Sequence record: EU719189.1
DNA from: Clostridioides phage phiCD27
Length of the DNA stretch: 50,930 nt
Strand: one strand, 5' to 3'
In this document: positions 1-50,930 of the stretch, piece by piece
Layout: each line of letters begins with the position of its first letter
How positions within the stretch are numbered: position 1 is the stretch's first letter
Translations under genes and position numbers: made by a program
Notes under the pieces: model-generated
Told to the model about the DNA's origin: nothing
The model's input: the letters and a program-made list of their open reading frames with translations, nothing else
The model's database searches: none

Positions 1-53
1 TTGATGGAGGGTCTTTTTTAATTCCCAAAACGACAAACAAACGAGGTGGTGAT

Positions 54-755
54 GTGCAAGATGTCAAAGAAAAGGTAAAACAAGATTACATAAAAGGTAT
101 GAAACAAAAGGAAATATCAGCAAAGTATGACATTAGTTTAAACACTTTAAAGTCATGGATAAAAAGATACAATTGGGCTAGTGAGAAAAAGAAGGGTGCA
201 CCTAAAAATAAAAGAGGTGCACCCATAGGTAATAAAAATGCCACTGGTCCTCCTGGAAATAAAAATGCTGAAAAGTTTGGTTTCTTCTCAAAATATCTAC
301 CTGAAGAAACTAGGGAATTAATACAAGAAATATCTATAAAAGATAAATTTGATATTCTTTGGGAACAGATAACAATTCAATATGCAGCAATAATAAGAGC
401 ACAAAAGATAATGTATGTTAAAGACAAGGAAGAAATGATTAAGGAGTTAAAGAAACATGAAAGCACAGAAAATGGTGAGAAGATAGAGTATGAATTTCAA
501 TTTGCATGGGATAGGCAAGCATCTTTTCTTAATGCACAGAGTAGGGCTATGAGTGAGTTAAGGAGTTTAATTAAACAGTATGATGAAATGATTCATAAGG
601 ATTGGAATTTAGCTACAGAGGAGCAGAAAAATAGAGTTGAAAAGTTAAAATGTGAAGTTGATAACCTAAAGAAAAGTGATACTGGAGATGATTCAAAAAT
701 TTGGGTTGAAGCTATACAAAATATTGCAATGAAACGTGGTGTTAACAATGGATAA
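54..755 (+). CDS. terminase small subunit
   Basis: GTG start at 54 after RBS ACGAGGTGGTG. 233-aa protein with an N-terminal HTH-like segment and K/N/G-rich linker ([25 protein letters not shown]). It sits immediately upstream of, and overlaps, the large terminase gene. Confidence 0.75.
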
Positions 756-2157
756 AGCTTTATTGACACTATTAGATTGTTATTGGGATAATCCTGTTTG
801 GTTTGCAGAGGATATGTTAAATTTTAAAGCTGACAAGTGGCAATCTGATGTTCTGATGGCTTTAGCTCAAACCCCAAAAGTATCTATTAGAAGTGGTCAA
901 GGAGTAGGTAAAACTGGATTAGAAAGCATTGCAACTGTATGGTATTTAAGCACTAGACCTTTTCCGAAAGTAGTTGCTACAGCTCCAACACGACAACAAT
1001 TATATGACGTACTATGGGCTGAAATAGCTAAATGGCTAAGTAATAGCAAGGTTGAGAAGCTACTTGAGTGGACTAAAACAAAAGTGTATATGAAAGGCTT
1101 TGAAGAAAGATGGTGGGCTACAGCTAGAACAGCAGTAAAGCCCGAGAATATGCAAGGTTTTCATGAAGATTATATGTTATTTGTTGTTGATGAAGCTTCG
1201 GGAGTTGCTGACCCCATTATGGAAGCTATATTGGGAACATTATCAGGTGCAGAAAATAAGCTTCTTTTATGCGGAAACCCAACTAGAACGAGTGGAACGT
1301 TTTACGATAGCCATAATAGAGACAGAGATTTATATAAAACATTTAAAGTATCTTCTTTAGACAGCCCTAGAACATCAAAAGATAATATTGAAATGCTAAA
1401 AAGAAAGTACCATGAAGGTTCTGACCCTTGGCGTGTCAGAGTACTTGGAGAGTTTCCAAAAGGTGAAAGTGATTCTTTAATATCTTTAGAAGCTGTTGAA
1501 ACAAGCACAATAAGAGAAGTGAATATATCTAATGACTATATATTAAATATAGGGGCGGATATAGCAAGATATGGTGATGATGAAACCATAATAGCTCCAA
1601 GAATAGGTGGGAAAGTATTTGATTTATTAACTTATTCAAAAAAAGATACAATGGAAACAGTAGGAAATATATTAAGAGCAGTTGATAAATTTAAAAATAT
1701 GTATCATCAAATTAACAGAGTAAAAATAAAAACGGATGATGATGGCTTAGGTGCAGGTGTAACAGATAGATTAAAAGAAGTTATAAGACATGAAAGACTT
1801 AAATATGAAGTTATACCTATTCAAAATGGTTCTAGTGCTATAGAAAAAGATAAGTACTATAATAAAGCTTCTGAAATGTGGGATAACATGAGGGAGGAAT
1901 TAGATGCAAATTTAAGTAGTTTTATACAAAATAAAGAAGCTATAATACAGCTTCCTAATGATGATAAACTTATTAAACAACTATCAAATAGAAAATATAC
2001 AGTAGATTCAAAAGGGAAAATACAAATAGAAAGTAAAAAGGAAATGAAAAAAAGAATTGGAGAATCACCCGATAGAGCTGATGCAGTAATATATTCGTTT
2101 GCAGAAAATAACAATACTGATTTATCTTTACTGAAAGGGGGTAGTGTATGGGGATAA
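736..2157 (+). CDS. terminase large subunit (PBSX XtmB-like)
   Basis: 473 aa. Walker A-like SGQGVGKT and Walker B-like [10 protein letters not shown] in the N-terminal ATPase half, with a C-terminal nuclease half. Position between terS and portal. Confidence 0.9.
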
Positions 2158-3650
2158 TATCTTATGTAAAAAAGCTATTTAAAAGACCTGCAGGAGAGAT
2201 TATGCGTATGTCTAGTGGAAACATTGGCGTATATAAATTAGACGATTCTAGAGTTGATTATGAGTTAGCAAGAGAACTGTATCAAAATAAAAATGCTAAT
2301 TACAAGTTAGGTTCTAGTTTTGTTAGACCGATTGTCAATTCAACAACTGGTTTTATGGGTGTACCTCATTTTCAAATAGAAGATGAAGAAGCTCAATATA
2401 TATTAGATGAATTTGTTTTAGATAACACATCTAAAATGTTAAAAACACATACAGATAGTTTAAAGCAAGGTGATTGTTATATTTGGATAACTAGAGAAGA
2501 AAGAGAAAATCCTTTATATCCCGATAAAAAAGTTAGATTAATATATAACTTCATATCACCCGAAGAAGTGAAAGAAATAATATTAGACCCTACAACAAAA
2601 GAGCCTATAGCTTATATATTAGAAAGTCAAAATGAATGGACTGACTTAGGAGAAAACAAGAGAAAGGCTAAGGTAAAACAAATAATAACTGCTGAAAGTA
2701 GATTTGTTGAGGTTGAAGGTGATAAGATAGAAGGTTTAGAAGAAGGGGAAACGCCTAATGTATGGGGTTTTATACCAATAATACATTTTAAAAATGAAGC
2801 TGATGAAACATTGAAATATGGGCAAAGTGATATAGAACCAATAGAACCTCTTTTAAAAGCTTATCATGATGTTATGTTACATGCGTTAAAAGGTAGCAAA
2901 ATGCACTCTACTCCAAAACTAAAGTTGAAATTAACTGATGTTGCAAGTTTTTTAGCACACAATTTTGGTGTTGAAGACCCAGTTAAATTTGCCAAAGAAG
3001 GTGGAAAGATAAATCTTGATGGGCATGAAATACTATTCTTAAACAAAGATGAAGAAGCTGAGTTTGTAGAAGTAAAATCAGCCATAGGTGATGCTAAGGA
3101 GCTTTTAAAGCTTCTTTTTTATTGCATAGTAGATGTATCTGAAACACCCGAGTTTATATTTGGAGTACATACACCTAGTGCTTTAGCTTCTGTAAAAGAA
3201 CAAATGCCTATTATGGTAAATAAGATAAGAAGAAAAAGAGAACAATTTACAAATAGCTGGCAATTACTTGCAAGAATGGTTTTAATAATGAGTTCTAATT
3301 CTAGTGGTATGAAATATTCATCTTATGATGTGACTATAGGTTGGGATGAAGTAAATCCACGAGATGATAAAGAATTAGCTGAAACACTAGAAAAAGTATG
3401 TAGTGCATTAGATAAAGCTTTAGAGGGTGGATTTATTAGTGAAGAATCAACAGTAAACTTTTTAGCACAGTATATAGATACAATGAGCAATTATATAAGT
3501 GATGACCCTGAAATAGTTGGAGAAAGAGAAAAGATAATAAAAACCAAGATGTTAAAATACAGATTAGATGACTCTCAAGGTTTAAATGATGAGTCAAATG
3601 AAATTGAGAAGGAAATAAATAAAATAAAGGATAATAATGGCAATGGATAA
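2148..3650 (+). CDS. portal protein
   Basis: 500 aa, directly follows and overlaps terL, precedes the head morphogenesis gene. Size and order typical of SPP1/PBSX-type portals. Confidence 0.8.
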   Translation: MGIISYVKKLFKRPAGEIMRMSSGNIGVYKLDDSRVDYELARELYQNKNANYKLGSSFVRPIVNSTTGFMGVPHFQIEDEEAQYILDEFVLDNTSKMLKTHTDSLKQGDCYIWITREERENPLYPDKKVRLIYNFISPEEVKEIILDPTTKEPIAYILESQNEWTDLGENKRKAKVKQIITAESRFVEVEGDKIEGLEEGETPNVWGFIPIIHFKNEADETLKYGQSDIEPIEPLLKAYHDVMLHALKGSKMHSTPKLKLKLTDVASFLAHNFGVEDPVKFAKEGGKINLDGHEILFLNKDEEAEFVEVKSAIGDAKELLKLLFYCIVDVSETPEFIFGVHTPSALASVKEQMPIMVNKIRRKREQFTNSWQLLARMVLIMSSNSSGMKYSSYDVTIGWDEVNPRDDKELAETLEKVCSALDKALEGGFISEESTVNFLAQYIDTMSNYISDDPEIVGEREKIIKTKMLKYRLDDSQGLNDESNEIEKEINKIKDNNGNG

Positions 3651-4650
3651 AAGTACTTCGGAATTAATAACTGTTGCAGGGGAGTACAAGAAATGGGCAT
3701 TAGAAGCTAGAAAAAAATTTATAGATTTAAGGCTCAAGCAAGATGATGAAATAAGAACAATGTATATTAACATAACAAGAAATATTACAAAAGAAATAAG
3801 AAAAGGAAATCTTTCAGACTTTAACAAAGTTAGGTTAAAACAGATACTAAAACAATTAACACAAGAAATAAAAATATTAAATGAACAACTAGTATTTAAT
3901 TTTGATGAATACTTAAATAAAAATGTTGAAACAGCTACTAGTTACTCTAAAAATATTTTAATTAATGCAGTTGAGACAGCTCAAATAACTAAAGTAACTA
4001 AAACTATGATACAAAAAGCTTTCTATGATATTAATATAAGAACTGTAGAAGCTTATTATACAAGGGTTAAGGATGGTTTATTTTTATCTGATAGAATTTG
4101 GTCTAAGTGTAAGAAGTACAGAGAAGATATGAAAGTTATATTACAAACAGCAGTAACAGAAGGTCAAGACTGTGTTAAAACAGCTAAGATGTTAGACAAA
4201 TATGTTTTAAAAGGTAAGAAAACTTTAGTTGATGAATATCCAAATATGATAAAAAGAATAGGAAATAGAGTACCTCAAAATATAAGTTATGAAGCTTTAA
4301 GATTGGCAAGAACTGAAATGACATCAGCTTATGGTGATGGGGTTTTAGCTTCTGCAATGATTAACCCTGCAACCATAGGTATTCAGTTTATGTTGTCCAT
4401 GGCACATCCTCACACAGATATATGTGACGAAATATGTGGAGAGGATAATTTTGGTTTGGGTAAAGGTGTTTATCCTATAAATGAAGCTCCTGTATATCCA
4501 TTCCACCCTCATTGTTTGTGTATTATGCTTACTGTAGTTCAACCATTAGATATATTAGTTGGAAGGTTGAAAAATTGGATTAAAAATCCTATGAATGATG
4601 TACCTCTTGAAATGTGGTATCAAGAGGTGTATGGAAATTTGAATTTTTAA
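3637..4650 (+). CDS. head morphogenesis protein (Mu F / SPP1 gp7-like)
   Basis: 337 aa immediately after portal. C-terminal conserved HPHCLC segment and overall layout typical of the Phage_Mu_F family. Confidence 0.7.
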   Translation: MAMDKSTSELITVAGEYKKWALEARKKFIDLRLKQDDEIRTMYINITRNITKEIRKGNLSDFNKVRLKQILKQLTQEIKILNEQLVFNFDEYLNKNVETATSYSKNILINAVETAQITKVTKTMIQKAFYDINIRTVEAYYTRVKDGLFLSDRIWSKCKKYREDMKVILQTAVTEGQDCVKTAKMLDKYVLKGKKTLVDEYPNMIKRIGNRVPQNISYEALRLARTEMTSAYGDGVLASAMINPATIGIQFMLSMAHPHTDICDEICGEDNFGLGKGVYPINEAPVYPFHPHCLCIMLTVVQPLDILVGRLKNWIKNPMNDVPLEMWYQEVYGNLNF

Positions 4651-4669
4651 ATTGAAAGGTGGTGATTAA

Positions 4670-6004
4670 ATGAATGTAATAACTGGAGAAATGGACTCAA
4701 TGAATGCGTTAATATCTAGTATAAAACCTTCTGATATTCCTTTAGCTAAAGATATAGACATAGAAGCTTTAAAATCTATAGATGATGACCCTCTTGAGGT
4801 AGTTGTTGAGATACCAGCTACAAAATCTAAAAGGGGATGGAATTATACTGCTAAAAGCTTGAAAGATATTGTAGATTACACTAATGAAAATACTCTTAAT
4901 GGCTTTTTAGGACATCAAAAAGCTGAAAATATATCAACTGAATTTGCACTACCTGTAACGCATTGGATAGGTGCAGAAATGAAAGGGGATAAAGCTTATT
5001 TCAGAGGGCTGATTGATGCTGATGCAACAAATTTAAAAAGATGGATTAGAACTAAAAGGATAAAAGAAGTTAGTATATTTGGTTATCCAAAACTTAAAAA
5101 GAGTGCTAAAGGCGAAATGAATGTTATAGGATATGAGCCACTATCTATTGATTGGACTCCTCTACATAGACCAGGTATGCCAACAAGTATTGTAGGTATG
5201 GAAATGAGTCCTAATGGCGAACAGTTAGATGGAACTTTTGAAGCTTTAAGAATAGATTTAAGAGAAGCTTTAAAAGCTAAGTTTTCTATTAATGATAATA
5301 ATTCATATCTCTATATACAAAACATAAGATATGATAACAATACTGTCATATATGAGTTGGAGCAAAATGGATTATGCAAGCTTTATAGTATACCATTTAC
5401 TATAGTTGAAAATAAAATAAATCTAGGTGAAGAAATTGAAGTAATAAAGAAAATAAGCTATGAAGCTAAAGGAGAAATGAAAGGAGAGGAAAACAAATTG
5501 GAAGGAAAAGAGTTAATAAAAAATGTCAAAGGATTACTGCAAACTGGTGAAATATCATATTCAGAGGTCATACAAGGAATAGGCTTAACTAAGGAAATTG
5601 TGACAGGAGAGATGGAAGATGTAAAAAGTTCATTAAAAGCAGAAAAAGAATTAAGAGAAGTGAAAAAAGTACTTGGAATAGTAGGAGAGATGGACACAGT
5701 TGAAGTGGCAAAAAAGGCTTCAAAAGCTTTAGAAAATGAGAAAAAGGAAGCTTGGAACTGTATAGTTAATAAAGTAATTAAAGATAAAGTGTCAGGTGAA
5801 ATAGCTCAAACATTAGTTAAGAAAATGTTAAATGTTGAGGAAGGCTCAAGTGAAGAAGTAATAACAGGAGAAATAGAAAATATATTAAATGATGAGTTTG
5901 TAAAAAATACAATGTCTAATATGTATAAAGATAATCCAACAACAACAGGATTATTAAACTCTAGCAATAATGGAAGTTTAACAACTAAGAAAAATAGAAT
6001 ATAA
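4670..6004 (+). CDS. scaffolding protein, possibly XkdF-like prohead protease/scaffold fusion
   Basis: 444 aa between head morphogenesis and capsid genes. N-terminal globular part, then repeated GEM motifs and a charged coiled-coil C-terminal half typical of scaffolds. Confidence 0.5.
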   Translation: MNVITGEMDSMNALISSIKPSDIPLAKDIDIEALKSIDDDPLEVVVEIPATKSKRGWNYTAKSLKDIVDYTNENTLNGFLGHQKAENISTEFALPVTHWIGAEMKGDKAYFRGLIDADATNLKRWIRTKRIKEVSIFGYPKLKKSAKGEMNVIGYEPLSIDWTPLHRPGMPTSIVGMEMSPNGEQLDGTFEALRIDLREALKAKFSINDNNSYLYIQNIRYDNNTVIYELEQNGLCKLYSIPFTIVENKINLGEEIEVIKKISYEAKGEMKGEENKLEGKELIKNVKGLLQTGEISYSEVIQGIGLTKEIVTGEMEDVKSSLKAEKELREVKKVLGIVGEMDTVEVAKKASKALENEKKEAWNCIVNKVIKDKVSGEIAQTLVKKMLNVEEGSSEEVITGEIENILNDEFVKNTMSNMYKDNPTTTGLLNSSNNGSLTTKKNRI

Positions 6005-6019
6005 AGGAGTGATGTTTAT

Positions 6020-6403
6020 ATGGCATTTAAAGGTCAACCAACGCCAAGCACAATAACACAGATAACAAGAGCAAAAATAAGTGATGGGAAATCTGTAAGA
6101 GTTATTCTTTCAGAAGGTGAAAGCACTAAAACACAACAATTTTATCTTATAAATGGATTCTTTGGAGTCGCTATGCAAGACGGAGAAAAAGGCGATGAAG
6201 TTACTTTGCAAATAGAGCAAGCTGAATACGAAACGGATAATATTGTTACATCAGAAGCTTTTGAGGCAGGGAAATTGATTTATTGGGATAATACAGCTAA
6301 GAAATTTACTACTACATCTGCAAGTAATAGGCTAGTTGGTAGAGTAACAGATGGGAAAGACAGTAATAATGTAATTTGGTTTATATTATTACCTCAACAA
6401 TAG
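6020..6403 (+). CDS. small head-associated protein (possible decoration protein)
   Basis: 127 aa with strong RBS AAGGAGTGA, located directly upstream of the major capsid gene. Confidence 0.35.
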   Translation: MAFKGQPTPSTITQITRAKISDGKSVRVILSEGESTKTQQFYLINGFFGVAMQDGEKGDEVTLQIEQAEYETDNIVTSEAFEAGKLIYWDNTAKKFTTTSASNRLVGRVTDGKDSNNVIWFILLPQQ

Positions 6404-6421
6404 AAAAGGAGTGATAAATAT

Positions 6422-7459
6422 ATGGCATTTAAAGTAATTAGTCAGGAAAATTTGCTGGAACAAAAAAGAAAAGAAACTTTACAAGAAGATATACCATTTA
6501 TAGTAAATGGTGAAATGGAATATGTAACAAAGAAAATATCAAATGGAGAAATGGAAACCTTGGAGTTAAATAAGCCACTTGGTGAAATGATGACTTTTAG
6601 CTCGACTTCAAATTTAAAAGAGTTATTAAGAAAAGTTGTATTAGATGTTGAACTAGGCAGAGAGCAAGTACAACTATTATATAAACCAATCTATGACAGT
6701 ATAGCAGATTCTAATTTACCACAAGTTATGGATGCTAAGTGGGCTTTACAAGGTAACTGTGTATTCCTAGAGCATATAGAAGGTGAAGAAATTAAATTCG
6801 GTACAATAAATGCAGAAAATGGTCCAGTTGCAAGGATACAAACTTATGCAACTGGTTTTGAGTATACAAAAGAAATGAAGGATTTTAACCAAACATTTAG
6901 TGTTGAAATATTAAATAAATCAATTGGTGAGAGTTACAATGCCTTGTTAAACCACATACATCTAAGCCCAATAATAAATTTTAATTATAAAGCTTCTAAT
7001 AAGACAGCTTTTAAAGGTGAAACTAATGACCCAATATGGCTAGGAATTTGGAGAACATTAACACAAGCACAAAAAGATACAGTTATAGCAAAAAGACAAG
7101 GTAATATATTAATGGCTTCTAGTGCTGACCAAATTGAAATAGAAATGGCGTTAAATGGAGGACATTTATTAAACGGAAGCATGTATCCATCTATAAAAAA
7201 TATATCAACAGTAATTTATTATGATGGGTGGGAGGTTACTGTTGGTAAAAAAACATATTCTTACAAAGGTGTTACACCAGGCAAAGGATATTTGATAAGA
7301 CCTAAGCGAGGATTTAAAGAGTTAATAAAGAGAGATTTAACAACAGAGGTTGGAAATGCTGATTTAAGTAAGTTAGTAGAAAATCAAATTGTAGGTCATT
7401 GTTATAGAGGTGCTTTTGCAGCAGTAGAAGAAAATGTACAAGAAATAAGTTTTAGATAA
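6422..7459 (+). CDS. major capsid protein
   Basis: 345 aa, RBS AAAGGAGTGA. Followed by a strong intrinsic terminator, typical of the highly expressed capsid gene. Position after scaffold. Confidence 0.75.
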   Translation: MAFKVISQENLLEQKRKETLQEDIPFIVNGEMEYVTKKISNGEMETLELNKPLGEMMTFSSTSNLKELLRKVVLDVELGREQVQLLYKPIYDSIADSNLPQVMDAKWALQGNCVFLEHIEGEEIKFGTINAENGPVARIQTYATGFEYTKEMKDFNQTFSVEILNKSIGESYNALLNHIHLSPIINFNYKASNKTAFKGETNDPIWLGIWRTLTQAQKDTVIAKRQGNILMASSADQIEIEMALNGGHLLNGSMYPSIKNISTVIYYDGWEVTVGKKTYSYKGVTPGKGYLIRPKRGFKELIKRDLTTEVGNADLSKLVENQIVGHCYRGAFAAVEENVQEISFR

Positions 7460-7485
7460 AACACTCATAAGAGTGTTATTTTTAT
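7460..7485 (+). terminator. intrinsic terminator after major capsid gene
   Basis: AACACTC-ATAA-GAGTGTT hairpin followed by ATTTTTAT. Confidence 0.7.
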
Positions 7486-7498
7486 GAGGTGATAATAT

Positions 7499-7837
7499 AT
7501 GACACCAACTAGTAATTTAATAGAAAAATTAAGACTATTATTAAATGATAAAGATAAAAAATCATTTACAGATGAAGAATTAAACTTGTTTTTAGAAGAA
7601 GCAGACTGTATTTACTGTGCAGCTTCTCAAGGATGGGTATTAAAATCTTTACAATATGAAAATACAGTAGGGGAAATGTATGAGTATAAAGTGGGTCAAG
7701 AAACATATAAAAGCTCTAGTATAAAGGACCTAGTATCTGTAGCTTATCAAAATGCAGAGAAATTCAAGGATATGTGTACTAACAAAAAAGAAAAGGGAAG
7801 TTTTATGTTAGGAATTAGCACAGAATTTGAAATATGA
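7499..7837 (+). CDS. head-tail connector (gp6-like DNA packaging protein)
   Basis: 112 aa. N-terminal LIEKLRLLLNDKDKKSFTDEELNLFLEEA resembles phage gp6-like head-tail connector proteins. First gene after capsid. Confidence 0.55.
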   Translation: MTPTSNLIEKLRLLLNDKDKKSFTDEELNLFLEEADCIYCAASQGWVLKSLQYENTVGEMYEYKVGQETYKSSSIKDLVSVAYQNAEKFKDMCTNKKEKGSFMLGISTEFEI

Positions 7838-8211
7838 TAAATATTGATAGAAGAAGAAAAGACATAATAAGAACTATTAATATGAACCCTACCAATATTA
7901 CTATAACTAATATTAAAAAAACTGAAATAGATGGAGCTTTTGAAGAAACTGAAACAGAGATAAAATGTGTTGTTAGAATATTTAATGAAAAGACAGCAGA
8001 GAAACAAATATCAAGTGAAAAGCAAGGTACTTTTAGTTCTATTAGAACATATGGAATGTTAGTAAGTGATGATGTTGTCTTAGATGTTAACAGTAGAGAT
8101 TCTTTGGAGTTTGAGTGCATATATGGGAGAATGAAAATAGTTAATGTATATCCTCAAATTGTAAAAGGAGAACTTTGTGGGTATCAATGTTCACTTGAAA
8201 GGATTGATTAA
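7834..8211 (+). CDS. head-tail adaptor/neck protein
   Basis: 125 aa, translationally coupled to neighbours in the connector gene block. Confidence 0.45.
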   Translation: MINIDRRRKDIIRTINMNPTNITITNIKKTEIDGAFEETETEIKCVVRIFNEKTAEKQISSEKQGTFSSIRTYGMLVSDDVVLDVNSRDSLEFECIYGRMKIVNVYPQIVKGELCGYQCSLERID

Positions 8212-8623
8212 AATGAGTGCTTTCACAAATGCAATAAATGATATAAATAGAAAAAAAGCAGGTATGTTTGTACTTTGTATGAGTGCAAGTGCAATGCTAG
8301 AAGGTGAAGCTAAAGCAAATGCAAGTTGGACAGACAGAACATCACATGCAAGACAAAGTTTAAATGCTAAAACTCTTGGAGGAGGAAATAATTTCATTAT
8401 TAGATTATCGCATGGTGCAGAATATGGAGGAATACTTGAAGAAGGTTCAAAACCACATGTTATTACTCCAAAATCAGCTCAAGCTTTATACTGGAGAGGT
8501 GCTTCACATCCTGTAAAATCAGTTCAACATCCTGGTACAAAAGCAATGCCTATTATAAAACCAACTATTGATAAAAATATAGGCAAAATAGGTAATATGA
8601 TTTTTAGATATTGGAGTGATTAA
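8177..8623 (+). CDS. neck protein (HK97 gp10-like)
   Basis: 148 aa in the connector block between capsid and sheath. Confidence 0.45.
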   Translation: MGINVHLKGLIKMSAFTNAINDINRKKAGMFVLCMSASAMLEGEAKANASWTDRTSHARQSLNAKTLGGGNNFIIRLSHGAEYGGILEEGSKPHVITPKSAQALYWRGASHPVKSVQHPGTKAMPIIKPTIDKNIGKIGNMIFRYWSD

Positions 8624-9445
8624 ATGAGGGCAGGAATAAGAAAAGCTTTAATAGATAATATAAAAGAATTGAAAGGTTGTTATGAACCTAATGTACCAAA
8701 CAAAGATACTAAAAAGCCTTATATGGTAGTTGTACAAGGGCAAGACAATGACAATGGAGAAACGATAGGTTTTGAAAGAAGTATAGAAGTATGGATTTAT
8801 GAAGGTAGAACTACATTTAAGAAGTTAGATAAATTAACTAAACAAGTTATTGAAATCTTAGACATGAATACTATAGTTGATGAATCTGAAAATGAAGCTT
8901 TCACTTGCATTTATAAAGGGACAAGTGAAAATGATATTGTTGTTGAGGAATGGGATGCTATAGCAAGAGGTATAAGGTTTAGTGTAATAGCTTTAGAAGA
9001 TAAAGAAGATGCAACTAGCGATAGATGGGTAGAAGCTTTATCAAAGTACACAAAAGATTTATTAGAAATTGAGAGTTATAAAGATAATTGGAAGAAAAAC
9101 TTTATAGCTCCATGCGCATTATGGCGAACTACAAATGTTGAAAACAAAAGAATAAATTATCATTTGATTGAGATTACCAAAACTATGAAATGTCATGTTG
9201 TAAGTAAAAATAAGGATGAAATAGTTAAGTTTCTTGAAGCATTAGAAACAAGTTTAATAATAGATAAAAGAGTAAGACTTAGAGAGGATAAGAATATGTA
9301 TTTAACTCTTGTTAGCGTAGTTGAGGATAGGGAATCAGACATGTTTACAACAGGACAATTAACAGTTGTGTTCAAAATGATAGGTAAGATAAAAAGAGAA
9401 GGTCCTATTATGGATAAAATTTATAGTAATGGAAATTTAAAATAG
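8624..9445 (+). CDS. tail completion/neck protein
   Basis: 273 aa. Start overlaps the previous stop (TAAATG). Precedes the sheath gene. Confidence 0.4.
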   Translation: MRAGIRKALIDNIKELKGCYEPNVPNKDTKKPYMVVVQGQDNDNGETIGFERSIEVWIYEGRTTFKKLDKLTKQVIEILDMNTIVDESENEAFTCIYKGTSENDIVVEEWDAIARGIRFSVIALEDKEDATSDRWVEALSKYTKDLLEIESYKDNWKKNFIAPCALWRTTNVENKRINYHLIEITKTMKCHVVSKNKDEIVKFLEALETSLIIDKRVRLREDKNMYLTLVSVVEDRESDMFTTGQLTVVFKMIGKIKREGPIMDKIYSNGNLK

Positions 9446-9457
9446 GAGGTGTAAGGG

Positions 9458-9661
9458 TTGGCTGAAACAATTAATAAAAAGACTAATGTAAGTAAGCAGG
9501 AAGAAAAATATTTGAAAAATGATTTCTTAAAAAATAGTGAAGCACTTGGCTACGAAAAAATGGTAGTTGCAGGTGCTTTATTTAATTGTAAGAAAGAAGA
9601 ACTTACAAAATCAGAGTTTGAGAAATTAATAAAAGATTTTTTAGAAAGAGAGGTGAAGTAA
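9458..9661 (+). CDS. hypothetical small protein
   Basis: 67 aa, RBS GGAGGTG, between neck and sheath genes. Confidence 0.4.
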   Translation: MAETINKKTNVSKQEEKYLKNDFLKNSEALGYEKMVVAGALFNCKKEELTKSEFEKLIKDFLEREVK

Positions 9662-9662
9662 A

Positions 9663-11084
9663 ATGGCAACTGGTACATGGAATGAAAAAGAAAAAAAGGA
9701 GATACCGGGCTTTTATAACAGATTCAAAACACAAGCAGAAAAGTCTGCAAACACAGGATTAAAGGGTAGATTAGCAATACCAGTTAAGGCTAATTGGGGA
9801 GAAGTTGGCAAGGTTGTAACAATAAAAAATGACTTGAGACAGCTTAAAACTTTGTTTGGTGATGATATGAACTATTCAGCGTATAAGTTAGGTAAATTAG
9901 CTTTATTAGGAAATGTAAAAGAGCTGTTATTATATAGGCTTGTAGATGGAAAACAAAAGAAGGGTACATTAACACTAAAAGATACTACAGAGAATAGTGC
10001 AAAAGATGTAATTAAGCTAGAAACTAAGTACCCAACAGCTAGAAACTTTAATGTAACAATAAAATCTAATTTAGTTGATGCAGATAAAAAGGACTTTATA
10101 TTCTTTGAAAATACTAAACAGTTATTTAGTTCAAGTATTAAAGGCACTATAGATGAAATAGTACTAGAAATAAACTCAAATTTAGATAATGAATATGTAA
10201 TTGCAACTAAAGTAGCTGATAGTGATACAACACTAGCAAACTTAGTAAATGTAGCACTTGAAGGTGGTAATGATGGTTGCGCATCTATTACTAATGAGTC
10301 TTATTTAAAAGCTTTAGAAGAATTTGAAAGATATAGTTTTGATAGCTTTGCACTTGATGGTGTGGCTGATGAAGCATTGCAGGAAACTACAAAAGCTTGG
10401 GTAGCTAAAAATAAAGAATTAGGAAAAGATATACTACTTTTTCTAGGTGGAAAAACAGAGGATAATATAAAACAAATTAATGATAAATCGAAAGGTTTTA
10501 ATGATGAAAATATAGTTAATGTTGGGAGCTCAGCTTATTATGAGGGAATAAAATATACACCTAGTGAAGTAGCTGTTTATATAGGAGCATTAGCAGTAAG
10601 CAAAGGTATAACAGGAAGTATATGTAATGCTAAGACTATATTTGAAGAAGTAGAACCACGATTAAGCCAATCAGAAGTTAAAGAGTGTTTGAAAAGTGGT
10701 ACATTGGTCTTAGATTTTGATGATGGAGACGTGATTATAGTTGATGATGTGAACACATTTAAAAAATATGTAGATGATAAAAACGAAGCAATGGGATATA
10801 TCTCTAATATTATGTTTATTAATACTATAAATAAAGATACTTCATTAAAAAGAAAAGAGTTTGTAGGTAAGATATTTAATGATGCAACAGGTCAAACAAC
10901 TGTTATATGTGCATTGAAGAAATATTTTGAAGAATTAATGAGTCAAGGTATTATATCAGAGTTTAATGTTGATATAGATACAGAACTTCAAGCAACTGCC
11001 AAAGCAGATGAATTTTATTGGAAATGGGATGCTGTTAAGGTTGATGTAATGAAGAAAATTTATGGTACTGGATACCTAGGATAA
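9663..11084 (+). CDS. tail sheath protein (XkdK-like)
   Basis: 473 aa, size and position match PBSX XkdK-type sheath proteins. Followed by a 140-aa tube protein. Confidence 0.85.
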   Translation: MATGTWNEKEKKEIPGFYNRFKTQAEKSANTGLKGRLAIPVKANWGEVGKVVTIKNDLRQLKTLFGDDMNYSAYKLGKLALLGNVKELLLYRLVDGKQKKGTLTLKDTTENSAKDVIKLETKYPTARNFNVTIKSNLVDADKKDFIFFENTKQLFSSSIKGTIDEIVLEINSNLDNEYVIATKVADSDTTLANLVNVALEGGNDGCASITNESYLKALEEFERYSFDSFALDGVADEALQETTKAWVAKNKELGKDILLFLGGKTEDNIKQINDKSKGFNDENIVNVGSSAYYEGIKYTPSEVAVYIGALAVSKGITGSICNAKTIFEEVEPRLSQSEVKECLKSGTLVLDFDDGDVIIVDDVNTFKKYVDDKNEAMGYISNIMFINTINKDTSLKRKEFVGKIFNDATGQTTVICALKKYFEELMSQGIISEFNVDIDTELQATAKADEFYWKWDAVKVDVMKKIYGTGYLG

Positions 11085-11098
11085 GGAGGTTATAAAGT

Positions 11099-11521
11099 AT
11101 GGGAAAATATGATGAAAATATTATAGATGCTGCAAATGTTGTTGATGGTTCAAATGCTAGAATAATAATTGATGGAGAAGAAGAAGGATATGGAACAGAA
11201 TTTACAGCTGAAGTAGAAAATGATAAAAAGACTTTTAGAGTAATTGGTTGTAAATGGGAACTTAACAAGGCATCCACTCAAAAAGGTACTTTTTCTTTAA
11301 CAGTACTTAAAACTACATCTAAGTGGATTAAAAAAGGATTTAATAAATTTGAAATAATTACAGAAATAGAAAATCCTGGGCTAGTTGGATATGAGAGAAT
11401 TAGATATAAAAATTGTATGGTAGATAAAATACAACTAGCAAGCATAAAATCTGATGAAAATATAGAAATACAAGTAGATGGAACTTTTGAAGGATTTGAA
11501 CTTTTAGATGAAATAGCATAA
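11099..11521 (+). CDS. tail tube protein (XkdM-like)
   Basis: 140 aa directly after sheath, RBS AAGGAGG, followed by a terminator. Confidence 0.8.
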   Translation: MGKYDENIIDAANVVDGSNARIIIDGEEEGYGTEFTAEVENDKKTFRVIGCKWELNKASTQKGTFSLTVLKTTSKWIKKGFNKFEIITEIENPGLVGYERIRYKNCMVDKIQLASIKSDENIEIQVDGTFEGFELLDEIA

Positions 11522-11532
11522 TAAATAAATTT

Positions 11533-11568
11533 AAGCTACACGTAATTAATTTTATGTGTAGCTTTTTA
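11533..11568 (+). terminator. intrinsic terminator after tail tube gene
   Basis: AAGCTACAC ... GTGTAGCTT 9-bp stem followed by TTTTTAT. Confidence 0.65.
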
Positions 11569-11597
11569 TAAAACTATAAAATTGGAGGAAGTTAAAA

Positions 11598-12071
11598 ATG
11601 GAAAACTTAGATAAAGAATTTTTAAATGAAGGAATAGAAGAAGAAAGAGAGCTTACTAAAGATGAAATAGCAAAGCAACAAGAAGATAATATAATTATGA
11701 AATTGACAGAGGATGCTATATTACCTGAAAAAACTATTTTTGTAAAAAGATTAGATATACCACTTACGCTTAGGGCTTTAACAGAAAAAGAGATAAGTGC
11801 ATTGCAAAAAAAATATACAAAAGTTACTAAGGTAAGAGGTAGAAGGGAAAGCAAACTAATGGAAGATGAATTTAATATAGCTCTAATAGAAAAGGCTACA
11901 ATAGTTCCTAATTTTAGTGATGCAAGACTTCTTAATTCTATGAATGTATCTAGTGGTGTTGAATTTATAAGAAGAAAGTTCTTAGCAGGAGAAATCGCAT
12001 TAATTAGTGATGAGGTACTAGAATTGTCTGGATTTTATGAAGAATTAAGTGATGATGATATAAAAAACTAA
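11598..12071 (+). CDS. tail assembly chaperone (XkdN-like), frame-0 product
   Basis: 157 aa acidic protein between tube and tape measure. It ends in a slippery AAAAAAC heptamer immediately before its stop. Confidence 0.7.
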   Translation: MENLDKEFLNEGIEEERELTKDEIAKQQEDNIIMKLTEDAILPEKTIFVKRLDIPLTLRALTEKEISALQKKYTKVTKVRGRRESKLMEDEFNIALIEKATIVPNFSDARLLNSMNVSSGVEFIRRKFLAGEIALISDEVLELSGFYEELSDDDIKN

Positions 12072-12232
12072 TAAAGAGAGGTGGGAAGATTACTATTTTA
12101 TATAACGCATATGTTAAACATAGTGTTCTTCCAGAAGATTTTCTGAAAAGAGAGAAAACACCTCAACAGCTTCTTAGAGTTTTTACACAGCATGAAATAG
12201 AGCAGGAAAATAAAGCTATGAAAAATAAATAA
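12059..12232 (+). CDS. -1 frameshift extension of tail assembly chaperone (xkzB-like, G/GT-type)
   Basis: The -1 frame is open from 12059 to the stop at 12230-12232, with no ATG start. A slippery A_AAA_AAC at 12062-12068 lies 1 nt before the frame-0 TAA. The shift would add 54 aa (LIKRGGKITILYNAYVKHSVLPEDFLKREKTPQQLLRVFTQHEIEQENKAMKNK). Confidence 0.5.
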   Translation, partial: YKKLIKRGGKITILYNAYVKHSVLPEDFLKREKTPQQLLRVFTQHEIEQENKAMKNK

Positions 12233-12251
12233 AATTTAAACTGAAAGCGAG

Positions 12252-15200
12252 GTGAGAGAAATAGCTAAAAAAGAGATGTATCACATTGATGTTGTCATTG
12301 ATGTTACAGGAGATGAACAAACTAAAAACAAATTAAGTGCTATGGAAAGATACACGAAACAGACAGAAAAGAGAATAAAAGCACTTAATAGGATAAAAGC
12401 TAATCCAGTTATACAAGCTCAAGATAAAACATCTAGTGTTGTAAATAGAATTAGCAACAACTTAAAAAGAGTGGGTAGAACTATATCTACCACTATAAAT
12501 GCAAAAGATAAAGCATCTAGTGTTGTAAATAGAGTTAAAAATAAAGTAAATAGTTTGCTTACAAGTAGACAAAGAGAAGTTTTATTAAGGGCTAGAGACA
12601 GAGCTAGTCAAGTTGTAGATAAAGTAAAAGCTAAGGTACAAAATTTGACTGCGGCTACAATAATTAGTTTGAATATGAAAGCTGACCCAGCATTAAGAGT
12701 TATTTCTCAAACTAGAAGTAAATTAGGAGAGCTCAAGAATAATACAATAATAAATATTAAAGCAAAAGGTGAAGAAGCATTAAATACTATTTCTCGTACT
12801 AAGAGTAAATTACAAGAGTTTTCTAATAGAACTTACCAAGCAATTGTAAAACTAAAAGATGAAGCTAGTCCAACATTGAGTGGCTTAGATGGTAAGATAA
12901 GTTCTTTTATAAGTAGTACTATTAGTAAGTTTACACAATTAGCAGTAACAGCAACAGCGTTAATTGGTGGCGTTGGGGTAGGAAGTGCTATAAAAGGATT
13001 TGCAGACTTTGAACAAGCAATGAAAAACGCACAAGCTGTATCAAGTGCAAATTCAAAAGAAATGGCAGAAATGACTGCAATGGCAAGGGAAATGGGTCGT
13101 ACAACTAGCTTTACAGCTAAAGATGCAGGGAATGCTATGTATTTTATGGGGATGGCTGGATGGAAAAGCAAAGAAATGATTGCTGGTCTACCTGGTATAT
13201 TAAATTTGGCAGCAACAGGTCAGACAGATTTAGCACTAACAGCAGATATTGTGACTGATGGTTTAACTGCTTTAGGGCTAACTGCAAAGGATACAGGAAT
13301 GTTTGTTGATGTCATGGCAGCAACAGTTACAAACTCTAATACAGACATAGAAAGAATGGGTGAAACTTTTAAGTATATGGGAAGTGTTGGAGGAGCATTA
13401 GGTGTTTCCATGAAAGATTTGAGTTTAGCAACTGGCTTAATGGCTAGTGCAAGCGTTAAAGGGAGCATGGCAGGTACTGCACTTAGAGGTGGTTTAGTTA
13501 GATTAATAAAACCCCCAGCTGAGGCACAGAAAGCTATGAATAAATATGGAATAGAAATAAAGAAAACAAAAGATGGAAATTTAGATTTAGCTAGTACAAT
13601 CGTTGGCCTTAGAGAAAAATTAGGCGGACTTGAAGGAGTACAAAAAAGTGCTGCAATAAGTAGTATATTTGGGCGTACAGCCATGGCAGGTTGGGCGGCT
13701 GTAGTAAATGCAAGCGAAAAAGATTTTAATAAATTAACAACAGCGATTGCAGAGAGTGAAGGAGAAGCTAAGAGAATTGCTGACATGAAATTAGATACTC
13801 TATCGGGACAATTTACTATTTTAAAAAGTGCTATTGATGATGTTAGAATATCAGTAGGACAGAAGCTTGGGAAAGTTACAAGAGGTTTTGTTGAGCAACT
13901 AACAAAAGATATGCCTAAAATAGGAGATAAAATAGTTGGCTTTGTAAGCAGTTTTATTAAAAATTTTGATAAAATTAAAAGTGTTTTACAAGGCGTAATT
14001 TCTATTATTGGTGGTGTTGTTGCTGGATTTATGGCTTTTAAGGCTTTAACAGTAATTTCTAGCGTAATAAGTATAATTACAAAGATAGCCACAGCATCAA
14101 CATTAATTGGAGGAATAGTTGGGGTTCTTGGACCTATTGGTGCAATAGTTTTAGCTATAGGTATGTTGGCAGGAGCGTTTTTATTTGCTTATCAAAAATC
14201 CGAAATTTTTAGGAATGGTATTAAGAATATAGGGAAATCAATGTCTAATTTTTTAAAACCTTTAAATACTTTTATAGAACAAATAAAAAGTAAATTTAAA
14301 GAACTTATGAATGCGTTAAAACCTTTGTTTTTAGCTGTTTCTGAATTAGGCTCAATGATTATAAGCGCTTTATCACCAGTTATACAATTTTTGGCGACAG
14401 TTTTCATAATAAAATTTGTATATTCATTTAATGTAATTGTTAACAAGGTAAAAGCTATAGTAAATACAATAACAGGAGTAGTAAATGGTTTAATAGAGAT
14501 ATTTAAAGGAATAGCTGATGTAGTTAAAGGCTTTATAAATGGAGATATAAGCCAAGTAGCTAACGGGCTTAAATCTATTTTTAAAGGGATTATAGATATT
14601 GTTAAGTCATTGTGGAGTGGGTTAGTAGATTTTGTGACATCACCAATTCAAGCTGTAGTCGATATTTTGGATACTAAGTTTGGTAAAAAAGTGGAAGGCA
14701 TAAAGAAAAAATGGAATGAATTAAAAGACTTTTTAAAAAATCCTGCTAAAGCAGTTCCAAAGGTTCAACCAGTTAATTTATCTAGCGAGAAAGCATCAAA
14801 CGAGTTACAAGCTTCATCAAACGGAGCAAAAGCATATATAAGCTCATTAAGTCAAAAAATAGGTGAAGGTATCGGAAAGATTAAAGAGAAATTTGGAGAA
14901 CTCAAAACATCTGCGACAGAAGTATTTAATAATATAGTAACTTTTATAGGTGGCAAAGCAGCTGAATTAAAAGATAAACTTTTAGAAGGCATAAAACCTG
15001 CTATAGATACATTTAAACAAGCTTTTTCTAATCTTAAAGAAACTTTTGGGGGCTCTTTGGACAGTATAAAAGAAGCTTTTGGAAGTTTAAAAACTGTATT
15101 TAATGAAAATATTAAAACACCTTTTGAAAATTTAAAACAAAAAGTTTTAGAAACAAAAGAAAGTTTAAAAGCAGTTTTTGATAACTTAAAATCTAGTTTT

Positions 15201-16541
15201 GCAGAGTTAGGAAAAGCTCTTGAACCAATAAAAGAGGTATTTAGTGGAATAAAAGAATTTTTTTCAAATTTATTTAAACCAATTGAAGATAATGGGGCAA
15301 CTAAGACAACTAAAACTAATATGGATAAGTTAAAACAATCAACACAAAGTGCAGGAACGTCTTTCAAAGAGCTAGGGAATGCTTTTAATCAATTAAAAGA
15401 AGCAGCAAAACCTTTTGTAGATTATTTAAAACAAATAAAAGATTCTTTAGCATCTACTTTCGGAGATATAGGAGGAGAATTACTTAAAGGTGTAGCAACT
15501 TCTATAGTTTTAGTTATAACTTCTGTTATTAATGCGATTGCATCTATTATAAACGCTGTAGCAGGTGCTATAAAAGGTGTAATTGACATAATAAAAGGAA
15601 TATTCGAAATCATAGGTGGGATAATTAGTGGTGATGGTGAAAAAATAAAACAAGGATTTTCTGATGTTTTCAAAGGAATTGGGGAAGTAGTTAAATCATT
15701 GTGGGAAGGTATAAAAGGTGTTTTAGGAGCACCAATTAAAGCTGTTGTAGATTTTGTAAGTAATGGTTTTTCGGAAAAAGTGGGTCAGGTAAAACAATGG
15801 TGGACTGATTTAAAAACTAATGTAGGTCAAAAAATAAGTGGATTTGTTAGTTTTGTAAGCAATGGTTTTCAGCAAAAAGTTCAACAAGTTGGTTTATGGT
15901 GGCAAGGATTAAAGATTAAATTATCTGGGAAAATAAGTGGATTTGTAAGTCTTGCAGAAAACGGATTTAAAAGTAAAGTAGATTCAATTAAATCTGCTTG
16001 GGATTCTCTTAAAAAGAAACTTTCTACCAAAATAACTGGGTTTGTAAGTATAGTAAAAACTGGAATAAGTAATGTATTAGACCGTTTTGCTGAGGGTGGA
16101 GTTGCAAGTAAACCAAGTATTTGTGGAGAAGCAGGCCCCGAAATGGTTATTCCTCTTTCTAATAGCAAGAGAAGTAGAGCGTTAAGTTTGTATGAACAAG
16201 CAGGACAGATGCTTGGAACTAAAACAAGTAATAATGTTATTCCAATCTCTCAAAAATTAGGAACTAGTTTTAATTCTACAAATAGCATCCAAAATAGTAA
16301 TTCTAGTATTATTAATAATGTTAGGCAATTTCCTACCAAACAAGAAGAATTTAATAATACAGAAAATAGAATTTACCAAGAAGCTCAACCACAAAACATA
16401 ATTTCTAGTGGAAGTAATGCGATTAATGTTGGTGGAATATCTATAAATATTCAAGGTAGCAATAACAAAGAAGAAATGGTGCAAGAAATATTGTCTCAAG
16501 TAGAAAGTGAATTAAGAGAAGCAATAGAAAACATTGGATAA
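12252..16541 (+). CDS. tail tape measure protein
   Basis: 1429 aa. N-terminal coiled-coil repeats, a central TP901-type tape-measure core (GMAGW, hydrophobic TM-like segments) and long repetitive helical C-terminal half. Sits after the chaperone pair. Confidence 0.9.
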   Translation: MREIAKKEMYHIDVVIDVTGDEQTKNKLSAMERYTKQTEKRIKALNRIKANPVIQAQDKTSSVVNRISNNLKRVGRTISTTINAKDKASSVVNRVKNKVNSLLTSRQREVLLRARDRASQVVDKVKAKVQNLTAATIISLNMKADPALRVISQTRSKLGELKNNTIINIKAKGEEALNTISRTKSKLQEFSNRTYQAIVKLKDEASPTLSGLDGKISSFISSTISKFTQLAVTATALIGGVGVGSAIKGFADFEQAMKNAQAVSSANSKEMAEMTAMAREMGRTTSFTAKDAGNAMYFMGMAGWKSKEMIAGLPGILNLAATGQTDLALTADIVTDGLTALGLTAKDTGMFVDVMAATVTNSNTDIERMGETFKYMGSVGGALGVSMKDLSLATGLMASASVKGSMAGTALRGGLVRLIKPPAEAQKAMNKYGIEIKKTKDGNLDLASTIVGLREKLGGLEGVQKSAAISSIFGRTAMAGWAAVVNASEKDFNKLTTAIAESEGEAKRIADMKLDTLSGQFTILKSAIDDVRISVGQKLGKVTRGFVEQLTKDMPKIGDKIVGFVSSFIKNFDKIKSVLQGVISIIGGVVAGFMAFKALTVISSVISIITKIATASTLIGGIVGVLGPIGAIVLAIGMLAGAFLFAYQKSEIFRNGIKNIGKSMSNFLKPLNTFIEQIKSKFKELMNALKPLFLAVSELGSMIISALSPVIQFLATVFIIKFVYSFNVIVNKVKAIVNTITGVVNGLIEIFKGIADVVKGFINGDISQVANGLKSIFKGIIDIVKSLWSGLVDFVTSPIQAVVDILDTKFGKKVEGIKKKWNELKDFLKNPAKAVPKVQPVNLSSEKASNELQASSNGAKAYISSLSQKIGEGIGKIKEKFGELKTSATEVFNNIVTFIGGKAAELKDKLLEGIKPAIDTFKQAFSNLKETFGGSLDSIKEAFGSLKTVFNENIKTPFENLKQKVLETKESLKAVFDNLKSSFAELGKALEPIKEVFSGIKEFFSNLFKPIEDNGATKTTKTNMDKLKQSTQSAGTSFKELGNAFNQLKEAAKPFVDYLKQIKDSLASTFGDIGGELLKGVATSIVLVITSVINAIASIINAVAGAIKGVIDIIKGIFEIIGGIISGDGEKIKQGFSDVFKGIGEVVKSLWEGIKGVLGAPIKAVVDFVSNGFSEKVGQVKQWWTDLKTNVGQKISGFVSFVSNGFQQKVQQVGLWWQGLKIKLSGKISGFVSLAENGFKSKVDSIKSAWDSLKKKLSTKITGFVSIVKTGISNVLDRFAEGGVASKPSICGEAGPEMVIPLSNSKRSRALSLYEQAGQMLGTKTSNNVIPISQKLGTSFNSTNSIQNSNSSIINNVRQFPTKQEEFNNTENRIYQEAQPQNIISSGSNAINVGGISINIQGSNNKEEMVQEILSQVESELREAIENIG

Positions 16542-16555
16542 TTGTCGAATTATTG

Positions 16556-16586
16556 TTGAAAAAATCCTCCTTATAGATGCTATAAT
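16556..16586 (+). promoter_or_regulatory. sigma-A-like promoter with extended -10 driving the inserted membrane protein gene
   Basis: TTGAAA at 16556-16561 and TGcTATAAT at 16578-16586. The 19-nt spacer is suboptimal. RBS GAGGGGGA lies 9 nt before the ATG at 16621. Confidence 0.45.
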
Positions 16587-16620
16587 TTAATTATAAATCA
16601 TGTGAGGGGGATTTTTACTA

Positions 16621-17478
16621 ATGTGGGAAAAGTTTAAAAGTCTAAACGTTTTTTTAAAGATACTTATAGTAATTATAGCTATTGGTATGTTACCAGCAAC
16701 ATTATTTTTTCTGTCAATAGTTCTTTTTGTTACACTTTTTAAAAAGAAAAAAAAGATTGCATGCATAATGTCTCTTATTTTAGTTGCTTTAACATTTAAC
16801 TTTGCAAATTTTTGGTATTCGATGGATACAACTGTTACTGCCAGTAATACAAAATCAGAAGAAATAAAAAATACTGATAAAAAGAAATTGGAAGAGAAAA
16901 AAACTAAAGGGGAAGCTGATAAGAAGAAAGAACAAGAAGAACAAAAAAAACAAGAAGAATTAAAAAAAGCAGAAGAACAGAAAAAACAAGAAGAAAAGAA
17001 AGTACAAACTGAACAACAAAAAAAAGATGAAGAAGCAAAAAAAATAGCAGGTGAGAAGAAAAAGCAAGAAGATGCTGAAAAAAAAGCACAAGCAGAACAA
17101 ACCAAAAAGAATGAACTTGTGAAAAAACTAGAAACATATGAAAAATTATATTTAATGATTCCTGCTAGTATAGAAGAAACATCAGCTTCAAATAATGTAC
17201 TTGAATTACAAAAAACATTTGCAACGGGAAGAGATGTCGCTTCAAAATGTTGGCAAGAGCTAGGTGATTTAAAAGATAAATATAGTACTGAATCAAATGA
17301 GTATAAAGCTATACAGAATTTGCAGTTAGCATTTTTTGTAGTAAAAGATGCATGTAAAAATGGAATAAAATATTTAGACAAAAATGAATATAAATATTAT
17401 GAGAAATATGAAAAAAATTGTAATGAAGCGGGTGCTTGGTATAGTGATTTTGTAACTTTAAAAGAGAAAATTAAATAA
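16621..17478 (+). CDS. membrane-anchored K/E-rich coiled-coil protein (moron, unknown function)
   Basis: 285 aa. Two N-terminal TM helices, about 110 aa of KKQEE/KKxEE low-complexity charged repeats, and a roughly 130-aa C-terminal globular domain. It has its own promoter-like and terminator-like signals and is inserted between tape measure and XkdP-like genes. Confidence 0.6.
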   Translation: MWEKFKSLNVFLKILIVIIAIGMLPATLFFLSIVLFVTLFKKKKKIACIMSLILVALTFNFANFWYSMDTTVTASNTKSEEIKNTDKKKLEEKKTKGEADKKKEQEEQKKQEELKKAEEQKKQEEKKVQTEQQKKDEEAKKIAGEKKKQEDAEKKAQAEQTKKNELVKKLETYEKLYLMIPASIEETSASNNVLELQKTFATGRDVASKCWQELGDLKDKYSTESNEYKAIQNLQLAFFVVKDACKNGIKYLDKNEYKYYEKYEKNCNEAGAWYSDFVTLKEKIK

Positions 17479-17502
17479 AAAAATTAAAATAAATATAAAA
17501 AC

Positions 17503-17529
17503 ATCTACTAATTAGTGGGTGTTTTTAAT
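17503..17529 (+). terminator. intrinsic terminator after inserted membrane protein gene
   Basis: CTACTAA/TTAGTGG hairpin around the palindrome ACTAATTAGT, followed by GTGTTTTTAAT. Confidence 0.5.
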
Positions 17530-17556
17530 ATGCACTTAATTAAGTGAGGTGATAAC

Positions 17557-18228
17557 TTGGTAATAGACATTTATCTAAAAAACGAAAAAGAAAAAATAGA
17601 TTTCCATTTTCCAGTAAATCCACAAGATTCCCTATCTATTAAAAAAGAAAAAAGGTTTGAAACTGTAGACATAGTAAATTTAGGTGAATTTGACATTAAA
17701 AAAGAAGGGGAGAAGATAAGAGAAATATCATTCAAGACCTTCTTACCCAACTTATATGACGCTTCTTATTGCAGATACAGCGAGTTAAAAAATCCAATCG
17801 AAGTAGTGTCAATGCTTGAAAAATGGGTAGACCAAGCCGAACCTTTAAGACTTATTATCACTGGTTTTGGTTACAATGGATTAGTCACAATATCTAGTTT
17901 TAGCAATACTCAAACAGCAGGAAGAGAAGAAGATAGAGACATTGAGATAACATTTAGAACTTACAGAGAACTAAAGATAGAGACATTAAAAAAAGAAACT
18001 AAAAGTACTACTAAAACAAATTTAAAGGATAATAGACCTAATACCCAAACTAAATCCAAAATATATACAGTTACATCTACAGACACATTATGGAGCATTG
18101 CAAAGAAATTTTTAGGTAAAGGCTCAAGGTGGACAGAGATTTATAATATCCCCGAAAACAAAAAAGTCATTGGTAAAAATCCTAATGTGATTAAAAAAGG
18201 ACAAAAGTTGGTGATACCTAGCAAATGA
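17557..18228 (+). CDS. LysM-domain tail protein (XkdP-like)
   Basis: TTG start after RBS GAGGTGA. C-terminal LysM motif YTVTSTDTLWSIAKKFLG...WTEIYNIPENKKVIG...IKKGQKLVIP. Confidence 0.75.
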   Translation: MVIDIYLKNEKEKIDFHFPVNPQDSLSIKKEKRFETVDIVNLGEFDIKKEGEKIREISFKTFLPNLYDASYCRYSELKNPIEVVSMLEKWVDQAEPLRLIITGFGYNGLVTISSFSNTQTAGREEDRDIEITFRTYRELKIETLKKETKSTTKTNLKDNRPNTQTKSKIYTVTSTDTLWSIAKKFLGKGSRWTEIYNIPENKKVIGKNPNVIKKGQKLVIPSK

Positions 18229-19187
18229 AAATAATACTAAATGGAAAATATGATATTGCAAATTTTAACGAGGGAATAACGTTAAGTGAAGCTATAGACG
18301 GGGTTGCATATAAAATGGATGTATCTTTAGTAGAACCTAAACAACTTCAAGATATAGGAATTAAAAAAGGTGACAAGATAGTTCTAATTGACATTGCATA
18401 TGAGAGTAAAAAAGAAGAGACGATATTTGATGGTGTCATATGGGAAACTAGGAGAAGTGAAAAGAGCAAGAAACTGACACTATCTTGTAGAGAAAGAACA
18501 GTTTACATGGAAGAATCAGAGGAACAATATTCGTTTAAAGAAAATACAGCAACACAGAGGATTGAGTACTACTGTAAACAATGGAATATACCTTACTACA
18601 ATCTAGCTAATACAGGGAAGAAACTTGCTAAAGTAATACATAAGACTAATATCTTAGATATGATAAAAAAGGACTTAAAAGAAACTGTAACAAAAGGTGG
18701 AGACTTATTTAGAGTAAGAATGGATAATAAGCTGAAATTATTTAAACTTGGTACTAATGCAAATGTATATAAACTAGATAGTATATTAGAAGATGCAAAC
18801 TTTACAAGTAGTTTTAATGATGCAGTAACATCTGTAAAGGTTTTAGGAAAGAGTAAAGACGAAAATACAAAAGCACCTATTATCGGAACATATAAGAAAG
18901 ACTCAGATAAGTATGGAACACTACAAAAGATTAAACAAGATGAAAAGATAAAAAATGCTAAAGAAGCTAAGAAAGCAGCAGAAGCAATGTTTAATTCGGG
19001 TGAAGAAACAATAAGTGTAGATTGCGTGGTAGATATAAATAGAATAAGGGCAGGTGACAAGGTAAGTTTAAAAAGTAAAGAATATTATGTTATAGATGTC
19101 ACTCATACACTAGATTCTAGACCAAAAATGAAGCTCAATATAGGGACTTTAGAATATATAAGGAGGAAGTTTTATACAAATGACTGA
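18225..19187 (+). CDS. baseplate hub/late control gene D-like protein (XkdQ-like)
   Basis: 320 aa, overlapping start. Position after the LysM protein in PBSX-like order. Confidence 0.55.
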   Translation: MKIILNGKYDIANFNEGITLSEAIDGVAYKMDVSLVEPKQLQDIGIKKGDKIVLIDIAYESKKEETIFDGVIWETRRSEKSKKLTLSCRERTVYMEESEEQYSFKENTATQRIEYYCKQWNIPYYNLANTGKKLAKVIHKTNILDMIKKDLKETVTKGGDLFRVRMDNKLKLFKLGTNANVYKLDSILEDANFTSSFNDAVTSVKVLGKSKDENTKAPIIGTYKKDSDKYGTLQKIKQDEKIKNAKEAKKAAEAMFNSGEETISVDCVVDINRIRAGDKVSLKSKEYYVIDVTHTLDSRPKMKLNIGTLEYIRRKFYTND

Positions 19188-19542
19188 TGCTAGATTTAAT
19201 GGAGTTGCTAGAATATTGAAAGAAAAAATGAATAAAAGTGTTAATGATGGAGTTTTTGGAATAGGATGCGAACTTGCAGAAATAACAATAAATGGTCTTA
19301 AGGTGAATGGTTATAAAGATGAAATACAGGATTATTTAGTATTAGAGAATTTAACATTAAAAGAAGATTATTTTACTTTTTCAGATGAAGCTTTAAGTGG
19401 AGAATATAGGCATAAGCATAAAATAGAAACTACAAAAGAATTAAAACCCTTGACTATAGGTGATAAGGTGTTAGTAGCCGTCATGGGAGCTGAGTTTGTG
19501 GTCATTGGGAGGGTTGTAAATGCCAAACCTATTTCCAGTTAA
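19180..19542 (+). CDS. baseplate protein (XkdR-like)
   Basis: 120 aa in the conserved PBSX baseplate order. Confidence 0.5.
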   Translation: MTDARFNGVARILKEKMNKSVNDGVFGIGCELAEITINGLKVNGYKDEIQDYLVLENLTLKEDYFTFSDEALSGEYRHKHKIETTKELKPLTIGDKVLVAVMGAEFVVIGRVVNAKPISS

Positions 19543-19978
19543 TGAAACCTTTGAAACTGTAGAATTAAAAAATAATGATGAGAATGAACTGGACCTAAAG
19601 GGTTCTTTTTTATTTGACTTTATAAAAGGTGAATTTGTTAAAAATGCAGATGGAACATTAAAAAGATGTGATAAAGTTCAAGCATATAAACAATGGTGTC
19701 AAAAGGCTATATTAACACCTAGATACAAAAAAGCAGCTTATACAAACATTTATGGAAGTGAAATAAAAGACTTAATTGCCAGTAACTTATCTCAAAGCGC
19801 AAAAGAGCTTGAAATAACTAGATTAATAAAAGAAACTATTTTAGTTCATCCATATACAAAAGAAGTTAGTAATTTTATATTTGTTTGGCTTGAAAACAGC
19901 AGACTTGTTAATTATGAATTTGATGTACTAACAATAGATGATGAAAACATAACCATAGATGGAAATATAAAAAGGTAG
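19520..19978 (+). CDS. baseplate protein (XkdS-like)
   Basis: 152 aa in the conserved PBSX baseplate order. Confidence 0.5.
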   Translation: MPNLFPVNETFETVELKNNDENELDLKGSFLFDFIKGEFVKNADGTLKRCDKVQAYKQWCQKAILTPRYKKAAYTNIYGSEIKDLIASNLSQSAKELEITRLIKETILVHPYTKEVSNFIFVWLENSRLVNYEFDVLTIDDENITIDGNIKR

Positions 19979-19986
19979 GTGATTAC

Positions 19987-21120
19987 ATGGAAAGAGAGCT
20001 ACCTATACCAGTTTTTTTGACAGAAGATGAAGACACTATACATGAAAGGATGTTAAGCAACTTTCAAGATGTTTCTACATTAGAAGGTGACTTTATCTAT
20101 GATGCAACAAGACCTACAGCAGAGCAAATAGCCGAATTAAAACAACTAGGATTACAAAATAATTTAAAGATAGCATTTCCTCAAACTAGCTATGGAACTT
20201 ACTTAGAGTGGCTTGGTGAATGTAAGGGAGTATTTAAAAATCAACCTACAAAAGCAATAGGAACAATTACATTTACAGGTGTACAAGGAACTATCATTAC
20301 AAAAGGAACTATAGTAACTACTATTGCAACTGATGAAAAACAGAGCATAGAATTTGAGCTTCTTGAAACTAAAACTATAGGAGAAAATGAAACAGTAGAT
20401 ATTAAAGCAGAAAGTAGGATTGTAGGAACTATAGGGAATGTGTCTAAAGGTAGTATATCCGTTTTACTAGGTTCTATTAGTGGTGTTAAATCAGTTACTA
20501 ATAAAGAAGATTTCAGAGGTGGAACAGATATAGAAGATGAAGAACATTTTAGAGAAAGAGTTCTTGTAGCAGAACAAGAAGATAAACTTAGTGGAGCTAG
20601 TTCAGATTATATTCGTTGGGCTAAAGAAGTTAATGGAGTTGGATATGCTTATGTAGTTCCCGAATGGGCTGGAGCAGGTACAGTAAAAGTATTAATACTA
20701 GATAAAAATAGAAAAGCAGCAACACAGGAATTAATAAATAAGGTTCAAGAATATATATATCCAAATGTGGAAGAGGGTCAAAATCGAGATGGAAAAGCTC
20801 CTATAGGTGCTATTGTAACTATAGCCACTCCACAAACATTATTAATTAATGTAAAAGCTAGTTTTGTTTTTTCAAATGGATTTAGTCAAGAAACTGTGCT
20901 AAATATCTTAAAAAATAAAATAGACAAATATCTGGATAAAATAGATATTGGAGGTACTGTTTCTTATAATGCAATTTATTCACTAGCAGGTTCTATGATG
21001 CTTGCAGATGAAGGAATACAAGATTTTTCTAACTTAACAATAAATGATGGAACAACAAATATTATTTTAAATGACCAAGTTGTTGGAATAGGTGAGATAA
21101 TCAATGAGGTGATAGCGTGA
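19987..21120 (+). CDS. baseplate J-like protein (XkdT-like)
   Basis: 377 aa, size and position typical of Baseplate_J family proteins. Confidence 0.75.
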   Translation: MERELPIPVFLTEDEDTIHERMLSNFQDVSTLEGDFIYDATRPTAEQIAELKQLGLQNNLKIAFPQTSYGTYLEWLGECKGVFKNQPTKAIGTITFTGVQGTIITKGTIVTTIATDEKQSIEFELLETKTIGENETVDIKAESRIVGTIGNVSKGSISVLLGSISGVKSVTNKEDFRGGTDIEDEEHFRERVLVAEQEDKLSGASSDYIRWAKEVNGVGYAYVVPEWAGAGTVKVLILDKNRKAATQELINKVQEYIYPNVEEGQNRDGKAPIGAIVTIATPQTLLINVKASFVFSNGFSQETVLNILKNKIDKYLDKIDIGGTVSYNAIYSLAGSMMLADEGIQDFSNLTINDGTTNIILNDQVVGIGEIINEVIA

Positions 21121-21887
21121 TAACTTCTAAAAAAGGTAGAGAAATGCTTCTAACATTATCTCCTATCTATGAACAATCTATCATAATGCAAAGCTTATAT
21201 GAAGCTATAGGAAGCGAATTTGATAATCTAGAGTTATTGGATGAAGAAATAGAATTACAATTATTCCCTCAGAGCGCAACATGGGGACTTGAATTTTGGG
21301 AAAATAGGGTAGGTTTATATACTAATATAGATGAAGATATAGAAGCTAGAAGAAGAAAGGTCATTGCTAAGCTTCAAATGAAATATATTGTTAACCCTGA
21401 CAGATTAGCAACTATAATAAAAAGCTATACTGGTGCAGACGTATATATAAAAGAAAATATAGCTCCATACGTTTTTAAAGTAACTGCTAATGTAGATGAT
21501 GTTATTAATTATGAAGATTTTAAATATATAACAAATAAAACTAAACCAAGTCATCTTCATTGGATGCCTTCTTTTGCACTCAAATTTACAGATATAGAAA
21601 AATTTGAGGTAAAGATGATTAATCGAATATTTATAGATTTTAGAGGGAATATAAGTAATTTCTTAGATGGTATGTGGTTATTAAATGGTAGTAAAAACTT
21701 AAGTGCTTATATACTTTATAATGAGCCAATAAGCTTAAACATGAAAAATAAGTTATTTGTAAAAGAAAGTGAAGTATTTACAAATCTTAAAGTAATAATT
21801 AAAAAGAATTTATATTACCTAAATGGGATAGAAATGCTAAATGGAAATAAACTGCTTAATGCAGAATTAAGAGAGGAAGTGTTATAA
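21117..21887 (+). CDS. tail protein (XkdU-like)
   Basis: 256 aa, start overlapping the baseplate J stop. PBSX-like order. Confidence 0.55.
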   Translation: MITSKKGREMLLTLSPIYEQSIIMQSLYEAIGSEFDNLELLDEEIELQLFPQSATWGLEFWENRVGLYTNIDEDIEARRRKVIAKLQMKYIVNPDRLATIIKSYTGADVYIKENIAPYVFKVTANVDDVINYEDFKYITNKTKPSHLHWMPSFALKFTDIEKFEVKMINRIFIDFRGNISNFLDGMWLLNGSKNLSAYILYNEPISLNMKNKLFVKESEVFTNLKVIIKKNLYYLNGIEMLNGNKLLNAELREEVL

Positions 21888-22268
21888 GTGGCAAATGCAG
21901 TAACAACAGACATTGCAAGACAAAAAATGTGTAAAGCTAGAGCAGGTGATATAACATTGCCTACTATAGTTGGTATGGTGTTTGGAGATGGGGGGGTTGG
22001 GAATGATGGAACTATAATAGCTCCACTTTCAAGTGATACAGCGTTAAAAAATGAAGTGTTTAGGAAAGATATAGAAAATTATGTATATCCAATCCCAACT
22101 ACTTGCAGATATTCAACTACTCTATTAAAAAATGAAGCAGAAGGAAAAAATATAAATGAAATAGGTTTAATAGATTCGGATGGTGACTTAATAGCAATAA
22201 AAACTTTTGGAAATAAGTATAAAGACAGTGATATGGAAATGGTTTTTCAGATAGATGACGAGTTCTAG
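21888..22268 (+). CDS. tail fibre-associated small protein
   Basis: 126 aa, first gene of the fibre block. Confidence 0.35.
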   Translation: MANAVTTDIARQKMCKARAGDITLPTIVGMVFGDGGVGNDGTIIAPLSSDTALKNEVFRKDIENYVYPIPTTCRYSTTLLKNEAEGKNINEIGLIDSDGDLIAIKTFGNKYKDSDMEMVFQIDDEF

Positions 22269-22279
22269 GAGGTGAATAA

Positions 22280-22897
22280 ATGCCTAATGAATTAAATTTT
22301 AATAATGAAATAGAAGAATATTTAATAACTACACCAGCTCATGCGAATGAGTTTAATAATCGACAACAAAAATTGTTAGACAATGATAAATATTTAAATA
22401 ATAAAATTGATACAACTAAAACAGAGTTAAACACTAGAATTGACACAGAAAATGAGAAACAAAATATTAAAATTGACCAATTAATTGCAGGTGGTTCAAA
22501 TGTTGCATACACTCAAAGGGTCGCAATTGATGATTGGGTGGAGGATGCAGAAAATGGATTCAAAGCAACTGTAACACATAGTTTGTTAACACAGAGAATA
22601 GTTGTAAATATTATAGATGCTACTACAAAAGAAAATGTAGTTACAAACTTTAAAATTATAGATGATAATTCTATAGAAATTAGAAGTGAAACAAGGTCAG
22701 AATTAAACGTTTATGTGATAAATGGAAATGCAGAAACTCATTTTATTAATGCAACTGTAGATGATAACAGAGTATCTGAAATGACTACTTATTCATCTAA
22801 GAAAATAGAGGACAGATTGGTTAATATAGAAGAAAAGGTAAATGGTGGTTTATCTAATATTGCAACAAGTGTAAATGAGTTGATAACTTATTGTTAG
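22280..22897 (+). CDS. tail fibre protein (coiled-coil N-terminus)
   Basis: 205 aa, RBS AGGAGGTGA, N/K-rich helical N-terminus. Confidence 0.4.
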   Translation: MPNELNFNNEIEEYLITTPAHANEFNNRQQKLLDNDKYLNNKIDTTKTELNTRIDTENEKQNIKIDQLIAGGSNVAYTQRVAIDDWVEDAENGFKATVTHSLLTQRIVVNIIDATTKENVVTNFKIIDDNSIEIRSETRSELNVYVINGNAETHFINATVDDNRVSEMTTYSSKKIEDRLVNIEEKVNGGLSNIATSVNELITYC

Positions 22898-22913
22898 AGA
22901 GGAGAGTGAGAAA

Positions 22914-24647
22914 ATGCAGACTGAATGGAATTTTAATTATGCTAATTATGTACAAAATGTTTCATTGCCACCTGGGCGATATAAATTAGAATGTTGGGGT
23001 GCTTGTGGTGGTGCTGTCGATACAAGCGATTGGACTGATTGTGCAAAAGGTGGTTATTCAAAAGGTGAGATTGTATTTAAAAAAAGAACTAATCTACAAA
23101 TTTGTGTCGGTCAATCTGGTTATGAGAAAGTTTCTGAAGGTTCAAGCCTTACTAGAAGTGGTTTTAACGGTGCAGGCGCTGCTGGCAAAGTTACTACTGG
23201 TAGCTTTGCTTATTCTAAATACGGTGGTGGAGCAACTGATATAAGACTTTATCATCCTAGTGCAACTTGGGGTAACACTGAAAGTTTGCTTTCACGCATA
23301 CTTGTTGCAGGCGGTGGAGGAGGTATGAAAAATAATTTTGCTTCTGCTCGTTCTATTGGTCATGGTGGTGGTTATGTAGGTGTTAATGGAGTTGGTCGTG
23401 ACAGAGATTTTTGTGGCGGTGGTTCTCAATACCAAGGTGGAACAAGTTACGACACAGAAGAATACCATGGTTCATTAGGAAAAGGAGGTTATGGTAACAT
23501 AGGAATAGGTGGTGGAGGGGGTTGGTACGGTGGTGCTGGTTCTTATTCTAATGAATGTGGAGGTGGTGGAAGTGGTTACGCACTAAATAAAGATAGTTAT
23601 AAGGCACCCGGATATATACCAACACCTGAATATTATCTTGAAAATATAGTCATGACTACTGGAGGTAATACTACTAAAGCAGATGGTTATGCTAAAATAA
23701 CATTACTACAAGCATTACCATTTTTAACAGTATCTTCTTATAATTCCATTACAGCTACATTTAAAGCTGACCACACAGACCCTACATTGCTTACAAAAAT
23801 AGAATATTTTATAGATGATGTGTTAAAAGAAACTATAACAACCGATTTAACTCTTGAAAAAACAATTAACTATACATTAGAAGATAATGCACTACACACA
23901 CTTAAGATAGTTGTTACAGACAGTAATAATGCTACAGCAGAAAAAGTGTTAAGTCTAAGTAAGAATATAATGCCACTGCCCGAAAATGTAAATTTGCAAG
24001 ATATATCTTCTAAACTAATTGAAGTTAACGCAGGATTTAAAACTGGTAAAACAAGTATTATAAATACTTTAGCATTAAAGAATATAGAAGCAAGTTTAAA
24101 TAATACACTTGTTGAGTTGTCAGAGAAAATAAAAACAGGTTTTGATAGTTCAGATGCTAGTGTACAGGATTTGATGAATCAGTTAACACAAGCTAATAAT
24201 ACCATAACACAGTTAAATTCTCAATTTAAAGTAGCAGGTGGTACTTCTGTTGCACAAAGAAGCGACGGAACTAAAATTGCTTATGAGTATAAAAGGTCTA
24301 CAACTTCTAAATTTGGTGGATGGCTCAAAATTAATGGTTTAGCTTTTAAACCTAATATTTTTGTAGCTGACTGCGAATATTATGACAGCGATTATAGAGT
24401 TGACTATAAATTTTTTACATTTGCTTGTTGTGGTTTTACTACAAGTGGTAAACAAGATTTTGTTGCTGTAGCAATTTATAGTCGCTCAAGTGGTAGCGAT
24501 AAATATACTGGTGATGGTTTTATTTATAACAATAATGAAGGGGATGTATGGTTTAATGCTAATGGCGTTCAAGTTCCTGCTTATTTACCAGGTGGTAGTG
24601 AAAGTTTTACTTATGCTTGGAGAGCTGTTAAATTTATGAATACTTAA
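22914..24647 (+). CDS. glycine-rich tail fibre protein
   Basis: 577 aa. Central 200 aa is highly Gly-rich (GGGGG, GYGN, GGxG repeats), typical of C. difficile myophage fibre proteins. Confidence 0.6.
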   Translation: MQTEWNFNYANYVQNVSLPPGRYKLECWGACGGAVDTSDWTDCAKGGYSKGEIVFKKRTNLQICVGQSGYEKVSEGSSLTRSGFNGAGAAGKVTTGSFAYSKYGGGATDIRLYHPSATWGNTESLLSRILVAGGGGGMKNNFASARSIGHGGGYVGVNGVGRDRDFCGGGSQYQGGTSYDTEEYHGSLGKGGYGNIGIGGGGGWYGGAGSYSNECGGGGSGYALNKDSYKAPGYIPTPEYYLENIVMTTGGNTTKADGYAKITLLQALPFLTVSSYNSITATFKADHTDPTLLTKIEYFIDDVLKETITTDLTLEKTINYTLEDNALHTLKIVVTDSNNATAEKVLSLSKNIMPLPENVNLQDISSKLIEVNAGFKTGKTSIINTLALKNIEASLNNTLVELSEKIKTGFDSSDASVQDLMNQLTQANNTITQLNSQFKVAGGTSVAQRSDGTKIAYEYKRSTTSKFGGWLKINGLAFKPNIFVADCEYYDSDYRVDYKFFTFACCGFTTSGKQDFVAVAIYSRSSGSDKYTGDGFIYNNNEGDVWFNANGVQVPAYLPGGSESFTYAWRAVKFMNT

Positions 24648-24660
24648 TAGAGGTGATAAA

Positions 24661-24957
24661 GTGGATAGAGCAAATAGAATTATATGTGACCAAACAGGTA
24701 AAATACTCTTGCAAACAGGAGAAGCAACAGGGGATGTATTACCACACAATAAAATAACTGAATTACATTATATTGATATTCCATATGGAAGTATAGATTA
24801 TATTAAAAATAGAATTGTAGGTATAAATATAGAAACAAAACAGCCAATTTTGGAAGAAATACCAGTATATGTAAGTGAAGCAGAAAAAGAAAAACAAGAG
24901 TTAGAAAATCAATTACTTTTATTGACAAATCAAGAAATCGGAGGAGGAATTTTATAA
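24661..24957 (+). CDS. hypothetical tail protein
   Basis: 98 aa, RBS AGAGGTGA. Confidence 0.4.
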   Translation: MDRANRIICDQTGKILLQTGEATGDVLPHNKITELHYIDIPYGSIDYIKNRIVGINIETKQPILEEIPVYVSEAEKEKQELENQLLLLTNQEIGGGIL

Positions 24958-25139
24958 TGAATATAAATAATGTTGTGGTAAGAATATTAGCAGAAAGAAT
25001 ATTAAATGGAGGGTTAAACCCTTTGAAAAATAGAGAGTTTCAACTTGATGATGTAACTAACACAGAATACAGAAAAGCAGTAGAGGATTATATTATAAAA
25101 AATAGTGGAGTAGTAGAAGGAATAGAACCAACAGCGTAG
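24957..25139 (+). CDS. hypothetical small tail protein
   Basis: 60 aa, overlapping start. Followed by a hairpin plus T8. Confidence 0.35.
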   Translation: MNINNVVVRILAERILNGGLNPLKNREFQLDDVTNTEYRKAVEDYIIKNSGVVEGIEPTA

Positions 25140-25154
25140 TAGGTTCTTTTTTTT
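25125..25154 (+). terminator. putative intrinsic terminator
   Basis: GAACC ... GGTTC stem followed by TTTTTTTT. Confidence 0.45.
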
Positions 25155-25173
25155 ATTGAAAGAAGGTGACTAA

Positions 25174-26406
25174 ATGACTTTTAAAGAGTTAGTTAATAAA
25201 GTTAGAAATCTTGTATTAGAAGCAAAGAATGTAACTATAGAAGATACAGAGAATAATTTTACAAGTGATAATGTAGAAGGAGCATTAAAAGAGGTTTTTC
25301 AAAGTGGAGTTAATGCTAAAAATAATGTAGTAACAGCATTAAACTCCAAAGGTGCAGAGGTTACTACAAGCGATACATGGGAAGAAATAAAGAATAAAAT
25401 TGATATAAAAGAGGGGCGATTAGATTTAAGAGAAACAACACTTTCAAATAACTATCCGTATTTAGTTACAAATGGAGCTATAAAATATATTGAAAGATGT
25501 AGTGGGAACTTCAAAACTTTTGAATATGAAGAACCATATTTTTATGTAATTAAAGAAACTCATCTAATTAAAATTAATGCTATTGATGAAACAGTAGTTT
25601 TTGACATTACTTTAGCTAATGCTAACTTCTCATGTATCTGTGTTACACAAGAGTATTTATTTATATCTGACAATACTAAATTATATAAAATAAATAAGAC
25701 AACAGGAATTGAAGTGCAGTCAATAGAAGGTGCTTATTATAAGTTATGTACTTATGGGGAATTTATTTATGGAGTATATGGAGATGAGACTTCTTCTACA
25801 CTTCATAAAATTAGAATATCTGATATGTATATAATGTTAACTAAAAATTTAGTTTCTAATGGTATTTACAATTTTAAAGGAGGTAAGTTTGTTTGCAATA
25901 AGAATGCTATTTATGCTACAACAGAACACTCAAATTCAAGTAGTATTACAACATGTCATTTATCTAAAATAAATTTTGATTTTGCCATTGCTAAAGATTT
26001 TAGAATTGGAGGATATTTGCATATGAAAAACATTAAGTTTTTAAATGATTTTGTTATTGCATCTGATGCAGAAAGAGGTATAGAAATTGATAGCAACAAA
26101 AAAAGTGCTTTAGTAAAATATGACGCAAATTTAAATTTAATTGTGTATTCAGACGATAGCAAATATGACAATTTTGATATATATAATGGATATATATATG
26201 CTATATATTCGCTTTCTAGTAGTCCTTTTGTAAAAATAAGTTTAAATACTCTTAAACGTATCGACAGCTACCGAAAACTTACTGAAACATACCCAAGTGC
26301 TGGTATGTTTGTAATAAATGATATAGTTTTCTTTATTAGTAGTGGAATTTTTAGAAATATATTGTCAAAAAAGGTTTATTCGGATGAGAAAGGAGAATCA
26401 TTATGA
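25174..26406 (+). CDS. putative distal tail fibre / receptor-binding protein
   Basis: 410 aa, last large gene of the tail block, RBS GAAGGTGA. Confidence 0.4.
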   Translation: MTFKELVNKVRNLVLEAKNVTIEDTENNFTSDNVEGALKEVFQSGVNAKNNVVTALNSKGAEVTTSDTWEEIKNKIDIKEGRLDLRETTLSNNYPYLVTNGAIKYIERCSGNFKTFEYEEPYFYVIKETHLIKINAIDETVVFDITLANANFSCICVTQEYLFISDNTKLYKINKTTGIEVQSIEGAYYKLCTYGEFIYGVYGDETSSTLHKIRISDMYIMLTKNLVSNGIYNFKGGKFVCNKNAIYATTEHSNSSSITTCHLSKINFDFAIAKDFRIGGYLHMKNIKFLNDFVIASDAERGIEIDSNKKSALVKYDANLNLIVYSDDSKYDNFDIYNGYIYAIYSLSSSPFVKISLNTLKRIDSYRKLTETYPSAGMFVINDIVFFISSGIFRNILSKKVYSDEKGESL

Positions 26407-26702
26407 TTTATTTAGGAAATTTAATGGATACAGAAGAACAAAATATAAAATATGTTGGTATGATACACTATGAACCAAATTTGTTATCGGAGGAAAACTT
26501 AAAACAAGGTATTTTGATAGAGGAATTACCAACACCAAAATACACAGAAAATAAAGAAACAAAGTTATTTATAAATATAGATACTAAAGAGGTTTTCTAT
26601 AGATATACAGATATTAAAAGTAGCATAGAAGACAAAGTAAATTCTACAGAACAAACAATAGCAGATTTAACATTTCAATTAATGTCAAATGGGGTGATAT
26701 AA
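26403..26702 (+). CDS. hypothetical protein
   Basis: 99 aa, overlapping start. Confidence 0.4.
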   Translation: MIYLGNLMDTEEQNIKYVGMIHYEPNLLSEENLKQGILIEELPTPKYTENKETKLFINIDTKEVFYRYTDIKSSIEDKVNSTEQTIADLTFQLMSNGVI

Positions 26703-26840
26703 ATGAATTGGTACAAGATAATAACAGATTTCTATAATAATGGTAATTGGACTAAAGAGCAAGTTAAAACGGCAGTAGAAAAGAATAAGATAACAGCAAG
26801 TGAATATAAAGAAATTGTAGGAGAGGACTATATAGCATAG
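26703..26840 (+). CDS. XkdX-family small phage protein
   Basis: 45-aa ORF below the ORF-track cutoff: MNWYKIITDFYNNGNWTKEQVKTAVEKNKITASEYKEIVGEDYIA. It matches the XkdX family pattern (W-Y, TKEQV, KITAEEYxEITGE) and position. Confidence 0.6.
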   Translation: MNWYKIITDFYNNGNWTKEQVKTAVEKNKITASEYKEIVGEDYIA

Positions 26841-26848
26841 TCTTTTTT
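26821..26848 (+). terminator. putative intrinsic terminator before lysis cassette
   Basis: GACTA-tatagca-TAGTC hairpin followed by TTTTTT. Confidence 0.45.
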
Positions 26849-26871
26849 AATTCAAAAATTAGGAGGTTTTC

Positions 26872-27102
26872 ATGAATGAAGAACTTTTCGAAGCAGATTT
26901 AAAAAGACATGAAACAAGAATAAATAAACATGGAGAAGAAATAGACGAATTAAAAATAGCAAATATAGAGTCTAAAGCAGAGTTAAAAGCATTGTGTGAG
27001 AATCTAAACTCACTTACAAGTATGCTCAAATGGCTAATTGGTACAATGATTACAACACTTGTAGGGTTCTTTATATTTGCAGTTCAAAGAGGAATATTTT
27101 AA
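26872..27102 (+). CDS. XhlA-like hemolysin/lysis accessory protein
   Basis: 76 aa, coiled-coil N-terminus and single C-terminal TM helix (WLIGTMITTLVGFFIFAV). RBS AGGAGG. Confidence 0.65.
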   Translation: MNEELFEADLKRHETRINKHGEEIDELKIANIESKAELKALCENLNSLTSMLKWLIGTMITTLVGFFIFAVQRGIF

Positions 27103-27121
27103 TTAATTAGGAGGATAAGAG

Positions 27122-27379
27122 ATGGATAATTTAATAAGTTTTATACCAGAGCAGTTGCTAATTTTAGTAGCTGCTCTCTCTATTATAGGTAAGGGCTGTA
27201 AGAAGTATAAGCAACTAGATAACAAATATATTCCAGTAGTGTTATTAATACTTGGTATAGGATTTTCTATTTGGATGTTAGGACTAAGTCCTGTTGCAGT
27301 CTTACAAGGCGTGATTTGTTGGGGTATATCAATAGGTATAAACCAAACTTACAAACAGTTGAAGGAGGAAAATAAATAA
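27122..27379 (+). CDS. holin
   Basis: 85 aa with two TM helices and a charged C-terminus. RBS AGGAGGA. Immediately upstream of, and overlapping, the endolysin. Confidence 0.75.
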   Translation: MDNLISFIPEQLLILVAALSIIGKGCKKYKQLDNKYIPVVLLILGIGFSIWMLGLSPVAVLQGVICWGISIGINQTYKQLKEENK

Positions 27380-28191
27380 TGAAAATATGTATAACAGTAG
27401 GACACAGTATTTTAAAAAGTGGAGCATGTACTTCTGCTGATGGAGTAGTTAACGAGTATCAATACAACAAATCTCTTGCACCAGTATTAGCAGATACATT
27501 TAGAAAAGAAGGGCATAAGGTAGATGTAATAATATGCCCAGAAAAGCAGTTTAAAACTAAGAATGAAGAAAAGTCTTATAAAATACCTAGAGTTAATAGT
27601 GGAGGATATGATTTACTTATAGAGTTACATTTAAATGCAAGTAACGGTCAAGGTAAAGGTTCAGAAGTCCTATATTATAGTAATAAAGGCTTAGAGTATG
27701 CAACTAGAATATGTGATAAACTAGGTACAGTATTTAAAAATAGAGGTGCTAAATTAGATAAAAGATTATATATCTTAAATAGTTCAAAGCCTACAGCAGT
27801 ATTAATTGAAAGTTTCTTCTGTGATAATAAAGAAGATTATGATAAAGCTAAGAAACTAGGTCATGAAGGTATTGCTAAGTTAATTGTAGAAGGTGTATTA
27901 AATAAAAATATAAATAATGAGGGAGTTAAACAGATGTACAAACATACAATTGTTTATGATGGAGAAGTTGACAAAATCTCTGCAACTGTAGTTGGTTGGG
28001 GTTATAATGATGGGAAAATACTGATATGTGATATAAAAGATTACGTGCCAGGTCAGACGCAAAATCTTTATGTTGTAGGAGGTGGCGCATGTGAAAAGAT
28101 AAGTTCTATTACTAAAGAAAAATTTATTATGATAAAAGGTAATGATAGATTTGATACACTTTATAAAGCATTGGATTTTATTAATAGATAG
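27379..28191 (+). CDS. endolysin, N-acetylmuramoyl-L-alanine amidase (Amidase_3; CD27L-like)
   Basis: 270 aa. N-terminal MKICITVGHS...ELHLNAS amidase_3 catalytic motifs and a C-terminal cell-wall-binding domain. From memory this closely resembles the C. difficile phage phiCD27 endolysin CD27L. Confidence 0.9.
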   Translation: MKICITVGHSILKSGACTSADGVVNEYQYNKSLAPVLADTFRKEGHKVDVIICPEKQFKTKNEEKSYKIPRVNSGGYDLLIELHLNASNGQGKGSEVLYYSNKGLEYATRICDKLGTVFKNRGAKLDKRLYILNSSKPTAVLIESFFCDNKEDYDKAKKLGHEGIAKLIVEGVLNKNINNEGVKQMYKHTIVYDGEVDKISATVVGWGYNDGKILICDIKDYVPGQTQNLYVVGGGACEKISSITKEKFIMIKGNDRFDTLYKALDFINR

Positions 28192-28286
28192 ATAAAAGTT
28201 ATCAACTAGAAGTGGTTGTTTGTTGTGATAACTCTATTATTGTAATATAATGTAAATATATTATTGTGATAATGGAGGATTTATGT

Positions 28287-28634
28287 ATGGATGCATTGGT
28301 TTATGAGAGATTTGTAAGAGCAGCTTTTAGTATTAAACTTAATAACTTGATTAATAGAAGCGAAGATTTAGGTGGATTGGCTGAAGCTGATATCTTTAGA
28401 GCAGCAAATAATTTACATGAATTAAATGAGATAAAAATAGGTACTGGGTATGCTATTGCAATATTTAATAATGAGATATTAGAGTCTTGTAATGTTTCTG
28501 ATAATGATAGCAATAGAATGATTGAACTATTTGATAGAAGTTTAATTGCAACTTCTAGGGAGGAAATATTGGATATTATAAGAGAATATGAAACTTATAG
28601 AGGACGATATCTTACTTTTAATTGGAAGAGATAG
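28287..28634 (+). CDS. hypothetical protein (accessory region)
   Basis: Start reassigned to ATG 28287 (MDALVYERF...), which has RBS GGAGGA 7 nt upstream. The ORF-track start at 28266 has no RBS. Confidence 0.45.
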   Translation: MDALVYERFVRAAFSIKLNNLINRSEDLGGLAEADIFRAANNLHELNEIKIGTGYAIAIFNNEILESCNVSDNDSNRMIELFDRSLIATSREEILDIIREYETYRGRYLTFNWKR

Positions 28635-28799
28635 AATGTTTAAGTTAGGAAGTAGTAATTATAGTTAGTTATTACTTTCTTTCACATATTTTTATTATTT
28701 CAATAAGATTATTTCCAAATAATAATTTATTCAATGATAATAAGTAGAAAATAAAATTTTGAATCAATATAAAATTTAATGAAATGAGGTAGTAAAATC

Positions 28800-29318
28800 A
28801 TGGATAAAAAAATAGACATAGCGAAGTTTATAGTAAATAGAATTGATTACTATATTGAAAAATCAGATAATAAAGCTAGTTTTTTACTATTATTAAATAG
28901 TGCAATTATAGGTTTTTTATTTTCAGGGAAGGAAAAAATAATGAATCACTTAAGTATAAGTAATATCAGATGTTTAGAGATGCTATTTTACATTGTTATA
29001 TTATGTATATTTGTTATTTCAATTTATTTTTCGATTATGGTTTTAAAGCCAAGGAATTCTAAAATAGAAAATGAATATAAATCTATTTTTTATTATAAAG
29101 AGATAGCATCTTTAAATAATGAACAGTACAAAGAAGCATTTGAAAATGCATTTAAAGACGAAGAAAACTTGATTAATGATGCACTTGTTCAAATAAAAGA
29201 ATTATCTTTAATCTGTGATAAGAAAATGTATAATGTAAAAAAGTCAGTAGAAGCTTTTATTTTAGGTGGTATTATATTGTTTATATATATACTTGTAGTA
29301 GTTTTTAATGCTATTTAG
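28800..29318 (+). CDS. small 3-TM membrane protein (SLATT/DUF4231-like candidate effector)
   Basis: 172 aa. N-terminal amphipathic helix (IDIAKFIVNRIDYYIEKSDNKASF), then TM1 (LLLLNSAIIGFLFS), TM2 (MLFYIVILCIFVISIYFSIMVL), a helical stretch and a C-terminal TM (AFILGGIILFIYILVVVFNAI). RBS GAGGTAG. Confidence 0.45.
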   Translation: MDKKIDIAKFIVNRIDYYIEKSDNKASFLLLLNSAIIGFLFSGKEKIMNHLSISNIRCLEMLFYIVILCIFVISIYFSIMVLKPRNSKIENEYKSIFYYKEIASLNNEQYKEAFENAFKDEENLINDALVQIKELSLICDKKMYNVKKSVEAFILGGIILFIYILVVVFNAI

Positions 29319-29381
29319 AAAATGTTTTATTTGGTTAGTATTCCTCTATGAAGATAGAATCAAATCATAGAAGAATACTAT

Positions 29382-30968
29382 TTACATATTTGTAGATTCT
29401 TGTAATTGATTTTCATTTAATTTTTTAAATGCTAGTTTTAAAGTTTCTTTAAAATCAGGTACTGTGTTTTCATTAAAATCTTCAAGTTCATCCTCTCCTA
29501 TCCATGCAAGTTCATTATGTTTTGATGTGGGTTCAAATTTAGAAATATCATAATCATTTATTATTTCTGCGAGAGTTATAATGCCTTTGTGTAAACCATC
29601 ACTTTTTTTAACTTGATAAATTGCTAGAGGTATAGGTTGGCAATCATCTTTTCTTGTGCAATCAGTAATAGGTTCAATGTTTATATTAAAATCTTTTTCA
29701 TATTCATCTTTAATAGTATTTATAATTGAAGTTTCTAGACTTGCCTTAGCACAACCAAATTCCCATTTACTCGCATTATTATTTCTATTATCACTTCTTT
29801 TCGCAATTAATATTTTTGAAGTTGATTTATTATAACAAACCGCAACACAGTGTAATTCCATTAAATCTACTTTTATATAGTCTTTATCTATTGTATTTTT
29901 ATCATAACTGGGGTTTGTTTTAGAAATTACGTCACCTATTTTTTCAATCTTATCACTAAGGTTTCTGTCTATAAGTATTTTATCCAAAGCCTTGTCTACA
30001 GAATTAAACATAAAAGAATCAATTAGTAATTTACTTTCTCCTTTTTTATTAAAAAAATATTCTCGAACCAATTCATTTTCTTCTATTTCATCAAAAGAAA
30101 AACTATCATCAAATTCTATATCATTATTTTTTCCTTTATTATGATACCAAATGATAGGGTATAGTTTATCTTTCCAGATACCCTTTAATTTTTTATATGT
30201 AATTATATGTAATTTAGATAAAATATCAGTTTTTCTTGATAATATATAAGCTAGTTCAAAACTAAGAACAAGTCTTTCTGGGCATGTTTGCTTTGATATT
30301 CTGAAACCAGCATCAATATCATTTCCTAAGAACTCAAATATTTTATAATTATTGGATAAATCGTACATAGCAGAAATATTTTCATATTGTTCATTATTTT
30401 CTAAAGCATTAAAATTAGGATTTCTTGATACTATAGCAATCCAGGCCGCTCCTTTTAATGAAATAATATTTTGAAGTTTCATTAAGTATTTTTCAGATTC
30501 AGAAAATCCTTCTAGTGTAGAGAATATATTACCACTTTTTATATCTTTAGCAGTGCTTGTTAAAATATCAAAGATTATATCTATGTATTTATAAATTTCA
30601 TCATAATTTTTTAGTACGATAATGAAAATTACCTCATCACCAAGAACTCTCCAAAGTTGTGCTTTAAGGTTTTCATAAACTCTATATTGTAACTTACGAA
30701 TTATATGTGATAATACCTTAGCCCATCCGCTATAATTTATATTTTTATATAATGATGAATTAGCTATATCAAAAGAAAAGAACAAAATCACTTCTGGATG
30801 ATTAGGTTCTTTTTCTTTTTCATAAATATCAGTATTAATATTTTCTTGAAGTTTTTCCTTATACTTTTTAAGATTAAAAGCGTTTTCGTTTTTAGCTGAA
30901 TTATGAACATTATTTACATTTTGAGTTTTATATTCTTTATCATCTACCATTGTAAATATCCTAACCAT
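29382..30968 (-). CDS. Palm-domain (GGDEF / class III cyclase-like, degenerate) - Nudix-like fusion protein
   Basis: 528 aa. Residues about 55-250 show VILFFSFDIAN...KNINYSGWAKVLSHIIRKL...WRVLGDEVIFII...GNDIDAGFRISK, matching the DIDHFKxIND...GDxVL...RxGGDEFxxLL...GxxVNxAARLE pattern of the GGDEF/class III cyclase palm fold. DIA replaces DID and LGDEV replaces GGDEF. Residues about 400-520 (HCVAVCYNKSTSKILIAKRS...KWEFGCAKASLETSIINTIKDEYEKDFNI...ELAWIGEDELEDF) have Nudix-fold topology with a variant Nudix box. Confidence 0.5.
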   Translation of the reverse strand: MVRIFTMVDDKEYKTQNVNNVHNSAKNENAFNLKKYKEKLQENINTDIYEKEKEPNHPEVILFFSFDIANSSLYKNINYSGWAKVLSHIIRKLQYRVYENLKAQLWRVLGDEVIFIIVLKNYDEIYKYIDIIFDILTSTAKDIKSGNIFSTLEGFSESEKYLMKLQNIISLKGAAWIAIVSRNPNFNALENNEQYENISAMYDLSNNYKIFEFLGNDIDAGFRISKQTCPERLVLSFELAYILSRKTDILSKLHIITYKKLKGIWKDKLYPIIWYHNKGKNNDIEFDDSFSFDEIEENELVREYFFNKKGESKLLIDSFMFNSVDKALDKILIDRNLSDKIEKIGDVISKTNPSYDKNTIDKDYIKVDLMELHCVAVCYNKSTSKILIAKRSDNRNNNASKWEFGCAKASLETSIINTIKDEYEKDFNINIEPITDCTRKDDCQPIPLAIYQVKKSDGLHKGIITLAEIINDYDISKFEPTSKHNELAWIGEDELEDFNENTVPDFKETLKLAFKKLNENQLQESTNM

Positions 30969-31465
30969 TTCCCTCTATTAGATGCTGCATAAGAGGAAAC
31001 ATTAAAGTATTCTGCAATTTTTGAAGTGTCGACCTTATTACCTACTGTGTTTTCATCCATAATTCTTTTATATTCATGTTTAGGCATCAACAAGGCTGCT
31101 GCAAATTCATTGGATTGATACTCCTTATTGGTATTGCCACTTCTAAAATACTGATTTCCATCTTGACTATTCCATAGTTCATCATCAATGCCATAACCCA
31201 TGTGTAAAAATAAATGTCCAAGTTCATGAGCAATGGTAAAATTCTTTCTGGTATCTGGTTGATAAGGAGATACCACTATTTCAAATGAATCATCAACTTT
31301 TCTAATAAATCCATCAGAGTATCCACTTAAAGAACTATCTTCTATTACCTTGCCTCCTAAAGCATCAACAACTTGATTTATATTTACTATTGGAATTTGG
31401 ATTTTGTATGTTTGGATAATATCTTGGGTTATATCATTAATTAGCTCTCTGATTTTGAAATCCAT
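30944..31465 (-). CDS. ImmA/IrrE-family (COG2856) zinc metallopeptidase
   Basis: 173 aa. HELGHLFLH zinc-binding motif plus downstream EFAAALLMP motif. RBS AAGGATGTGA. Its 3' end overlaps the start of the 528-aa gene by 25 nt, consistent with one operon. Confidence 0.75.
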   Translation of the reverse strand: MDFKIRELINDITQDIIQTYKIQIPIVNINQVVDALGGKVIEDSSLSGYSDGFIRKVDDSFEIVVSPYQPDTRKNFTIAHELGHLFLHMGYGIDDELWNSQDGNQYFRSGNTNKEYQSNEFAAALLMPKHEYKRIMDENTVGNKVDTSKIAEYFNVSSYAASNRGKWLGYLQW

Positions 31466-32166
31466 AAAATCACATCCTTATATAATATTTTATTTAAATA
31501 ATTATTTATTATAATATTCATTATATCAAAAACTATTTTTTTTGGTACATTTAATATTAATTATTTTCATTAACCTTTTGTATTATACAATATAATTATA
31601 CCATATAAAAACTGTTTTTTGTCGAATGTATGTTTGAAAAAATAAAAATTAGTAAATTATCTTAAAAATAATTAGATATACTTTGGAAGCAATAAGAATA
31701 TTAACAATAAGATAAATCGTTGAAATACCAACATGTGTTAAATAATAACAATAAACAAATAATAAAATTTTAGATTTCAGAATATGAAAGAACCAAAAAA
31801 CGATTAACTAGTAATCTTAATTAAATTCATTTAGTTGATGTTAAAGTATGAAAACTATAGTAGAAGTTGTAATAATAAAACGAACGAAAATTATCATACT
31901 AAAACATAATACATGCTATAATTGTATTAGATAAATGCTTGAATATATACCAAAAGTACTCTTTTTATAAGAGTGCTTATTTTTTTGAAATTCATCAACA
32001 TATAAACTATCAAGAATATTACTCAACACACCTTAAAATTGATTTAAATTCTTTTTCATACACAAAGTTATATGATATAATAAAAAAGTAAATATGTAAC
32101 CCCAACACATCTTTACTAAGTCAAACATTATTATATAGAGCATTCTTCATTATGGAGAGTGCTTTT

Positions 32167-32355
32167 TCATTTCTTTGAATAATCATGTTGATTATTTATA
32201 ATATTTTCATTTAATTTATCTTTATCTATCAAATTTAATGCACAATTAATACAAATGTTAGTTTTCATATGACTTTTCTTATGAAAAGTAATATACTTAT
32301 TATCATCTTTATTTATTCCTTTATTACAGTAATCACATAATATAGTCTTAGTCAT
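32167..32355 (-). CDS. small zinc-ribbon protein
   Basis: 62 aa with CxxC (C7, C10) and CxxC (C36, C39) pairs. Weak RBS. Confidence 0.35.
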   Translation of the reverse strand: MTKTILCDYCNKGINKDDNKYITFHKKSHMKTNICINCALNLIDKDKLNENIINNQHDYSKK

Positions 32356-32494
32356 ATTTTTATTCCTTTCATTTTATATTTTCCATAATTAAGTTTAACA
32401 TATTTAGTATATACCTATGTATATATATTTAAAACAATGTTTTTTATTGCAATATAGAATATATTGTATAAATAAAAAAATGGAGAATAGATAT

Positions 32495-32521
32495 TTGATA
32501 ATTGTAAAATTATGTTATAAT
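32495..32521 (+). promoter_or_regulatory. sigma-A-like promoter for the toxin-like small ORF
   Basis: TTGATA at 32495-32500, 15-nt spacer, TATAAT at 32516-32521. Confidence 0.45.
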
Positions 32522-32611
32522 TAAAATGCAAGAATAATCTTGTGGAACTACAATCTAAGAGTGGAGCTTCATTTTCTACATTCCATCCCTTAAAAGGAAG
32601 GAGGTGGAGAA

Positions 32612-32755
32612 ATGAGCGAATTTTTACTAGGAGTGTTAGCTAGTTTAACAGCTAGCTTTATTACATATATTATTTCCAGAAAAGTAAAAAGCCACTCTGG
32701 CAGGAGTGACTTTGAGCTTGATGTAAAAATCAAGTTTAATAAAAAACGACATTAA
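32612..32755 (+). CDS. type I toxin-like small membrane peptide
   Basis: 47 aa: MSEFLLGVLASLTASFITYIISRKVKSHSGRSDFELDVKIKFNKKRH. One N-terminal TM helix and a charged K/R-rich tail. Very strong RBS GGAAGGAGGTGG 7 nt upstream. It resembles the FLLGVLAxLTAS-type toxins of C. difficile prophage and CRISPR-associated type I TA modules. Confidence 0.6.
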   Translation: MSEFLLGVLASLTASFITYIISRKVKSHSGRSDFELDVKIKFNKKRH

Positions 32756-32767
32756 TATTTAGTTAAT

Positions 32768-32815
32768 GAAACTTCACTCTAGGCTAATAGATTGTAGTTT
32801 CTTTTTTTGTTTTTG
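32768..32815 (+). terminator. putative terminator of toxin mRNA
   Basis: GAAACT ... AGTTTC stem with an unusually large loop, followed by TTTTTTTGTTTTTG. Confidence 0.4.
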
Positions 32816-33308
32816 ATACGAATTTACATCTTTATTATATCGCATTTTGAGAAAAAATAAAACTATGAATATTAGAAATATATTTTATTTTATCTCTAAG
32901 TATATATATTATTAGCCACCTAAAAAACTTTCATAAAAACAAAAAGAACAATATCTTTTTGGCAACTGGCTGGCATAATTTATAAGAATTTTATAAATCT
33001 TAGTCCCTATAGCTTTGCGTCACTAATTTTCTCTAGTTTTGCCGATTTAGTTTTGTTATACAACTAAAATAATACAATAGAATTAGTTAATGTTCAACAA
33101 GGTTGTTTGAAAATTAAATAAATTTATAGGTATGAATAGTATTTATTCCTAAAAAGGAACAGAGTATTTAAAGGTCAAGGTAAGTTAGAATAGTATTGTG
33201 AACTAACATTTGATTATGCGAAATTCTATGAAACAGGAACCCTGTGACTTTAGTCATGGGAGGTTCAGTGTATATCGCGTATTTCAATTGTTATAAGTAT
33301 TTTATTTA

Positions 33309-33356
33309 TTTGGACTAACTAATAATAGCCAAGTGGATACTATATGTTAGTCCAAA
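33309..33356. other. candidate attP (48-bp imperfect dyad next to serine integrase gene)
   Basis: Perfect 11-bp inverted repeat TTTGGACTAAC (33309-33319) / GTTAGTCCAAA (33346-33356) separated by 26 nt with partial internal symmetry. It starts 4 nt beyond the 3' end of the large serine recombinase gene. Confidence 0.45.
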
Positions 33357-33359
33357 TAA

Positions 33360-34718
33360 TTATATAAAATTAATAGTGATGTTTTTGTTATTATCTATTT
33401 CTATATAATCTATTATAGATAACCAAAAACGTCTGCGTTCAACCCTGCTTAAATCACTATACATCTCATTAATATCAATATCTAAGAATTTTTTTATATG
33501 TGATGTATCAATAATTTGACTCTCCTGTTCTTCAGTTATATTATCCAGTTGAGATTGTAATTTTTCATAATCTTTTCTATAAGTCTCTTTATCAATCAAA
33601 TCCTCTAAATATAAATCTTTGATTTTATCTAATTTTTTCATGATTTTCTTCTTTTCATCTTTTTTGTTAGATTTCTTATTTCGTCTGATTTTTTCATTTT
33701 GTGCTTCTAATTTCACCATATGTTTATGTAATTGTGGTTTTAAGTTAGTCAAAAGGTAGTTTTCTATATGTTTTTCATTATGAGTTACATTGTGTACACA
33801 GTTTTTATTTAGATAGAATGTAGAACATCTATAAGATAAATAAAGTTTTTCTCCAACATTACTAGAATTACCCTTTAATGTATAACCACACTCCTTACAT
33901 TTTAAAAGACCAGAAAAAATATGATAATGTATGTTTTTATTAGGAGTAGTTTTTTTATTTTTTTCTAATATTCTTTGGATTTGTTTAAATTGTTTTTTTG
34001 ATATAATAGGTTCACAATAATCTTCAACATAAAATCCTCGTTTATTATAGATTCCTATATAAAGTTCATTTCTTAGTATATTCTTTATTTTATTATAACT
34101 GTATAATTCGCCATGAAGATTATTAATTGTTTCTATTAAAGTCCTAACAGAACCTGATTTCTCGTATTCGTCAAATATAGCTTTAACTATATATTTTTTT
34201 TCTTTATCAATAACTAGATGCTTATTTTCTATTTTGTAACCTATGGGAATTGTACCACTTATAACTTCTTTACGTCTCAATTTATCCTGAAAAACAAATT
34301 TTATTCTTTCAGATGTTTGAGCTGCTTCATTTTCTGCTACAGATAGCATAATGTTTATATGTAATCTACCAGCAGCAGTGCTAGAATCGTAGTTTTCTAA
34401 AATGGTTTTCCAATCACACTTATGTTTTTCCAAGGTTTCCATTATTTTATAATAGTTTTTAACGCCACGACTTAGTCTATCAATTTTAGTCATTAAAACT
34501 AGGTCTACTTTATCTTTTTCCACATCTCTTAATAATCGTTGTAAGTTAGGTCTTTTTAAATTAGTTGCAGAGCAACCTTCATCAATGTATTTACCAACTA
34601 TGTTAAAATCATTCTCTTTAGAGTACTGTTCTAAAGCCTCTATTTGTGTCCTTATGCTATCTCCATTTAAAGCTTGTTCTTCTGTACTAACACGTATATA
34701 AAGTGCTACTCTTAACAT
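33360..34718 (-). CDS. large serine recombinase (phage integrase)
   Basis: 452 aa. N-terminal resolvase catalytic domain (YIRVSTEEQ with nucleophilic Ser), recombinase domain, a Cys-rich zinc-ribbon region (CKECG ... C) and a C-terminal coiled coil. Confidence 0.9.
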   Translation of the reverse strand: MLRVALYIRVSTEEQALNGDSIRTQIEALEQYSKENDFNIVGKYIDEGCSATNLKRPNLQRLLRDVEKDKVDLVLMTKIDRLSRGVKNYYKIMETLEKHKCDWKTILENYDSSTAAGRLHINIMLSVAENEAAQTSERIKFVFQDKLRRKEVISGTIPIGYKIENKHLVIDKEKKYIVKAIFDEYEKSGSVRTLIETINNLHGELYSYNKIKNILRNELYIGIYNKRGFYVEDYCEPIISKKQFKQIQRILEKNKKTTPNKNIHYHIFSGLLKCKECGYTLKGNSSNVGEKLYLSYRCSTFYLNKNCVHNVTHNEKHIENYLLTNLKPQLHKHMVKLEAQNEKIRRNKKSNKKDEKKKIMKKLDKIKDLYLEDLIDKETYRKDYEKLQSQLDNITEEQESQIIDTSHIKKFLDIDINEMYSDLSRVERRRFWLSIIDYIEIDNNKNITINFI

Positions 34719-34782
34719 TTTACATTCCCCCTTATTGTATATTTAAGAGGAGCTGAACGGCTCTTAAATATACTATGAATTG

Positions 34783-35256
34783 TTACAAAAAATTTGCATT
34801 CATAATACTAAATCTTGGCTCAAAAAATATCACATAATTATCTAGTGTAGCTGAAAAACCATATTTACTTTTATAACATTCTAAAGCTTCATTTAGAAAC
34901 TTTTCAGTTACATCAAGGTATTCTGCCATTTCGGTTATAGTCTTACAGCCAGCATTAAAACTATCTATTATACCTTTAAGACCAATTAACTTGTTGTAAG
35001 CCATCAATCTAGCTTTATATTCTTGTTTGCTATTTTCAACTTTATTTAGGTCTAATATATTTCCATATGAAGTATAATGATGTCCTAGTTCTTCTGCTAA
35101 CACACAAGCTTTTTCACTTATATTATTAAGTGTATTTTTATTTAAAGCTATTCTATTATTTTTATATAATCCATGAGAATTTGAAATTAAAGGAACTTCT
35201 CTAACAATAATATTATTATCATCTGCTTCAGAGAGTAACTTTTCATAACTATTCAT
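34783..35256 (-). CDS. ImmA-like (COG2856) metallopeptidase, anti-repressor protease
   Basis: 157 aa. HEXXH motif in AEELGHHYTSYG. Located between the CI-like repressor and integrase as in the ICEBs1 immR-immA-int operon. Confidence 0.7.
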   Translation of the reverse strand: MNSYEKLLSEADDNNIIVREVPLISNSHGLYKNNRIALNKNTLNNISEKACVLAEELGHHYTSYGNILDLNKVENSKQEYKARLMAYNKLIGLKGIIDSFNAGCKTITEMAEYLDVTEKFLNEALECYKSKYGFSATLDNYVIFFEPRFSIMNANFL

Positions 35257-35273
35257 AAGTTCACCTACCTATT

Positions 35274-35729
35274 TTACCAATTATCCATATCATCTAAATC
35301 TTGATATATTTTTTCAATTTCTCCTTCTTCATGTAAATGTTCATTGTGTGCCGCTATTGTGTCTATGTGATTTTTATTTACATATTTACCTATTTGAGTA
35401 AGTTCATCTACTCTTTTTATTGCTTCATTTTGTCCAATATCGTTTAAGGCATTAAAGCTTGATAAAAGCTTATTTTCTTTAATTTTAATTTGTTTGCAGT
35501 CTTCGTTCCACCCCATTATAAAAGCAGGAGATTCATCTAATGCATGTGCTAAAATTTCTAGCTTATCAAGAGGAATATTTTTTATAGCTCCCGTTTCATA
35601 TCTCTGTAAAGTGGACTTACTTAGTCCAGTCTTGTTAGCTAAATCTTGATAAGACATATTAAGTTCTAATCGTTTATTTTTTATTCTATTTGTAATCTCC
35701 AACATTTTTAAATCATTTTCAGTATTCAA
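35274..35729 (-). CDS. CI/ImmR-like XRE-family HTH repressor
   Basis: HTH_XRE motif LNMSYQDLANKTGLSKSTLQRYETG, C-terminal dimerisation region. Probable start is TTG 35729 (RBS GAGGTGAT) or ATG 35705. The ORF-track N-terminal extension to 35870 reads through the promoter region. Confidence 0.8.
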   Translation of the reverse strand: MNTENDLKMLEITNRIKNKRLELNMSYQDLANKTGLSKSTLQRYETGAIKNIPLDKLEILAHALDESPAFIMGWNEDCKQIKIKENKLLSSFNALNDIGQNEAIKRVDELTQIGKYVNKNHIDTIAAHNEHLHEEGEIEKIYQDLDDMDNW

Positions 35730-35771
35730 ATTTATCACCTCTATAAAATATATTATAAAGTATTTTTTCAT

Positions 35772-35815
35772 AAATGCAACACATATATTGGAAAATATAA
35801 AAAAATGTTGCATTT
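35772..35815. promoter_or_regulatory. candidate operator (nested inverted repeats) in cI-cro intergenic region
   Basis: Perfect 10-bp inverted repeat AAATGCAACA / TGTTGCATTT flanking a second palindrome TATATTggaaAATATA. Confidence 0.5.
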
Positions 35816-35820
35816 TTGAC

Positions 35821-35849
35821 TTGACAATATAAAATGGATGTATTAATAT
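35821..35849 (+). promoter_or_regulatory. P-cro-like promoter
   Basis: TTGACA at 35821-35826, 17-nt spacer, TAATAT at 35844-35849. RBS AACGAGGTGATG precedes the cro-like ATG at 35883. Confidence 0.6.
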
Positions 35850-35882
35850 TGAATTATCCCAAATAAGCAACGAGGTGATGGA

Positions 35883-36104
35883 ATGAATATAAGTAAATTA
35901 AAAGGAAAAATGGTCGAAAAGAAATACACTCAAAAGAAATTAGCAGAAGAGTTGGGTATGACTGTTCAAGCTTTAAATGCAAAATTAAATAATCGTTCAC
36001 AATTCAAGATTGAAGAAGCAGTTAAGATATCAAATATTTTGCAAATCGAAGAGCCTGGTGAGATTTTTTTTGACAATTATATCCCAAAAATGCAACGAAA
36101 TTAA
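35883..36104 (+). CDS. Cro-like XRE-family HTH regulator
   Basis: 73 aa, HTH (YTQKKLAEELGMTVQALNAKLNN), divergent from the CI-like repressor gene. Confidence 0.8.
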   Translation: MNISKLKGKMVEKKYTQKKLAEELGMTVQALNAKLNNRSQFKIEEAVKISNILQIEEPGEIFFDNYIPKMQRN

Positions 36105-36151
36105 ATAAGAAAACCTAACAGATAAAAATTAAAACTAGGGAGGTAGAAATT

Positions 36152-36364
36152 ATGAGTAATAATTTACAAGTAATAGAAAGAAACAACAAAAGAGTTCTAA
36201 CTACACAGCAACTAGCAGATGTATATGAAACTGACTCAAAGAATATAAGTAACAATTTCAACAATAACAAAGATAGGTTTATTGAAGGTAAACATTATTT
36301 TTTATTACAAGGTGATGATTTAAAGAATTTTAAAGGTATTCATACGGAATATCAAGTGATTTAA
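36152..36364 (+). CDS. ORF6N-domain protein (short antirepressor-like)
   Basis: 70 aa, RBS GGGAGG. Similar to the N-terminal domain of the 282-aa protein at 45877..46725 (VIERNNKRVLTTQQLADVYETDSKNI vs LVKDIAEIHNRESRQI). Confidence 0.5.
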   Translation: MSNNLQVIERNNKRVLTTQQLADVYETDSKNISNNFNNNKDRFIEGKHYFLLQGDDLKNFKGIHTEYQVI

Positions 36365-36495
36365 GTAAGAATTAAGTTAAATAAAACAAGTACCTTGAAA
36401 ACTAAATACAGAATATTCAAAAGAGGTGATTAGATGCAAATAGAGCAAACAACAATACGCCTGCCTATATAAGGCGAATAAGCCCAAAAGAGGAC

Positions 36496-36669
36496 TTATT
36501 CTTTTGTTTCTTTGCATTTTTCAGCATTTAATTTTTCTAAACCTAATTTGATTAATTCAATAGTAGCTTGTGTTCTTGTAGAGAACCTTTTATCAAACCT
36601 AAAATCATCAATTTCTTTTAAAAGTTCATCATCAACAGTTATTGTGAACCTTGGTTTTTGAGTAGCCAT
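36496..36669 (-). CDS. ribbon-helix-helix (Mnt/CopG-like) regulator
   Basis: 57-aa ORF below the ORF-track cutoff: MATQKPRFTITVDDELLKEIDDFRFDKRFSTRTQATIELIKLGLEKLNAEKCKETKE. N-terminal beta-strand (RFTITVDDEL) then two helices. Strong RBS AGGTGAGGTGA. Confidence 0.6.
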   Translation of the reverse strand: MATQKPRFTITVDDELLKEIDDFRFDKRFSTRTQATIELIKLGLEKLNAEKCKETKE

Positions 36670-36691
36670 TACATCACCTCACCTTAAGTGT

Positions 36692-36809
36692 ATTATACAC
36701 CAGTGGTGAAATGGTGTAAATATAAAAAATAAAAATATAATAAAAAAGTGTTGACATGGTTCACCAGTTCATCTATAATAAAAATATAAAGAGGTTCACC
36801 ACTGGTGAC
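36692..36809. promoter_or_regulatory. divergent promoters with three palindromic operator copies
   Basis: Minus-strand promoter: -10 at 36692-36697, -35 TTTACA at 36715-36720, with CACCAGTGGTG (36698-36708) in the spacer. Plus-strand promoter: TTGACA 36751-36756, 17-nt spacer, TATAAT 36774-36779, with half-site TTCACCAGTTCA in the spacer and full palindrome TTCACCACTGGTGA (36795-36808) just downstream. Confidence 0.6.
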
Positions 36810-36824
36810 AAAAGGAGGATGAAA

Positions 36825-36995
36825 ATGCCAACTAAATCAAAAAGAATTTCAATAACTATATTTCCAGAATTAGAAACAGATTTAGATGTTTTAAAAAAGG
36901 AAAAGTTTTATAAAGAATCTCAAAGTGAAATGCTAAGGTATCTTATTAAACTTGGGCTTCAAGTAAATAAAGAAAAGGTCTATAAAAACGAATAA
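36825..36995 (+). CDS. ribbon-helix-helix (Arc/CopG-like) regulator
   Basis: Start reassigned to ATG 36825 (MPTKSKRISITIFPELETDLDVL...), which has RBS AAAGGAGGA 6 nt upstream. The ORF-track start at 36756 lies inside the -35 element. Confidence 0.6.
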   Translation: MPTKSKRISITIFPELETDLDVLKKEKFYKESQSEMLRYLIKLGLQVNKEKVYKNE

Positions 36996-37011
36996 AAGAG
37001 GAGGTATAAGC

Positions 37012-37800
37012 ATGAATGACCTAACAATAATCAAGCAAAATAATCAATTCTTAGTTGAGAGTAGAGAAGTCGCAGAGTTAATAGAAAAGAAACATGATAA
37101 TTTGTTAAGAGATATAAGAGGATACAAGAAAATTTTAGAGGACTCATCAAATTTGAGGAGTCAGGATTTTTTCATAGAAAGTACTTATATAAATACTCAA
37201 AATAAAATTCAGCCTTGTTACTTATTAACTAAAAAAGGTTGTGACATGGTAGCTAATAAAATGACAGGTGAAAAGGGAATTATATTTACAGCGATTTATG
37301 TAACTAAGTTTGAAGAAATGGAGCGAGAGTTAAAAGAACAACAACCTAAACTACCAACTACATACAAAGAAGCATTGCAACAGTTATTAATAGAAGTTGA
37401 AGAAAAAGAACAATTACAATTAGAAAATCAAGAAAAAGATAAGGTAATTCAGTTACAGCAACCAAAAGTACTGTTTGCTGATTCAGTAGCATCTTCTGAC
37501 AATTCAATCCTAGTTGGAGAATTAGCAAAATTGCTTAGACAAAATGGAATTGATACAGGACAAAATAGATTATTTGACTGGTTAAGAAATAATGGTTACT
37601 TAATAAAACGTAAAGGCGAGGATTACAATACACCAACTCAAAAAAGTGTAGATTTAGGAGTTATAGAAACAAAAGAAGGTACAAGAGTACATCCAGATGG
37701 TCATACAAGTATTACTAAAACACCTAAGATTACTGGTAAGGGACAAATATACTTTATTAATAAGTTTAAAAAGAACAATCAAATATCAATGTTAAGCTAA
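37012..37800 (+). CDS. antirepressor (Rha N-terminal domain + KilA-C-like C-terminal domain)
   Basis: 262 aa. N-terminal MNDLTIIKQNNQFLVESREVAELIEKKHDNLLRDI is typical of the phage regulatory protein Rha. The C-terminal domain resembles KilAC. Confidence 0.65.
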   Translation: MNDLTIIKQNNQFLVESREVAELIEKKHDNLLRDIRGYKKILEDSSNLRSQDFFIESTYINTQNKIQPCYLLTKKGCDMVANKMTGEKGIIFTAIYVTKFEEMERELKEQQPKLPTTYKEALQQLLIEVEEKEQLQLENQEKDKVIQLQQPKVLFADSVASSDNSILVGELAKLLRQNGIDTGQNRLFDWLRNNGYLIKRKGEDYNTPTQKSVDLGVIETKEGTRVHPDGHTSITKTPKITGKGQIYFINKFKKNNQISMLS

Positions 37801-37860
37801 ATCATAACAGCACTTTGAAAACTAAATACGGAATATTTTGAAAATAGAGGGGTGATTTAA

Positions 37861-38049
37861 ATGGGTAAAAAAAGTGAATACACAGTAACAACAGTTGGTG
37901 AACCAAATTTAGATGCATTAGGCGAAACTTTAGCTAAAATTCTTACAGAGAAATTTGGGGTACTAATAACTCATACATACATTGAGAACTATTATGTTGA
38001 TAAAGAGAGAGGGGGTGATGTAGATGGAGCTATTGAAAGTGAACTTTAA
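37861..38049 (+). CDS. small acidic hypothetical protein
   Basis: 62 aa, RBS AGAGGGGTGA, net acidic. Confidence 0.4.
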   Translation: MGKKSEYTVTTVGEPNLDALGETLAKILTEKFGVLITHTYIENYYVDKERGGDVDGAIESEL

Positions 38050-38264
38050 TCTAGAGAAATTAAAAAATAGGAAATGTAGTGAGTGTAAGTTCTAAGAGGT
38101 TTGGGTTCAATATTAATTGTATTGTAGTAGTAGCAACTGAGGAGGAACTAAATTTAGCTTATTATAGCAAAGATAAGGGATGTATTGAGTATCAAGCATT
38201 GATACCAGAGGATATTAGATATGGTGATTATATTCTTGAAAGATTAGGTTAGGAGGAAATAAAA

Positions 38265-38333
38265 TGGCAGCTTTAATAATAGTAGGTTTATTTGCAATAT
38301 GTTTAGTAGGATTAGTTCAAAATAGAGATTAAT
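38265..38333 (+). CDS. tiny hydrophobic peptide (22 aa), speculative
   Basis: MAALIIVGLFAICLVGLVQNRD with RBS GGAGGAAAT 8 nt upstream. Possibly translationally coupled to an unannotated GTG-initiated 57-aa ORF at 38079..38252. Confidence 0.3.
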
Positions 38334-38351
38334 TAAAAAGGGGGTTTAATT

Positions 38352-38669
38352 ATGGAAAGTTTAAAAATAGTAAAACAATATGTTGAAGGACAGTTAAATT
38401 TATCTAGTTTAGAAATAGACAAAAATAAGGAGACTTATGAGATTCTCAAAAATAAATCTAGCAGAGATATGTTAGATGACATTAATTTAAATGATGCATT
38501 AAGAGAAGTAACAGTAAACGAAAGATTAAAAATATTTGCTGAGTCATTACTAGAGTTGTTAGATACACAAATCAAAATAAAAGAGAGTGAAGAAAGTGAG
38601 GACTATAAAAGACTTTGTATGTACTTAGACGAATTTGGAAGAGATAGACCTATAGATGTCCAGATATAA
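38352..38669 (+). CDS. hypothetical protein
   Basis: 105 aa, RBS AAGGGGG. Confidence 0.45.
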   Translation: MESLKIVKQYVEGQLNLSSLEIDKNKETYEILKNKSSRDMLDDINLNDALREVTVNERLKIFAESLLELLDTQIKIKESEESEDYKRLCMYLDEFGRDRPIDVQI

Positions 38670-38754
38670 AAAAAGAGCCATTAGGAGTGGCTCGATTCAG
38701 AAAATATTTAAAAATAAAAATATGACTATATTATAGCATAAACGGAGGGAAATT

Positions 38755-39264
38755 ATGAGTACTTTATATGAATTAACTACAGATTTATTAGAAATAGAAG
38801 AAGGTTTAACAGAAATAACAGGAAATGAAGCTGAAAAACTAGAGGAAATAAAAGAAATAATAAAACAAGAGATACAAAATAAAAACACTAGGATAGTTTC
38901 AGTGATAATAGATATTGATAGTGATATAAACTCTTTAGACTTAGAGATTAAGAGAATGCAAGAGTTAAAGAAGATTAAGAAGAATAGTCTTGATAGATTA
39001 AAAAGTAACATAAAGGAATGTATGGAACTGCTTGGTATTAAAAAGGTAGAAACATTTTTAGGAAATATAAGTATAAGAAAGTCAGCAGGTAGCTTAGTCA
39101 TAGAAGATGAAGAAAAGATACCTGCTATATATAAAACAGTAGAGCAAGTTGTAAAAGTAGATAAAAATACCATTAAAGACTTTATCAAAAAAGGTCATGA
39201 GGTTGAAGGTTGTAGGATTGAATATGGAACTACACTAACAATTCCAAAAGCTAAAAAAGAGTAG
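38755..39264 (+). CDS. Siphovirus Gp157-like protein
   Basis: 169 aa. The MSTLYELTTDLLEIEEGL N-terminus is typical of the Gp157 family, which is usually found next to ERF/SSAP genes. Confidence 0.55.
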   Translation: MSTLYELTTDLLEIEEGLTEITGNEAEKLEEIKEIIKQEIQNKNTRIVSVIIDIDSDINSLDLEIKRMQELKKIKKNSLDRLKSNIKECMELLGIKKVETFLGNISIRKSAGSLVIEDEEKIPAIYKTVEQVVKVDKNTIKDFIKKGHEVEGCRIEYGTTLTIPKAKKE

Positions 39265-39882
39265 GTGAGGACCATGGAAACTAATAATGTTTATATAAAA
39301 CTTGTAAATATACAGAGTACTTTAAAAGCTCCTAAAAGTCAATTTAATAGCTTTGGTAAATACAACTATAGGAGTTGCGAGGATATACTAGAAGGTTTGA
39401 AGCCTATTCTAAAAGAAGAAAAAGCATTAGTTATATTAGATGATAAAGTTGTTCAGATAGGAACTAGATTCTATGTAGAAGCTACAGCAACTTTAATAGA
39501 TGCAGAAACAGGAGAAAAAGTATCTGCAAAAGCATTAGCGAGAGAAGATGAAACTAAAAAAGGCATGGACTTAGCACAAGTGACTGGAAGTGTATCAAGT
39601 TATGCAAGAAAATATGCTTTAAATGGATTATTCTGCATTGATGATACAAAGGATAGTGATGCAACAAATACACATGGAAAAGAACAAAAAAAAAGAGAAG
39701 TTAGTGAAGATGAATTAAGTACACTATATTTTTTAGGTGAGTCTATAGATAAGGATAAGAATAGAGTCGATAGTGAGGTTTATAAGAAGTTTAGTAAACT
39801 AGCAATAGATTTGACTAAGCAAGAGTATGAAAAGGTTCTAAATGGATACAAGAGCATTTTAGATAAGCAAAATCAAGAGTAG
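39265..39882 (+). CDS. ERF-family single-strand annealing protein
   Basis: 205 aa. Motif LKAPKSQFNSFGKYNYRSCEDILEGLKPIL is typical of ERF superfamily recombinases. Confidence 0.7.
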   Translation: MRTMETNNVYIKLVNIQSTLKAPKSQFNSFGKYNYRSCEDILEGLKPILKEEKALVILDDKVVQIGTRFYVEATATLIDAETGEKVSAKALAREDETKKGMDLAQVTGSVSSYARKYALNGLFCIDDTKDSDATNTHGKEQKKREVSEDELSTLYFLGESIDKDKNRVDSEVYKKFSKLAIDLTKQEYEKVLNGYKSILDKQNQE

Positions 39883-39890
39883 GTGATATA

Positions 39891-40841
39891 TTGAATTTTA
39901 ATAATGAAACATACTTTCACATAAACTTTGATGACCCATTTACAAGAGTACCTAATACAATCCTTGATAATGAAAATCTTAGTTATTCAGCTATAGGAGT
40001 AGTTACTCAAATGTTAAGGTTTCAAAGGTCGGGTAGTCATAAAGTTTATGCAAAATCATTAATAAGCTATAGAAAAGATAGTAAGACAAAAGTAAGTAAT
40101 GCTTTAAAGGAGCTTATGCAGGAAGGTTTTGTTATTAGGACACAAATAAGGGATGAAAAAGGTCAAATGAAAGGTTATAGATATGATATTTTTGATACAC
40201 CTCAAAATGTAAATTCTGAAAGTGTTGAAATGACTGAATCTCAACCGTGTGCCGTTTTCCCGACTCCGGTAAAACCGGAAGCTGGTAAAACCGAAGTCGG
40301 TGAAACCGGAAGCCGGCAAAACCGAGGTCGGGAAATCGGCAACATAAAAGAAAATAGTATTAAAAAGAAAATAGGTTTAAAAGAAAATGATGTTATTACT
40401 ACTGTTATTGCTGAACAATCTGAAAAAAATAAGACTGTTTACATAAAAAAATATTATGAATCTTATATAGGTGTGATTACTCCAAATAATTTTCTTCAAC
40501 TACTGACTTATTTAGATGATGGAATGGAAGCTGATGTAATAATAAGAGCTGTTGATGAAGCTGTAGGCAGTGGAGTTAAGAATTATAAGTATGTAAAGAC
40601 AATCTTAAATAATTGGATAGAAGCAGGTGTAAAAACTGTTTTAGAACTTACAGAATATCAGAATGAATTTGAAAGAAAGAAAAAGAGTAAGCAGGAAAAG
40701 AAGCAGTCTAATAGTAAAACTGTGAATACTCATAATGTGAATAAAAATAAGTTTGCTAACTTCAATCAGACTTTCACTCAATATGAAGAAAAAGAGCTAG
40801 ATGAGATTATTAAAAAGAGTCAGAAGGAAAAATTTAAATAA
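39891..40841 (+). CDS. replisome organiser / replication initiation protein (DnaD-like C-terminal domain)
   Basis: 316 aa. N-terminal winged-helix-like domain, a GC-rich linker carrying iterons, and a C-terminal DnaD/DDBH2-like domain (YESYIGVITPNNFLQLLTYLDDGMEADVIIRAVDEAVGSGVKNYKYVKTILNNWIEAGVKTVLELTEY). Confidence 0.7.
   Translation: MNFNNETYFHINFDDPFTRVPNTILDNENLSYSAIGVVTQMLRFQRSGSHKVYAKSLISYRKDSKTKVSNALKELMQEGFVIRTQIRDEKGQMKGYRYDIFDTPQNVNSESVEMTESQPCAVFPTPVKPEAGKTEVGETGSRQNRGREIGNIKENSIKKKIGLKENDVITTVIAEQSEKNKTVYIKKYYESYIGVITPNNFLQLLTYLDDGMEADVIIRAVDEAVGSGVKNYKYVKTILNNWIEAGVKTVLELTEYQNEFERKKKSKQEKKQSNSKTVNTHNVNKNKFANFNQTFTQYEEKELDEIIKKSQKEKFK
40266..40340. repeat. candidate origin iterons inside replisome organiser gene
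   Basis: About five tandem 15-16-bp units (GGTAAAACCGGAAGC / GGTAAAACCGAAGTC / GGTGAAACCGGAAGCC / GGCAAAACCGAGGTC / GGGAAATCGGC) forming a GC-rich island in an AT-rich genome. Confidence 0.55.
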
Positions 40842-40901
40842 AATTAAACTTCTAGGAAGTAAATATCAATATATTGCTTCCTAGAAAAGGGGAGGTATAA
40901 A

Positions 40902-41075
40902 ATGGCGAGAATATATGCACAAAGAAGTGGTTCTTTAAATGAACAAGATAGATTGGAGTTATTAAGATTACTTGGGAAAGCTGGATATACAGTAAAGGTT
41001 GCTAGAGAGAAGCAAAATAGCAAGACAACTTATACTTACTTTGTTGAGTATACAGAAGAACAGGAAGAAAAATAG
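40902..41075 (+). CDS. small hypothetical protein (57 aa)
   Basis: ORF below the ORF-track cutoff with strong RBS AAAGGGGAGGT: MARIYAQRSGSLNEQDRLELLRLLGKAGYTVKVAREKQNSKTTYTYFVEYTEEQEEK. Confidence 0.45.
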   Translation: MARIYAQRSGSLNEQDRLELLRLLGKAGYTVKVAREKQNSKTTYTYFVEYTEEQEEK

Positions 41076-41090
41076 AAGGGGGCTAGTTAA

Positions 41091-41498
41091 ATGAATACAA
41101 TAACTTTAGTTGGAAGATTAGTTGCAGATGCAGAATTGAAGTACCTTCCAAATTCAGGTACTCCAAAAATAACCTTTTCAATGGCAGTAGATAGAAGGTT
41201 TAAAGATAAAAATGGAAATAAAATAACTGATTTTATTCAATGCGAGCAATTAGGAAAACATGTAGAGAATTTAGTGCAATATCTTGTTAAAGGTAAGCCT
41301 ATATATGCTGTTGGAGAGTTAAATATATATAATTACAAAGATGAAAATGGTTGCTGGAAATCTATTACTAAGGTTAATGTAAATGCTTTAGAACTACTTT
41401 CTAGTAAAAATGATAATAATGCTAAACAAGAATATGTACCACCAGGATTAGACCCACAAGGTTTTCAAGCAATAGATGATGACGATATACCTTTTTAA
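41091..41498 (+). CDS. ssb: single-stranded DNA-binding protein
   Basis: 135 aa. OB-fold N-terminus (MNTITLVGRLVADAELKY) and canonical acidic C-terminal tail DDDIPF. Confidence 0.9.
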   Translation: MNTITLVGRLVADAELKYLPNSGTPKITFSMAVDRRFKDKNGNKITDFIQCEQLGKHVENLVQYLVKGKPIYAVGELNIYNYKDENGCWKSITKVNVNALELLSSKNDNNAKQEYVPPGLDPQGFQAIDDDDIPF

Positions 41499-41525
41499 TT
41501 AAGTTAAATAATCTAGGGAGTAATT

Positions 41526-42089
41526 ATGCAATATTACTTCCTAGGAGTTAAAATATTGGAGGGATGGAAAATGGAAGAAGAGTATAGAAAATTTTTTTTA
41601 GAGCGTAATGGTGAGAAAATTGAGATGGTACAAAATTGCGAAGGAGCAATAAAAATAAGCTTAAATAATATAAAAACAGATAATTCGCATAGACCTTGGA
41701 ATTTAAAGGCAGAAGGAACAGCTACAGTGACGCTATATCTAGGTAAACTGCTTTTTGAAGAAATGCTGTGGCTTAAAATATTGTATTTATTAGAAGTTAT
41801 AGCAGAAAAAATGATGATGGGGGTATTAGGAATGATAATAATTAGAAGTCAAAATAAATTAGATTTAATGAGAGTTAATAGAGTTGAAATAGATAGTAGA
41901 TATGTATATGCAGTGTTTGAAGGTGAATCAAATGTTAGAGAAATAGGTAGGTATAAATCAGAAGAAAGAGCTATTGAAGTATTAAACAGAATACAGGAGG
42001 CTATTATTGCAGGAACTAAGTTTGACATTATAAATAAAGACGGGGTTAGATGCAACAAAGAAAAAGTGTTTGAAATGCCAGTTGAATAA
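41526..42089 (+). CDS. hypothetical protein
   Basis: 187 aa, RBS AGGGAG. Confidence 0.4.
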   Translation: MQYYFLGVKILEGWKMEEEYRKFFLERNGEKIEMVQNCEGAIKISLNNIKTDNSHRPWNLKAEGTATVTLYLGKLLFEEMLWLKILYLLEVIAEKMMMGVLGMIIIRSQNKLDLMRVNRVEIDSRYVYAVFEGESNVREIGRYKSEERAIEVLNRIQEAIIAGTKFDIINKDGVRCNKEKVFEMPVE

Positions 42090-42468
42090 GGAGGGGGCTG
42101 AAATGTTAAAGGTTGAAAGATATTTTAGTGGTTCTGTTGCAGATAATATATTTGAAGATGATTTGACTCTTAGAAATTATTTAGCACTATATTGCTGTAT
42201 CTATGGAGTAAACAAAAATGGAGAACTTGTATTTCCAACACGTGGAAAAATGCTAATAGAGTTTAATGTTGATAGGGATAGAAAAAAGAGAAAGAAAGCT
42301 TCAAAAGTAAAGTTAATTAATGTCAAAACTGGTGAAGAAAAAATATTTGATTCTATAGATAGTGCAGCATGTTTTTTAAGACTACAGAGTCAGGCAGTTT
42401 ACCAAACAATTAAAAAGAAAACTAAAACAAGAAGTGGCTGGAAAGCTGAATATATTGAGGAGGAATAA
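42070..42468 (+). CDS. hypothetical protein
   Basis: 132 aa, RBS AGGAGGGGG. Confidence 0.4.
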   Translation: MKCQLNKEGAEMLKVERYFSGSVADNIFEDDLTLRNYLALYCCIYGVNKNGELVFPTRGKMLIEFNVDRDRKKRKKASKVKLINVKTGEEKIFDSIDSAACFLRLQSQAVYQTIKKKTKTRSGWKAEYIEEE

Positions 42469-42567
42469 TGGAAGTTTCAAGGACTGAATACACAATTAAA
42501 AGAGCAAAAGAGTTATATGATAATGGAGAGGATATATTTATTGCTATAGATAAGGCTAGAGAAGAAT

Positions 42568-42921
42568 ATGAGGAGATGGTTAAAAGTGAATATCTTAGCT
42601 AGTGTGATATTAGTAATAGGAAGTTTTATAGCTGGTAGAGTTTATGAGTATAGATTGAATTTAAATGAAAATGATGAAGCTGATTCAAAAGTACTTTTAG
42701 ATGTTTTTAATGAAATTAGTGTGTTAAGAGAAGAAAATAAAAGTCTTAAAGAAAAGTTACAAGAGAAAGAGTTACTATTCATCAATAGATTAATAGATTT
42801 TTTACATGATAAAAAGATATGCGAATGTTGTATTTATGACTGTAAGATTGATGATATTGAATATGATTGTGAAGATGGTATTAAAAAGTGGCTTGATAGC
42901 GAAGAACTTATATTTGAATAG
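42568..42921 (+). CDS. hypothetical membrane protein
   Basis: 117 aa, N-terminal TM helix, coiled coil, Cys-rich C-terminus. Confidence 0.4.
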   Translation: MRRWLKVNILASVILVIGSFIAGRVYEYRLNLNENDEADSKVLLDVFNEISVLREENKSLKEKLQEKELLFINRLIDFLHDKKICECCIYDCKIDDIEYDCEDGIKKWLDSEELIFE

Positions 42922-43028
42922 AAGAAATATCTAATTAAAACAGTTTAGAGAGTTGCAAAATGTTTTTTAATAAAATTATCATTGAGATGTTTTGTAACTC
43001 TCAAAAATGAAAATAAGGAGGCGTTGTA

Positions 43029-43859
43029 TTGCTTACATTTTTAGATTTATTCGCAGGGATAGGTGGCTTTAGGCTAGGGATGGAAAAAGCAGGACATAAA
43101 TGTTTGGGACATTGCGAATATGATAAATTCGCAAATTTAAGTTATAATGCCATGCACAAACCGAAGGAGGATGAATGGTTTGAAAGAGATATTAGAGAAA
43201 TTAGAACAGAAAATATCCCAAGAGCAGATGTCTGGTGTTTTGGATTCCCATGTCAAGACATTTCTGTTGCAGGGAAACAATTTGGATTCAGAGGAGAACG
43301 TTCAAGTTTATTTTTTACAGTTACAAAACTTATTAGAGAACTCAAAGAAGAAGATAGACCCAAGTATTTACTTATTGAAAACGTTAAAAATCTACTTAGT
43401 GTTAATGGAGGATTTGATTTCCTCAAAGTTCTCGTTGAACTGGATGAAATCGGCTATGATGCAGAGTGGCAAGTTCTTAATTCTAAAAACTTCGGAGTAC
43501 CCCAAAATAGAGAACGAATATTCATTGTTGGACATTTTAGAGGACGAAGTACACGAAAAGTATTTCCTATCGAAAGAAAAAGTAGAAAAAATCTTGAGCA
43601 ACTAAATAATCCAACTCATAGTACAAATAGAATTTATGATGCAGTTGGAATTGCTAGATGTATTAGAAGTCAGGCAGGAGGTGGAGGTGCTAAAACAGGT
43701 CTATACTTTATAGACTTAAATAAAAACTCTAAAGTAACAATAAATGCTAGATGCCTTAAAGCAAAATATAATGCAGGTGTGACAAATAGAAATTGTGATA
43801 ATAGTGGAGTTTTAGTTAATGCAGTTTTAACGCCCGATTGGCTAGAGAAGGAGAAGTAA
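43029..43859 (+). CDS. DNA (cytosine-5)-methyltransferase, C-terminally truncated
   Basis: TTG start after RBS AAGGAGG. Motif I FAGIGGF, motif IV GFPCQDIS, motif VI ENVKNL and motif VIII QNRERIFIVG are present. The ORF stops at ...AVLTPDWLEKEK, at the beginning of motif IX, and motif X is absent. Confidence 0.8.
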   Translation: MLTFLDLFAGIGGFRLGMEKAGHKCLGHCEYDKFANLSYNAMHKPKEDEWFERDIREIRTENIPRADVWCFGFPCQDISVAGKQFGFRGERSSLFFTVTKLIRELKEEDRPKYLLIENVKNLLSVNGGFDFLKVLVELDEIGYDAEWQVLNSKNFGVPQNRERIFIVGHFRGRSTRKVFPIERKSRKNLEQLNNPTHSTNRIYDAVGIARCIRSQAGGGGAKTGLYFIDLNKNSKVTINARCLKAKYNAGVTNRNCDNSGVLVNAVLTPDWLEKEK

Positions 43860-43903
43860 ATAATAAGAGGATGTAAATTTAAACTAGTTAGGAGGAATAA
43901 CTT

Positions 43904-44233
43904 ATGAAGATTTTTTTATTGACTATACTGCTAATAATTATTTGTATATTAGCAAATTATGTGAAAAATCGCATATATAAAAAATCTATAAATAATCTAA
44001 AATATAAATATTCTGTAGGGGAAAAGATTATATATCATCAAATAAACTGTTACTATAACAGAATGGTTGGTTGTGAAATTTTAGAAAAATGTTATAGTAC
44101 GAAATTTAGAAAAAGAAATACCCCGCTTTATAAAGTAAAAGCATATGTAGGTGATAACGATACAACATGGGTTATACCAGAGTGGAGAATTGAATGTCTT
44201 GCTACGACTTATGGAGAATTTCCTAAATATTAA
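43904..44233 (+). CDS. hypothetical membrane protein
   Basis: 109 aa, N-terminal TM helix, RBS AGGAGGAA. Confidence 0.4.
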   Translation: MKIFLLTILLIIICILANYVKNRIYKKSINNLKYKYSVGEKIIYHQINCYYNRMVGCEILEKCYSTKFRKRNTPLYKVKAYVGDNDTTWVIPEWRIECLATTYGEFPKY

Positions 44234-44269
44234 ATAATAAAAATTGGCTGGAGAAGGAGATTGTAAATT

Positions 44270-44641
44270 ATGTTTAACATCTATAAAGTGAAAATAAAGA
44301 CTAAAAGAACATTGGAGCAGGTAAGAAATCAAAGCGTAGACTTTGAGTATTCAGAAAAAGGATTAAAAAATACTCTGAAATACTATAACTTGATTGATGA
44401 TTTAAAAGTAATAGTAGTTAAATTTGGAGATGAATATTGTCTAGCTAATTACAATGAAGAAGATAGAAAAATAATAATGGAAGCACATTATCTTTTAGAG
44501 CAGGATGAATATACTGGATGTTATATAAATGAATATGAACGATTTAAAAAAGATTGGGAAAATGGTAATTGTGATGGGGAAGCCTGTATGGTATTTTCAG
44601 ATGATGAAATTGAGATAATTGAGAAGCTAAGGGAGGGTTAA
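44270..44641 (+). CDS. hypothetical protein
   Basis: 123 aa, RBS GGAGAAGGAG. Confidence 0.4.
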   Translation: MFNIYKVKIKTKRTLEQVRNQSVDFEYSEKGLKNTLKYYNLIDDLKVIVVKFGDEYCLANYNEEDRKIIMEAHYLLEQDEYTGCYINEYERFKKDWENGNCDGEACMVFSDDEIEIIEKLREG

Positions 44642-44643
44642 AT

Positions 44644-44826
44644 ATGAATAAAAGAATTAAAATGAAAAAAAGATTAATTCATAAAAAGTGTGATGAAAGA
44701 TGTGTCAACTATGACTTTGTAATTAGCAATAACCTTATAACTTGTAATGTGTGTATAGGATGCAAATACAAAGAAAATATGGATAAAGTATGTGAAGAGA
44801 ACTATAAGAAATTAAGAAGTAAATAG
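44644..44826 (+). CDS. small Cys-rich (zinc-finger-like) protein
   Basis: 60 aa with CDERC ... CNVCIGC ... C pattern. Confidence 0.4.
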   Translation: MNKRIKMKKRLIHKKCDERCVNYDFVISNNLITCNVCIGCKYKENMDKVCEENYKKLRSK

Positions 44827-44900
44827 AATAAAATAGTCAAGGTAAGTTTGTGAATGAAACTAGAATGTTATAGGCTTGACTTATAAAAGGAGTGCGTTAA

Positions 44901-45242
44901 ATGGCTAATATATATTGTGAAAATTATAATTGTAAAAACTACTTTGAAGATATGTGTATGCTTGAAAGAATTGAAATTAATAACTTCAAAGAATGCGAAA
45001 GCTATCTTGAAGGTAAAAATGAGCTATATGAATTAGAAAACGGATATACTATACATCCTAAAGATTTGAAAATGGCGAAAAGTAAAGATTATTCTGTTGA
45101 AGTTACTCATATTCCAACTGGTATTACAGTAAAATGCCGTTCTACAAATAGTATTTTAAAAAATAAAAATAAGTGTTTGGAAATTCTAGAAGAAGAACTA
45201 ATAAAAATAAACTCTCACTTAGAGCTAGAAGATTTACGCTAA
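44901..45242 (+). CDS. small Cys-rich protein
   Basis: 113 aa, N-terminal CENYNC ... C ... C cluster. RBS AAAGGAG. Confidence 0.4.
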   Translation: MANIYCENYNCKNYFEDMCMLERIEINNFKECESYLEGKNELYELENGYTIHPKDLKMAKSKDYSVEVTHIPTGITVKCRSTNSILKNKNKCLEILEEELIKINSHLELEDLR

Positions 45243-45257
45243 ACAGGAAGTGATTTT

Positions 45258-45371
45258 ATGAAACGAAGAAGATGCAGTTGGTGTGGAAAATTATTTTATC
45301 TTGAAGAAAAATCTAAGGATGTTTATTGTTGTAAAGAATGTAGGAAGAAGGCTAAGAAGGTGAAAAAATGA
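45258..45371 (+). CDS. small zinc-ribbon protein (37 aa)
   Basis: ORF below the ORF-track cutoff: MKRRRCSWCGKLFYLEEKSKDVYCCKECRKKAKKVKK. It overlaps the RusA start (ATGA). Confidence 0.4.
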   Translation: MKRRRCSWCGKLFYLEEKSKDVYCCKECRKKAKKVKK

Positions 45372-45775
45372 AAGTTTTTCTTGTAATAGATGGAGAACCA
45401 GTTGGTAAAGAAAGACCTAGATTTAACTTGGCTACTAAAAGGACCTATACACCACAGAAAACTAAGGACTATGAAGAATTAATAAAATGGTTATATCAAT
45501 CTAAAGTTAGACATTATTTTACTGGATACATAAAAATGACTTTAAGATGTTATTACTCTATAGCAAAAAGTAACAGTAAAAAGATTAAAGAGCAGAAAAG
45601 AAATAATGTGTTAAGACCCAATAAAAAACCAGATATTGATAATGTGGTCAAGATTATAGCTGATTCACTCAATGAGATAGCTTATAAAGATGATACGCAG
45701 ATTGTTGAGGTTGTAGCTAGTAAATATTACAGTGATAAACCAAGAGTTGAGGTTATATTAGAAGATGTTATTTAA
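45368..45775 (+). CDS. rusA: RusA-family Holliday junction resolvase
   Basis: 135 aa. MKVFLVIDGEPVGKERPRF N-terminus and KPDIDNVVKIIADSLN motif are typical of RusA. Confidence 0.85.
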   Translation: MKVFLVIDGEPVGKERPRFNLATKRTYTPQKTKDYEELIKWLYQSKVRHYFTGYIKMTLRCYYSIAKSNSKKIKEQKRNNVLRPNKKPDIDNVVKIIADSLNEIAYKDDTQIVEVVASKYYSDKPRVEVILEDVI

Positions 45776-45876
45776 CCAACGGAAAAATCCGTTCGTTAGA
45801 TTAGGTACTCAGTTTTTCATAAAAATGTGAAAAAGCTGAATAGAGAATATATCAAATGGTAAAGGAGAGATAAATT

Positions 45877-46725
45877 ATGAATGAAAATATAAATAAAGAA
45901 ATAACAGTACTTGGAACTTTAGAAATCGAGGGAATGAAATTTCATAACATTGAGGGTGGATTTGGAGAACATAAGAAAGCAATGCTAGTAAAAGATATAG
46001 CTGAGATACATAATAGAGAATCTAGACAGATTAATGAGCTTATAAATAAGAATAGAAAAAGATTTAAAGATGGAAAAGATATATTAGATTTGTTAGGTGT
46101 CGGTTTGGACGATACCAAAATAAAAGAATTAGGATTTACTCAACAATCAATTAATTCTTATAGAGGGTTAAAAAACAAAGGGTTATTATCTGGGATTTAT
46201 ATATTATCTGAAAGAGGTTATGCAAAATTATTAAAAATATTAGAAGATGATATAGCTTGGGAATTATATGAGAAGTTAGTTGATGGATATTTCTCTATGA
46301 GAAAAGAACTAAATAATCCTCTTTTAAGTGCATCAAAGGAGTTACAAGCTATATTTATGCTAGATAAGAAACAAGAAGTCTTAGAAACTAAAATAGAGAA
46401 TGTTAATGAGAAGTTAGAGAACTTTATGGATGATGCACCATTATTCAATATCGAGTGTGAGTGTATTGTTAAAGAGGTTAAGAGAGTAGCAACAAAATCA
46501 CTTGGTGGACATGGAAGTAAGGCTTATAAAAATAAATCTTTAAGAGGTAAAGTTTATAGTGATATATACCATCAGATTAAACGAGAATTTGGAGTAGATA
46601 GTTATAAGGCTATAAAGCGTTGTCAGTTAGATAAAGTATTAGAGATTGTAAATAGTTATAAGTTACCTATAGTGTTTGAAGAAGAAATAAGACTTTTGAA
46701 TAGTCAATTATCAATTGTGAGTTAA
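45877..46725 (+). CDS. ORF6N-domain antirepressor-like protein
   Basis: 282 aa. N-terminal ORF6N-like domain (MLVKDIAEIHNRESRQINELINKNRKRFKDGKDILDL). Confidence 0.5.
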   Translation: MNENINKEITVLGTLEIEGMKFHNIEGGFGEHKKAMLVKDIAEIHNRESRQINELINKNRKRFKDGKDILDLLGVGLDDTKIKELGFTQQSINSYRGLKNKGLLSGIYILSERGYAKLLKILEDDIAWELYEKLVDGYFSMRKELNNPLLSASKELQAIFMLDKKQEVLETKIENVNEKLENFMDDAPLFNIECECIVKEVKRVATKSLGGHGSKAYKNKSLRGKVYSDIYHQIKREFGVDSYKAIKRCQLDKVLEIVNSYKLPIVFEEEIRLLNSQLSIVS

Positions 46726-46877
46726 GACAGGAATAGATTTTTCTCCTTTAAAGGGGAAAACCTGCAATAGTTAGTTAAAAGAAAAAAGGAGTGCTTTCAC
46801 ACTCCACTTGTCAAAAATATAAAACTTTTATATACAAATATTATTATAACATAAAAAATTGATAGGAGTGTGGAAGT

Positions 46878-47360
46878 ATGAATAAAAAGACACTATTTCA
46901 AGAGGTTGAAGGTAGATTATATAACTATAAAAAACTAGAAAGTCAAATAAGAATAAAAGATATATATATTAAAAAATTAGAGAATGAATTTTGCGGATGC
47001 AAGGCTCAAAGTTATGAAGAAAAAACAGGAACTACCTATAATATAAGTTCAAGTGTTGAAAATGAAGTTATTAAAAGAGAAGAAGATTTAAATAGATTAA
47101 AAGAAGATAAGAAAACATTAGAAATTGAAAAAGAAACTATAGAATGTGCATTAACAAGTTTGAACAGCTTTGAAACAGAGTTCTTCAATGAAATGTATAT
47201 GAATAATGAAAAGATAAATATGGATTATATGTCTAATGCTATGCACATAGATAGAAGTCATTGCTTTAGAATAAGAAAAAGGATAGTTTGTAAGATTATG
47301 GATATGTTATATCCAAAGATAAAGGAGTTTGAATTACCCATTTTTTCATGGAAAGCTTAA
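46878..47360 (+). CDS. ArpU/RinA-family late transcriptional regulator (sigma-70 region-4-like)
   Basis: 160 aa. The position, last regulatory gene before the packaging module on the circular map, and the length fit ArpU-family activators of C. difficile phages. Confidence 0.55.
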   Translation: MNKKTLFQEVEGRLYNYKKLESQIRIKDIYIKKLENEFCGCKAQSYEEKTGTTYNISSSVENEVIKREEDLNRLKEDKKTLEIEKETIECALTSLNSFETEFFNEMYMNNEKINMDYMSNAMHIDRSHCFRIRKRIVCKIMDMLYPKIKEFELPIFSWKA

Positions 47361-47364
47361 AAAT

Positions 47365-47403
47365 GAGACTATTTTGAGACTTTTTGGAGACTATCTTGAG
47401 ACT
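47365..47403. repeat. four GAGACT hexamers phased at exactly 11 bp
   Basis: GAGACT at 47365, 47376, 47387 and 47398, plus a degenerate GAGATA at 47422. Confidence 0.6.
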
Positions 47404-47609
47404 TTTTATTGGTAAAAACATGAGATAATAATATTGTGGAAATGAAGATTTCCCTCTCAAAATTAAATATATATTAGGCTAGAGTTAAGGGATTGTCTTT
47501 GCTCTAGCCAAAGTGAATAATTTTTATAATTAAGGACATCATATAAAAAGTTGAAAAATTTTCAAATGACGCTTTAAATATAAAAAATAAATATATTTGT
47601 CTTTTGATA

Positions 47610-47638
47610 TTGACACTTTTACATAAAACGCCTACAAT
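47610..47638 (+). promoter_or_regulatory. sigma-A-like promoter for the 251-aa / XRE-peptidase unit
   Basis: TTGACA at 47610-47615, 17-nt spacer, TACAAT at 47633-47638. RBS AGGAGGTG lies 8 nt before the GTG at 47674. Confidence 0.55.
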
Positions 47639-47673
47639 AAATATATAAAAATATATAGGAGGTGTATGCCTGA

Positions 47674-48429
47674 GTGTCAAATAAAATAAAATTAGAAGTT
47701 CCCAATGAAATAGGTTATATCATTGTTCAATGCTTTAATAAGGCAAAAGAAGAAATTAGAGAATATATAGGAAAACAAAACCTTATAACTAAAAATGGAG
47801 TGCCTTTTCAGTTTTGGGATTTGTTAAATGATGCAATTGATACTGCATTTAATAGTTCTAATTTTAAAGCGTATAAATCTAAACGTGGACGTTGGAGAAT
47901 GATTTTTATATATGATAAAAATAGCAAGTATCTTTATGTATTAATGAAAGAGCAAAGATATAAAGAACTTCATAATAATGTCAATAAAAGAGAAAAAATG
48001 CATTATGTAGATATTTTAACTAAAGTATTTAATGGAGATTTAAAAGCTCCTATTGAACAACTATCATTTTTTTCATTAGAATTTGATAATGAAGATAAAA
48101 TTGAAATATATTTACAGAAATTAATTGATAGTATAAATAAAGATGGTGCTATCATTGAACACCATGTATTATTGTTATTTAATCAAACAGCTGAATATGA
48201 ATTGACATCTATTCGTGCTGTGATGGTTGACACAAATTTAAATATTGTATCAGAACAAAATTTGAGTTCTTATATATCTATAGAAGAAAGTACAGTTGTA
48301 GAAAAAGTTGATAAGACTAATCCTGTTGCAAATAATCCTACTCTTGGATTGAAGTTAACTGCAAAAGCAGATGCAAGAAAGAAAACACATCCTTTAAAAA
48401 AGGCGAAAAAGGAGGAAGATGCCAAGTAG
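47674..48429 (+). CDS. hypothetical protein (possible RelE/ParE-like N-terminal fold), candidate toxin partner
   Basis: 251 aa, GTG start. The segment GRWRMIFIYDKNSKYLYVLMKEQRYKE resembles the conserved RelE/ParE-superfamily strand pattern. A 140-aa C-terminal domain of unknown function follows. Confidence 0.35.
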   Translation: MSNKIKLEVPNEIGYIIVQCFNKAKEEIREYIGKQNLITKNGVPFQFWDLLNDAIDTAFNSSNFKAYKSKRGRWRMIFIYDKNSKYLYVLMKEQRYKELHNNVNKREKMHYVDILTKVFNGDLKAPIEQLSFFSLEFDNEDKIEIYLQKLIDSINKDGAIIEHHVLLLFNQTAEYELTSIRAVMVDTNLNIVSEQNLSSYISIEESTVVEKVDKTNPVANNPTLGLKLTAKADARKKTHPLKKAKKEEDAK

Positions 48430-48447
48430 TCACTTTTTAGTGAATAG

Positions 48448-49611
48448 ATGGAGGAAATAATTATGGAAATTAATTTTAATGGAGAGCGTTTAAAGAAAGC
48501 TCGTATATATAGAGGAATGACAGTAGCTGAATTAGCTGAGAGAATTGACTGTCAAAGACAGACTGTTTCGATGTATGAGAATAATAAATCGAAACCAAAT
48601 GATAATAATGTAGTGAAACGAATAGCAAAAGAGTTAGGTTTCCCAGTTAAATTCTTTTTAGAAACAGGAAATAATATTGCAATAGGTTCAACATATTTCA
48701 GAGCATTATTGACTACAAATAAAAAATATAGAGCAGAGCAAATTCAAAAAATGGAATTTCTAGCAGAAATATATTTCTTCTTACAAGATTATATTGAATT
48801 CCCAACATTAAATTTACCAGATTGTTCTGGGAAAACACCAGAAGAAGCTGCTTTACTTTTAAGAGAAACTTGGGGATTAGGATTAAAACCTATTGATAAT
48901 ATCATATATGAAGTAGAACAACACGGAATACTTGTAACAAGTTTCTCGACTTCTACAGATGATATAGATGCATTCAGTCAGATGGTAGATATTTCGGGAG
49001 AGACATTTTATCTGATTGGATATTCTAGTAATAAGACTTCTGCCTCTAGAATTCATTTTGATATAGCTCATGAATTAGGGCATATATGCTTGCATGAGTG
49101 GAGCGAGGATGTAGAAGCTTTAGAAAAACAAGAATTTAAAGACAGAGAATCAGAAGCTAATAGATTTGCATCTGCATTCTTATTACCAGAAGAGACTTTT
49201 AAAATTGATGCTAAGAGAACTCCTTTACGTATTCCAAACTATACAGAATTGAAACGTAAATGGAAAGTTTCTATTCAAGCAATGATTCGTCGTTCATATT
49301 CTTTAGGAATCATCAGCATGGATGAATATCATTCTATGATTCGTACTTTACAACGTAGGGGACTAAGAAAATCAGAACCATTAGATGATGAATTATTAAC
49401 TTCTCTACCAGCATTGTTAAAAACAGCAGTTTTGATGTTATTAAATGAGAAGGTATTTACTCCAAAAGAGTTTATGGATGAACTTTCATTTTCCTATAAC
49501 TTTAGTCTAGAGCCAGAAGAAGTAGAATATCTATTAAGTTTACCTAAAAATACTCTAACTTCTGCTAAAGTTATACCATTTCCTGATTTACAACTTAAAA
49601 AAGATGTTTAA
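48448..49611 (+). CDS. XRE-HTH / ImmA-IrrE (COG2856) peptidase fusion protein
   Basis: 387 aa. N-terminal HTH_XRE (LKKARIYRGMTVAELAERIDCQRQTVSMYENNKSKP), central HEXXH peptidase motif (AHELGHICLHEW ... EANRFASAFLLPEE), and a C-terminal helical extension. Confidence 0.75.
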   Translation: MEEIIMEINFNGERLKKARIYRGMTVAELAERIDCQRQTVSMYENNKSKPNDNNVVKRIAKELGFPVKFFLETGNNIAIGSTYFRALLTTNKKYRAEQIQKMEFLAEIYFFLQDYIEFPTLNLPDCSGKTPEEAALLLRETWGLGLKPIDNIIYEVEQHGILVTSFSTSTDDIDAFSQMVDISGETFYLIGYSSNKTSASRIHFDIAHELGHICLHEWSEDVEALEKQEFKDRESEANRFASAFLLPEETFKIDAKRTPLRIPNYTELKRKWKVSIQAMIRRSYSLGIISMDEYHSMIRTLQRRGLRKSEPLDDELLTSLPALLKTAVLMLLNEKVFTPKEFMDELSFSYNFSLEPEEVEYLLSLPKNTLTSAKVIPFPDLQLKKDV

Positions 49612-49679
49612 ATCATATTTTAAATAGAGCGAGGACTTATGACCTCGCTTAAATTATATAGAATAGGGGGAAATATGAA

Positions 49680-49811
49680 ATGGGAATATTAGAAGGTGCA
49701 ACTAAAATAAGAGAGATAGCCAAAAAGATTGCTATAGAAAAAGGAATAACAGAGCAAGAGGCATGGAATGATGCTATTAAAGAGTACAAGGAAAAATATG
49801 AATTTAATTAA
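49680..49811 (+). CDS. small hypothetical protein (43 aa)
   Basis: MGILEGATKIREIAKKIAIEKGITEQEAWNDAIKEYKEKYEFN. RBS AGGGGGAA. Followed immediately by a strong terminator. Confidence 0.4.
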   Translation: MGILEGATKIREIAKKIAIEKGITEQEAWNDAIKEYKEKYEFN

Positions 49812-49837
49812 GACCAATGTATGGTCTTTTTTTTATT
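49811..49837 (+). terminator. intrinsic terminator
   Basis: AGACCA-atgta-TGGTCT hairpin followed by TTTTTTTT. Confidence 0.75.
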
Positions 49838-50010
49838 ACTATGAACAGACTAGGTAGGGCGTGAGGACGCTGTTAGTTCAATTCTAACTATGTTCAAATA
49901 TTAATCAACGTATACACTAAAAGTAGAGAAATTGAGGGCAAAATTTTATATTTTGTATCTTAATTCAGAGGTCTAAAAAACGAGTGGGGCTTGGTAACCT
50001 CACTCACCAT

Positions 50011-50055
50011 GCAAGTACTGGTTTAATCTAGGTTCGATTCCTGGAACTTGCTCCC
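50011..50055 (+). ncRNA. tRNA-like acceptor/T-arm minihelix (not a complete tRNA)
   Basis: Canonical T-arm CTAGG-TTCGATT-CCTGG (50028-50044) with the GGTTCGATTCC T-loop. A 7-nt 3' acceptor strand AACTTGC (50045-50051) pairs with GCAAGTA at 50011-50017. No D-arm or anticodon arm lies between them. Confidence 0.35.
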
Positions 50056-50243
50056 TTTAATAATATGTATCCCCCATTAAAAAGGCTTAGATTAACTTCT
50101 AGGTCTTTTTTAATACAAAAATTTATTAAAAATGCACGGCATGCACTATTCAGATATGCATGTCATGCATGTCTAAAGTCGAATATTTAATATTTTCGAT
50201 GGCTCAAATTGAGGGGTCGAAAATAAAAACAGGAGGTAGTAGT

Positions 50244-50921
50244 ATGTTGAAAATTTTACAAGAGAAAAATGTAAAAGTAATGTGGTCCAAAAATGGAGAA
50301 GAAGTTTGGTTTAATGCAAATGACGTAGGAGAGGAACTAGGCATAGTAAATATTCGTGATACATTAAGAAATATAGATAGAGAATATAAAAAGAAATTTA
50401 ATGAGTCTACTGTCGGAGATTCCTACACTAGAAACTTTAAAGATAAATTGCCTAACTTCGGTACTACTTTTGTTACAGAAGAAGCTGTGTACAATATGTC
50501 ATTTAGAAGTAATAAACCAGAAGCAAAGTTATTTACAAAATGGGTTACAAAAACACTTAAACAAATTAGAATACATGGTTATTATATTGCTACAGAAAAA
50601 GACCAGGAATGGCTGGATATAAGGACAGAAGGCAAAAAAGTAAGAAAAGATTTTACAGATGAAATACAAGAGTTTGTATATTATGCTACTAGTCAAGGTA
50701 GCAATAAACCTCAGATGTATTATAAACATTTTACTGAACTTGTAAGAAAAAAATTAGGTATTCCAAAAGGTGTGAAAAGAGATGAGTTAAATCAAAGCGA
50801 ACTATTTGATATACAAGCACTTGAAAGAATTATATCTATGAAATTACCTAAGTTAATAGATAAAGATATGAATTATAAAGAGGTATATAAAAAGATTAAG
50901 GAATTAATAGAAATGATTTAA
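50244..50921 (+). CDS. Bro-N domain antirepressor-like protein
   Basis: Start reassigned to ATG 50244 (MLKILQEKNVKVMWSKNGEEVWFNANDVGEELGIVNIRDTL, a Bro-N/AntA-like N-terminal domain) after RBS AGGAGGTAG. The ORF-track start at 50160 has no RBS. Confidence 0.65.
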   Translation: MLKILQEKNVKVMWSKNGEEVWFNANDVGEELGIVNIRDTLRNIDREYKKKFNESTVGDSYTRNFKDKLPNFGTTFVTEEAVYNMSFRSNKPEAKLFTKWVTKTLKQIRIHGYYIATEKDQEWLDIRTEGKKVRKDFTDEIQEFVYYATSQGSNKPQMYYKHFTELVRKKLGIPKGVKRDELNQSELFDIQALERIISMKLPKLIDKDMNYKEVYKKIKELIEMI

Positions 50922-50930
50922 GGGACTGTC

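Follow-up and report, generated by a model that had tools for sequence, protein, structure and literature searches.

Pycsar systems (pyrimidine cyclase system for antiphage resistance) combine a class III-fold cyclase, PycC, with an effector, PycTM or PycTIR. Their product is cCMP or cUMP, and phage resistance arises through abortive infection. In characterised Pycsar systems, cNMP reportedly activates the PycTM effectors, a finding credited to Tal et al. (2021, Cell). Pairs of an HTH repressor and an M78 protease (CapH+CapP) control CBASS, Pycsar and DISARM operons. For CBASS and Pycsar operons this regulation has been documented, with ssDNA as the activator of CapP (PMC13373217). In Pycsar-2 and type I CBASS, cyclases are fused to a C-terminal AGS-C domain, which has an Ig-like fold (10.1101/2023.05.21.541620). 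A guard logic is described for Panoptes, another palm-domain cyclase with a TM effector (PMC12657218), and viruses are reported to use Nudix enzymes against NAD/ADPr-based immunity (PMC9503650).

Here, we analyse a locus of Clostridioides phage phiCD27 (EU719189.1). The window is the whole stretch of DNA analysed, 50,930 nucleotides long, and all positions refer to it.

Gene content of the phage cargo module

The locus contains two overlapping minus-strand ORFs, at 29382-30968 (528 aa) and 30944-31465 (173 aa). A first-pass annotation had described both genes and placed them between the lysis cassette and the integrase. This holds: lysis genes lie on one side and a large serine recombinase on the other. 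Homology to phiMMP02 stops at 28190 and restarts at 31851 (blastn). The intervening cargo module, located between the endolysin and the recombinase, replaces unrelated genes of sister phages. Most sister phages have no peptidase-cyclase genes in this slot, which in others is occupied by Agr, AbiF or other genes. The features of the region are as follows.

26872-27102, lysis gene, XhlA
27122-27379, lysis gene, holin
27379-28191, lysis gene, Amidase_3 endolysin
28191-31850, no strand assigned, whole variable cargo ("moron") module (blastn against phiMMP02)
28266-28634, plus strand, 122-aa ORF (phrog_5384) inside the cargo module, without a Pfam or PADLOC match
28800-29318, plus strand, PycTM-type three-TM Pycsar effector, 172 aa (PF18967, 3e-12; PADLOC PycTM, 2.9e-31)
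29332-29384, no strand assigned, candidate hairpin between the convergent PycTM and cyclase genes (63-bp gap), with overlap into the cyclase stop codon (RNA fold)
29382-30968, minus strand, gene for the cyclase-Nudix fusion, 528 aa if read from the first ATG (ORF list; AlphaFold2)
30944-31465, minus strand, stand-alone M78 (ImmA/IrrE/CapP-like) zinc metallopeptidase, 173 aa (PF06114, 2.2e-18; PADLOC capP, 3.6e-25)
31466-31850, minus strand, upstream AT-rich region, part of the cargo module (phiMMP02 homology restarts only at 31851)
33360-34718, minus strand, large serine recombinase

The cassette is carried by four isolate phages (phiC2, CDKM9, phiCDHM19 and phiCD508) and by many C. difficile prophage copies. 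We considered the 122-aa ORF as a fourth component, and rejected it as a passenger: only the C. difficile phage copies have homologues of it, and the other loci have none.

The gene at 28800-29318, which adjoins the cyclase gene, was overlooked in the first-pass annotation. Its product scores 47.3 bits against PF18967 (gathering cut-off 27.2) and has hydrophobic segments at residues ~27-43, 64-82 and 154-172. That this adjoining ORF is a PycTM decides how the locus is best read. The PycTM gene is convergent with the cyclase gene across a 63-bp gap, both in the phage and in all C. difficile phage copies. The candidate hairpin in this gap (dG -16.6 kcal/mol; z -3.2 versus shuffles) is a possible bidirectional terminator; its AT-richness and single mismatch kept a consensus scan for terminators from calling it. 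The phage PycTM shares ~25% identity with the effectors of the closest cyclase relatives, versus 32-38% with effectors from distant ones. By sequence comparison, it is of different descent from its cyclase.

The peptidase-cyclase junction reads CAATGGTAG, with an AGGA ~8 nt upstream of M7. This methionine (ATG at 30950-30948) is the likely true start of the cyclase, giving a protein of 522 aa; database cluster P0001 is likewise 522 aa long and 100% identical to the phage protein. The M7 ATG shares sequence with the final sense codon of the peptidase gene, and through this overlap the two genes are probably translationally coupled. Upstream of the operon, sigma-70-like hexamers occur at 31529-31501 and 31609-31582, and an AAGGA RBS lies ahead of the peptidase ATG. 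Such promoter-like sites are no commoner here than in shuffled sequence; the operon's own promoter presumably lies within 31466-31850. Repeats in this region are AT-rich noise, and an Rfam snoR25 match inside the gene is due to chance. A c-di-GMP-I riboswitch lies 1.5 kb upstream on the same strand as the operon, and the phage genome includes a gene for an XRE-M78 fusion regulator as well.

The cyclase domain retains a predicted class III-type active site

The AlphaFold2 model of the fusion protein (mean pLDDT 84.9, pTM 0.70) divides into three regions.

30114-30806, minus strand, class III cyclase homology (palm) domain, residues ~55-285
29874-30113, minus strand, helical linker or middle region, residues 286-365 (model secondary structure and pLDDT; Nudix-less relatives)
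29385-29873, minus strand, Nudix-fold domain, residues 366-528

The N-terminus has a cyclase palm fold, as first proposed, and structure comparison ranks class III cyclases first. A GGDEF diguanylate cyclase was rejected, as the GGDEF-type palm is not the closest fold. The palm had also been called degenerate, an impression that arose because it was compared with GGDEF motifs. This description does not hold: the residues expected of a class III catalytic site, D67, D111 and R223, are present, and only the transition-state Asn is replaced (D219). The predicted catalytic residues are D67 (30768-30770; FSFD), R107 (30648-30650), G110-D111-E112 (30633-30641), D219 (30312-30314) and R223 (30300-30302). 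Among 61 relatives that are 24-47% identical to the phage protein, D67, K/R107, G110-D111-E112 and D219-x-x-x-R223 are intact in 60; the conserved set includes D67 and E112 of the GDE, the putative metal-binding residues singled out in the first-pass annotation. The transition-state Asn position is an invariant Asp (D219), and the metal Asp is followed by an invariant, GGDEF-like Glu. The reaction may be something other than plain cNMP synthesis. At the position where purine cyclases specify the base, every member has K or R; neither residue predicts the substrate.

The basis of this residue mapping is the fold, the order of the motifs and the secondary structure rather than a superposition, as a PycTM homology search for canonical PycC loci returned only near-identical C. 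difficile copies, and so did tblastn against phage records. The predicted fold is class III-type, but none of the 61 members matches Pfam Guanylate_cyc (PF00211) or the PADLOC PycC models, and PF00211 annotates none of the 120 matches listed from a search of 5.8 billion proteins. A full-length profile gave only Nudix matches among PDB sequences, while the sole match of a cyclase-only profile was a weak one to the GGDEF protein DosC (E 0.012). A BFVD fold search gave single-domain matches only. The PF18570 label in the precomputed annotation of some homologues is a sub-threshold match to a nucleoporin model, and is spurious.

The DosC match, the upstream riboswitch and the XRE-M78 regulator would each fit a role in ordinary second-messenger housekeeping (GGDEF-like or cAMP-type) or in lysogeny control by an ImmA-type anti-repressor protease, with no part in conflict between phages. 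We find this scarcely credible. Class III cyclases, rather than GGDEF proteins, head the structural ranking; the genes occupy a variable cargo slot in which most sister phages lack them; their flanks vary, with recombinases or defence genes nearby at a fraction of loci; and their partner is a Pycsar effector.

The Nudix fold has lost its catalytic box

The linker ends in a loop of low confidence in the AlphaFold2 pLDDT profile (residues 354-361), which may be a cleavage or hinge site; the N-terminal 55 residues are another candidate for cleavage. Nudix-less relatives of ~310-330 aa terminate within or past the linker region. Beyond it, the C-terminus has a Nudix fold with a non-canonical box, in agreement with the first reading of the sequence. 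The degenerate box WEFGCAKASLETSIINTIKDEYEKDFNI (residues 402-429) reads A-x5-T-x7-D-E-Y-E-K-D-F-N-I, versus the canonical GX5EX7REUXEEXGU. All five residues of the full catalytic set are kept in none of the 61 family members, the maximum being three. Because no relative keeps the catalytic box, the domain is probably non-catalytic and a ligand-binding sensor. We found no description of a cyclase fused to a Nudix domain in the literature. We also rejected an AGS-C identity for this domain, as in Pycsar-2: its fold is Nudix while that of AGS-C is Ig-like, and 0/61 members match Pfam AGS_C.

The loss of the box also bears on the possibility, raised in the first-pass annotation, that the genes encode an anti-defence module. 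The Nudix domain, the cyclase or both would then destroy, sequester or mimic host immune nucleotides, with host defence proteins or repressors as the cleavage targets of the peptidase. The module is phage-borne and sits in a cargo slot, other viral contigs and Leptospira phage LE1 carry homologues, and the viral use of Nudix enzymes against NAD/ADPr-based immunity provides a precedent. Against this, the Nudix box is lost in 61/61 members, the cyclase active site is strongly constrained, and the homologues are mostly chromosomal and tied to a cell-killing Pycsar membrane effector. We therefore give an anti-defence role little credence.

The peptidase-cyclase pair is universal and PycTM is its usual neighbour

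The fusion protein has hundreds of full-length homologues (25-56% identity), which excludes a chance ORF. The family comprises at least 412 clusters at 50% identity (E<=1e-30) and ~1,000 at E<=1e-10. It is concentrated in human and animal gut Clostridia. Most homologues lie on bacterial chromosomes, and others on viral contigs and in Leptospira phage LE1.

We examined synteny in 47 species-level genomes (GTDB), which gave 45 evaluable loci. An M78 peptidase gene lies directly upstream of the cyclase in every one of these (45/45). The next gene downstream of the cyclase is PycTM in 39 loci; 38 of them have it on the same strand and one (Sarcina ventriculi, L053) has it in convergent orientation. 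Peptidase, cyclase-Nudix and PycTM genes are on one strand, overlapping or abutting, in loci L001-L006, and PycTM accompanies the peptidase-cyclase pair in three divergent viral contigs. Neither PycTM nor any TM neighbour is present in the remaining 6/45 loci, nor in the distant relatives that we looked at, from Leptospira, Brachyspira and a type I R-M-adjacent locus. Thus, the peptidase-cyclase pair can persist without PycTM. In one distant lineage, a Nuc_deoxyrib_tr protein takes the place of PycTM as the cyclase partner.

Homologue neighbourhoods, proposed earlier as a check on a mobile or defence role, hold such genes at a fraction of loci (SIR2_2, BrnT, PIN, type I R-M, serine recombinases and BrxC/D, listed here as occurrences). 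The flanks vary between genomes, and some copies are pseudogenised (L046, L057, L078/79).

This distribution could indicate that the peptidase and cyclase alone form a toxin-antitoxin-like or self-contained abortive-infection pair. The cyclase would be toxic, through NTP consumption or a toxic nucleotide, the peptidase would control it, and the phage PycTM would have been acquired independently. The universal pairing, the loci without PycTM or a TM neighbour, the Nuc_deoxyrib_tr partner, and the convergent orientation and different descent of the phage PycTM are all consistent with this. However, PycTM abuts or overlaps on the same strand in 38/45 loci from many genera, an arrangement that is hard to explain without functional coupling, and the swapping and loss of effectors is common in signalling defence systems. 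We know of no toxin that uses a class III cyclase fold as such a pair would require. On balance, we consider a two-gene pair of this kind unlikely.

The peptidase has no HTH partner

The first gene had been described as a stand-alone COG2856 peptidase, and profile searches agree: the product is Peptidase_M78 by Pfam and capP by PADLOC. Its HExxH motif is H80-E81-L-G-H84 (31214-31228), and the likely third-ligand region is E115/E120-FAAALLMP (~31082-31123). H80, E81, H84, E115 and E120 are each at least 95% conserved among 51 distinct orthologues. The nearest solved relative is CapP (7t5t; E 0.0011), followed by IrrE.

We detected no HTH ORF in 31466-32166, as the earlier reading had it. In 53 loci, clustering of all ORFs within 1.5 kb on the upstream side and 2.5 kb on the downstream side revealed neither an HTH (CapH-like) partner of the peptidase nor a conserved neighbour family of this kind; an XRE ORF occurs downstream in only 6/53 loci. 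The analogy to CapP drawn in the first-pass annotation is thus half upheld: the peptidase is CapP-like, but the defining partner of CapP, the HTH repressor CapH, is absent at every locus examined.

A protease that destroys the cyclase would account for a peptidase without an HTH partner. Such a protease could be part of a guard or decoy logic like that of Panoptes, in which a constitutive nucleotide holds PycTM shut, and either removal of the nucleotide (by phage sponges or phosphodiesterases) or destruction of the cyclase by the peptidase frees the effector. Despite the precedent, and although it conflicts with none of our observations, we regard this as very improbable. In characterised Pycsar systems, PycTM is said to be activated, not inhibited, by cNMP, and the loci without PycTM would be left unexplained.

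Proposed function of the cassette

The first-pass annotation had suggested a phage-carried, nucleotide-based second-messenger conflict system. The intact predicted cyclase site, the adjoining Pycsar effector, the recurrence of the trio in dozens of bacterial genomes and several viral contigs, and the mobile or defence-type neighbours at a fraction of loci all argue for this suggestion. We conclude that the cassette is probably a Pycsar-like system of abortive infection, carried by a prophage and equipped with a protease of its own.

The conserved fold and active site suggest that the N-terminal class III cyclase domain would make a cyclic mononucleotide from NTP. As in the PycTM family, the cNMP would activate the three-TM effector, leading to membrane damage, so that the cell stops before a superinfecting phage finishes. 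The Nudix domain may act as a nucleotide or ligand sensor, or as an autoinhibitory module that gates the cyclase. The M78 peptidase is predicted to be an integral regulator because it is translationally coupled, catalytically intact by sequence, universally co-inherited and without an HTH substrate. It would act post-translationally and, like CapP, most likely respond to a signal of infection or DNA damage. In what is the weakest step of this scheme, the activated peptidase would cleave the cyclase-Nudix protein or another protein and so switch signalling on. In a lysogen, the system would protect the host, and hence the prophage, against other phages.

A more specific version of this scheme can be put forward only tentatively. 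The peptidase might be a post-translational immune trigger rather than a transcriptional derepressor, which upon infection would license cNMP synthesis by cutting either a phage protein or the cyclase with its Nudix cap. The two-gene core would then be ancient, extending from Leptospira phages to gut Clostridia, and would constitute a hitherto unrecognised family of nucleotide-signalling defence gated by a protease, with PycTM as one of several interchangeable outputs and the inactive Nudix domain as a new kind of infection sensor for a nucleotide-derived cue.

The earlier statement that the locus matches no named system is fair for the whole trio, although the effector places the cassette next to Pycsar. 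We found no description of the cassette family in the literature, including the trio and the combination of PycTM with Nudix, and no experimental report of a phage-resistance phenotype.

If our interpretation is correct, a large family of at least 412 clusters has been missed by current defence-annotation tools, as no cyclase model finds it. C. difficile phages and prophages would carry a ready-made abortive-infection module, a point of relevance to phage therapy and to exclusion by prophages in this major pathogen. Two themes seen separately until now, proteases of the ImmA/CapP type and signalling by cyclic nucleotides, would be joined in one coupled operon without a repressor. The inactivated Nudix domain would be a candidate sensor, offering a testable route to how Pycsar-type cyclases sense infection.

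Comparison with known systems

The phage cyclase is remote from housekeeping class III adenylyl and guanylyl cyclases (CyaB, CyaC and Cya2). Identity is just 8-12%, with no HMM-level match, and the phage domain has Asp for Asn and an extra helical insert (residues ~147-166). Its gene context is also entirely unlike theirs. Unlike MutT-type Nudix hydrolases, the C-terminal domain keeps the Nudix fold but has lost the catalytic box; the ADP-ribose-binding domain of NrtR, a non-catalytic Nudix sensor, is the case to compare. The AGS-C fusions of Pycsar-2 and type I CBASS share the layout of a short N-terminal helical segment, a cyclase and a C-terminal putative sensor, as well as the pairing with a TM effector. 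However, the AGS-C classification mentions no M78 peptidase (10.1101/2023.05.21.541620), in contrast to the phage cassette.

The peptidase resembles those of CapH+CapP, ImmR/ImmA and DdrO/IrrE in being an M78 (COG2856) zinc peptidase with an intact HExxH, and it resembles CapH+CapP in its association with a putative nucleotide-signalling immune operon. Unlike all three pairs, it has no adjoining HTH repressor (0/53 loci). CapP (291 aa) and IrrE (301 aa) are far longer than its 173 aa. It aligns only to CapP residues 90-182, and so lacks the C-terminal ~110 residues of CapP, a missing domain. Whereas CapH+CapP form a separate upstream regulator pair, the phage peptidase gene itself opens the operon, and its translation is coupled to that of the cyclase.

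Pycsar is the nearest system overall. In both, a cyclase of class III fold (a predicted one in the phage) adjoins PycTM, and in most loci of the family the two genes are co-directional and abutting. Both are mobile or phage-borne, with a patchy distribution and pseudogenised copies. The phage effector is convergent, unlike the single co-directional operon of Pycsar, although elsewhere in the family the effector is co-directional in 38/45 loci. The phage cyclase further differs from that of Pycsar in its fusion to a Nudix domain and in having Asp for Asn and a GGDEF-like GDE. The cassette also has an obligate third gene, the M78 peptidase.

A three-gene cassette in a variable phage cargo module

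Two overlapping minus-strand genes are found between the lysis genes and the recombinase, where the first-pass annotation had placed them; however, that annotation missed an adjacent convergent gene, here assigned to PycTM.

Lysis, cassette and recombinase genes in the window
26872-27102, plus strand: XhlA, lysis gene 5' of the cargo
27122-27379, plus strand: holin, lysis gene
27379-28191, plus strand: Amidase_3 endolysin, lysis gene
28800-29318, plus strand: PycTM effector
29382-30968, minus strand: cyclase-Nudix fusion
30944-31465, minus strand: M78 peptidase
33360-34718, minus strand: large serine recombinase, on the other side of the cassette

Homology to the sister phage phiMMP02 ends at 28190 and starts again at 31851, which delimits a 3.66-kb variable cargo module (28191-31850). 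Other sister phages carry unrelated genes in the same slot, e.g., Agr genes, a nearby AbiF gene, and unnamed ORFs. The module also contains a 122-aa ORF whose homologues are confined to C. difficile phages. Besides the cassette, phiC2 (locus L083) carries an AbiF-type abortive-infection gene (3718-4581) that separates holin from endolysin. This gene, absent from the window, reveals that the phage family has a second slot for cargo.

By sequence comparison, the cassette region is 99.9-100% identical to the C. difficile temperate phages CDKM9, phiCDHM19, phiC2, and phiCD508. The surrounding 11 kb (24500-35500) is a mosaic, and no single deposited phage record matches the whole span; the best, CDKM9, covers 70% of it at 95.8% identity, against 100% identity for the cassette alone. 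Evidently, the cassette has moved among otherwise diverged phage backbones.

The peptidase-cyclase junction reads ...TTAGGATATTTACAATGGTAGATG... on the minus strand. The conserved 'MV' start of the homologues corresponds to M7 of the listed 528-aa ORF (ATG 30950-30948), with AGGA ~8 nt upstream, and this ATG shares sequence with the final sense codon of the peptidase gene (stop 30946-30944). The cyclase-Nudix gene therefore probably encodes 522 aa, as in the 100% identical database cluster P0001, with its translation coupled to that of the peptidase. Residue numbers below follow the 528-aa form.

The convergent PycTM and cyclase genes are 63 bp apart, and an AT-rich hairpin fills this gap (29332-29384; dG -16.6 kcal/mol, z -3.2; a 15-bp stem containing one mismatch). 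The hairpin extends over the stop codon of the cyclase gene and might terminate transcription in both directions. A consensus scan called no plus-strand terminator from the endolysin to PycTM, so the late lysis transcript may also read through into PycTM. Within the cargo, 385 bp of AT-rich DNA precede the minus-strand operon, and promoter-like hexamers in this stretch are no more frequent than expected by chance. Further upstream, the backbone common with phiMMP02 contains a c-di-GMP-I riboswitch aptamer on the same strand (RF01051, 32958-33053; E 1.6e-12, 69.1 bits with a gathering score of 35), flanked by the serine recombinase gene on one side and a 62-aa zinc-ribbon-like ORF (32167-32355, phrog_2569) on the other.

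The predicted active site of the cyclase domain is conserved

The 528-aa protein matches no Pfam family. Its AlphaFold2 model, built on a 46-homologue alignment (mean pLDDT 84.9, pTM 0.70), shows a class III cyclase homology fold at residues ~55-285, which Foldseek matches to CyaC (E 5.4e-9, target TM 0.76-0.81); GGDEF domains are absent from the matches listed. Of the two palm folds named in the title of the first-pass annotation, class III cyclase and GGDEF, the model favours the former.

The class III consensus runs F-x-D-[IL]-x-G-[FS]-T, K-x-x-G-D, and G-x-x-V-N-x-A-x-R, and the motifs of the phage protein follow the same order. We assessed their conservation among 61 relatives that are just 24-47% identical to the phage protein.

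Cyclase motifs and their conservation
FFSFD67, end of strand beta1: D67 in 60/61
W-[KR]107-x-x-G110-D111-E112, beta2-beta3 hairpin: K or R at 107 in 61/61; G110, D111, and E112 in 61/61
G215-x-D-I-D219-x-G-F-R223, start of the next helix: D219, G221, F222, and R223 in 61/61

The complete residue set is present in 60 of the 61 relatives; contrary to the first-pass annotation, the palm is therefore not degenerate. Two differences from class III cyclases are themselves invariant: Asp stands in place of the transition-state Asn, and the residue after the second metal Asp is Glu, so that a GGDEF-like 'GDE' results. This motif explains both the single sequence-level match of the cyclase-only profile, a weak one to the GGDEF protein DosC (E 0.012), and the earlier impression of a GGDEF domain.

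A Nudix fold at the C-terminus, also proposed from the sequence, is borne out for residues ~366-528. A profile run against PDB sequences matched MutT (E 0.0015). Pfam NUDIX is reached by 19/61 relatives (best 8.4e-9), and the PADLOC candidate PDC-S07 by 56/61.

The peptidase lacks a repressor partner

The 173-aa protein is a stand-alone Peptidase_M78, as first recognized (Pfam 2.2e-18; PADLOC capP 3.6e-25; phrog_87 'metallo-protease'). Its closest solved structures are CapP (7t5t, E 0.0011) and then IrrE. H80, E81, H84, E115, and E120 are each at least 95% conserved among 51 distinct orthologues, suggesting that the enzyme should be active. A second M78 protein in the window (48448-49611, plus strand, 387 aa) fuses an XRE-type HTH (residues 12-66) to Peptidase_M78 (157-282); this protein presumably serves the phage itself as an ImmR/ImmA-like lysogeny regulator and is distinct from the cassette's peptidase.

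ssDNA-activated CapP cuts the HTH repressor CapH, inducing adjacent immune operons, including Pycsar (PMC13373217). In contrast, the cassette peptidase is ~110 residues shorter, its gene sits within the operon and is coupled to the cyclase, and it has no HTH partner beside it: clustering of ORFs across 53 loci found no HTH gene adjoining it, in line with the initial observation in the phage. These differences suggest that the peptidase would target a protein rather than act on transcription, with the cyclase-Nudix protein itself as the most economical candidate substrate.

The phage PycTM effector looks swapped

The convergent ORF (28800-29318), named 'DUF5706 domain-containing protein' in RefSeq, encodes a 172-aa PycTM Pycsar effector with three hydrophobic segments (PF18967, 47.3 bits against a gathering score of 27.2; PADLOC PycTM 2.9e-31). 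It shares 32-38% identity with the effectors of loci L081 and L052, whose cyclases are just ~35% identical to the phage cyclase, but just ~25% with those beside the closest cyclases (~48% identical). The phage effector thus looks swapped, which agrees with its inverted orientation. In a widespread gut lineage (L001-L004, 7444-7815; protein on many contigs), PycTM is just 123 aa long, without the third TM segment; the effector there is either shortened or in decay.

The cassette is conserved and its flanks vary

A word-indexed search found 457 cyclase-Nudix homologues. An exhaustive profile search of cluster representatives, mostly 450-530 aa, returned 1,932 at E<=0.001, the weakest of which may be plain Nudix proteins, 1,020 at <=1e-10, and 412 at <=1e-30. 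We scored synteny with HMMs made from the window proteins at 47 species-level genome loci, mainly from Lachnospiraceae and Clostridium, but also from Romboutsia, Sarcina, Megasphaera, Catonella, Leptotrichia, and a Melainabacteria MAG. At all 45 loci having upstream sequence, the gene immediately before the cyclase is that of the peptidase, overlapping or abutting it. PycTM is directly downstream on the same strand at 38 of 45 evaluable loci, convergent at one (Sarcina ventriculi, L053; Pfam-confirmed), and absent from six (L013, L017, L022, L024, L049, L050). The co-directional trio also occurs in metagenome contigs and three divergent IMG/VR viral contigs (L076, L077, L081).

Broken copies, usual for defence genes, occur at L046, L057, L041, and in two IMG/VR C. 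difficile prophage contigs (L078, 3054-3605; L079, 1346-1897). The prophage copies have an intact peptidase, no PycTM, and a cyclase cut short at 183 aa (96% identity across residues 1-179); these decayed forms circulate among C. difficile prophages.

Clustering all nearby ORFs at the 53 loci revealed no further conserved family near the trio. An XRE-type HTH ORF (~180 aa, HTH_19/HTH_3) lies downstream at 6/53 loci (L034, L036, L037, L041, L042, L046), too rarely for a core partner; it could be a lineage-specific regulator. Flanking genes vary from genome to genome. By raw counts, the commonest families among the 150 nearest neighbours are serine recombinases (Recombinase, 7; Zn_ribbon_recom, 6; Resolvase, 5), BrxC/BrxD (4), and XRE HTHs (4), with Integrase, SSB, and Amidase_3 at two each. 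Single loci adjoin SIR2_2, BrnT, and PIN genes, or a type I R-M system. The mobile-element and defence link raised in the first-pass annotation therefore holds near some homologues, whereas others sit amid ordinary two-component and transporter genes. On these counts, the pattern is that of a small mobile cassette.

Deeper relatives point to an old core

The cyclase-only profile recovers Nudix-less proteins (~310-330 aa) as well as two-domain ones (430-450 aa), from Leptospira, Brachyspira, Fibrobacterota, Chitinivibrio, and Kapabacteria. Among the matches listed, none carries a Pfam cyclase annotation. A peptidase accompanies a 313-aa cyclase in Leptospira noguchii (L084) and a 430-aa protein in Brachyspira (L085). 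In a metagenome lineage (L088/L089, 1-4930), two tandem M78 genes precede a Nudix-less 309-aa cyclase, directly after the methylase and specificity genes of a type I R-M system, a defence-island-like arrangement. The Chitinivibrio-like contig (L087, 4001-5844) has no peptidase; its distant two-domain 444-aa relative is overlapped at the 3' end by a downstream Nuc_deoxyrib_tr gene (PF05014, 5.5e-27), whose product could act as a different effector or partner. No TM neighbour is present at L084, L085, L087, or L088. The phiC2 annotation records likeness to ORF1/ORF2 of Leptospira phage LE1, to which tblastn gives a weak match (27% identity, E 1e-8). The occurrence of the peptidase-cyclase pair in distant lineages without a TM neighbour suggests that this pair is the old core, with PycTM its usual output in the Firmicutes clade.

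Comparison with known systems

We found no description of the peptidase, cyclase-Nudix, and PycTM trio in the literature, and a 2026 survey of Pycsar-related cyclases mentions neither Nudix nor M78 peptidase. We consider it fairly probable that the cassette is a cNMP-signalling abortive-infection system; the roles given to the peptidase and Nudix domain are held with much less confidence. As in Pycsar, a cyclase is combined with PycTM, and in architecture the cassette parallels the Pycsar-2 subclade, in which a helical N-terminus precedes the cyclase, a sensor domain forms the C-terminus, and all effectors are of the TM type. However, the cassette cyclase escapes detection by PycC and PF00211 models, its putative sensor domain is Nudix rather than the AGS-C of Pycsar-2, and, unlike in Pycsar, a protease gene is obligatory.
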